A stretch of DNA of 41,738 nt from Octopus bimaculoides (lineage: Eukaryota). The stretch covers positions 39,513,471 through 39,555,208 of the forward strand of contig NC_068987.1 in the NCBI RefSeq assembly GCF_001194135.2, given 5' to 3'. The position numbers and the translations under genes are program-made. This document shows positions 1 through 41,738 of this stretch, piece after piece (within the stretch, counting starts at the first letter, position 1; each line of letters starts with the position of its first letter). The notes beneath the pieces are model-generated. The model was not told the DNA's origin. It did not search any database and worked only from the letters and a program-made list of their open reading frames with translations.

Positions 1-387
1 ACAAAGGGACTCTCACTCAGAGTAAAAGGCAGACTGTATGACGCATGCGTACGAACAACCATGCTACATGGCAGTGAAACATGGGCTGTAACTGCTGAGG
101 ACATACGTAAGCTCGCAAGGAATGAAGCCAGTATGCTCCGTTGGATGTGTAATGTCAATGTGAATACCCGTCAGAGTGTAAGTATCTTGAGAGAAAAGCT
201 GAACATTAGAAGCATCAGTTGTGGCGTGCAAGAGAGACGATTGCGCTGGTATGGACATGTGGTGAGAATGGATGAGGATAGCTGCGTGAAAAAGTGCCAC
301 ACCCTAACAGTTGAGGGACTGGTGCAACCGGATGGCTACACCAGGCTCGAATCTAATTTGGCAGAGTTTCTACAGCTGGATGCCCTT
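1..387 (+). mobile_element. RTE-clade LINE fragment (ORF C-terminus) fused to an inverted piece of its 3' UTR
   Basis: MLHGSETW...LRWMC...RRLRWYGHVVRM...VKKC is a typical RTE ORF C-terminus (1-318). 319-387 matches the antisense 3' UTR seen at 1054-1122 and 17082-17150. Confidence 0.88.
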
Positions 388-977
388 AACTATAAAAGCA
401 AAAATTCAACCACTTTTATTTTTTGAAGAGAAAAGGAATAATGGGACATCTATCTTCATACAACCATTATGGATTATTACAAAGGATTTTTTTTTTTCAA
501 AATTTTTAGCCCAAGTGTGTACCAATACACATCTATACCAGTAATACCAGTAACTTTTTAAACAACATCTTTATAATACAATTTTAAATAGCATCTCTCT
601 CATTTGATTGACTACATGGAAATTCATCCTTTTCTCTGGCAAGTGGATGTATTACCTAATAATGATTATCAATTTTGGATTTCATTTCGAAGGGTAATAC
701 ATTAATGAAATGATCATATATCTCAAACCTTTTTAAATAATAATACTTTATATATTTGTCTATTAATACAATATTATTTATATTATTGACATATATCTTG
801 TCATTTTGATGCAATTTTTCCTGCTTTTACTTTATCATATATAATCGCTCTAATTGAATCTCTAAATACCTTTAAGGTCTTAGACATTACTCATACCAAG
901 AGGACTTATCTGAAATCCAGTACACCTTATTTTCATTGAATATATTTGATCAACTCATATATATATATATATATATA

Positions 978-1134
978 TCATCATCATCATCATCATCATC
1001 ATCGTTTAACGTCCGCTTTCCATGCTAGCATGGGTTGGAAGATTTGACTGAGGACTGGTGAAACCGGATGGCAACACCAGGCTCCAATCTAATTTGGCAG
1101 AGTTTCTACAGCTGGATGCCCTTCCTAACGCCAA
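978..1134 (-). mobile_element. RTE LINE extreme 3' end with (GAT)n tail, flanked by (TA)n
   Basis: (CAT)n + cgtttaacgtccgctttccatgctagcatggg..., the same sequence as at 13276 and 17018, where it is linked to RTE coding sequence. Confidence 0.85.
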
Positions 1135-1164
1135 TATATATATATATATTTGGCCTGCGGAAGT

Positions 1165-1537
1165 GCAATGGCCTAGTGGTTAGGGCAGTGAACTCGCGGT
1201 CATAGGATCACAGTTTTGATTCCCAGACCGGGCGTTGTGAGTGTTTATTGAGTGAAAACGCCTAAAGTTCCACAAGACTCTGGCAGGAGGTGGTGGTAAA
1301 CCCTGCTGTATTCTTTCACCACAACTTACTCTCATTCTTTCTTCCTGTTTGTTGTACTGGTATTTCAAAGGGCCAGCCTTATCACACTCTGTGTCACGCT
1401 AAATCTCCCCAAGAACTATGTCAAGGGTACACATTTGTGGAGTGCTCAACCACTTGCACGTTAATTTCATGAGCAGGCTGTTCCACTGATTGGATCAACT
1501 GGAACCCTCGTTGTCGTAACCAATGGAGTGCCACGAT
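1165..1537 (+). mobile_element. tRNA-derived SINE
   Basis: A-box-like TGGCCTAGTGGTTAG (1169), B-box-like GTTTTGATTCCC (~1213), non-tRNA body. The tail caactggaaccctcgttgtcgtaacc recurs at 14164. Confidence 0.75.
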
Positions 1538-1554
1538 ATATGGCCTAGTCACCT

Positions 1555-2298
1555 TTATAGTTAATCAAGTTGTCCATGAGGGAATTATACCCAACAATAG
1601 GTGTAGCAGGCAACTGCTACAAAGGCAAAAGTAAGGCTTTAGACAGAAATAATTACAGAGGCATCAAATTGCTGGACCAGGTGATGAAAGTCACAGAAAG
1701 GCCATAGCTCAATTAATTGAGAGTATAGATGAGATACAGTTTGGATTTGTGTCAGGTAGAAGCATGACTCATGCTATATTCCTGGTAAGGCAACTACAGG
1801 AGAAGTATTTAGCCAAAAATAAACCTCTGTATGGAGATTTTGTTGATATGGAGAAAGCTTTTAGGCAAGGTCCCCCCAGCAAAAACCTAAGTAGGAAAAC
1901 AGACAAATTACAAGAACCTTCAAGGAGATGGCCCTGCTCAATATGTAAGAAGGGTGTTGGTAGAAACTCCATATTTTGTACCCAGTGCAAACTTTGAACA
2001 CAAGAGGTGTAGTAGTATCACAAGAAGGTTAATGGAGAAAATAGTCTGTGTGGCAAATGTGCAGGTAGAATAAGCACTACAAATGCACAGACAATAGACT
2101 CCCTCAAATGCTTGGGGGGATTCTTAGAAAAGCACCCAGTACACTCTACAAAGTGGTTGGCGTTAGGAAGGACACTCAACTGTAGAAACCACGCCAAATC
2201 AGACTGGAGTCTGGTGTAGCGCCCCCAGCTTGCCAGCTCTGGTCAAACTGTCTAACCCATGCTAGCATGGACAATGGATGTTAAATGGTGATGATGAT
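1555..2298 (+). mobile_element. Internally deleted RTE LINE (RT pieces, Zn finger, 3' end)
   Basis: CYKGK..DRNNYRGIKLLDQVMKV, QFGF..GRSMTHAIFLVRQLQEKY..FVDMEKAF, then CSIC..FCTQC..HKRC..CGKC, then the 3' UTR with CCATGCTAGCATGG and a (GAT)n tail. Contains stops and frameshifts. Confidence 0.88.
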
Positions 2299-2863
2299 AC
2301 ATATATTTACTCAATTGCTCACATTTATCAATGGTTACTCTCATTGTTTTGATAATGCCATTTTCTATCATTAATAAAACTGTCTGCATTTTTGACAACA
2401 CAGGTATGCTAGTATACATATACACATGCACACTGACAATAGAGTGAAGTGAAAAAAAGTTTCAGGGAGAGGATTTATAATTATATATGTGCATATAAAC
2501 TATACTGTGCTTGTGTGTGTGTGTGTGTGTGTACTGTACATATATGCATATACACAGACAATATAGAAAGGCAAGGAAAAAGAAAAACGAACTGATACTG
2601 CAGAAGGTCTGCTGGAGAGTGATTAACTAGTAAAAAGCAAAAAAAAAAATGATCTTGAGGGTAGACAAGAATTTGAAAGCATGAAGTTTCATAGCATATT
2701 TCATAATAAACAAATTTTTTAAAAATATCAATATATGAACTATCCAAACCAACATGAGAGAAAAAAATAATAGTGTCAAAAACAACAAATAAATCCATTT
2801 TAAAAACAATACTTAGTTTTTAATGAACTCTATATAGAAATGGTTAAATCATGTTGAACTCAC

Positions 2864-2966
2864 CTTCTGTTTGATTCTTTGAAAGTCTAATACTCGAACA
2901 GTAGGTAATTTGTGTGCTACATAAAGTCTGTAATTTTTCTTATTTGTAACTGGGTTCCGGAGTAAG
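2864..2966 (-). CDS. SNRPA1: U2 snRNP A' coding exon 5 (103 nt, LRRcap)
   Basis: attcag|C TTA CTC CGG AAC CCA...CAG AAG|gtgagt = LLRNPVTNKKNYRLYVAHKLPTVRVLDFQRIKQK. The following exons were not found in 1-2863, so the gene presumably continues left of the window. Confidence 0.97.
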
Positions 2967-4199
2967 CTGAATAAAGAAATACAATCAGTACAAACAAAAG
3001 TATGAACAGAAATTTCCATGTCTTAACACTTCAATCTATTAAGCCAATGTTTTAGGCCTACATATGTCCTTCTGAACAATTATCTTTAAAAATCCTGCAG
3101 CTTCCCCCCCCCCCACCTTTTTTTCCACTGTACTCTCCACTCCCTATATGATCTCTACAGCTGTCCACCACCACTGTGTCGGATCCACTAAGGAATGGCA
3201 CAATCATTTAACTGACATTTCTGTAACTTAATTCTTCCATTATTGCTGAAAACAAATTCATTTTTGGGATACTTCTTCCCAAAGACATTTTGGTTTCTCT
3301 TTACATATTTCTTCCGCTCCTTAATGACTGCTTAGTGCAATGAACTGGTCCTAATCTTTGGTTTCTGCAGAATGAAATGAGACAAACATCCCCTGGATAA
3401 TATGACAGTCAATCACAGGCAACTTTCCCACCAGAAAAACTGAACTTTCTCAATTTTACAGTGCAACTAATAATATTTAGTTTCATATGAGCTCTGATTG
3501 AACAAGCCTATGATCAAGCCATTCCTATCCTGTCCTTCTTCTTTTCAGGTACAGAGTATCAAGGACTACATTATTCAATGTATTCCTTCTCTGCGATTAG
3601 AGTGTAATTTAATTACAGTTTCTTGCAAATCAAGCAATCACAAGGAGGCCTCCTCAATGGTGCAGCTTGCAGCTGTTTGTTGACAGTCATGAAGTATATA
3701 CACTGTAACATAGGCTCATTACAGAAAGTTGACAAAACCAGGCCAATTCCCAATTTATAACCTTTTCTGCAAATACTTTTGAGGATAGACATAAAAGTTC
3801 ACAACTACTTTCCTACCGCTTTTTAAATCAATAAAACTGGTCATTTATTGATGAATATCTCCTATCAAAAGCTTAAGCAATTAATTATTTATCATTGTTG
3901 AATCCCAGATCAGCCCTGATCAAGTAGACTTAAGATCAAAAGTCATCCAGCTGTGATTATTCCATTTTCTTTTCAGATACAGTGTGGTATATCTAGCTCT
4001 ATATTATCCAGTGTGCCTTTCTTTTATGTAAGACAGTAGAATGTGATTTTTTTAAGGAAGATAGAGCAGGGCATAAATATTTATTCTTCATCTTTTTACT
4101 ACAACAAGCATTGTGACATCATCTTTATATTTACTTATACTGCATTTCCTGAAAAATAAATTTTAGGAATTTCTTCTACTTTATTGTTTTTTATTCTTA

Positions 4200-5235
4200 A
4201 ATGTAATTGAAATTCATACAGCATGGATTGGATGAGTCTTCTCTGGCACATTTCCCTACTTGATACAATCTTTTTGTCACCTCCTCCATGAAGTTTAGCC
4301 TTTTGAGATCAGTTTCCACCCTTCTTTCTATGTCACCCTCTTCCACTTGAATCAAGTGGTACTTCTTTACCCAACAGTTATCTTTCTTACACATCATATG
4401 TCCATACCAGTGCAGTCTGTTCTCCCACACACTACATCTAATTCTTCTCATACCCAGTTTTCCTCTCAGCTCATTCCTGCACCACTGTTCATACACATTA
4501 ACATTACACATCTAGTGATGCATGTTCACCTCTTGTCTTTCCAGCATTCACAAACCTACATTCAATACCTATGTCGTTACCATGCAACATTACACTAGTT
4601 TTCACTTAAAGAGAGAATCCCTGTGTTGCCAGCAGACGTGATAGCTCCCTGAACTTTACCACCCAATTATTGCTAACTTCTGTGTTCAGAACCCTCTCCA
4701 ATGCTAATTGGGTGACCTAAACACAGTATCTATCAATTACTTTTGTGCAGTTGAAACAACTCACATCAAAGGTAACACCCTCTACTTATTATCACCATTT
4801 AGCTTCTCTTTTCCATGCTGGCATGCGTTAGATGGTTTGAATGGAACTGGTAAACCAGAGAGCTGCACCAGGCTCCAATCGGTTTTGGCTTAGTTTCTAT
4901 GGCTGGATATCCTTTCCACTGCCAACCCCTCCATCACCTTTGCCTTTGTAGCAGTTTATCATGCTGCTACACCAGTCACTGGGTGTGACTTTCTCATGAT
5001 TAACTAAATGGGTGATTAGACCATATCCCACTCTGCCAAATATTTTAAGCATCTCAGTGGTCATTCCTGATAGGCTGAGAGCTTCCCCTGTCTTCATCTC
5101 CTTCATAGCTTTATCTACCAAGCTATTGACTATTTGGATAGTTGGTCCCTCAGTTGGGTCCACATTAGGCAGACTTTCCTTCTCCCATGTGTTCTCTATA
5201 TTTAGCAGCCTTTTTCTTTGCAGTTCTACATAGGA
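4200..5235 (-). mobile_element. Cluster of decayed RTE LINE fragments
   Basis: 4197-4511 encodes RLHWYGHMM..WVKK (ORF C-terminus); ~4800-4925 is a 3' UTR copy; 4897-5163 encodes SGMTTEMLK..WCSSMINCYKGKGD (RT N-terminus). Confidence 0.75.
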
Positions 5236-5947
5236 AAACTTTTTTCTATCAGGCTATCTGGGATTCAACTGTATCTTGTGAGTACCCAATCTTTACGATT
5301 AGTTGAATAAAGGATAGAATGTTAAAGTGCAATACTATCACAGGATTAAGATATCATAGCTCACTGCAGTAGGTATAGTACCTCTGGATGAATTATAACT
5401 ATCTACCTCTAATGAGCCAAGCTGAAAATTTATAATTTTATGACTGTAGGAATATTCATCCAGAAAAACATTTCAACTCTTTTGTTTTTCTTTGTTGCTT
5501 TTATACCAATAGTAACATAGTTCTTAGTCTTCTACTTTAATTCTAGAAGCTTCATAAGAATATTAAATTTGATGGATAATTTCTCAAACCCCAGAAGAAT
5601 GAAAGACTGAGATTTAAATTATTTACTTAATTCAAATAAAGCCAACTGTGGGTCGTTTTCTTAAAACTAATTAGTAGAAGAAAGGAGTACATCAATGAGT
5701 TGGCGTTTATAATGTATTTGTACATAAATCATGGCTGTCTTTTGAATGTTTGTGTATATTATAGTAGCAGCGGCACCACAGGTAAGAGGGCTATACTTTA
5801 ATGTGAGTATAAGATTTTGTGGAGTCAGCAACTAATCAGAGTTGAATAATTTTCTGACCATAAATACAATGAAAAGTCATACCATATAATCCACTCCAGT
5901 CTAAAAACAAATAACATAAAAATATAAAAAGTAAATAAAATACTAAC

Positions 5948-6073
5948 CTCAAATATTTAAGATTTTTACAATTGGCCAAATTGTCAAGATCCGATAATTC
6001 TTGAATACTGTTGTTTGTTAAAATTATAGTTTCCAAGTTGGGTACAAATAATTCTAAATCCTCACCAATCCGC
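5948..6073 (-). CDS. SNRPA1: U2 snRNP A' coding exon 4 (126 nt, LRR)
   Basis: ttacag|G CGG ATT GGT...TAT TTG AG|gttagt = RIGEDLELFVPNLETIILTNNSIQELSDLDNLANCKNLKYL(S). Overlaps track ORF 5836..6036, which reads on into the intron. Confidence 0.97.
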
Positions 6074-7861
6074 CTGTAACAGAAAGAGATACTTTAGACA
6101 TTGTCAATAAAATTTTATTTAGAGATAAAAATACAAGGCAAAAGTAGAAAAGATGAATTCTTCCATATCTACAGTTGATGCAAACACTAGTTAAGAACCT
6201 GCATATAACCATTCTTTTTGGAAATACTGTGTGGACCAATGTTCCCAAGTCTATGTCTACCATGGTGATTTTCAACCATTACAAACAGAGCATATATTTT
6301 CATCAATCATGTAGTACTTACCCATTCTCATTATATTCCTATACCTGACCGGTATATAAATTTATACTCAATTTACATAACATTGTACAATACACGAGAT
6401 GATTCTTTTAGTGTATGTGCATGTGTCTCAGGTCGTTTTTTAGTGCTACTGGTAACATGTAACCCAGTACAACTTGTTGCATAGTCGGGTCATCTGTGAT
6501 TAAAGTGCAAACTCCACCAAGCTTGCTTGGTGGCAAGGAGGGTGATTTTGGACATCCTGTGGGACAAAAAACAAAACCTATCATGAGAGTCAATGGCCAT
6601 ACAATAATGTGCGCGTTAACACATATGGTGTGTATATTCAACAAGATCCATGCCAAGCAAAAGACACCTTGAGTATGCCTAGACCACCAACCTTTAAAAA
6701 GCAAATTGGCGAGCAGTTCACTTAAATGTATAGCACTGCTTCTTTTGCTTTGCAAAATCTGCACGATTATGATAAATCAAGTCAGAAACCTGAATTTGTA
6801 ACCTAGTCAGCACCTGACATGCAGCACATCGTGCACTAGCACAAGCCATGCTCTACAGGGAGAGTGTGTTTTGTGAACGACAAGCAAAGTCTACTATAAT
6901 TAAATTCATAGTGCAGGTCATTCAGTCACAAGAATACAAAAAGAAAAAAAAATCCTATGGCAATGAAGTGATAGTGACAAAGATAGGTGGAGGATACCAC
7001 TGGTGGTCTCTAGCTGGAGCTTTGCACATATCGTGGTAAGAAGTAGATGGCATTCTGTGAAACATCTGTGAGCAATTTCATAGTTTGCATCCTGTTAACT
7101 ACAAAGCAGTTTCTTTAGGATGACATTGCTTTCCCATATAAAGAAGGAGGTTAGAAAAGATGCTCTAAAAATTGTTTGCTCACTCAATCCTGTCATCCTA
7201 CTGCAGGTGACAGGATGTTCAACAATGCAGTTGAAATAATGAAGAAAACAAAATTAAAAAAAAAAAATCAAACAAATATTTTTGTGCAGCTGGGAATGTA
7301 CATACACTACAAGACCATAAGAAACTTCCAGAATGAAGAACAGCACTTGTTGCTCATGTTCTGAAATAAAAGCATAACAATATTGCTGCACTCTCAGAGA
7401 CAAGACTTCGAGTATGTAGGCAGCTGAAGTAATTAGTGGTAACCTAGTTAGCATCTGGATCAGTAAATCTGAGACAAAAAAAAGGGAATCAGGCATAGGG
7501 TTTGCAATCAAGAATGAGTTAGCAAACAAGCATGATTCTCTACAGATCAGAGTAAGTGAACATCTTTTGACACTTCAAATTTTAATTAGCTCTCATAGAT
7601 ACGCTACACTTATCAATGCATATTCTCTAACTTAAAATTCTATAGACACTGCCATGAAGTAAGTTCTATTCTGATTTGAAAGAATTGCTGAAGAGAGATC
7701 CATGCAATGACAAGATTGTTCTAATGAGAGATTTTACTGCTGTGAGCAGGCTTAGACTATCTTAATTGACAGACATGGAATTATCAAAATAAACTCAAAT
7801 GGGCTCCTGCTTCTTTCCATGTGTAGTGAGTTTGGACTTTGTGTAATCAATATTCCCTTTC

Positions 7862-9096
7862 TGTTGTGGAGATCGCTAACCAATAGAATTCAAAGTTCTG
7901 GAACTCGCGAGAAAGTTCATAGGTGTCTCGATTTTTGGTTTACGCTATTATTAATCTTGAGTATTACAGTTGAATAAACAGACTTCACACCTATCTCGAG
8001 TACCACTGTGTTTTTTTCTTTGCTAGTCGATGAGAGAAGTATATTTAATCACAGACAACACACCTATCTGGATTATTACTCTATTCTTTGTAAGTAAACA
8101 AGAGAAATATAACAGATTTGTGCCGCCAGTAGGATACTGTCATCATTTTTGTGAAGTGGACTTCTTACAATAGGATAAGAAAGACTATTCTTGCAGAGTG
8201 GACGTTTTACCTTGACACTCAGATATAATTATCTGGAAGGTAAACAACCAGTTTTGCACATAAGCTTCATTTTAGATAAAACTATAATTTAACTATTTTC
8301 ACATTAATAACGATGGTGAAACAAAGCAGTGAGCTGATAAAGTTACTCACACAACTTCAATTTCAGAGAGAACAAATGGGGAAGATATGGAAGCTTTCAG
8401 AAGGCTGATTCAAGTTCAAGTTTCTAAAACCATTTGTTGCTTTTGACACAGCATCTGAATTGTGGCCTGATTACTGGTCAACAATTCTGTACCTTTATTA
8501 TGGCAAATGCTGTGCCTGACCAGTGCAAGGCTCAAATTTTTTTTTGACAAATTAAACAGTTGCCATTTATAAACAACTGGCAAATCTGGCTACTCAACAG
8601 TCCACTAGAGGATATTAACAAGCTGACAATGGAGGAAATTGCCAGCTTTATGAAGGAACAATTTAACCCAAAACATTTCATTGTGCAGAAACGCAAAGAC
8701 AGACCAGATACTTCTATCCAAAACCAAACTGCTTGTACCAAAGTATGAACCGGACAACTCCAGACAATCCAAAAGAACACTCAAACCTAGAAAGAGACTT
8801 CATTGTTGATTCTTCTAGTGTAACATCAGTTTCGGTGGGGAGGTGTTGTGGAGATTGCTAGCCAATAGAATTCAAAGTTCTGGAACTTGCGAGAACATTC
8901 ACAAGGTGTCTTGATTTTTGGTTTACGTTATTATTAGTCTTGAGTTTTACAGTTGGAATAAACAGACTTCACTTATCTGCAATACCACTGTGTTTTCTTC
9001 TTTGTGAGTAAATGAGAGAAGTATATTGAATCACAGACAACACACCTACCTGGATTACTACTCTGTTCTTTGCAAGTAAACAAAAGAAATATAACA
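7862..9096 (+). mobile_element. Non-autonomous (internally deleted) Ty3/Gypsy LTR retrotransposon, two 253-bp LTRs, 5-bp TSD
   Basis: LTRs at 7862-8114 and 8844-9096 with TGTT...AACA termini. TSD CTTTC at 7857-7861 and 9097-9101. PPT GGTGGGGAGG at 8834-8843. Gag-like remnants FVAFDTASELWPDYW and DINKLTMEEIASFMKEQFNPKHFIV in the internal region. Confidence 0.93.
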
Positions 9097-9333
9097 CTTT
9101 CAACTATCAAATAGATATAAAACAACCTGGAGACATTCTGTATCTGAACATGGTCACACAAAATCAACTATATAATTGTGTGTAGCTGTGATAAAAATGA
9201 CAAATATATACATCTATATCAGCTAAATTTTTATGACAAAGCATTGTTTCTTCGACAGCAATTTTTTCTTTATTGGGAACATTTACAGAATTAAAAATAC
9301 ACACAAACACAGATAAATGTAAAGTATACTTAC

Positions 9334-9440
9334 ACTATTCTGTTGTTGCTCAGAAGTAGGCACTTTAGGCGCTTCAAGAGAGGAAATCCATCCAGTTTTC
9401 GAATTTCGTTATCAGAAAAATCTATGGTATCAAACTGATC
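9334..9440 (-). CDS. SNRPA1: U2 snRNP A' coding exon 3 (107 nt, LRR)
   Basis: ttgtag|GAT CAG TTT...AGA ATA GT|gtaagt = DQFDTIDFSDNEIRKLDGFPLLKRLKCLLLSNNRI(V). Canonical splice sites. Confidence 0.97.
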
Positions 9441-9618
9441 CTACAAGTAGATGGTGTTAGTTCAAATGTGTTAAAATAAAGTCAGACAAAATAAAAACTA
9501 ACACAATATCCAACTAAATTTTATTAAATTAACCCCAGGAAATTATTGTCCAACTAGTCACAGCAATTTTACTGTTGTATGTTAGAGATACACTGGTTAT
9601 GAACTTAGTTACAAATAC

Positions 9619-10245
9619 AGTTCTATATTTGAGAGATGAGGAATTATGTACATTATTTACATTTGACGGATATTCGTCCTCATCTTGTTTGTTGTTAACA
9701 CGTTTTGGCTGATATACTCTCCAGCCTTCTTCAGGTGTCCTAGGGAAATTTCAAACCTAGGTTCTCATTCCTAAGGTATTTTTCAATATTATTATTATTA
9801 TTCAGTAGTTTTATTTTTATAGCGTGCTTTCACTTCACTACCAAGCGCAGCTCTGTGTGCCTTGGGTATGTGCTGTGGTTTGCTGTGATGCTCTTATGGT
9901 TACTGTATTGAAAGTGTTTTTCGTAGGATGTGTGCAGTGCCCAGTAGTGCAATTTTCTGTATGTTATATATATTTGTAAGTCCTGGTGTTTTTGTTATGT
10001 ATTTGTCTGAATATTTTTTTATTATACCTAAGGCACCTACTATGATAGGAATTGTTTCTGTTTTTATATTCCACATTCAAGTTACCTCTATTTCCAGGTC
10101 TTTTGTATTTTGAAAGTTTCTCCATTTCTTTTAGAGAAACGATGTCATTATTATTATTATTATTATTATTCAGGTCACTGTCTGGAATTGAACTCGGAAT
10201 CTTGGGGTTAGTAGCCTACGCTCTTAACTACTACACCATATACCC
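9619..10245 (-). mobile_element. tRNA-headed SINE split by an insertion in its (TAA)n tract
   Basis: Head at 10245-10171 on minus: TGGTGTAGTAGTTAAG (A box) ... GAGTTCAATTCC (B box), then (AAT)n. The 3' part (9802-9619) has a partial second copy at ~14255-14325. Confidence 0.75.
9803..10146 (-). mobile_element. 5'-truncated R4/Dong-like (restriction-like endonuclease) LINE 3' end
   Basis: Minus strand gives KEMEKLSKY/DLEIEVT*MWNIKTETIPIIVGALGIIKK...IQKIALLGTAHILRKTLSIQ*, a typical REL-endonuclease C-terminus. Bounded on both sides by (TAT)n (9787-9802, 10147-10170). Confidence 0.8.
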
Positions 10246-11280
10246 AACAATCTTCCTAGAACTGCCTATCTGAAATGGGAAGTTGAGCAAGTCCTCTGCA
10301 CATATTTCATGAACATAGCTGTTGTAATTAACAGCTGTGCAATGGTGCATCCCCAGCTCTTCAACCCAAAACTGGACTGAAGTCAATGCCTTGACCCATG
10401 AATAAAGGGGGAAAAAAGCAGTACAGTCCGAAGAGGAAGGGTGTCACATTCCAAGATGTATCATTAACAGACACTCACTGCATCCTTTTTGGGAGCACTG
10501 CTAGTAAATTTTCCCACAAAGCATCTTGTTCATGTAGTGTCTTTTTGTACATAGTTTTCTTTTAGGGATAACACATTTCGCATCCTTCTTGGTTTTCAAT
10601 TTCTCCATCATATTTGAAAGGTTAAATGAGTTTGTTGCAGTCGGGAAAACACATAGTTCAAAATTATGAAAATGAGATAATGATAGGACAGAAACTGAAA
10701 ATTTCTATTTGTTGTGCAAAAAGACATAGGTGAAAATGACAAAAATGAGGTAATACAAATGTTCAAAAAATAAGCATTTGTCAAAGAAAATAGACAGATA
10801 AAGACAATACACATGGTTGGAGTATAGCAGACTATACTTTGGCTTGTTACTATGGAAACAGGCATCAACATGTCAGTTGCTTTCAAATGGCTAAATTTAC
10901 ACAAAATTTGCAAACTGTGACAGCAACAGAAACGATCCCATTGATTGTATGACACAGGTGCTTGTTTACAGCCATCATGTGATGTCACAAGGGTACACAC
11001 AAACTCACATACATTTACATACATAAACATATGTAAACTGTAAAATTCAGGAGGTATGAGAGATATATGTATACATACCAAATTTTCTCTTTATATATAC
11101 AATGTATAGAAGACTGAGACAGATAAAATTAGTTTATTGATCAGTAACAATAAAGACCTATTGTTTCATATCAATTAAGGTGCTAGGTTGAAGTTCAGGG
11201 AAGTAACCATCCTTAATGTTAATAAAAAGCAAGAAGGGATAAAAAGAAGTAGTTAAAGTAAATATAGAAAAATAATTAGC

Positions 11281-11547
11281 TTAACCCTTTTCATACTCAT
11301 CTGTCTGAGACTGCTCCTGATTCTATCATATAAATTTCCTGTTTCAAAGTAATCTATTTAAAATATCCCATCAAAATTTCAAGCTAATTCATGTTCAAAT
11401 CACCAAATTAATAATGACAAAGATATTCTACTAATTTTTTTATTTTCACAAACCGTCCAATCCATGCCAGCATAGAAAACAGGCGTATAATGATGATGAA
11501 TAGAAACGAATGTATGTTTCAACAGAAATATGGTAACAAAAGGGGAA
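11281..11547. mobile_element. Possible piggyBac-like MITE containing an RTE 3'-end fragment
   Basis: Left end TTAA-CCCTTTTCATAC and right end GTAACAAAAGGGG form an imperfect TIR. An RTE tail-like segment lies at ~11452-11500. The right TTAA is not intact. Confidence 0.4.
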
Positions 11548-11892
11548 AATATATATATAAAAATAATATAAATGAATAAAATGGGAAGCAAACAGCTGGA
11601 GATATAAAGATTAAACCAAGAAACAGTACTGAACAACAGTTAACTTTAACTAAGGTTAAAAGATTATGGACCTTAAATTGAATCACATTTTCTAATCATA
11701 CCTCAAACTAGTTTCTAGCTCAATGAACTGTAATAAAACCAAAACCATATGTACACCTACATAAAAGCACATGCACAGAAGCATGAACATACTAAAAAAA
11801 TACACAACCACAACAACTGTATAATCTTATATCCATGTATATACATATAGACCACAAGGAGACACTCACACATACACAAACATATGTATGTA

Positions 11893-11925
<33 letters not shown>

Positions 11926-12239
11926 GTATGTGTGTGTGTGCTAATTTACATCAGTAAATTCAAAGTATGAAGAAACAACAATAGAAATTTTTGGGAAACT
12001 ACTCCAATTAAAGGACGAATTCGCATTCACCCTTAAAAAAAAACAAATATATCAACGCATGCATGCATACATGCATAAGTCTAGATGAGTTAGAAATTAG
12101 ACAACCATCTAAAGGATAATAAATATCCAATATACTAATGGAGGTATACCTATTTATATCCAAATGCTTACTGTTGCAAGGCAATAGTACGATTGAATAA
12201 CAGGTATAAGTAGAGGTAAACAAAAGTCTATCCAGAATT

Positions 12240-13272
12240 TATAAGGCAAGGAAGAAAATGGAGAAGAGATTCAATTGACAAAGATCTATTCTTTTACAAT
12301 CATAGGAATAAATAAATAAATACACCTCTTACAACTGTTTCTACTTTGGGAGTCTAGTATGCCAAAGTTGACACATCATACAAAAATTGAATATCAAAGC
12401 ATCATCAGAGAGTCCCTAATGGTAAGAAGTAAAAAAATGAAGTCCAAGGTTATATCCAGAAGTTGTGAGATCATGTCTTATTTCAATTTGATGGAGGAAA
12501 TAATAAAGATAAACGTTATAGGGTGGGGTTAATGGGATGATCCTTATAACAGGGGTCATTAGCTAGAAACTAAAAATTATGCAATAGAATAGTAATAAAA
12601 TTTAGTTAGGGTAATCATTTGGAGAATCATTACGTAAAGAAATAATTTCGGTATATTAAGTGTGATATTATTTACTAACAAATGAATGTCATCATAATAC
12701 TCCTATGATAAGTGAGGTAAGACCAATGTCAATCCTTACAACGTAATTGGTCAGCTAATATTAAAAAAAGTAGCGTTTTATTGGGTACGTTACAAAACAA
12801 ATTTATGAAAGATTCAGGGACAATTTAAGAAGAAATTGTCTAAGGGGCCTTAAATACTAAGGAGGATAATAAAAATAAACATATACGAAAGGAATCTGTT
12901 ATGTTATGAATACTTCTAACATAATTTTCTAATTGAAAAAATAATTTTGTAACTGAAAAAAATTTTTCATTTTTGTGAAATATAGCTCAAGGGAGGTAAC
13001 TGTGCAAAACATAAATATTGAAATATACGAAAAGCTTTTGGTTTTACCAACAACTGGTATACTAAAACACTTTAATGTTAACATGAATAAGCTTTTTACG
13101 AAAAACATGAATATTTGGTAATCATGCAAGGGAAATAGATATTTTAGACTTTCATTAAAAAAAACTGTAGGGTTAATTATATGCATACACTTATATCACT
13201 AAATGTATATTGGTAAATACGTACAAATACGAACTAATATATGTGCTTGCACAAATGTTCTGAAAGTTTTAT
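12240..13272 (+). repeat. ~1 kb repeat copy A (inverted partner of 18100-19161), probably Penelope-like
   Basis: Block-by-block reverse-complement match to 18100-19161. A weak GIY-YIG-like peptide FIGYVTKQIYERFRDNL lies at ~12778. The first ~165 bp upstream (12100-12265) also recur directly at ~15640-15805. Confidence 0.85.
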
Positions 13273-13275
13273 ATA

Positions 13276-14165
13276 TCATCATCATAATCGTTTAACGTCC
13301 GCTTTCCATGTTAGCATGGGTTAGACGATTTGACTGAGGACTGATGATCCAGATGGCTACACCAGGCTCCAATCTGATTTGGCAGAGCTTCTACAGCTGG
13401 ATGCCCTTCCTAACGCCAACCACTCCGAGAGTGTAGTGGGTGCTTTTACGTGCCACCGGCACGAAGGCCAGTCAGGCGGTACTGGCAACGGCCACGCTCA
13501 AAATGGTGTATTTTACGTGCCACCTGCACAGGAGTCAGTCCAGCGGCACTGGCAACGAACTCACTCGNNNNNNNNNNNNNNNNNNNNNNNNNNNNNNNNN
13601 NNNNNNNNNNNNNNNNNNNNNNNNNNNNNNNNNNNNNNNNNNNNNNNNNNNNNNNNNNNNNNNNNNNNNNNNNNNNNNNNNNNNNNNNNNNNNNNNNNNN
13701 NNNNNNNNNNNNNNNNNNNNNNNNNNNNNNNNNNNNNNNNNNNNNNNNNNNNNNNNNNNNNNNNNNNNNNNNNNNNNNNNNNNNNNNNNNNNNNNNNNNN
13801 NNNNNNNNNNNNNNNNNNNNNNNNNNNNNNNNNNNNNNNNNNNNNNNNNNNNNNNNNNNNNNNNNNNNNNNNNNNNNNNNNNNNNNNNNNNNNNNNNNNN
13901 NNNNNNNNNNNNNNNNNNNNNNNNNNNNNNNNNNNNNNNNNNNNNNNNNNNNNNNNNNNNNNNNNNNNNNNNNNNNNNNNCCTCATCCCAGGTCTTCCTG
14001 GGCCTGCCACTTCCACAGGTTCCCTCAACTGCTAGGGTGTGGCACTTTTTCACACAGCTATCCTCATCCATTCTCGCCACGTGACCATACCAGCGCAATT
14101 GTCTCTCTTGCACACCACAACTGATGCTTCTTAGATTCAACTTTTCTCTCAAGGTACTTACACTC
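13276..14165 (-). mobile_element. RTE LINE 3' portion spanning an assembly gap
   Basis: Minus strand: VSTLREKLNLRSISCGVQERQLRWYGHVARMDEDSCVKKCHTLAVEGTCGSGRPRKTWDE, then 3' UTR and (GAT)n tail at 13276. Confidence 0.9.
13568..13980. other. Assembly gap (N)
   Basis: 413 N. Confidence 1.
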
Positions 14166-14379
14166 AACTGGAACCCTCGTCGTCATAACCGACAGAGTGT
14201 CACGACGACAGTTAATGTGCATAGTGGAGGTTAGCATATGGTGAAATATACTTGTTATTTACATTTGACGGATATTTGTCCTCATCTTGTTTGTTGTTAA
14301 CACAACGTTTCAGCTGATAAATCCTTATAACCTGTATTTTTGAGTGCTACATTACATTTTTCTTTATGTTTATTAAAGT

Positions 14380-14830
14380 GGGCTTCATTGGAGGATAGAT
14401 GGCAGATTCTTTTACTGATATTTCTTAAAAGGGTTCTTTTTATTGATTGGGGATGGTTACTAAAATTATTGATATATCTTTAATTAGAGTTCTGTTTCAT
14501 ATATGATTCATGTAGTCCAGTATTTAGATTACAATTTGCATCTAGATAATAGAGTAATTTTCATTTTCTATAGTAACAGAGAGACCAAATCTACTGAAAA
14601 ATCTATGCAGGTGCTTCTTTAATAATTCTAGGCACCTAATTATAAAAAGTGTGTCATCCCCATACAGACCTCTTCCTAATTCAGGGAATTCTCTATTCAT
14701 GCTATCTAAAAGGCAAATTCCCACTAACTCTGTCACCTCAGCCGAATGTGGTGAGCCCCTATAATTATTATAGCAAATTACCACACATAATATTTTCTTC
14801 CTTTTCTTATCCATTTTCGTAGTCTTAGAA
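14380..14830 (-). mobile_element. Penelope-like reverse transcriptase remnant
   Basis: GSPHSAEVTELVGICLL...GLYGDDTLFII...HRFFSRFGLSVTIE matches the PLE RT pattern GSxDGAEVCELVG...GLYRDDGL...FKxxGLxITIE as I recall it. Degenerate. Confidence 0.7.
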
Positions 14831-15339
14831 CTATCTATTCTATTTCCCCTATATGTGTAATTTAACTTTATCTATTTTAAATACCATGTGTGTTTATTAT
14901 ACCAGTCCTCCCTACGGTATTACTCCAAATATTTGTAAGCATTTATTTGTGAGCATATATTCATATACTTATTAATATTTATTTATAACTCATTTGGCCA
15001 ACTACCCCACACATTCCTTCCTTCTCTATCTTAACCTGAATATTCATTTTCTATAATTACAATTAACTTTATAACTTTATAATACCACATGTTTATTATT
15101 TCCCTTTCATCTCTATCCATATTTGAACACACTGTTTCTCTATAATTGCAATGAACCCTAACTTTATTTTTAATGCCAAATTTATTTATTCTACAAGTCC
15201 TCCTTACCATATTGCTTCCCAAATAACTGAATCCTTATTTGTAAGTGTTTATTCATGTATTCATATGCATAATGATATTTATATTTATACATATGGGTGT
15301 GTACTTGTGCATGCAGACTTACAGGTGTGTATGTTTGTG

Positions 15340-15340
15340 G

Positions 15341-15418
<78 letters not shown>

Positions 15419-15462
15419 ATGTNNNNNNNNNNGTGTATATCTATGTTCATGTGTACTTGTGC

Positions 15463-15503
<41 letters not shown>

Positions 15504-15620
15504 CATATACGTATACGTATATGTGTGTATATGTATGTATATATGTGATTGTGTTATGGGTGTGTGGATGTGAGTGTATGTGTGTGTATATGTATGAATA
15601 TGTTTATTTATATATATATA
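15340..15620. repeat. Compound (TA)n/(TG)n/(TATG)n microsatellite
   Basis: Directly visible; contains a 10-nt N gap. Confidence 0.95.
15423..15432. other. Assembly gap (N)
   Basis: 10 N. Confidence 1.
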
Positions 15621-15849
15621 TGTCTGTAGAGGTTAATAAACCATCTAAAGGATATTATATATCCATTATACTACTAGATGTGAACCTACGTATTTTTAAC
15701 CAAGTGCTTATTATTGCATGGCAATATTGCAATTAAATACTCGGTGTGGGTGGGGGTAAATTGGAAATTTACCCATGATTTATAAGGCAAATAAGAAAAT
15801 GGAGAGGATATAAAATCAACAAACATTCCATTATATCTATTTATTAAAT

Positions 15850-16692
15850 GATAACAAGCATGTGTTTAAGTGGTACACGTAAATGAATGATATCAGCCAA
15901 TAAATACATACACATATATATGAAGATGAATGAATAATAATAGATGAGTGTACAGAAACAAATCACTTATGCCCATTTCTACCATGAAGCCTCAGAATCT
16001 TCCAAGTCATCTTCATCATGTCAATGATATACATGTATGAAGAAACATTGGACAGAGATTGGGTTGAGCATCAAGGCTTCTTCAGAGATTACAAATATGA
16101 GGAAACTAACATGTGGGAAATTCAGTTAGAATGATAGAGTTGGGTCAATAAGATAAGATAGAGTAAAATAGGTAGAAAATAAAAAATAATGTAATAGACA
16201 TGGTAAGGAAAAGTAAGAACTTCATTTCAAGGTGTTATTATAATCCATGGTATTCCATCCTGTGGTAAGTAAAGTCACTCTAAGGAGATACATCCGTAGG
16301 CTGCAGTTTACATCATGTTTCCATTATACTGAGGGAAAGAGTGAAGGTAGTATGCTATGTGGTGGGTTGAATGATATGGTCCGTGCTACAGGGTTCAGCG
16401 GTTAGAGGCTAAACACTATTTAATAGATATAGCAATATTAAAGGAGTTGGTCAAAATAACTTAAATTGAACCTGTTGGGGAGAAATTAATACATAACTAC
16501 ATTAATGAAAGAAAAGAATATTTGTTCATCCTTGTATATCACTGAAAGGATGAGGATGACTTGGAAGGCTGTAAGTGATTTGTATTTGTACACTCACCTA
16601 TTATTATTCATTCATCTCCATATTATATATGCTTACATATTTATTGGCTGATCTCAGTCATTTATTTGCACCACTAAAACACGTTTGTTATT
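15850..16692. repeat. Element bounded by ~160-180 bp imperfect inverted repeats (15850-16033 / 16533-16692)
   Basis: atcagccaataaata..gatgaatgaataataatagatgagtgtaca..cttccaagtcatcttcatc matches the reverse complement of gatgaggatgacttggaag..tgtacactcacctattattattcattcatc..tatttattggctgat. Confidence 0.8.
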
Positions 16693-16696
16693 TTCT

Positions 16697-17017
16697 TATT
16701 TGCCATCTCCTTCATTGGACACTAAACTCGGCTTGCGAAGACCTGTAGGGGCAAGTGAAAACGAAATCGTGATGGCACCTGTGCTCAGTGTCGCCTCCCT
16801 GGCACTTGTGCCGGTGGCATGTGTAAAAGACATTTGAGCAAGATCGTTGCTAGTGCTGCTGGACTGGCTCCTGTGCAGGTGGCACGTAAAATAAACCATT
16901 TTGAGCATGGCCATTGGCAGTACCGCCCAACTGGCCTTCGTGCCGGTGGAACGTAAAAGCACCCACAACGTGCAACCCATGCTAGCATGGAAAGCAGACG
17001 TTAAATGATGATGATGA
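16697..17017 (+). mobile_element. RTE 3' UTR copy (sense, internally deleted) ending in (GAT)n
   Basis: Reverse complement of the 17350-17700 sequence. Ends aacccatgctagcatggaaagcagacgttaaatgatgatgatga. Confidence 0.85.
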
Positions 17018-18005
17018 TCATCATCATCGTCGTTTAACGTCCGCTTTCCATGCTAGCATGGGTTGGACGATTTGACTGAGGACTAGTGAAACCAGATGGC
17101 TACACCAGGCTCCAATCTGATTTGGCAGAGTTTCTACAGCTGGATGCCCTTCCTAACGCCAACNNNNNNNNNNNNNNNNNNNNNNNNNNNNNNNNNNNNN
17201 NNNNNNNNNNNNNNNNNNNNNNNNNNNNNNNNNNNNNNNNNNNNNNNNNNNNNNNNNNNNNNNNNNNNNNNNNNNNNNNNNNNNNNNNNNNNNNNNNNNN
17301 NNNNNNNNNNNNNNNNNNNNNNNNNNNNNNNNNNNNNNNNNNNNNNNNNNGGGTGCTTTTACGGGCCACCGGCACGAAAGCCAGTCAGGAGGTACTGGCA
17401 ACGGCCACGCTCAAAATGGTGTATTTTACGTGCCACCCACACAAGAGCCAGTCCAGGGGCACTGGCAACGATCTCGCTCAAAAGTCCTTACACATGCTGT
17501 GGGCACAAGTGCCAGAAAGGCGATGCTGAGCACAGGTGACATCACGATTTCGCTTTCGCTTTACCCAACAAGACTTCGCAAGCTGAGTTTCGTGTCCAAT
17601 GAAGGAATCGACATTGGCATGGGTGCCAGTCATCGAATTTAACTCGATTTCGTTTACACTTGCCTCAACAGGTCTTCGCAAGTGGAGTTTAGTGTCCAAT
17701 GAAGGAAGGTACGCATAAGTGGACTGGCTGAGGCCTTAGATTTAGGTCTCACTTGGATTGCCGGGTCTTTTCACGCACAGCATATTTCCAGTTGGCAGAT
17801 TTTCTACAGCTGGATGCACCACCTAACGCCAACCACTCAGAGAGTGCAGTGGGTGCTTTTACGTGCCAACGGCACGGAGGCCAGTCAGGCGGTACTGGCA
17901 ACGGCCATGCTCAAAATGCCAGGGGCACTGGCAATGATATCCCTCGAAAGTCCTTACACATGCCGCGGGCACAAGTGCCAGAAAGGCGACGCTGGGCACA
18001 GGTGC
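17018..18005 (-). mobile_element. RTE 3' UTR copies (antisense): one at 17018-~17745 across a gap, a second partial copy at ~17780-18005
   Basis: Same 3' UTR motifs as 13276-13567 (ggtgcttttacgtgcc, ggtactggcaacggccacgctcaaaatgg). Confidence 0.85.
17164..17350. other. Assembly gap (N)
   Basis: 187 N. Confidence 1.
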
Positions 18006-18099
18006 TATGTATGTGCGTGTATATATGTATGTATTTATATATGAATAAAATACATGTGTGTGTGGATATATATGTATACACATATATATATATATATGG

Positions 18100-19161
18100 A
18101 TAAAACTTTCAGAACGTTTGTGCAAGCACATATATTTGTTCGTATTTATACGTATTTACCTATATACATTTAGTGATAGAAGTGTATACATATAATAAAC
18201 CATAGTTCTTTTTTAATGAAAGTTTATAACACCTATTTTCCTTACATGATTACCAAATATACATGTTTTTCGTAAATTTTAATATTTCTCGTATATTGTA
18301 ATATTTTACAAAGTATTCATATATTTTGTTACCAGGTATTTATTTTAAAAGCTTATTCATGTTAACATTAAAATGTAGTATACCAGTTGTTGGTAAATCC
18401 AAAAGCTTTTTGTATATTTTAATATTTGTTTTGCAGAGTTACCTCCCTATTAAGTTACAAAATTATTTTTTCACTTAGGAAATTATCTTAGAAGTAAACA
18501 TAACAGATTCCTTTCTGTATATATATTTTTTTATTATCCCCCTTAGTATTTAAGGCTCCTTAGACAATTTCTTAAAATTTTCCTTGAATCTTAAATTTTT
18601 GTATTTTCCTGATTAATTTTAATGGACCCAATAAAATGCTACTTTTTTTAAATATTAGCTGACCAATTACGTTGTAGGACTGACATTGGGCTTACCTCAC
18701 TTATCAAAGGAGTATTATGATGACATTCTTTTGTTAGTAAATAACATCACAATTTATACCAAAATTATTTCTTTATTGATACAATTACGTAATGATTCCC
18801 CAACTCTGTTTTCTTTAAATTTTATTGCATAGTTTTTAGTTTCTAACATACGATCCCTGTTATAAAGATCATCCCATTAACCCCATCCGATAACGTTAAT
18901 TTTTATTATCTCCTCCAAATTGAAATAAGATGTGATTTCACAACTTTTGGATATAACCTTGGACTTTACTTTTTTACTTCTTACCATTATGGACTCTCTG
19001 ATGAAGCTTTGGTATTCAATTTTTGTATGATGCGTCGACTTTGGCATACTGGATCCCCAAAGTAGAGTTGTATTTATTTATTTATTCCTATGATTATAAT
19101 AAATAGATCTTGCTGATGTTTGTCAATTGAATCTCTTCTCAATTTTCTTCCTTGCCTTATT
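18100..19161 (-). repeat. ~1 kb repeat copy B (inverted partner of 12240-13272)
   Basis: For example aaaactttcagaacgtttgtgcaagcaca (18102) vs tgtgcttgcacaaatgttctgaaagtttt (13242), and cttccttgccttat (19147) vs ataaggcaaggaag (12241). Confidence 0.85.
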
Positions 19162-19229
19162 AACTTATATAATATACAAGCACAGATACCCGGCCTTGCT
19201 CAGGATTAAAATGGCATAGATTTTTATTG

Positions 19230-19500
19230 TGTTACTTGTCTCAGTCATGTGACTGCAGCCATGCTGAAGCACCGCCATTGATCGAAGAAATCAACCACAG
19301 GATTTATTCTTTGTAAGACTAGTATTCATTCTGTCAGTGTCTTTTACCAAACCGCTAAGCTACGGGAATGTAAACACAGCATCATCAGTTGTCAAGCAAT
19401 GGTGGGGGTACAAACACAAGACACACATACACGACAGTCTTCTTTCAGTTTCCGAGCACGAAATCCACTCACAAGGTTTTGGTCGGCCTGAGGCTATAAT
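19230..19500 (-). mobile_element. SINE body and tail (head truncated)
   Basis: Minus strand: ttatagcctcaggccgaccaaaaccttgtgagtggattt..ggaaactgaaagaag..ggcggtgcttcagcatggctgcagtcacatgactgagacaagtaa. Recognised from memory as a common mollusc SINE domain plus a LINE-derived tail. Confidence 0.6.
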
Positions 19501-19529
19501 AAGCACATATATATATATATATATATATA

Positions 19530-20394
19530 GTAACTGACATACCCAGTAATTCCCGGGAAAGCGGGCTTATCCCTTGGTTCCATTCTCATAATTGTTTCGT
19601 TAATCTAGTCACAATACAAAGTATGTAGCTCTTAAAACAGCTTTTGTGTATTTATTGACAATACCGAACTGTCTTACAAAGGATCTTGTTTTTAGGAAAT
19701 CCTAATAAGTTATGAATAACCAAATTGTGAAGTCAGTTATGTAATAACATGAAATTAATTACCCTACAGTAAGAATTCGAATAAAGTAGTCCCGAAACAG
19801 GCTTTAATACGTTCTCAGAGTACATAGATTTTAGGAAGAAATACTAGTAAGGTATGTATACTAAAATCGTGAAACATTTTAACAGGCTAATCAGATATGA
19901 GATAATAACAATTCAAAGTAATTAACTGTGAAAAAAAACTTTTGTGTGTTCCCAGAGAATATTACCCTCAGCAGCGCTAGTGTTGGTATATTCGTGAATA
20001 AGTCAGTAATATCGTTTAGGAGAATATTATTTACCTGTTTAAGCGTTGTATTGGTTAAATTGAGAAAATAACTAAAATGGTTCAAATACTAAGAAATAAG
20101 CATACTGAAAATGAATGGGTTATTTCCTTTGGTGACTATTTCCAGGAGGGAATGGGTTATTTCCCTTGGAAGCTTCAAAATAATTACTCCCACCATTCAT
20201 TCATACCCAAATGTTATTCCTCCCACCATTTACCCAAACATTTTTTTGAAATCAATTTATACTTAAAACCTCCCCAGACACATAAGCAATGTGCATGTGA
20301 AGTTTAAGAAAAATCGGTTGAGCCATTTTGGCACAAAACGAGGACATACCGATACACACACACACACAGACACTTTCAGTTTTAATATGTAAGA
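19530..20394 (-). mobile_element. Non-autonomous Helitron
   Basis: Minus-strand 5' end A|TCTTACATATTAAAACTGAAAGTGTCTGTGTGTG...AAAATGGCTCAACCGATTT (typical Helitron 5' end). 3' hairpin CCCGG-GAATTA-CTGGG ~12 nt before a degenerate CTAG (TTAC)|T. Sits at an AT junction in (TA)n. Confidence 0.7.
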
Positions 20395-20960
20395 TATATA
20401 CATAATAATATATAAATGTACATGCATGTATGGATACACAATTATAAATACATAGTAAATCCTATACAGATGCACTTCCATACATGTACATTCAATGGAC
20501 CCCTACACATATGCAGATATACATGTATACACATGCATATATATATATATANNNNNNNNNNNNNNNNNNNNNNNNNNNNNNNNNNNNNNNNNNNNNNNNN
20601 NNNNNNNNNNNNNNNNNNNNNNNNNNNNNNNNNNNNNNNNNNNNNNNNNNNNNNNNNNNNNNNNNNNNNNNNNNNNNNNNNNNNNNNNNNNNNNNNNNNN
20701 NNNNNNNNNNNNNNNNNNNNNNNNNNNNNNNNNNNNNNNNNNNNNNNNNNNNNNNNNNNNNNNNNNNNNNNNNNNNNNNNNNNNNNNNNNNNNNNNNNNN
20801 NNNNNNNNNNNNNNNNNNNNNNNNNNNNNNNNNNNNNNNNNNNNNNNNNNNNNNNNNNNNNNNTATATATATATATAATAATAATACAAAGAATATATAT
20901 ACATGTATACACACATATATGTACATACTTACATCTACATGTGTATATACATGCATATCA
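20395..20960. repeat. (TA)n/(TACA)n low-complexity region around a gap
   Basis: Directly visible. Confidence 0.9.
20552..20863. other. Assembly gap (N)
   Basis: 312 N. Confidence 1.
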
Positions 20961-21069
20961 GGGTACAGGACGTTAGAACAATAAACTACAGACAACGGAA
21001 CGAACACATAGGAAAACGGAAAGCCACTTGGAATATCCCTTCATCAGCTGTCTCTATTCTATCTAGACG

Positions 21070-21104
<35 letters not shown>

Positions 21105-21535
21105 AGTTAGACATAAGAGGAATTGGTTACTGTGTGCAAGAGAAAAGACTGTGCTGGTTTGGTCATGTGATGCAGATGGATGCCAAGAACTCCATAAAGA
21201 AGTGTCAATCTCTCAAAGCGTATGGTACACATGGAAGTGGGACACCCAGACAGACATGAGATGAAGTACTGAAGAATAACCTCAGGAGCTGAACCTTTCA
21301 GGCAAGATGACAAAGGACTGGGACACTTGGCACCTTGCCATACTCAAGAAGACCTTATATCCTGCAGCAGAAGTGTTAAGACTGATCCTTTCGGTTGTAT
21401 CACGCCATTAAGAAGGGCATCCAACCACAGAAACCATGCCAAAACAGACTGGAGTCTGGTGCAGCTCCCCAGCTCTGATCACACCATCCAGCTCCTGCCA
21501 GCATTGGCAACAGACATTAAATGATGATGATGATT
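21105..21535 (+). mobile_element. Decayed RTE LINE 3' portion
   Basis: CVQEKRLCWFGHVMQM..IKKC..CGSGTPRQT-like sequence, then 3' UTR (aagggcatccaaccacagaaacc) and (GAT)n at 21522. Confidence 0.8.
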
Positions 21536-22063
21536 CAGTTATGTACAGACTTTACATATAAATGAACAAATACAATCAGAACAAAATATACAGAATCATA
21601 CATGCTTATTTAAATATACATACATACACTTATACATGCATACATATAGTCATGCACACAATTATTAGCACCCCTTGTCAAAGACAGGTTTTTATTGACA
21701 TTTTCACTAAAATTAGATATCTAAAAAAATGCTCTTATGTCACAGTAGTATGAACAACTAAAGCCTAAATTTTGCCAAAGAGGACATCTGATGATGTTTA
21801 ATATGGTAATTTCAGCCAATAAAAATTTCAAGTATGATTCAAAACTATTGGCACCTACATAATTTGAATATTGCATTGCAAAAACAACTGATTGGGTTAC
21901 AATATAAGAATACATGCCATATAAGAGGTTACATCATTCTGACGAAGTTCTAAAATCCAGAAATTTCTAGAATAGGAGGCAAGGCTACATGACATCACTT
22001 GAAAAATGTTTTTGTAACCTTCTTTTGGTCAACAAACTATTTTATCTGCAACATCATGGAAAA

Positions 22064-22345
22064 GGTGCAGGAGAACAGTTATGACTTAAGAAGAAGACAG
22101 CTGATGCTCACACTGCTGGAGATGGATATCAGACAGTATCTAAGAATTACAATATGGCTATTCAACTGTTCACAGCATAATCATGAATCATTGAGATACC
22201 GGTTTGTTGGAGAATAAAGTAGATGCAGGAGGAGTAAACTCTTTTCAGAGCGAGATTAGCAAACCGTTAATTAAAATGGTCAACAATGATCCAAAGATAA
22301 CAATGACAGTGATGAAGGCAAATTTGACAGCTACTAGCATTTCAA
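22064..22345 (+). mobile_element. Tc1-family transposase N-terminal remnant
   Basis: MEKVQENSYDLRRR/ADAHTAGDGYQTVSKNY resembles the Tc1 paired-like DNA-binding start (MGKxKELSxDLRxRIVDAHKAGEGYKxISK). Frameshifted and truncated. Confidence 0.65.
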
Positions 22346-22811
22346 CCGCTATGCTTTTAGAACTCATCTCTATAGCTAATTAAGGTAATAAAAGGTATCA
22401 ACTACTACTAAGGAACCTTCCAAGCAGTTGAAAGTAATCTATTTCACATGGATGCTTAGTGCTGCTGATCAAGTACTGTAAAAACCTGTGTAATTTACAT
22501 ACTTTTTTGCAAAAACAAAAATAAACTCTAGTGGGGGTGTAAATTACATGAGTAGATCATTTCCAGAATTTTTTTAGAAATTTTTTTGTTGAAAAATGAT
22601 ATACAAATGTAAACATTTGTACCGGAAGTTGACTCATTTAATATCAGAATAGGTTTTTATAGAAAAAATATAATGAAGTTGACTTTTATTTATGCTGGGC
22701 GGTATAATGCTTACTTTTTCTGTACAAATTTACTAAAACCATTAAATGGTTAACTACTTCTTGAAGTTTGACATTCACGCTGTAATCACTCTCCGGGCCA
22801 TATTTTACATT

Positions 22812-25090
22812 GCAGATGCGAACATTATTGAACCTAGTAACTCCACTTGGAGATCGCAAGTGTTAGTTGTTCAAGAAAAATAAAGCAAAGAATGGTGATT
22901 GAATACTCAGAGACGATTAACAAATTTACACAGCTACCCCCTTCCTAAAATTGATAAGTTAGTGAACACTATCGCTAAGTATAAAGTCTACAGTACTATA
23001 GACTTACGTTTGGCATACAATCAGATTCCTCTATCAGAGAAAGACCATCAATTCACTGCCTTTGAAGCTGATGGTAAATTATGGCATTATACTAGGATGC
23101 CATTCAGAGTAACTAATGGCAGCACATGTTTGCAACATATAATGGACGACTTTGTGAGTAAATACAAACTGCGAGATACGTTCCCATTCATAGACAATTT
23201 AACCATATGTGGGAAAGATCAAAATGATCACGATAAAAATTTAGGAAAATTTGAAATGGCAGCAAAAAGTGAAGGGCTTACCATGAATGAAGACAAATGT
23301 GTTTACTCAACAACTCTTGACTTTCTTGGATACCGTATCTCACACAATACCCTCAGCCCTGACCCAGAAAGACTTGCTCCACTCCTCAATCTTCCTACAC
23401 CAACTGACCAGAAATCATTAAAACGTATAGTCGGTATATTTTCTTATTATGTTAAGTGGATCTCCAAATTTTCGAACAAAATATATCCTCTAAATAACGT
23501 ATTAAAATTTCCTCTAAACAACCAACAAGTAAAAGCATTTGAGTCATTAAAGGTAAAACTAGCCAATGCTGCCATTCAAGTAATAGATGAGAACATTCCA
23601 TTTACTGTTGAGACGGAGGCTTCAGATTTTTCCATATCTGTGACACTAAATCAAGATGGAAGGCCAGTCGCATTCCATTTTCATACACTGCAAGGTAGCG
23701 AACAGTACCACTACTCAGTTGAAAAGGAAGCCCAAGCAATTATTGAATCAATTCATCATTGGAGACACTTTCTTCTAGATAGACATTTTACATTAATAAC
23801 TGTTGCATTCATGGATAATTATAAAGCAACGAGCAAAATTAAAAATGATAAAATTATGAGATGGCGCATTGCGTTATCTCCATACTCATATGATATTCAC
23901 TATTGCCCAGGATCCAGCAACATCACTCCAGATGCATTCACAAGGGTACGCTGTTCAGCAATTAGTTCACATTCACTTTATGAGTTACATGCAGCACTGT
24001 GCCATCCTCGTGTAGTACGCCTTCATCATTTCGTCCACAGTAGAAATCTTCCATATTCATTAGAGAACGTGAAACAAATATGTAGGAATTGCTCTATATG
24101 TCAAGAAGTGAAACCACAATATTATAAACCAGACTCAGTTAACTTAACTAAGGCCATGCAGCCCTTCAAGTGAATTTCCATCAATTTCAAAGGTCCGATT
24201 CCTTCCATGAAGCATCCTTATCTCCTAACAATACTTGACGAGTACTCTCGGTTTCCGTTTGGTTATCCAGTATCTGACAAATCAGCTCAGACTGTAATAA
24301 AGTGTCTTACAGACTTGTTCTCAGTTTTTGGTATGCCCAGTTGTGTATGTTCAGATCGTGGAACTGCCTTTATGTCTAGAAGTTGCAATGTAAGGACATT
24401 GCAACGAGTAGGAGGACACCATACAATCCCACTGAGAACAATCAAGTAGAAAGATATAATGGTATTATTTGGAAGTCAGTACTACTCTCTTTGAAAACCC
24501 ATGCCCTTCCAGTATCTTCATGGGAAACAGTTCTTCCAGATGCGTTGCATTCAATCAGATCTCTACTTTGTACGTCCTCATGGACATCTTTTTAACTATC
24601 AAAGACGTTCAGCAGCAGGAACATCTATGCCAACATGGCTTCTTAACCCAGGACCTGCGCTTGTTCAAAGGAACAATCACACTAACAAGTATGACCCTAT
24701 TGTGGACCAAGTTGATTTAATCGAAGCCAACCCCCAATACGCTCACGTCCATTATCCAGATGGTTGCGAAACCACAGTATCCACAAAACAATTGGCATCA
24801 CCAGGGAAGATTAACCCAACTGATAACCTAACCCAAACATGTCCCTCAAGAGCCAGACAGGGAGCCAACTGAAATTTCTCCTCCTCCTAGAGATAACTGT
24901 CAAGAACAAAAAGAAGAATCCCCTCAGCAGTGTCGATCACAAAGGATTCGGTAAGCCCCAGAAAGGCTTGATCTATGATTTGTTTCCCTTCTTTTTCCAA
25001 GAGAGAGTGAATGTTATGCAAATAACACTGATATAAAGAGCATGTGCATGACAGGAAGAGGAAGAGAGAGAACAGCCATTCAGAATAACA
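22812..25090 (+). mobile_element. 5'-truncated Ty3/Gypsy pol (RT-RNase H-integrase) with PPT and a short 3' LTR; decayed
   Basis: IIEPSNSTWRSQV, YPLP, IDLRLAYNQI, MPFRVTNG, FIDN, FLGY; RNase H ETEASD..YSVEKEAQAI..HWRHFL; Zn-binding H..H..CSIC; integrase DEYSR, SDRG, YNP..NNQVER across frameshifted ORFs 22899-24872. PPT aagagagagtgaa at 24999-25011. TGTTAT...ATAACA at 25012-25090. Confidence 0.93.
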
Positions 25091-25599
25091 TACAGGACTG
25101 TGACTAAAAATTAGTTTCTTTGAACCAGGATTTACTGGTTATACATTACATGTTTATTGGTAATTTAACTTATTTTGCAACAATTGTGCATATTTATTCA
25201 TCAGCTATGTTTTTGTAGATAAGAATTATCAACAACTTTTCCTGTGATTGTGATTTGAGAAGGCATACAGAAGTATGCTAAAGATCAGCATAATCTCTTG
25301 TGGGCAAGAAATGTAAAATACAGTTTATTATAAACACAAACACTTTGTAATTTAATAGCCTTCAATGTGACACCTGTTAAACAGAAATTATTTTTATTTA
25401 ATCAAAATTTAATAAAATCTAATCATAAGTAAGTGAAATTATGCTAAATACAACTAAATAAAAAACCTTTTTTCCCTGGCCATATCGGCAATTCTGAAAA
25501 CTTTTAGGTGTGAATTTGACATGAGTAGAAGCTTTTTTTTTAATAATTTTTATCCTGAAAATCACCTACATAAATTACACAGGTGCGCAAATTACATGG

Positions 25600-25795
25600 G
25601 TTTTTATGGTTGGACTATTAACTCAGGGGTTACAAGTTCAAATCCATTGCAGGCACTTCAATGGTTTTGTCCATGCCACTGTCATTAATACAAACTAAAT
25701 TATCTGGGAAGGCTGAGAAAGACCAGCATCCTTTCCATGTAACAACGTATCATCCATTTAATACCATGGAAATAGAGCTAAGTATCAGCTCTTAA
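25600..25795 (+). mobile_element. Degenerate SINE-like fragment
   Basis: B-box-like AAGTTCAAATCC at ~25634, followed by a SINE-like body. Confidence 0.35.
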
Positions 25796-26094
25796 AATAT
25801 CTCCATCAATCTTGTTTATGAAGAGATTTCTTAGTTAAACCCACTGAAGAGGGAGACTGCGGAAGATATAGGCTGAAGTAATAAAAAGTGAGCTGAAGAT
25901 GTTGCACCTCACAGTAAAGATGACAAAGGACTGTCCTGATGAGTGATATGCAGTACAGGAAAAGACCTGACCACTCATAGTGAAATATACATTGAGATGA
26001 TGGTAGTGACAAAAGCTGGTGATATATACAGATACGCATCCATACATGTGCACACATACCCCTACACATATGCATATATATATATATATACACA

Positions 26095-27570
26095 TGCACA
26101 TCATCATTTAATGTCTGTCTTCCATGCATGCATGGCTAGGACAGTTGACAGGAGCTGTCCAGGTAGAAGACTTCCTCAGGCTACTGTGTCTGCTTTGACA
26201 GGGATTTTATAGCCCTTCCTAACACCAACCACTCTGCAAAGTGGACTCAGTGCGTTTTACATGGCACTAGAACAGGTGAGGTTAGTTTTGGCATGATTGT
26301 TACAGCTGGATGCCCTTCCAAATATCAGCCGTTTTACAGTGTGGACTGGATGCTTTTTATGAGGCACCAGCAATGACAAGGTCACCAAGTAACTTGCAAG
26401 GAATTTTGGGAGGGAACTTGTGTCAGAGGATGAAAAGTAAGAGTGTAACAGAGAGAAAGAAATGGGTGTCTTGCTATGACGGAGGGGGCATTGGAGGCAG
26501 TGATCTAATGTCAAATGATGAAAGGTTAGAGCATGACAGAGAAAGATGCAGAAACAGGTATCTTGCTATAAAGGAGGTACATGGTTACCCAACAAGCAAG
26601 AGTGAGAAAGAGAGAGAAGAGAAAGGTACAAGAGGACAGAAACAGGTCCGCTGATATAAAGAAGATATTTGGTTACGTAGTCAAAGGGAAATGCAAGAGG
26701 GGCCAGAATGATCAAGACTGAGGGCAAAAACAAGTGTGCTGCTGTAGAGGAGATATATGGCTACCCAGCCAGAGGAAAGAGTGAGGAAAAGAGAGAAAGA
26801 GTGGGAAACAGCAAAAGTGCAAGAGAGAGTAGGAAGATGATGAAGTGCCAGGATATATTCACAAGTAAAAAGGATCAGAGCATAGATGCGATGGTAGAAT
26901 AAGGAAGAGAGAGGTATGGTAGTCATAATATACATGGTCAGGTATTGCCAAGAAAGTATAAGTAGGGAGTAGAGATTGCTGTGACTTGCAAAAACTTGGA
27001 TATAAAAATGGGGTGGGGGAAAGCAGCAATACAATGAGCAAGAAGGGCAGGGAAGGGGATTGGAAGACAATCATAGTTTATAAAGAGGAAATGTAAGAGA
27101 AAGATGCAGTTTTTGATGAGGAGATGTAGTTTGGTTTCTTAGGGTAGGGTGTGTGAAAAGTTTGTTGTTACATGTAGGTGGGACACAATGCTTCTAGTGC
27201 TCAGTTTTGCTGATGCGGGCAGGTCTTCTCTAGAACCCCCTATCACCAAACATCTCAGTCCATTGTCTTTTCCTTTGTGAACCTAACATCCTAAGATCAG
27301 TCCTCACCACTTCATCTCATGTCTTCCTGGGTCTCCCTCTTCCACAGGTGCCATCAATTTTTAATGACAGACACTTCTGTATACAGCTTTTACTCATATG
27401 CATCACATGTCCAAACCAACACATTCTCCTCTCCTGCATGCCACATTTAATCCCTTTTATGTCTAACTTTTCTTTTAACACAGTTATGCTTTGTCAGTCA
27501 TGCACACTGATGTTGCAGATTAAACAGGGCATACTACCTTCTTGCTGTGTGCAAGAAAGAAGATTGCACT
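26095..27570 (-). mobile_element. Old RTE LINE 3' portion with an expanded 3' UTR
   Basis: ORF C-terminus-like sequence at ~27250-27570 (GRPRKT*DEVVRTDL on minus) and a (GAT)n-type 3' end at 26095-26260, with a purine-rich ~90-bp tandem in between. Confidence 0.65.
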
Positions 27571-27755
27571 GGTTTGATATACATTTATATATCATTTTAT
27601 TTTAAAGTCTACTTTTTCATGCTAGCATGAATCAGGCAAGAGTATGTTGGAGTAGAGATTTCTATGGCTGGATGCCTGTTCAACAGCTAATATTTTAAAC
27701 ACATGCATCAAAAAGAAAATTAAGTTCGTATGTAGTTAGAAAATTAGATATTCAC

Positions 27756-27796
27756 CAAAGTAGTGCCCAAATTTTCAATAACAGGAATTTTATAGC
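27756..27796 (-). CDS. SNRPA1: U2 snRNP A' coding exon 2 (41 nt)
   Basis: tttcag|GC TAT AAA ATT CCT GTT ATT GAA AAT TTG GGC ACT ACT TTG|gtgaat = (G)YKIPVIENLGTTL. Phase 1 in and phase 0 out fit both neighbouring exons. Confidence 0.96.
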
Positions 27797-28147
27797 CTGA
27801 AATACAATAAGACAATTTTATTAGGAGAGCCAAATTTATGTAATTATATAAGTGGTTCCCAACATTTACTCAAATGACACTCATGTTTATTCAATGTAAA
27901 GCAGTAAAAAATGTAGTTCATTGTTAATAACTGTACAAAAATTAGAGAAAATACAGGAGTTGTTTGTGCTTTTTGAAATATATACGCTTTCAAATAGCGA
28001 CAAAATTTTAGAATATTTTGTCACTCAATAAACTGACTAAAAATACAGGCCTCACCACTGAAATGTTGCGACATTTGAGCTAGGAAGCAGTTGTGTGTCT
28101 GAAACAGTTTATTTACAATTGTTTGTTGTTAATATTTAAAATTCATA

Positions 28148-28347
28148 GGCGGCGAGCTGGCACAACCGTTAGTACGCCGGACAAAATTCTTAGCGGCATT
28201 TCGCCCTTCTTTACGTTCAAATTCCGCTACATTGCCTTTCATCCTTTAGGAATTGATACAATAAGTACCAATTGAGAAGTATTACCAATGTAATCGACTT
28301 ACTCCAACCCCCGAATTGCTGGCTTTGTGTCAAAATTTGAAACCAAT
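28148..28347 (+). mobile_element. SINE in SNRPA1 intron 1
   Basis: ggcgagctggcacaaccgttagtacgccgg..cttagcggcatttcg..gttcaaattccgc..ttgcctttcatccttt..aataagtacc: a tRNA-like head plus a conserved central SINE domain. Confidence 0.7.
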
Positions 28348-28669
28348 ATTTAAAACTCACACATAGTTTTTAAAAAATTATTTTTGTCAAAGCTTCAAGT
28401 TAAAACAACAAATTTCATTAATCTAACTTGTCTATATTGATTTTTATACAAATTGTACGTAACAGAACAATTTGAAAATGCACAAAAGTTTCATTTTTCA
28501 GCTAGTATTAAGTTAATTTTTTAATTTCATGACGCATAAAGAGAGTTATACATGTATGATAATAATATTCTTTTGAGATAATAACACGAACATAAATTTA
28601 TTAAGCGATATCATTAGAAATTAGAAAGTTTGTTGATTAAAGAAAAGATCAAGAAGGAAACATGATTAC

Positions 28670-28751
28670 CTCGGAGATCTAATTCACGGTCTCTAACCGG
28701 GTTGGTATATTGAGCTGAATGTTCTATTAAGTCAGCAGATAGTTTAACCAT
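28670..28751 (-). CDS. SNRPA1: U2 snRNP protein A', coding exon 1 (82 nt)
   Basis: Reverse complement reads ATG GTT AAA CTA TCT GCT...CTC CGA G|gtaatc = MVKLSADLIEHSAQYTNPVRDRELDLR(G), near-identical to the U2A' N-terminus as I recall it (human MVKLTAELIEQAAQYTNAVRDRELDLRG). GT donor at 28669-28668. Too short for the ORF track. Confidence 0.97.
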
Positions 28752-29096
28752 TGTTGTTTGTTTAAGCCAACAAATTATTATCTTAACCACTCTAAATATA
28801 ATAATAATAATAATACACAGTCAGGTTGTTGAAAAGTATTTAACAACACACTCGTAAGTTTCAATTAGCAATAGAATAGAGGCCAAACACATGGAAGATT
28901 AATGGCGAATTGCGCCTGCGCGAAATAAGGGAGGTAATTCTGGTGAATTATCGTTGGGGGCGCTACTGAGTTTTTTAGCGTCTTCTTCTCGTCTTCCCTT
29001 TATAAGCAGACGACAGACAATCATTTGTTATCGCACTTCAATGGAATGTTAAATACTTTTATATAAAAAGAAACCAGTTCAGGCATTGCGTACAAG
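28752..29096. promoter_or_regulatory. Putative bidirectional promoter and 5' UTRs of SNRPA1 and SYCP1
   Basis: 345 bp between divergent ATGs. Local CpG cluster at ~28890-29035 in otherwise CpG-poor DNA. ATGGCG (YY1-like) at 28902-28907, TGCGCCTGCGC (NRF1-like) at 28911-28921, TATATAAA at 29060-29067. TSSs are not determinable from sequence. Confidence 0.7.
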
Positions 29097-31763
29097 ATGC
29101 AAAGTACTTTAGCATCGATGTCTCAAGTCTATGAGAAGACTGATCAAAATTTGGCAAACAGTTCTGAGTCTACAAACTATGGTCTCAGTTTAACAAAAAA
29201 ACTTAAAATGCCTCTTATTATGCATAAAAGTACAACTCTGCTTCAAACGTTCCAAGAAAATCTAGTCTCTAAAGAAAAAACAAAACAAGAGAAACAATCA
29301 TTAAATACTCAAGATGTAGAATGCAAACTATTTTCCCTGCATAGCCGACTCCGACAGGAAGCTGAAAAGATAAGGGAGTGGAAACTTTCCACAGAAGCTG
29401 AAAGCAAACAAAAAGAGAAAAAGATAGGGGAATTGACCCAAACTATTGAGAATCTTAGAAAATCTTTCATAGAATTGCAAATAGAAAATGAAAACTTAAG
29501 TCAAAAGATGCAAGAAGAAATTAGCAATAGAGAAGAAATTTTGAAAAAAATTGATTTTACTCGAAAAATGTGTAACATTGTCAAAGAACATTCTCAAACT
29601 GTAGAGAATAAAATGATGCAATGTGAAGCAGAAAGCAATGAATTAAAATATAAAGAAAGAGAACATTTTGAAAAATTTGAAGAACTTTCAGTAAAATTCA
29701 ATGATTTAAATATTTCAGCTAAAGATGAAGAAAATAAATTAAAAAATGAAATTAATAATATTTTTCAGGAGAAGGAAAAGCAGAGAAAAGTTTTAGAAAA
29801 GAGGATAGCAGATATGCAGAATATCAATAAGGAGTTACAGAATGAAATTTGTTGTAGAAATGAAAAGTTGGAACAATTAAATAAAGATTTACGTGATGCT
29901 GAAGAGGAGAAAGATCAACTAAAGTTTGATTATGAAGAATCTAAAAAAGGTCTTTCAGAAGTGGAATTTAAATACACAACCCTTAAATTTGAATCAACTG
30001 AGAAAAGTAATGAAGCTTTATTAATAAAGGCTTCTTTAGAAAATCTTTTAAAAGAAGCAAATGAAGTTTACGAAAAACTAGAAAAAGAATATGGAGAATT
30101 AAATGTTAAATATACATCAGCAAATAAAATGATTGAAGACTTGAAGAGTGATAAAGATATCTTAGTTTTGGAGAATGCAGAGTTGAGTGAAAATCTAAAA
30201 CAAGAAATAAGCCATAAAGACAATCTACTGGCCCAGTTAAATTCCAAATCTGCCAAGATAAATAACCTCAATAGCAACATTATATTGTTAAATGATGAAG
30301 TAGTCAATGCAAAGGCTTTAAATGTGGATGCTGCTGATATGCATGAAAAAACAAAAGAAAAACTTGAAACTTTAGAAGAAAAATACAAAACCCTAAGCAA
30401 TGAGTCAGAAGTACTAAAAGGCAAATTTCAAGAAAAAGTGGAACAATTAAATGAGGCCTTGAAAAACATTGAAGAACTTAGAAAAACATCTTCAGTTGAA
30501 TCTAATGAACTGACAAAAATTATATCAGAGCTAAGAAATGAAAATAATCTGCTGGAGGATGAAATATCTAATCTAAAAACACAAATGAAAAATCATGAAA
30601 GTAAATATTCTTCTCACATTGGCAAATTAAATAAAACAATTGAAGAAAATGCAATTTCAGTTAGTAAATATGCAGATATAGTGAAGGCAAAAGAAACAGA
30701 AATTGAAGAATATAAAGGTAAACTTCAAACAATACAAAAAGAAATTAATGAATGTCAACAAGAAAAAGTAGTCTTAATGGGTTATCAAGAAGAACTCAAA
30801 CAAATGACAATTTTGAAAGAAAATGCAATTCAAGATAAGGAGAGAATTTTAAAAGTAAGTGAAAATCAAAAAGAAGAAATGGTGAATACTCTTGAAAAGT
30901 ATAAAAAAGAAAATCAGAAAATATTTGACATTAAGACTAAAGAAATCTACGCAAAGAATGAAAATGAAATCAAAGAACAAAAATTGAAACATGAAAATGA
31001 TTTGAAAGAAAAAACAAGTGAATTTGAGAAAGAGATCTTACAGTATAAAAGTGAAATTTCTGAACTAAAACAGAATATCCAATATCAAATGGAGAACAAT
31101 ATCCAGCTTGAAGAAAAAATAGATATAATGCTAAAGGAGAAAGAAAATATGAAAAAGGAAATGTATGAAAATACTATGAAAACAGTGTTTCCGACAAGAA
31201 AACAACCTCAAGTGGCAGTCCTGATGACACCACAACATCCAATTAATATGACACCTTCAAGAATAGATGTTAATTCCTTTAAATCAAACTTCTTAACTTC
31301 CAAGAAGAGAAAAGTGGTGTTTAATTCTGATGATATGATACTTGTGTCTGATTCAGACTCCTCAGTATCCGAATACCAAAAGAATGACAAAATCACAATA
31401 CGGACCCCATTATTGAAACAACACCAGAAGAACATAAATTCACCCAAGAAGGATAATGTTTCTGATCATAAGTTAGAAGAGGTGGTCCTTACTACTGAGA
31501 ATCAACAAAATCTTGAAAATAACATTTCAGCAAGAAGTAGGAAAACCAGAATTTTGACTGGAAATAATAAGACCAAAAAAAGTCCAGTGAAACAAAATTT
31601 AAATACTGTTAAACCAAAGAGAGCAAATGTGAAAAAATCTGAAACTCAACCTGTGAAGAAGTTTTTCAAATCCCCAAAGTCTAAGAGATCACCAGCATCT
31701 TCAATTGATAAATATGCTTGGTTTGATATGGATTCTGTGTTTGGGTTTGGATCTGATGATTAA
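29097..31763 (+). CDS. SYCP1: Synaptonemal complex protein 1-like transverse filament protein, intronless 888-aa ORF
   Basis: aa ~78-163 (LHSRLRQEAEKIREWKLSTEAESKQKEKKI...LRKSFIELQIENENLS...TRKMCNIVKE) align without gaps to the conserved SYCP1 N-terminal coiled-coil motif as I recall it from human (VYSKLYKEAEKIKKWKVSTEAELRQKESKL...QRKAIQELQFGNEKVS...TRHLCNLLKE). This is followed by ~600 aa of E/K/L-rich heptads and a basic S/T-P-rich tail containing KKRKVVF..SDSDSS (cf. human KKRKMAF..NSDSSE). A at -3 of the ATG; in-frame TAA upstream at 29064. Confidence 0.92.
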   Translation: MQSTLASMSQVYEKTDQNLANSSESTNYGLSLTKKLKMPLIMHKSTTLLQTFQENLVSKEKTKQEKQSLNTQDVECKLFSLHSRLRQEAEKIREWKLSTEAESKQKEKKIGELTQTIENLRKSFIELQIENENLSQKMQEEISNREEILKKIDFTRKMCNIVKEHSQTVENKMMQCEAESNELKYKEREHFEKFEELSVKFNDLNISAKDEENKLKNEINNIFQEKEKQRKVLEKRIADMQNINKELQNEICCRNEKLEQLNKDLRDAEEEKDQLKFDYEESKKGLSEVEFKYTTLKFESTEKSNEALLIKASLENLLKEANEVYEKLEKEYGELNVKYTSANKMIEDLKSDKDILVLENAELSENLKQEISHKDNLLAQLNSKSAKINNLNSNIILLNDEVVNAKALNVDAADMHEKTKEKLETLEEKYKTLSNESEVLKGKFQEKVEQLNEALKNIEELRKTSSVESNELTKIISELRNENNLLEDEISNLKTQMKNHESKYSSHIGKLNKTIEENAISVSKYADIVKAKETEIEEYKGKLQTIQKEINECQQEKVVLMGYQEELKQMTILKENAIQDKERILKVSENQKEEMVNTLEKYKKENQKIFDIKTKEIYAKNENEIKEQKLKHENDLKEKTSEFEKEILQYKSEISELKQNIQYQMENNIQLEEKIDIMLKEKENMKKEMYENTMKTVFPTRKQPQVAVLMTPQHPINMTPSRIDVNSFKSNFLTSKKRKVVFNSDDMILVSDSDSSVSEYQKNDKITIRTPLLKQHQKNINSPKKDNVSDHKLEEVVLTTENQQNLENNISARSRKTRILTGNNKTKKSPVKQNLNTVKPKRANVKKSETQPVKKFFKSPKSKRSPASSIDKYAWFDMDSVFGFGSDD

Positions 31764-31823
31764 GGACACAAGTTGACAATCAGATTATTAAGAGAACAAA
31801 AAGAAAAAGAGAACCAAATTAAA

Positions 31824-31829
31824 AATAAA
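31824..31829 (+). terminator. Candidate polyadenylation signal of SYCP1
   Basis: First AATAAA 60 nt after the stop codon, followed by U-rich sequence. Other AATAAA occur further on (e.g. 32616). Confidence 0.4.
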
Positions 31830-33599
31830 GAATATTTTATTCCCATGGATATTTTATTAACTCAAATATTGAAGACTGCCACTTGTAATAATTTCTATAT
31901 TTTGTTATTCTCTGTTTTGGTTTTATTTAAACAGTTTATTTTTCTCTAAAAAATAGAATTTTAGCCAAAATCAAATTATTTGGATAGTTGTTAAAAAATG
32001 TTTTGATTAAAGTTGTTATTACGTAAATGTTATGAAGTCTTATGTTAAGGTTACATATAGAAAAATTAAGTTCTTAATGCATAAGTTTATATATATACTT
32101 TAAAATACTTTTAATGACAAAGTTTTATGAGAGCTGTTAACCTCATATTTCCTGTTCCTATTTTCATACACAATCATCTATTGACAATGCCCAATGAAGA
32201 ATTATCCAAAGGCTGGGTTAGAACTGAAAACTTGTATTTCTTGAAAATTCAGCATTTCAATAAGTGTAACATCAAAGATACAGTCACTGTAGCACTAACT
32301 TTTGTAACTGTTTGAGACATTTAAATTGACTGCAGGAATGGATGTCTTATTCTACCAAAGTCTACACTAGAGCATTAAATGGTTTGAACCTCTACATTAA
32401 AAATATAGGCCCTGAATTTGAAATTAATCTCTTTATATATTAATAAGCAACCTAAAGTTATTTAGTAAATAGGCAAATTGAAATGTGCAAAACAAAGAAA
32501 GGAAGAAAAGCAGAATCACGAAAGATGAAGTGAATATTTAAAGAATCCCAAAATTCTCTGAATTCATACAGCTTCCATTTCTAGGTAATTTTTGTGTCTG
32601 TACCTTACTTTGTCCAATAAAGAAGTATTGCCTGCTAATTGAAATATTTGTTATTAGATGTTATATATGAGACAAATAGTTATTACATATCTACAAATCT
32701 TGAAGAGAATTAATCAGGTGTAATGGGTTTAATAGAGTTTTTCTTATCAAACACAACTTAGTGTTCTTCTAGCGTGTTTCTTTAAACAAAGTCTGTTCTC
32801 TTTAACTCTTTGTTACACATATTTTTGTTGAAATACATCGCCTTTGCTTTACCTAATTTTGAAAATAATGAAGAATGTAGTAAAATAATTTTGTCATTAT
32901 TAAGTTGGCGTTTGAAACTTAAATTAACATGCAACTTTGATAGAAAATTTTAACTTAGATAATTTTAAAACAAGAAGTTTATATCATAAAACCAGGGCAA
33001 TCACAGGATGTGTCACTGAAATTTTTATCTGTCAATATTTGTAGATATGCATATAAAGTTGAACAGAAAATATCTATTTCAAATATTTGTTTAATCTGTT
33101 ATTTTTGGTGTCCCCAGTGTGCAGATAGGGGAATGGCCTGTAGATATACAGGGAAGCTGCGACTACTCAATAAGCAATCCCAGACAAAATCACAGCTTGC
33201 CCATTTGCAAGGCATAACACCCTGCCAGGGTTATGTTGAAATCCTGAAGCCCTGAAAAGAGAAGAAGTGCCACTGTTGTTAGAATGCAGGATAGTAATAG
33301 GAAATGGAATGCAAGACATAAAATACTTTGTTTTATAGATTTCTTTCCACTCCTCACAACAAATTATACCTTTGTGAAACTTAGTCTGGAAAACCCATCA
33401 ATATAACTGACACTGCAATTGTCTATAGAACCTTGAAAGACATTCTATGACTTGCATTAACTTAAGAAAGTTATCCCACATCGGTTGTCGTGTAGTCAAG
33501 CAAGAAGCACATTCTGCTGTAGTTCTGGCTCTGCCTCAGAGTTCAAAAAATCAGCTACAAAGACAAATGTACATACATTTTTGAAATGTAAGCAAAATA

Positions 33600-35025
33600 C
33601 ACTTGTCTCCTCCTTCAATAAGTGCACCCTTTGAAATCTGAACCAACTCCCTGAACTTGTTGTCTCAGCCATCAAGCATAAAACTGATGTTATCTGTGTG
33701 CAAGAACACAGGTTTTATCATGTGATGTTGAGCTGAAATTACACAATACTGATAGAAGCTGGACTTTCATCTCAGCCTTAGCTTGGAAAAATTCAACCAA
33801 TTCCACCATTGGCAGTGTGGGCATGCTACTAAACCCACCAGTCCTCGTCTTTAAACAGCATAATGAAAATTCATGCAAGAATAGTAATAGCCTCTTATCA
33901 AGGAAATCCAGAAACATTACTCATATCTTGTTTATTCACTAGCAAACGCAACAGATAAGAGACTTCCAATTTTTATCAGGCTCTCTTTCCTCATTAGAGC
34001 AACTAATATCAAAGCACTGTTCTCATAATTAGAGGTGATGTGAATGCTCATCTCAAAAGATCTGAAGTCATAAATACACATTCTACACAACCATGAATAC
34101 ATATGGTCACTATCTAACTGAATTTATTCTTGAAAATCGATTAGTATATGTAAATGCCAAATTCCATGAGAAACTCTCCAAGCTATATACATTCAAATAT
34201 ACCAATGGCATGAACACCCAACTAGATAACATGCTAATCAACAAAAAATGGGTGAATAGTGCCTTAAACACAGTCTTACAATACTTTTGAGAGAGTTAGC
34301 AATGACCACAAAATTGCCACATAGAGCTAATAAAACCAAATTACCCTCTAGACCTGCATATGATGGGTCAGTTTTAATCAGTAACAGAGGGAACTGTGAT
34401 CAATACACCATTGCAATTAGAAACAGATTTGAGCTAAAGCAAAATGAAATGAACAAAACTCCTCCAACACAGCATTACAATAATTTTGTAATATCCCACA
34501 CAGAAGTAATCATATCTATAAAATCATGAACTAATAAATGTCTCATCCAAGCCCCTCAAATAAAACCAGTTTCAGAAAATTATACAAAGAGCTAGTAGGC
34601 CTATATCACTCTCAATAACAAAGTTACATCCAAAGTAAAATAAATCAAATTAAACATGTTACAGCAAACAAGCAGACATCACCAGCCTGGAAGACAATAA
34701 ACAAAATAAACATGCAAAAATTCCAGTAATCAAAAATTAAAGCTAAAAGATCCATAAGAACACTTAGAAAAGTGGAGGGATCGTTTTTGAAATTTTCGAT
34801 AGAGATGCATCATCAATTATTAACCACACCTTTGATATAATAACTGGTGATTTCACCATTGATGAATTAAAAGAAGTCCTTCAAAACACCAAAAACCAAA
34901 AGGCTGCTTGACTGGATAACATTTCACCTGAAGTCTGGAAAATAGGAGAATTGAATGACATTCTGACAGGCTTCTGCAATACAGTCTACAATGGAGGCAA
35001 CAATGACAAATGGCAGTGGGGAGTG
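33600..35025 (+). mobile_element. Decayed RTE-clade LINE: AP endonuclease through to the start of RT
   Basis: LPELVVSAIKHKTDVICVQEHR; IIRGDVNAH; QLDNMLINKKWVNS; KAAxLDNISPEVWK..LTGFCNTVY. Many frameshifts. A different RTE family from the (GAT)n-tailed one. Confidence 0.8.
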
Positions 35026-35949
35026 TCTTGTACACTAGATGTAAATCTAGTACTTAGTAACCTAAATGTGTAGAGTGAGGTGGGACAAGATTTGGAACAA
35101 TAGGTGGCAGAGAGGTCAGAAATGGGTATCTGAGATGGAGAATGTAGTGTTAATGTAAGTTTAATGAGTACTCGATAATCTAGATGTGTTCATTTTCTCA
35201 TGTGATTGAAGAGAGAAATTGTGGGGAGAGAGAGAAAGAGAGTAATTATATCAGAAGGACTAGAATTGGTAGGAGGGTGGAAGCAACCAGTGTATGATGG
35301 GAAAAAGGCAGGATATGTGGGGTGATGTTGGGAGGAAGGTGATAGGCAATAGGTGAAAAAAGGGTAGATGAAAATAGCCAGAATATGGGTAGGTGATGGG
35401 TAGGTGAAAAAAGCCAGAATATGATGAAAAGAGCATGACTGTCTGGCATGAAGTCAGAGGAGGAGTGATAAGAGGTGTATAAAAATAGGGTTGAATGATG
35501 AGATGTAAGAGTAGGTGAGGAATGGCAATAGAGGTGGTTCAGGGGAGAGTGAGAAAGAAAGTTGGTTGCACAGTGGGCTAAAAAGGTCATTTCATGGATA
35601 TTCACAGTGAAATTAATATTTTGAAAAATAAAAGCTATTGAAATAATTCAGGGTTATGTTTTTATAAGCAAAGTTTATACAGGAATCCATTTTCAAGCTC
35701 TAAATAAATGAATTTTTAAGTGGTTTTGACTTATAATGAATTTTATGTCAGTTGTCAAGATAAGAATAATATAAGATTTGAGATTATAATCCTTTTAAAT
35801 AAATATCAGCAGTTACATTATAAAGATTATTTGCACTGTATGTAGCGAGGTCTCCAATGATCATTCACATTTTATTCTTAACACATTTAGATAGGTTCAG
35901 ATGCAAAATTTGCTGGTTGCTGTATGTCATAGAATAACTTCTCTCTTTT

Positions 35950-36720
35950 ACAACAACAGTGTGTTCAACGCACTTGGCTCCCTGGTGCATGGCATTCTGG
36001 GATTCCACTGATCAATATGTATCTCATCAACCAGAAGTAGCCAGAACTCTTTAGCCTAAACAAAGCTTCTGGTTTTGTTTATACATACTGTGAACAAACT
36101 ATTGGCTGATTGGTGCTTATATCTGCCAACCAATAAAAAATTGTTATTTACCAACAATTATTCACAAGCTTACTCTTAACTTTGTAAAATGGAAAAGTTA
36201 TTCTTCTATGACATACACTACTGCAACAAGCATATTTTGCATTTGAGCCTGTCCAGTTGAGTTAAGAATAAGCATGCAAATAATCATTAGTCATACTATA
36301 TTTCCATGTTAAACTTTGTATAATTCTGAGCTTACACAGTTGCACCTTTACTAACAATTGAATGAGATTAAGATTGTTATACGAGTGGGGTTCATTAAAG
36401 ATTTCCCCTGACCCACTTCCCAAGGACTGGGATAAACGAAACTTGGCATAATTATTAGTTCTTTTCTACATAGCCACCACCAGTGGTGAGACACTTCTCC
36501 CCTCACTTTATGCAGCTGTGAAGACCTTGTTGTGACTTCATTTAGGCATAGAGTAGATTCGGACCTGAATCGGAAAATTTCCCATAATATTTCAACAGCA
36601 CTTTTCTCACTGAGAAACAATGATTGACGACAGCAAGTTACATTTAACATATGGCTTTGCTAAGCCAATTTATGTCTGCCACTTGACCCTCCTAACCCCT
36701 TCACCATGAAAAGTTAGAAT
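35950..36720 (-). mobile_element. Possible CR1/L2-type AP endonuclease remnant
   Basis: Minus-strand fragments RGLGGSSG...AVEILWE and EFWLLLVDEIHIDQW..PCTRE..LNTLL loosely match APE motifs. Highly degenerate. Confidence 0.4.
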
Positions 36721-37296
36721 TAAGATAACAGGTCAACCCCCAATGAAATCTATTGTTCTCAACAATATGTCTCTCCTAGTTAGTTTGGATAATTATAAAT
36801 ACAAGAACTCTATAACTCTATAAGTTAAAGTCAGTTGGTGAGAATCGAGTTTGGCTGACCAGCTAAACAAAATGCCATCTCTGAAGGAACAACTATGATA
36901 ACTCACCAACGAAGCAGTTGTTTCATCCCACCACTCTCGCTTTTACTGGCTTACTTTCTGTTCTCTACAACATTACCCTATCTCTATCTGTGGTTTACTA
37001 CTATGCAATGATGAGAACACAAACACACCTATACAAAGAAAATCTACGATATCTCTTTTTACCTCGCATGTTTTACAAATTTATCATACCAACCCATCAT
37101 GTTTGACTACAACAAAGTAACAGTAAATAAATGTTTGTTTACAACTTTGATTACTATTCTTCTTTCATTTTACACATCTGCAACAGCAACACCTGTTACA
37201 ATCATTAACTGCCAAGAATCAACATCTATCACTACACATACTGTTACAACTGGCAACCCTCGACAATAACAATTATAACAATACCGTTACAACCTT

Positions 37297-38416
37297 TTCT
37301 TGCGTCTGGAGCCAAGACTTTACCTCGGAAATAAGTTCGTCATCATCTGAAAAGCGCTTCCCCTTCAAAAACGAATTCATGGTTGGAAAGAGGTGGAAGT
37401 CAGATGGTGTGAGGTTGGGAGAGTAAGGGGGATGAGAAAGGATTTCATAGCCACAAGAGTGTGCTTTCATCTGGGTAATATGTGCATTGTGAACTGGGGT
37501 GTTGTCTTGGAGGAGGCAAACTCCTGTGGTCAGCATGCCACGCCTCTCTGCTTTGATGGCATCCCACAATTTCTGCAGCAGAGAAGCATAATATGTCCTG
37601 TTAATTGTGTGCTCTTTGCCAGAAAATCTATCACCACTACTCTGCGCTGATCCCAAAAGACTGTGAGCATCACCTTACCTGCTGAGGGTTGGACATGAGC
37701 CTTCTTTGGAGGTGCTGAGTTATCATGCTTCCATTGCTTCAACTGAACTTTAGTCTCAGGATCATAGTGATGGACCCATGTTTCATCCTGTGTGATAAGT
37801 CTGCAAAAAAAGTCCTCTTCATTTTCTTGGCACATTGCTAAAGGAGCCTGAGAGCAATTGACTCGTTCCTGCTTCAGAAAAGATGCAAGCATCAAGGGAA
37901 TTCATTGTGCAAACAATTTCCACATGTGCAAATGGTCGTGAATGATTTTTTCCATGGACCCTACACTTATCTTCACTTCCTGAGCTAGTTGTTGAATAGT
38001 TATGCCGTGATCCTCTAAAATGGCGGCTTCCAATTTATGGATAGTGTCATCATCAATGGTGGAATGTGGTTGTCCAGGAATAGGACCAATTTCCATTGAT
38101 GTCTGACCACATTTGAACTGGCGATGCCAGTACTTGACTACATTGTATGATCATGCATTGTCACCATAAACTTCTTTCATCTCATCAAAAGTGTCTTTTG
38201 GTATACAACCTTTCAAGTATAAGAACCTGATCACTGATCTGCATTCAACTGCCTCCATTATATTATCTTAGTCCACTTCAGCAGCCGTAAAAGACAAACA
38301 AATACTAGTGGAAAGCTGCAATTTACAATGTGGTATGTAGGGACATGTATGATTATACCTGTACAAGTTCCATTTCCTGCAATAACCAGAAGTGAATCTT
38401 TAATGAATAGCCCTCG
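37297..38416 (-). mobile_element. Mariner (DD34D) transposon, 5' TIR present, 3'-truncated, inactive
   Basis: 5' end TA|CGAGGGCTATTCATTAAAAG at 38418-38397; ATG at 38258 (MEAVECRSVIRFL); TQDETW, LLQDN, HPPYSPNLTPSDF with 34 residues between the last two Asp (counted). Contains stops and a frameshift; ends at WLQTQ. Confidence 0.93.
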
Positions 38417-40383
38417 TAATTGTGTTGATAATATGTAAAAGTCTGTATGGTAAGCAGTGTATGAATTCACTATAGCCTGCTTATAAGTAATTTATTTAGA
38501 AAGCCAGCAAATGAATTTGTTTGTACATTATTATTGATTAGAATTTAGAAATGACAAGAAACTAGCTTTACAAACATTTTGCAAGTTAAACTTGAATTAA
38601 GTTTTTTTTCTGTTTCCAATGAATGAAGTTTGATAGTGTAGCATTATACAGTTTGACTTAAGTTGTTGGTTTGGGATCAAGCAAATTTATTTATGCTCAA
38701 TATGAAAATTTCAGACAGAGATCTTCCTAAAGTATTTTCGATGCTGAAGATACTACTTATAATACTGTAGTTGAGTTAGTGGAGAAGGAATTAGACTGTG
38801 TACTTGATGAAAAAAAGAAAGAGACTGTAAGTGCTTCCTTCAAGAAATTTTAATTTAATAAAGGTTAAGTAGTTTACAAGTAAAAAAAAAAAATGAAAAC
38901 TAGATTATGAGTGTTATGATGAACAAATAAAAAAATCCAAATAATTATAATTTTGTGTTTGAAATTCACTACTAGGGGAACACTCTAGCTGAAGAAAAAC
39001 CTACTGTAAGTAAAGCATGAAAATCACTTGAGTTATAAAGGAAACAACAATTAAGACAGACAAACTATGAGAGAGTGTAAAAGAGGTAGCAATGAATGAA
39101 CAAATTGATGAATATCAGTTATTAGGGCTGTTGTTAACATGAATAGTGATGTTAGAATAGTAGGGAAAAGTTGTTCAGTGCTGTAATCTTTAACTGACCA
39201 GAAAGAAAAGGAAGTTGAAATCAGACATTTCTGAAAGCTGAGAAGCAAAAATTGCAGCAATGTATTTTTGAAAAAGTGCATGTAAAGTGAAATCAATCGA
39301 ATTTCATGGGAAAAGGAGGAACTACAGCACAAGGAAACACTGTTAGGAACATTCTTCACCATAACCTCTACCGTTTAATAAACTATATTGAAAATGAATC
39401 TTAGAAAGCCATCTTTTTGAAGCATATCCAGCATCTTTCAGTTATGATATGAATCATTTCTTCAAAGGAAAGAGTAGATATAGAATGATATTAAACATTT
39501 TCCAGTGGCCTATATGCTTTTCCTTTTGATTCATATACATGAATAATATAAACAAACAGCTATAGGACCCAACATGAAATATTATTGAACAGATGTCAGA
39601 GTGAACAAGTCTGTGATCATGTAAGAATGTATGGAAAATGGAAGAGGAGGTTGTTGTTGTTATTGCTGTTGCTGTTGTTGTTTCTGTTGTTGCTATTACT
39701 GCTTAGCTTAGTTAGCCTGGTTTTAGCAGACCTAAGATCAAAGGAGTTCTAGCATACAGAATGAAAATTGACATATAAGTTTATCTGAATCTAATCACAT
39801 CTCTGGTTTGTTTTGAGCAAGAGTAAAATGACATGTCTTTAACTGTGCTTACTTAGTCATTTGTTTTCTTGGAGTAACAGACAAAAAGATGTTAGTCTGC
39901 CAAATCTTGCTAAAACTCTACCTTGGTCTGGCTTGCTTGTGGCAAGAGGTGAAATATGTGTTCCCTGGTTGCTTTCAAACTCTGCCAACATTCTGGCACC
40001 AAACTGCTTATAACTAGAAAAACCTTTCACTTTTGTTCTGAGTTTGTGGAATGATCTCCTGCAAGCCAATTGGCTGATAAATAGAACATACACATGATAA
40101 TTGCGTGGTCCATTTGTGGCACTGGCCTGATAACTTATTGAGTGAAGTTCAAATCCTAGCTCTTACAACAGACATTTTAAAACTTCTATTTCAGTTGAAC
40201 TATTCATTTTTCTTGTTATTTGAAAACATTTTGTCAATATTTACCTTATAATAACAACTATAGCTAACTTGAATAAAATGATAACTGCAAATGTAGAAGA
40301 TGTAATTATAAATGTCTGTGCTCTAAATGTGCATATATTTATATATGCATATACACATGTGCATATATTTATATCTGCATATA

Positions 40384-41645
40384 CAGAGTCTTGCAGATAA
40401 ATTGAGACCAATTTTAAGCAGTTGATTTAGTGGCTTTAACATTTCATTTTGTGACAAAACCTTGCTTGCTTGAAAATATAATCCTCCTCTTTATTTTTCA
40501 GGTGAATAGCAAACTGATTTGACCACAGAAAGTCCTGGAACAACAGGATCATTCTGCCATTGCTGTTTTGGCATGCAATAGGCACACTGTCAATAAAATT
40601 GTTAAGTTAATGAAAGCAACAGTTTATCGTGTGTATAAACAATTTAAAGAAAAGGGAAAGATTGTTAGAAAAGAACACAAGACTTGAACTGATTCCAAAT
40701 GCAATCCAAAGTTTCTTACTGATCTCAAATGTTCAATTGAAGCCAACCCATCCACAACCACAACAACTCTTGCAAAGAAATGCAATGTGTCCCTTTCCAC
40801 AGTGTCCAGAGCTGTGAACAGGTATGACTAGCTATGCTCAATGATGCCATCACCTCCTAACAGCCAAGGCCAAAGCAATCGGAGCTGAGAGATGCCCAAA
40901 GTTTCTGTCATTCATCATGCATCAAGGTGCAGGAAAAACTCTCCTGTTTGTGGACAAGAAGAAGTTCACTGTGGATGCTGAGGTAAATCACAGAAATTCT
41001 TATGTGATTGCATACAACCTTTCTGACATCCTTCTGTGCTTGAGACTAAGAATCCTGCCTCTGTGATGATATTTGGACACATGGTGAGTGATGGAAGTGT
41101 CATGGATCTACACTTCTTTGAGTCAGGCTTGAAGATTAGCACAATGGAGTATCTGGACATCCTGAAGAACTCTCTGTTACCTTGGATGGAGCAGAAGTTT
41201 GGGCTTGACAATGTGGTGCTTATTCTGCACCATGCCATGGGTTAAAAGCAACACAGACCTTCCTTGGTGAAAAGGTGCCATTTTTTGTGAGGGCCAACAT
41301 CTGGCCCAGTAATAGCCCAGATCTCAACCTTCTCAATTATTTTTTATGGAATGTACTTCAATCAAGGACCAATGCTTCACTACACTCAAGTATCAATAGT
41401 TTGAAGACCTGCATTGTGTGTGCAACATGCAAAATCAAAAGGGTGGAGGTTGTGGCAGCTGCAAAACAAATTTCGTTTTCATGTTGAGGCAGTAATTGCC
41501 CAAAAGAGTGGCTATAATGAGTGATAAATGTTTTTGTTGTAATAAATGCTATGTTAAAATTAGATCTGTCTACTACCATTATTTTAGTATTTATAACCAG
41601 TTTTATGCATCATAAACATTGTCTCAATATATCTGTAAGACCCTA
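40384..41645 (+). mobile_element. Full-length decayed Tc1/mariner element of DD37D (maT)-like type with ~29-bp TIRs
   Basis: TA|CAGAGTCTTGCAGATAAATTGAGACCAAT at 40384 vs ATTGTCTCAATATATCTGTAAGACCCTA|TG ending 41645. Peptide pieces FVDKKKFTVD, KNPASVMIFG, YLDIL, WPSNSPDLNLLNYFLW; stop near 41522. Confidence 0.82.
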
Positions 41646-41649
41646 TGTT

Positions 41650-41700
41650 TGTATAAATGTGTGTATGTGTGTGTGTTTATGAATGCATGTGTGTATATGT

Positions 41701-41738
<38 letters not shown>
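41650..41738. repeat. (TG)n microsatellite
   Basis: Directly visible at the window end. Other short (CA)n/(TA)n tracts at ~959-978, 2511-2532, 11896-11940, 21071-21100. Confidence 0.95.

What the first reader, a model, noticed from the sequence alone, without database searches (positions are those of the whole stretch)
28670..29099. Meiotic SYCP1 head-to-head with housekeeping SNRPA1 across 345 bp: promoter capture
Seen: divergent ATGs at 28751 (-) and 29097 (+). Between them is the window's only host CpG cluster, with adjacent YY1-like (ATGGCG, 28902) and NRF1-like (TGCGCCTGCGC, 28911) motifs, plus a TATA-like element (29060) on the SYCP1 side only. Known: NRF1 and YY1 sites are enriched at bidirectional housekeeping promoters in mammals, and retrocopies often become expressed by borrowing a neighbouring promoter. 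Inference: SYCP1 gained expression from the U2A' promoter. That creates a regulatory problem: either a normally meiosis-restricted, self-polymerising protein is transcribed in soma (possibly neurons), or some direction-specific or post-transcriptional silencing operates in this short interval.
Basis: partly seen in the sequence, partly recalled or inferred. Interest (0 to 1): 0.8.

Follow-up and report, generated by a model that had tools for sequence, protein, structure and literature searches.

The report
Octopus SYCP1 retrogene sharing SNRPA1's promoter
In octopus the meiosis gene SYCP1 is an intron-free retrocopy sitting back-to-back, 345 bp away, with the housekeeping splicing gene SNRPA1; it seems to run on a hybrid promoter, part borrowed from SNRPA1 and part carried in on its own mRNA leader, a third independent case of something already described in amphioxus.

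Summary
The window is Octopus bimaculoides. SNRPA1 (U2A') exon 1 starts at 28751 (-). An uninterrupted 888-codon SYCP1 ORF starts at 29097 (+). The 345 bp between them hold the only non-repeat CpG-preserved patch, a rare NRF1-type decamer and a YY1-like core.

The retrocopy reading is well supported:
- SYCP1 is single-exon in three Octopus species and in two unnamed, deeply divergent cephalopod-like contigs.
- It is multi-exon in abalone (at least 25 coding exons over 33 kb) and scallop (31 kb).
- In scallop the two genes lie on different chromosomes.

Promoter sharing is supported indirectly:
- Scallop SNRPA1 has an NRF1 site at the same distance from its ATG (-161 to -170).
- A second SYCP1 locus without SNRPA1 still keeps that site.

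New here: a motif, AAGCAGACGACA (29004-29015), also lies in the inferred non-coding exon 1 of scallop and abalone SYCP1 and in the amphioxus SYCP1 promoter. So the retrocopy probably brought its own leader. The TATA-like element lies inside the leader of a relative's transcripts and is not conserved.

No octopus transcription start or expression data could be obtained, so somatic or neuronal expression is untested. Amphioxus SYCP1-CHIC (Garstang & Ferrier 2018) is a close precedent, so this is a new member of a known kind.

The parts
28670..28751 (-). SNRPA1 (U2 snRNP A') coding exon 1, ATG at 28751, GT donor after 28670
   Evidence: Translation; PDB U2A' hits at E=6e-9; tblastn.
27756..27796 (-). 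SNRPA1 coding exon 2 (GYKIPVIENLGTTL). Intron 1 (27797-28669) holds a CpG-rich SINE-like element at about 28130-28320.
   Evidence: tblastn; sequence read; splice phase worked out by hand.
28752..29096 (.). 345-bp interval between the divergent start codons; candidate shared (bidirectional) promoter
28886..29035 (.). CpG-preserved core: 10 CpG, observed/expected 1.4, flanked by CpG-depleted DNA (0.20 in the SYCP1 CDS)
28886..28907 (+). Conserved AACACATGGAAG...AATGGCG block, which includes the YY1-like core ATGGCG at 28902-28907
   Evidence: Alignments A1 and A4; shared 8-mers. L003 has the full consensus AAAATGGCGG.
28912..28921 (.). NRF1-type near-palindrome GCGCCTGCGC, 161-170 bp from the SNRPA1 ATG
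   Evidence: Only site in the window. O. sinensis has GCGCATGCGC; L003 and L009 have ACGCATGCGC. Scallop SNRPA1 has ACGCATGCGC at -170 to -161. Rarity shown.
28929..28945 (+). Conserved GGGAGGTAATTCTGGTG block (AGATAAT-type), function unknown
   Evidence: Conserved in O. sinensis, L003 and L009.
28960..28985 (+). Inferred SYCP1 transcription start zone (polypyrimidine GCGTCTTCTTCT)
   Evidence: The 5' ends of transcript contigs L004 and L005 of a related species map here by alignment. Inferred, not measured in octopus.
29004..29015 (+). AAGCAGACGACA: ancestral SYCP1 leader (exon 1) motif carried by the retrocopy
   Evidence: Invariant in Octopus, L003, L009, L004 and L005. Exact in scallop SYCP1, just before a GT donor. 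A 9/10 match in abalone. Present in the amphioxus SYCP1 promoter (PMC5803294 Table S2). Background rate.
29056..29069 (.). TATA-like palindrome CTTTTATATAAAAAG; lies within the inferred 5' UTR and is probably not a TATA box
29097..31763 (+). SYCP1 single-exon CDS, 888 aa

Best explanation
The interval is a compact divergent promoter between SNRPA1 and a SYCP1 retrogene. That retrogene replaced the ancestral multi-exon SYCP1 before octopuses split from a second, deeply divergent cephalopod lineage.

A nearly full-length spliced SYCP1 mRNA was reverse-transcribed and inserted about 85 bp from the NRF1 site of the SNRPA1 promoter. The copy kept the start of the ancestral leader, including the exon-1 motif AAGCAGACGACA. 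In octopus this motif is joined without an intron to the rest of the 5' UTR and the CDS.

SYCP1 is therefore transcribed from a composite promoter. Upstream activator sites (the NRF1 palindrome, perhaps the YY1-like core) are inherited from SNRPA1 and probably shared with it. A transcribed, start-site-proximal element of SYCP1's own is the second part. Transcription most likely starts around 28960-28985, giving a leader of about 110-135 nt with no upstream exon. SNRPA1 starts in the opposite direction somewhere between 28752 and about 28900.

Shown: the gene identities, intronlessness, conservation of the adjacency, the outgroup gene structures, and the motif positions.

Inferred: the transcription starts in octopus, the shared use of the NRF1 site, and the function of the motifs.
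For: 1. Intronless SYCP1 lies head-to-head with SNRPA1 exon 1 in O. bimaculoides, in O. sinensis and in the unnamed contig L003. L003's SYCP1 is only 36-38% identical to the octopus protein. Its true ATG is at 10274 and its intergenic interval is 386 bp.
2. Outgroups differ.
- Abalone SYCP1 has at least 25 coding exons over 33 kb and no SNRPA1 within 10 kb.
- Scallop SYCP1 spans 31 kb on a different chromosome from SNRPA1.
- The SNRPA1 neighbour is AP3D1 in scallop and an RGS-domain gene in oyster.
- The literature gives 21 introns each for Aplysia and Lottia (PMC5803294 Table S1).
3. The word search finds one octopus SYCP1 cluster. In the exhaustive profile search, the top hits I could name include no second cephalopod copy.
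4. NRF1-type decamers are very rare: 7 in 322 kb. Yet one sits 161-170 bp from the SNRPA1 ATG in octopus, 165-174 bp away in L003, and 161-170 bp away in scallop.
5. L009, an intronless SYCP1 locus with no SNRPA1 within 10 kb, still keeps the NRF1 site, the GATAAT block and the GCAGACGACA motif. These elements therefore serve SYCP1.
6. GCAGACGACA lies on the SYCP1 sense strand in the inferred non-coding exon 1. In scallop the match is exact and is followed by G|gtattc. In abalone it is a 9/10 match. The background is 6 other hits at up to 1 mismatch in 424 kb of strand. The same 11-mer lies at the start of SYCP1 5' UTR exon 1 in two amphioxus species.
7. Three transcript contigs of a relative start 0-46 nt upstream of the motif and are collinear with the L003 genome. 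Their 3' ends carry AATAAA.
8. A sharply bounded CpG-preserved core fits a germline-unmethylated promoter.
Against: - No octopus transcript, CAGE, methylation or accessibility data could be reached, so both transcription starts are inferred.
- Oyster SNRPA1 lacks any NRF1 site. The site may have been gained independently or lost in oyster.
- The octopus-L003 intergenic alignment beats shuffles (z=5.7, 0 of 500) but lies within the range of real intron-chunk controls (39 against a mean of 23.8 and a maximum of 46). Conservation rests on short motif blocks, not on overall alignability.
- Between O. bimaculoides and O. sinensis the interval is no better conserved than introns.
- No poly(A) remnant or target-site duplication is visible. 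This is expected for an old event but it is not positive evidence.
- The taxon of L003 and L009 is unknown. Whether L009 is a paralogue or another species is unresolved.
- The motif was not found within 10 kb upstream of sea urchin SYCP1.
- The exon-1 assignments in scallop and abalone are inferred from splice-site sequence, not from transcripts.
Confidence: 0.65

Rival explanations
1. In-situ intron loss. An intron-containing SYCP1 first came to lie next to SNRPA1 through a rearrangement in the cephalopod stem. It then lost all its introns through recombination with its own cDNA. Nothing was 'captured': SYCP1 kept its own promoter, which merely abuts that of SNRPA1.
For: The ancestral exon-1 motif is retained upstream of the CDS, as in-situ conversion would also predict. 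No poly(A) tract or target-site duplication is visible. L009 keeps the whole module without SNRPA1.
Against: It needs two rare events instead of one. The NRF1 site matches the position of scallop SNRPA1's site, and scallop SYCP1's own promoter has no NRF1 site. No outgroup examined shows the adjacency. SYCP1 retroposition is documented repeatedly elsewhere (PMC5803294).
Confidence: 0.12
2. Two independent back-to-back promoters. The NRF1/YY1-like block and everything to its right serve SYCP1 only. SNRPA1 is driven by separate elements within 28752-28885. The genes are neighbours without shared regulation, so no somatic SYCP1 transcription is implied.
For: L009 shows the block is retained for SYCP1 alone. 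Oyster SNRPA1 works without an NRF1 site, with a 41-52 nt leader and a proximal AAAATGGCCGG. NRF1 is active in meiotic germ cells in mouse (PMC6719441).
Against: Scallop SNRPA1 has the only NRF1-type site in 76 kb of scallop sequence, at the same distance from its ATG. The whole interval is only 345 bp with a single CpG-preserved core of about 150 bp, which leaves little room for two separate nucleosome-free regions.
Confidence: 0.18
3. The SYCP1 ORF is an unexpressed or decaying retropseudogene. The functional SYCP1 lies elsewhere and is unannotated.
For: No octopus transcript was retrieved here. Protein evolution is fast: codon-position identities are 97.7, 98.4 and 96.5% between two Octopus species.
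Against: The 888-codon ORF is intact in three Octopus species, and intact homologous ORFs occur in L003 and L009 at 36-38% identity. The CM1 region and the C-terminal motif are conserved. Full-length transcripts of the relative's orthologue (P0002) were assembled in three runs. No other cephalopod SYCP1 turned up among the named hits of an exhaustive profile search.
Confidence: 0.03

Closest known systems
Amphioxus SYCP1 retrogene next to CHIC (Garstang & Ferrier 2018, PMC5803294)
   Same: A single coding exon has replaced the multi-exon parent. It lies head-to-head with a broadly expressed neighbour, and co-option of that neighbour's bidirectional promoter was proposed. The promoter contains a YY1-type AAAATGGCG and the same GCAGACGACAT 11-mer.
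   Different: The partner gene differs (CHIC, not SNRPA1) and the event is independent. Amphioxus evolved a multi-exon 5' UTR and no CpG island was found there. The cephalopod gene appears to start about 110-135 nt from its ATG with no leader intron, inside a CpG-preserved patch with an NRF1 site. That paper used the octopus mRNA only for phylogeny and described lophotrochozoan SYCP1 genes as multi-exonic.
Ciona single-exon SYCP1 and mouse Sycp1 retrocopies (as cited in PMC5803294)
   Same: They show that SYCP1 is repeatedly retroposed and can replace its parent.
   Different: They lie at different loci, and no shared-promoter architecture is reported for them. They were not examined here.
Mammalian CpG-island bidirectional promoters enriched for NRF1, YY1 and GABPA sites (general knowledge, recalled from memory)
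   Same: Head-to-head genes lie less than 1 kb apart. The promoter has no functional TATA box, is CpG-preserved, and has NRF1 and YY1-like sites between the two starts.
   Different: Here one partner is normally a meiosis-restricted gene. The YY1 match is core-only. Nothing about occupancy or co-expression is known.
[quoted passage not shown] 2009, as cited in PMC5803294)
   Same: The general mechanism by which a retrocopy becomes expressed.
   Different: Those cases usually gain new 5' exons to reach a distant promoter. Here the copy landed within about 85 bp of the activator site and kept its own leader.
Drosophila downstream promoter element (DPE, RGWYV, e.g. AGACG) and MTE-DPE arrangement (recalled from memory)
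   Same: The motif contains AGACG, lies downstream of the inferred start, and is transcribed.
   Different: The +28 to +32 spacing could not be verified, and rough estimates in scallop and abalone do not fit it. This is a resemblance only.

Membership tests
Processed retrogene with replacement of the parent | Intronless coding sequence where orthologues in outgroups have many introns | tested here: met
   Single ORF at 29097-31763. The same holds in O. sinensis, L003 and L009. Abalone has at least 25 coding exons over 33 kb; scallop's gene spans 31 kb.
Processed retrogene with replacement of the parent | Leader exons joined as in spliced mRNA | tested here: met
   The GCAGACGACA motif is followed by a GT donor and an intron in scallop and abalone. 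It is contiguous with the leader and CDS in cephalopods. The exon boundaries in the outgroups are inferred from sequence, not from transcripts.
Processed retrogene with replacement of the parent | New genomic location relative to outgroups | tested here: met
   Scallop SYCP1 is on LR736842.1 beside a MutS-family gene, while scallop SNRPA1 is on LR736841.1 beside AP3D1. Abalone has no SNRPA1 within 10 kb.
Processed retrogene with replacement of the parent | Poly(A) remnant and target-site duplications | tested here: inconclusive
   Nothing is recognisable downstream of the stop codon in AT-rich sequence. Decay is expected for an event this old.
Processed retrogene with replacement of the parent | No surviving parental copy | tested here: inconclusive
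   Only one octopus SYCP1 cluster appears in the word-based search, and no second cephalopod copy among the named top hits of the profile search. These cover predicted proteins only. A whole-genome tblastn was not possible.
Bidirectional (divergent) promoter | Head-to-head genes with starts less than 1 kb apart | tested here: met
   The start codons are 345 bp apart, 342 bp in O. sinensis and 386 bp in L003. The transcription starts themselves were not measured.
Bidirectional (divergent) promoter | A single unmethylated, accessible region spanning both starts | not testable with these tools
   Only a proxy is available: one core of about 150 bp with CpG observed/expected 1.4, flanked by 0.2-0.4.
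Bidirectional (divergent) promoter | Cis-elements used by both genes | not testable with these tools
   Indirect only. The NRF1 site is at the same distance from the SNRPA1 ATG in scallop, and it is retained with SYCP1 alone in L009.
Bidirectional (divergent) promoter | Divergent transcripts and correlated expression | not testable with these tools
   No octopus RNA data were reachable. The look-up of the octopus SNRPA1 protein found no transcript contig.
SYCP1 (synaptonemal complex transverse filament) | SCP-1 domain with the conserved CM1 region, a long coiled coil and a conserved C-terminal motif | tested here: met
   Pfam PF05483 at 6.6e-17. PDB SYCP1 6f62 at 1.4e-15. Invariant CM1 columns and the WFDxDSxFGFGxDD end appear in the alignment.
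SNRPA1 / U2 snRNP A' | N-terminal U2A' sequence and LRR_9 exons | tested here: met
   P0087, the 246-aa O. bimaculoides protein, is 99% identical to the concatenated exons.
TATA-box core promoter on the SYCP1 side | A TATA box about 25-35 bp upstream of the transcription start, conserved among relatives | tested here: not met
   The TATA-like sequence is 28-37 bp from the ATG. Its counterpart lies inside all three transcript contigs of the relative. It is absent in L003 and L009. The motif is common in this AT-rich DNA.

The most novel reading that the evidence does not exclude
SYCP1 mRNA carries a transcribed core-promoter element at its 5' end (RAGCAGACGACR, with a DPE-like AGACG). The element is conserved from molluscs to amphioxus. 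Because it is transcribed, every full-length retrocopy arrives with half a promoter and needs only a nearby activator site, such as the NRF1 site of a housekeeping gene. This would explain why SYCP1 has been replaced by its own retrocopy at least three times (amphioxus, Ciona, coleoid cephalopods) and why two of those copies sit on bidirectional promoters.
Probability: 0.25. Interest if true: 0.8.

Novelty: new member of a known kind. Interest (0 to 1): 0.55.

Why it matters
- It adds a third independent replacement of the essential meiotic gene SYCP1 by its own retrocopy, and a second case in which the copy sits on a housekeeping gene's divergent promoter. This points to a repeatable route rather than an accident.
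- The anatomy is unusually clean. A 345-bp interval holds one ancestral element from each gene about 85 bp apart. That makes a natural test bed for how one short promoter can give ubiquitous output in one direction and, presumably, germline-restricted output in the other.
- The deeply conserved leader motif is a concrete candidate for a meiotic core-promoter or leader element, and it has apparently not been described.
- Practically, a promoter of about 350 bp could be useful for germline expression in emerging cephalopod models.

Tried and rejected
- Octopus SNRPA1 transcripts. The look-up of the 246-aa protein found nothing on record. The homologue search returned no cephalopod RNA contigs. 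The SNRPA1 start therefore remains inferred.
- Run accessions SRR8281661, SRR8281680 and SRR8281681 were not found in any paper, so the tissue and species of the SYCP1 transcripts are unknown.
- AP3D1 downstream of octopus SYCP1 would have shown insertion into a pre-existing SNRPA1-AP3D1 pair. No match was found within the window; the downstream 10 kb holds transposon remnants.
- Plain blastn between the octopus and L003 non-coding DNA finds only the exons.
- Octopus-octopus footprinting is uninformative: 92-94% identity everywhere.
- Patella SNRPA1 is not on record.
- Sea urchin SYCP1 has no convincing motif within 10 kb upstream.
- A quartet analysis could not decide whether L009 is a paralogue of L003 or an orthologue from another species.
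- Rfam and tandem-repeat scans found nothing relevant.
- A literature search for NRF1 regulating Sycp1 gave no direct statement.
- The strict DPE reading of the motif was considered. It was not adopted as a finding, because the spacing cannot be verified.


Full report
**Where the window comes from and what is at the coordinates**

The 888-aa ORF is encoded on Octopus bimaculoides chromosome CM046607.1 (GCA_001194135.2).

On the minus strand, the ATG at 28751 opens MVKLSADLIEHSAQYTNPVRDRELDLRG, followed by a GT donor after 28670. This is the N-terminus of U2 snRNP A' (SNRPA1): human U2A' chains in the PDB match at E=6e-9. Further exons lie at 27796-27756, 9440-9336, 6072-5950 and 2983-2864. 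The concatenated exons are 99% identical to the O. bimaculoides protein P0087.

On the plus strand, the ATG at 29097 opens an uninterrupted 888-codon ORF. It hits Pfam SCP-1 at 6.6e-17 and the human SYCP1 structure 6f62 at 1.4e-15.

**The motifs and the CpG cluster**

Their weight differs.

- The NRF1-type decamer GCGCCTGCGC (28912-28921) is the only site in the window. It scores on both strands; 0.19 matches are expected and 7 of 100 shuffles reach 2. Five of them sit at SNRPA1 or SYCP1 promoters.
- The YY1 match is only the six-base core. It fails the nine-base consensus by two bases.
- TATA-like octamers are common in this AT-rich DNA: 32 in the window.
- CpG observed/expected is 0.33 for the window, 1.4 for the 150-bp core 28886-29035, and 0.20 for the SYCP1 CDS.
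- Every other CpG-rich stretch is a multi-copy repeat. The exception is a SINE-like element in SNRPA1 intron 1; that identification is from memory only.

**Is SYCP1 a retrocopy?**

The octopus protein has one close cluster, covering O. sinensis and O. vulgaris at 96% identity. O. sinensis has the same head-to-head arrangement with a 342-bp gap.

Three more distant relatives at 36-38% identity were found:

- P0002, assembled as roughly 3-kb transcript contigs in three sequencing runs (L004-L006).
- P0003 on L003.
- P0374 on L009.

L003 and L009 are genomic contigs of one ENA assembly, ERZ21867824. Both encode SYCP1 as a single ORF. Their taxon is not named. I infer decapodiform cephalopods for two reasons. 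Octopus is by far their closest named relative (E=2.5e-117, against 5e-60 for a gastropod). Their SNRPA1 exons are also nearly identical to those of octopus.

Outgroups differ:

- Abalone SYCP1 spans 33 kb with at least 25 coding exons.
- Scallop SYCP1 spans 31 kb.
- Published counts give 21 introns each for Aplysia and Lottia (PMC5803294 Table S1).

An exhaustive profile search of 1.84 billion representatives found no second cephalopod SYCP1 among the top hits I could name.

I conclude with high confidence that coleoid SYCP1 is a retrogene that replaced its parent. A pseudogenised parent cannot be excluded without a whole-genome search.

**Is the adjacency derived?**

L003 also has SNRPA1 exon 1 head-to-head with SYCP1. 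The called ORF there starts at a TTG and reads through the promoter. The true ATG is at 10274, giving a 386-bp gap.

In scallop, SNRPA1 and SYCP1 are on different chromosomes. SNRPA1 faces AP3D1 and SYCP1 faces a MutS-family gene. Oyster SNRPA1 faces an RGS-domain gene. Abalone SYCP1 has no SNRPA1 within 10 kb.

**Whose promoter is it?**

Three results bear on this.

1. Scallop SNRPA1 has ACGCATGCGC at -170 to -161 from its ATG. It is the only NRF1-type site in 76 kb of scallop sequence. The octopus site is at -161 to -170 and the L003 site at -165 to -174. Given a background of about 6e-6 per base, a chance match of position is unlikely. This points to an ancestral SNRPA1 element. Oyster SNRPA1 has none, so the support comes from one of two bivalves.

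2. L009 has no SNRPA1 within 10 kb. It nevertheless retains TTACGCATGCGCAAAG, a GAAGATAATTC block and TAAGCAGACGACATTTTT upstream of its SYCP1. At this divergence (77% nucleotide identity in the CDS) neutral DNA is unalignable. These blocks are therefore kept for SYCP1's own sake. Whether L009 is a paralogue or another species is unresolved.

3. The 12-mer AAGCAGACGACA (29004-29015) is invariant in Octopus, L003, L009 and the transcripts.
- It recurs on the sense strand upstream of scallop SYCP1. There the match is exact and is followed immediately by G|gtattc, with an acceptor just before the ATG.
- It recurs upstream of abalone SYCP1 as a 9/10 match, 18 nt after AGATGGCG, with a donor about 110 nt downstream.
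- Only six other hits at up to one mismatch occur in 424 kb of strand.
- The same 11-mer, GCAGACGACAT, appears in the predicted CHIC-SYCP1 promoter of two amphioxus species (PMC5803294 Table S2). By my reading of those printed sequences it is sense to SYCP1 5' UTR exon 1.

Together these results suggest a composite promoter. The NRF1 site came with SNRPA1. The GCAGACGACA element came in on the SYCP1 mRNA leader. The junction lies somewhere in the 83 bp between them.

**Where transcription starts**

The transcript contigs L004-L006 end with AATAAA-type 3' ends. They begin 46, 28 and about 0 nt upstream of the motif and are collinear with L003. Transferred to octopus, this places the SYCP1 start at or upstream of about 28960-28985. 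That is 40-65 bp downstream of the NRF1 site, with no upstream exon.

The TATA-like element at 29056-29069 then lies inside the leader. Its counterpart is inside all three transcripts and is missing from L003 and L009. I do not regard it as a TATA box.

The SNRPA1 start could not be located. Oyster SNRPA1 leaders are 41-52 nt.

**Limits**

- The octopus-L003 intergenic alignment beats shuffles (z=5.7) but falls within the range of real intron-chunk controls.
- The two Octopus species are too close for footprinting.
- Nothing here measures expression, methylation or accessibility.
- The suggestion of neuronal expression has no basis in the data I could reach.

**Comparison with what is known**

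Garstang and Ferrier (2018, PMC5803294) described amphioxus SYCP1 as a single-exon retrogene that replaced its parent and co-opted the bidirectional promoter of CHIC. They noted that Ciona SYCP1 is also single-exon. They used the O. bimaculoides mRNA in their phylogeny, but their intron table has no cephalopod and the text calls lophotrochozoan SYCP1 genes multi-exonic. Full-text searches found no report of the cephalopod case.

The finding is therefore a new member of a known kind. Two additions seem new: the positional conservation of the SNRPA1 NRF1 site, and the deeply conserved SYCP1 leader motif.

A short Sycp1 promoter fragment suffices for meiotic expression from a viral vector in mouse testis (PMC11234267). 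This is compatible with a compact, partly transcribed SYCP1 promoter. I did not verify the extent of that fragment.

**Verdict**

- The retrogene reading has confidence of about 0.9.
- Promoter sharing or capture has confidence of about 0.65.
- The carried-in leader element has confidence of about 0.5.
- The TATA-box reading is rejected.
- The somatic-expression problem remains open.
- Interest is moderate at 0.55.

Noticed in passing
29004-29015 (+); L010 8779-8788; L008 9235-9244; L003 10148-10157; L009 9866-9875: The motif RAGCAGACGACR lies on the SYCP1 sense strand near the 5' end of the gene in octopus, two unnamed cephalopod-like contigs, scallop and abalone. The same 11-mer is printed in the amphioxus CHIC-SYCP1 promoter sequences of PMC5803294. 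It contains a DPE-like AGACG. It was not found upstream of sea urchin SYCP1.
   Followed up: partly
L009 9780-12709: A second intronless SYCP1 locus (P0374, 62% identical to P0003) occurs in the same ENA assembly as L003. It has no SNRPA1 within 10 kb but carries the same NRF1, GATAAT and GCAGACGACA blocks. Whether it is a paralogue or another species in a mixed sample is unresolved.
   Followed up: partly
22899-24173 (+): A 424-aa ORF with reverse transcriptase, RNase H and integrase zinc-binding domains. This is a Ty3/gypsy-type retroelement fragment inside the 18-kb SNRPA1 intron 2.
   Followed up: yes
37273-38096 (-): Three adjacent ORFs with mariner-type DDE transposase and helix-turn-helix matches: a decayed DNA transposon downstream of SYCP1.
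   Followed up: yes
1-350, 1001-1300, 7851-8050, 13251-14350, 16651-18050: These CpG-rich stretches are copies of one another or of other places in the window. Several abut runs of N (13568-13980, 17164-17350, 20552-20863), which suggests assembly gaps inside repeats.
   Followed up: partly
28130-28320: A CpG-rich element (GGCGGCGAGCTGGCA...TTCAAATTCCGC...) in SNRPA1 intron 1. It is single-copy in the sequence held here and resembles the abundant octopus SINE as I remember it. It is 93.7% identical in O. sinensis, like the surrounding intron.
   Followed up: no
29041-29067 (+): Two very short upstream ORFs (ATG at 29041 and 29046) lie in the inferred octopus SYCP1 leader. They are absent from the leaders of L003, L004 and L009.
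   Followed up: no
window minus strand up to 28751; L001, L002: Gene models for the SNRPA1 locus disagree. The product is 836 aa in the O. bimaculoides v2 annotation, 157 aa in O. sinensis and O. vulgaris ('trichohyalin-like'), and 246 aa in UniRef. This is probably fusion or truncation of the models.
   Followed up: no
L014-L016; L012 3640-4030: Oyster RNA contigs join SNRPA1 to its divergent RGS-domain neighbour, which suggests overlapping head-to-head transcripts. The oyster SNRPA1 leader is 41-52 nt, with AAAATGGCCGG just upstream and no NRF1 site.
   Followed up: partly
L003 10001-10273 and 12930-12961: The first 91 residues of P0003 are an artefact of a prokaryote-style ORF call from a TTG through the promoter. 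The L003 protein also ends FWFDTDFPKI and lacks the conserved SxFGFGxDD terminus. This may be a frameshift or an assembly error.
   Followed up: partly
L010 8720-8800: Scallop SYCP1 is head-to-head with a MutS-family gene 1.5 kb away. The sequence just before its exon-1 motif has a perfect ETS-type CCGGAAGTGG and a CACGTG E-box.
   Followed up: no
29097-31763: Between O. bimaculoides and O. sinensis the SYCP1 codon positions are 97.7, 98.4 and 96.5% identical. The third position is barely more diverged than the first, which indicates fast protein evolution. The ORF remains intact.
   Followed up: partly

What the first reader, a model, noticed from the sequence alone, without database searches (positions are those of the whole stretch)
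29097..31763. Intact, intronless SYCP1: a probable functional retrogene of a core meiotic gene
Seen: 2667 nt open from ATG to TAA, with no intron, stop, frameshift or TE, in a window where every other long ORF is a broken transposon and the neighbouring gene has introns of 0.9-18 kb. It keeps the full three-part architecture (short head, long coiled coil with the conserved N-terminal motif, basic tail). Known: vertebrate SYCP1 has about 30 exons, and this genome is rich in LINE reverse transcriptases that can retropose germline mRNAs. Inference: a germline retrocopy under purifying selection, possibly an orphan retrogene that replaced the intron-containing parent.
Basis: partly seen in the sequence, partly recalled or inferred. 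Interest (0 to 1): 0.85.

Follow-up and report, generated by a model that had tools for sequence, protein, structure and literature searches.

The report
Ancient intronless SYCP1 retrogene in cephalopods
Octopus makes its core chromosome-pairing protein (SYCP1) from a single uninterrupted exon sharing a promoter with a housekeeping splicing gene, while snails, clams and chitons use about 30 exons, so this looks like an old, still-working reverse-transcribed copy that replaced the original gene, as already known for amphioxus and sea squirts.

Summary
Window 29097-31763 (+) is one 888-codon ORF encoding a genuine SYCP1: Pfam SCP-1 61 bits (cutoff 23), a match to the human SYCP1 alpha-N crystal structure, a heptad-periodic proline-free rod, a basic tail, and the mollusc C-terminal motif.

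Abalone, scallop and chiton SYCP1 span 22-33 kb (at least 26 coding exons in the first two). At least 11 intron positions shared by abalone and scallop fall inside the octopus ORF and are absent.

A relative only ~36% identical (two species, probably squid/cuttlefish, not verified) is also intronless. It lies in the same head-to-head arrangement with U2 snRNP A' (SNRPA1), with conserved promoter motifs. So there was one event before that split.

Selection is purifying: dN/dS 0.24 between two octopuses (p=7e-8) and 0.27 in the sister lineage. No second cephalopod SYCP1 was found among predicted proteins.

Not shown: poly(A) tail or target-site duplications, a genome-wide search for the parent, octopus expression, Nautilus. 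In-situ loss of all introns is not excluded.

Precedents are amphioxus and Ciona SYCP1. The cephalopod case appears unreported, so this is a new member of a known kind.

The parts
29097..31763 (+). Single-exon SYCP1 coding sequence (888 aa plus TAA)
   Evidence: ORF list and translation. Pfam SCP-1 E=6.6e-17. 96% identical to annotated O. sinensis 'synaptonemal complex protein 1-like', which is also one exon. dN/dS 0.24.
29289..29762 (+). Conserved N-terminal block (residues 65-222, CM1 / alpha-N end), the midline self-assembly region
   Evidence: Pfam match covers residues 70-211 and PDB 6f62/6f5x cover residues 79-179. None of the 34 substitutions against O. sinensis falls here. 65% identity to P0002, against 31% in the mid-rod.
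29322..31190 (+). Coiled-coil rod (residues 76-698)
   Evidence: Residues 40-698 contain no proline; pI 5.26; heptad periodicity z=10.8 against shuffles.
31191..31760 (+). Basic, proline-rich C-terminal tail (residues 699-888), presumed chromatin/DNA-binding end. It includes the terminal motif AWFDMDSVFGFGSDD at about 31716-31760.
   Evidence: pI 10.08 with 11 prolines. The terminal motif matches the mollusc consensus AWFDLDSVFGFGPED. The last 20 residues are 60% identical to P0002.
28752..29096 (.). 345-bp intergenic region between the SNRPA1 ATG and the SYCP1 ATG: a compact CpG-rich bidirectional promoter plus the SYCP1 5' UTR
   Evidence: CpG o/e 1.12 against 0.33 window-wide (97.6th percentile); the homologous L002 interval has 1.10. 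Conserved blocks align across octopus, O. sinensis, L002 and the L003 5' UTR.
28901..28921 (.). Conserved promoter blocks AATGGCG (28901) and an NRF1-like palindrome GCGCCTGCGC (28912). O. sinensis and L002 have CGCATGCGC.
   Evidence: Alignment A2; coordinates. Assignment to NRF1 rests on the consensus recalled from memory and was not tested.
29001..29015 (+). TATAAGCAGACGACA block, with a 12-mer invariant in all four aligned sequences, at or near the SYCP1 transcription start
   Evidence: AAGCAGACGACA is found at window 29004, L001 9908, L002 10146, L003 45 and L004 27. The transcript-like contig L005 starts inside it.
28668..28751 (-). Exon 1 of U2 snRNP A' (SNRPA1), the head-to-head neighbour
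   Evidence: MVKLSADLIEHSAQYTNPVRDRELDLRG matches PDB 1a9n U2A' residues 1-28 at E=6e-9. The same exon is in the same relative position in L001 and L002.
31824..31829 (+). First AATAAA after the stop codon, a candidate poly(A) signal; a second lies at 32616
   Evidence: Pattern positions. Not validated with octopus transcripts.

Best explanation
This is the functional SYCP1 gene of Octopus, encoding the transverse-filament protein of the synaptonemal complex.

Origin (inferred): it arose as a processed, reverse-transcribed copy of a roughly 30-exon ancestral gene. The copy landed head-to-head with the housekeeping gene SNRPA1 (U2 snRNP A'), about 350 bp from its start codon. It uses that compact CpG-rich bidirectional promoter and replaced the parent gene. 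This happened once, before the split between the octopus lineage and a second deep lineage that is probably squid/cuttlefish.

Protein function (from established SYCP1 biology, not tested here): the conserved N-terminal block self-assembles at the midline, the roughly 620-residue coiled coil spans half of the central region, and the basic tail anchors on the chromosome axes.

Shown here: SYCP1 identity and architecture; absence of all ancestral introns; multi-exon state and different neighbours in three other mollusc classes; conserved SNRPA1 adjacency and promoter motifs in the sister lineage; purifying selection in both lineages.

Inferred: reverse transcription as the mechanism; promoter sharing; loss of the parent; meiotic expression in octopus.
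For: - SYCP1 identity. The protein nests among mollusc SYCP1s and matches them at both termini.
- Derived intronless state: Haliotis, Pecten and chiton genes span 22-33 kb, the first two with at least 26 exon HSPs. At least 11 intron positions shared by Haliotis and Pecten map to octopus residues 194-837, and all are missing. Published intron counts are 21-25 for Aplysia, Lottia and Capitella.
- New genomic context: no SNRPA1 within 10 kb of the outgroup genes, and no shared flank exons.
- Single old event: P0003 is a contiguous 2961-nt ORF on a 148-kb TE-rich contig. It has SNRPA1 exons 1-3 upstream on the opposite strand and shares AATGGCG, CGCATGCGC and AAGCAGACGACA.
- No UTR intron in the sister lineage: transcript-like contigs from three runs are collinear with that genomic contig from nt 19 of the 5' UTR.
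- Function retained: dN/dS 0.24 and 0.27. No substitutions in residues 65-222. CDS 97.6% identical against about 89-94% for most collinear flank segments.
- Orphan status: among exhaustive-search representatives with E<1e-30, the 27 with a known identity (named via or 48, or characterised) include only two cephalopod-like clusters, both intronless. Five more were not identified.
- Precedent: amphioxus and Ciona SYCP1 retrogene replacement, the amphioxus copy also sharing a bidirectional promoter.
Against: - No poly(A) remnant and no target-site duplications flank the gene; the direct repeats found are A-rich chance matches. This is expected for an old event, but it means the defining scars are missing.
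- The ancestral locus cannot be defined. The three outgroups have three different neighbours (OSTM1, a MutS homolog, MRPS31), so relocation by ordinary rearrangement after in-situ intron loss is not excluded.
- Absence of the parent rests on predicted proteins, not on a genome-wide translated search.
- The organisms behind L002 and L003-5 are not identified.
- No octopus expression data were examined.
- The Nautilus state is unknown.
Confidence: 0.68

Rival explanations
1. In-situ loss of all introns. The ancestral multi-exon SYCP1 was converted at its own locus by recombination with a full-length cDNA. The SNRPA1 adjacency is either ancestral and lost elsewhere, or arose by a later rearrangement.
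For: No poly(A) or target-site duplications. SYCP1 neighbours differ among abalone, scallop and chiton, so microsynteny around SYCP1 is labile in molluscs and 'different locus' is not strictly provable.
Against: None of the three outgroup classes has SNRPA1 within 10 kb, and no flank exons are shared. Simultaneous loss of about 30 introns, including 5'-proximal ones, is atypical of cDNA-mediated intron loss, which from general knowledge is usually partial and 3'-biased. The tight 345-bp head-to-head junction with a housekeeping promoter matches the amphioxus retrogene pattern.
Confidence: 0.2
2. Two independent retropositions of SYCP1, one in the octopus lineage and one in the P0002/P0003 lineage.
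For: SYCP1 is retroposition-prone: amphioxus, Ciona and mouse retrocopies, and another unrelated contiguous copy on L008.
Against: Both lineages have the same neighbour in the same orientation, at about 350-390 bp spacing, with shared promoter/5' UTR motifs including an invariant 12-mer.
Confidence: 0.03
3. A recent octopus-specific retrocopy coexisting with an intron-containing parent, or a young processed pseudogene.
For: The genome is rich in reverse transcriptases, and no whole-genome search for a parent was possible.
Against: The copy is shared with a lineage at saturated synonymous divergence. dN/dS is 0.24-0.27. The frame is intact in four sequences. No second cephalopod cluster appeared in the exhaustive protein search.
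Confidence: 0.04
4. Not SYCP1, but some other long coiled-coil protein with a chance N-terminal resemblance.
For: The Pfam match covers only residues 70-211, and there is a weak intermediate-filament hit below its cutoff.
Against: The Pfam score is 61 bits against a cutoff of 23, and PDB human SYCP1 matches at E=1.4e-15. All named homologs are SYCP1. The C-terminal motif is shared with mollusc SYCP1, and the tree places the protein within molluscs.
Confidence: 0.01

Closest known systems
Amphioxus SYCP1 (AmphiSYCP1) retrogene replacement (Ferrier et al. 2005; Garstang & Ferrier 2018, PMC5803294)
   Same: Single coding exon of about 3 kb encoding full-length SYCP1. It is the only SYCP1 in the genome, conserved across species of the lineage, and it shares a bidirectional promoter with an unrelated neighbour gene (CHIC there, SNRPA1 here).
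   Different: It is a different phylum with a different insertion site (next to the ParaHox cluster). The amphioxus gene acquired a multi-exon 5' UTR, whereas in the cephalopod sister lineage the 5' UTR is collinear with the genome from nt 19. That paper lists Lophotrochozoa as multi-exonic and did not tabulate octopus gene structure.
Ciona intestinalis / C. savignyi single-exon SYCP1
   Same: Zero introns and a single copy, interpreted as retrogene replacement. Cephalopod and tunicate CM1 sequences are both long-branched in the published tree.
   Different: Independent lineage and locus, within a compact genome where retrogene replacement is frequent. The octopus genome is large and TE-rich.
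Canonical multi-exon SYCP1 of other molluscs (Haliotis, Pecten, Mytilus, Liolophura) and of vertebrates
   Same: Same protein family and architecture: CM1 block, long coiled coil, basic tail, and (among molluscs) the terminal WFDxDSVFGFG motif.
   Different: Those genes have at least 26 coding exons over 22-33 kb and 32-33 introns in human and mouse. Their proteins are about 150-240 aa longer than the cephalopod ones (888-910 against 1044-1128 aa), with a longer proline-free rod.
Mouse SYCP1 processed retrocopies (Sage et al. 1997, as cited in PMC5803294)
   Same: Evidence that germline SYCP1 mRNA gets retroposed.
   Different: Those coexist with the functional parent. Here the intronless copy is constrained and apparently the only one.

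Membership tests
SYCP1 (Pfam PF05483 SCP-1), synaptonemal complex transverse filament | Significant match to the family profile above the curated threshold | tested here: met
   61.3 bits against a cutoff of 23, E=6.6e-17, residues 70-211.
SYCP1 (Pfam PF05483 SCP-1), synaptonemal complex transverse filament | Conserved N-terminal CM1 / alpha-N self-assembly motif | tested here: met
   Residues 79-179 align to human SYCP1 crystal constructs 6f62 and 6f5x, E=1.4e-15. No octopus-octopus substitutions in residues 65-222.
SYCP1 (Pfam PF05483 SCP-1), synaptonemal complex transverse filament | Long central coiled coil flanked by a non-helical head and a basic C-terminal tail | tested here: met
   Proline-free residues 40-698; heptad periodicity z=10.8 in the rod only; tail pI 10.1. 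No dedicated coiled-coil predictor or structure model was run.
SYCP1 (Pfam PF05483 SCP-1), synaptonemal complex transverse filament | Orthology: groups with SYCP1 of related taxa over its full length | tested here: met
   The NJ tree nests the cephalopod clade among molluscs, and the terminal motif is shared with the mollusc consensus. The tree is a crude distance tree without support values.
SYCP1 (Pfam PF05483 SCP-1), synaptonemal complex transverse filament | Localises between the lateral elements of synapsed meiotic chromosomes | not testable with these tools
   Needs immunostaining of spermatocyte or oocyte spreads.
Functional retrogene with parent loss (retrogene replacement / orphan retrogene) | Intronless coding sequence where orthologs are multi-exonic, with ancestral intron positions absent | tested here: met
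   and published Table S1.
Functional retrogene with parent loss (retrogene replacement / orphan retrogene) | Located at a locus unrelated to the parental one | tested here: inconclusive
   SNRPA1 is not near SYCP1 in three outgroup classes, and no flank exons are shared. However, the outgroup neighbours differ from one another, so the ancestral locus is undefined.
Functional retrogene with parent loss (retrogene replacement / orphan retrogene) | Poly(A) tract remnant and flanking target-site duplications | tested here: not met
   Only low-complexity A-rich chance repeats were found, with no A-run downstream. Erosion is expected given saturated dS to the sister lineage, so this lowers proof of mechanism rather than excluding it.
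Functional retrogene with parent loss (retrogene replacement / orphan retrogene) | Parental multi-exon gene absent from the genome | tested here: inconclusive
   No second cephalopod SYCP1 was found among predicted proteins. Five of the 32 best representatives were not identified, and a whole-genome TBLASTN was not possible.
Functional retrogene with parent loss (retrogene replacement / orphan retrogene) | Evidence of function: intact frame, purifying selection, transcription | tested here: met
   dN/dS 0.24 (p=7e-8) and 0.27. Transcript-like contigs from three sequencing runs in the sister lineage end about 20 nt after an AATAAA. Octopus transcription itself was not examined.

The most novel reading that the evidence does not exclude
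Cephalopods (at least octopuses plus a second deep lineage, probably decapodiforms) carry an unreported, hundreds-of-millions-of-years-old orphan SYCP1 retrogene. That would make SYCP1 a gene replaced by its own retrocopy at least three times independently in animals (amphioxus, tunicates, cephalopods), with further candidate cases on unidentified eukaryotic contigs such as L008. At least twice the copy would have survived by capturing the bidirectional promoter of an unrelated neighbour gene. The replacement may go with the faster evolution and the roughly 150-240 aa shorter protein seen in cephalopods.
Probability: 0.6. Interest if true: 0.55.

Novelty: new member of a known kind. Interest (0 to 1): 0.45.

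Why it matters
SYCP1 is indispensable for chromosome synapsis, so wholesale replacement of its gene by a retrocopy is a rare natural experiment. It shows how an essential, tightly germline-regulated gene can be re-wired to a new promoter.

A cephalopod case would turn two chordate anecdotes into a recurrent pattern, and it would contradict the published statement that lophotrochozoan SYCP1 genes are multi-exonic. It also offers a compact, conserved 345-bp promoter, with three conserved blocks, in which to ask how meiotic specificity is obtained next to a ubiquitously expressed splicing gene.

Practically, a single-exon SYCP1 is easy to clone, tag or knock out in emerging cephalopod models.

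Tried and rejected
- Search for target-site duplications and a poly(A) remnant around the gene: only A-rich chance repeats. An A-rich stretch just after the stop codon (about 31790-31832) was not scored as poly(A), because the whole region is A-rich.
- Bacterial-type promoter and terminator scan of the intergenic region: irrelevant for a eukaryotic locus.
- Identifying the organisms behind SRR8281661/80/81 and ERZ21867824 through the literature: no hits, or unrelated ones.
- The first two word-index homology searches were swamped by vertebrate SYCP1 and missed other molluscs. These were reached only through the exhaustive profile search followed by a mollusc profile.
- Gigantopelta look-up: not on record.
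- SNRPA1 exons near the unrelated intronless copy on L008: absent. L008 also has no poly(A) tract.
- Search for traces of outgroup SYCP1 neighbours (OSTM1, MutS homolog, MRPS31) in the octopus window, O. sinensis locus and L002: none.
- One Pfam call failed because of stop codons in arbitrary frames.
- Structure prediction was judged unnecessary, because sequence-level evidence was decisive.
Full report
**Observation.** The window contains one uninterrupted ORF at 29097..31763 (+), ATG to TAA, 888 aa. The next longest ORF (22899..24173, 424 aa) is a reverse-transcriptase/RNase H fragment. From base composition, about 4e-23 frames of this length are expected to be open by chance. The exact protein is on record on GCA_001194135.2, chromosome CM046607.1. 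I recall this accession as Octopus bimaculoides, but that is from memory.

**Identity.**
- Pfam SCP-1 (PF05483) scores 61.3 bits against a curated cutoff of 23, over residues 70-211.
- Residues 79-179 align to the crystallised alpha-N end of human SYCP1 (6f62, E=1.4e-15).
- Residues 40-698 contain no proline. The rod (76-698) is acidic (pI 5.3) and has strong 3.5-residue hydrophobic periodicity (z=10.8), while head and tail have none.
- Residues 701-888 are basic (pI 10.1) and proline-rich.
- The last residues, AWFDMDSVFGFGSDD, match the consensus AWFDLDSVFGFGPED of abalone, mussel, scallop and sea-slug SYCP1.
- A distance tree nests the protein among mollusc SYCP1s.

**Is the intronless state derived?** Yes.
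- Haliotis cracherodii SYCP1 (1088 aa) spans 33,090 bp, and Pecten maximus SYCP1 (1128 aa) spans 30,857 bp. Each has at least 26 separate exon HSPs.
- The chiton Liolophura gene spans about 22.5 kb across two gene models.
- At least 11 exon junctions coincide between abalone and scallop and map to octopus residues 194-837. None is present in the octopus gene.
- Published counts agree: 21 introns in Aplysia and Lottia, 25 in Capitella, 23 in sea urchin and sponge, 32-33 in human and mouse, and 0 only in Ciona and amphioxus (Garstang & Ferrier 2018, PMC5803294, Table S1).

**How old is it, and was it one event?** O. sinensis has the same 888-aa single-exon gene, 96% identical. Two further proteins are more informative. 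P0003 is 986 aa as called, probably starting at Met92. P0002 is 910 aa. They are only 36-37% identical to octopus and 68% identical to each other.
- P0003 is one contiguous 2961-nt ORF on a 148-kb, transposon-rich ENA contig.
- P0002 sits on about 3-kb contigs from three sequencing runs. These begin within 48 nt of one another, and the longest ends about 20 nt after an AATAAA, so they are most simply transcripts. This is an inference.
- Those contigs align to the genomic contig as a single collinear block from nt 19 of the 5' UTR.
- Upstream of P0003, on the opposite strand, lie the same three exons that lie upstream of the octopus gene. Exon 1 (MVKLSADLIE[H/Q]SAQYTNPVRDRELDLRG) matches residues 1-28 of U2 snRNP A' (PDB 1a9n, E=6e-9).
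- The roughly 350-390-bp intergenic regions share AATGGCG, a CGCATGCGC palindrome (GCGCCTGCGC in the window) and an invariant AAGCAGACGACA 12-mer close to the transcript 5' ends.

The same neighbour, orientation, spacing and motifs argue for a single origin before these lineages split. Synonymous divergence is 0.066 between the two octopuses, 0.64 between P0002 and P0003, and saturated between octopus and P0002.

The sister lineage therefore has deep internal divergence, which from general knowledge fits Decapodiformes rather than nautilids. Its taxon could not be verified.

**Is it functional?**
- Between the two octopuses there are 34 non-synonymous and 31 synonymous differences. This gives dN/dS=0.24 and a binomial p=7e-8 against neutrality.
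- None of the 34 replacements falls in residues 65-222.
- The CDS is 97.6% identical, against about 89-94% for most collinear flank segments (150-bp profile).
- In the sister lineage dN/dS is 0.27.
- Across the deep split, conservation peaks in the CM1 block (65%), the terminal motif (60%), the proximal tail (49%) and the C-terminal end of the rod (44%). I recall these as the functional regions of mammalian SYCP1, which was not tested here.

**Is it the only copy?** The exhaustive profile search of 1.84 billion representatives found 32 proteins with E<1e-30. Of these, 27 have a known identity: named directly, named, or characterised here. Only the two cephalopod-like clusters are cephalopod, and both are intronless. 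The rest are echinoderms, other molluscs, annelids, a brachiopod, amphioxus, cnidarians, a sponge and others. Five were not identified. This is evidence from predicted proteins only, and no whole-genome translated search was possible.

**Mechanism.** The best explanation is retroposition of a germline SYCP1 mRNA next to the SNRPA1 promoter, followed by loss of the parent.
- The shared intergenic region is a CpG-undepleted island (o/e 1.12, 97.6th percentile; 1.10 in L002), whereas the SYCP1 body is CpG-poor (0.20).
- None of the outgroup SYCP1 genes has SNRPA1 within 10 kb, and no flank exons are shared.
- This parallels amphioxus, where the SYCP1 retrogene shares a bidirectional promoter with CHIC.

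The weak points are as follows. There are no poly(A) or target-site duplication scars. The outgroup neighbours (OSTM1, a MutS homolog, MRPS31) differ from one another, so the ancestral locus cannot be defined. In-situ conversion by a full-length cDNA followed by rearrangement therefore remains possible, and I rate it about 0.2.

**Comparison with what is known, and novelty.** SYCP1 retrogene replacement is established for amphioxus and inferred for Ciona, and mouse has SYCP1 retrocopies. The same paper used O. bimaculoides, Hapalochlaena and Sepiella SYCP1 mRNAs in an alignment. It did not tabulate their gene structure, and it states that Lophotrochozoa have multi-exonic SYCP1. Five full-text searches found no report of an intronless or retrogene SYCP1 in cephalopods. 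The library excludes most subscription journals.

The gene itself is already annotated as 'synaptonemal complex protein 1-like'. I therefore class the finding as a new member of a known kind. It is of moderate interest: a third independent case, apparently ancient, with convergent promoter capture.

**Verdict.** The event is ancient and shared, not octopus-specific. The retroposition scars are gone. The orphan status and the retroposition mechanism are inferred rather than proven.

Noticed in passing
L008:6849-10298 (ENA ERZ25070167, contig ctg281402): Another contiguous 1149-aa SYCP1 ORF (P0116) lies in the middle of a 12.4-kb genomic-looking contig. It groups with annelid-like sequences rather than cephalopods, and has no SNRPA1 exon upstream and no poly(A) tract. 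It may be a further independent intronless SYCP1 in an unidentified lophotrochozoan.
   Followed up: partly
Proteins P0133 (893 aa, 592-kb ENA contig) and P0135 (847 aa, 205-kb ENA contig): These are SYCP1-like products listed on large ENA metagenome contigs. If called as single ORFs, as on the other ENA contigs seen here, they would be further intronless SYCP1 genes in unidentified eukaryotes.
   Followed up: no
window 9320-28751 (-): SNRPA1 intron 2 is about 18 kb here but about 1.7 kb in L002. The expansion holds transposon debris, including the RVT_1/RNase H ORF at 22899-24173.
   Followed up: partly
window 29097-31763 versus 28752-29096: The SYCP1 gene body is strongly CpG-depleted (o/e 0.20, below the window mean of 0.33), while the promoter is undepleted (1.12). 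This would fit germline methylation of the gene body with an unmethylated promoter.
   Followed up: no
window 29097-31763; P0001-P0003 versus P0109, P0110, P0113, P0268: Cephalopod SYCP1 is about 150-240 aa shorter than that of other molluscs (888-910 against 1044-1128 aa). Its longest proline-free stretch is 636-693 residues, against 817-834 in abalone, mussel and Solemya. This raises the question of whether the synaptonemal complex is narrower in cephalopods.
   Followed up: no
window 28912-28921: The promoter palindrome is GCGCCTGCGC in this genome but CGCATGCGC in O. sinensis and L002. That is a substitution at the centre of an otherwise conserved motif.
   Followed up: no
L009:1-9655 versus L001:1-9658: There is an annotation discrepancy for the neighbour gene. 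Its product is 836 aa with no Pfam hit in the record that holds the window, but 157 aa with LRR_9 in O. sinensis. The exons seen here are plainly U2 snRNP A'.
   Followed up: no
Protein P0055 (metaclust, 1309 aa): This predicted protein combines RVT_1 and SCP-1 domains. It is probably a gene-model chimera of a reverse transcriptase and a SYCP1 sequence in a vertebrate-like source.
   Followed up: no
L007:1-8473 (-) and 10001-40857 (+): In the scallop Pecten maximus the multi-exon SYCP1 lies head-to-head with a full-length MutS-family gene.
   Followed up: no
window 13379-14167 and 20416-21007: These are very AT-rich stretches (GC 0.21-0.24) that carry overlapping ORFs of 155-224 aa on both strands. 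They look like low-complexity artefacts rather than genes.
   Followed up: no
window 17357-17483: A 67-nt unit is repeated 1.9 times at 81% match. Similar sequence recurs at several places in the window and in the O. sinensis locus, so it is probably an interspersed repeat.
   Followed up: no
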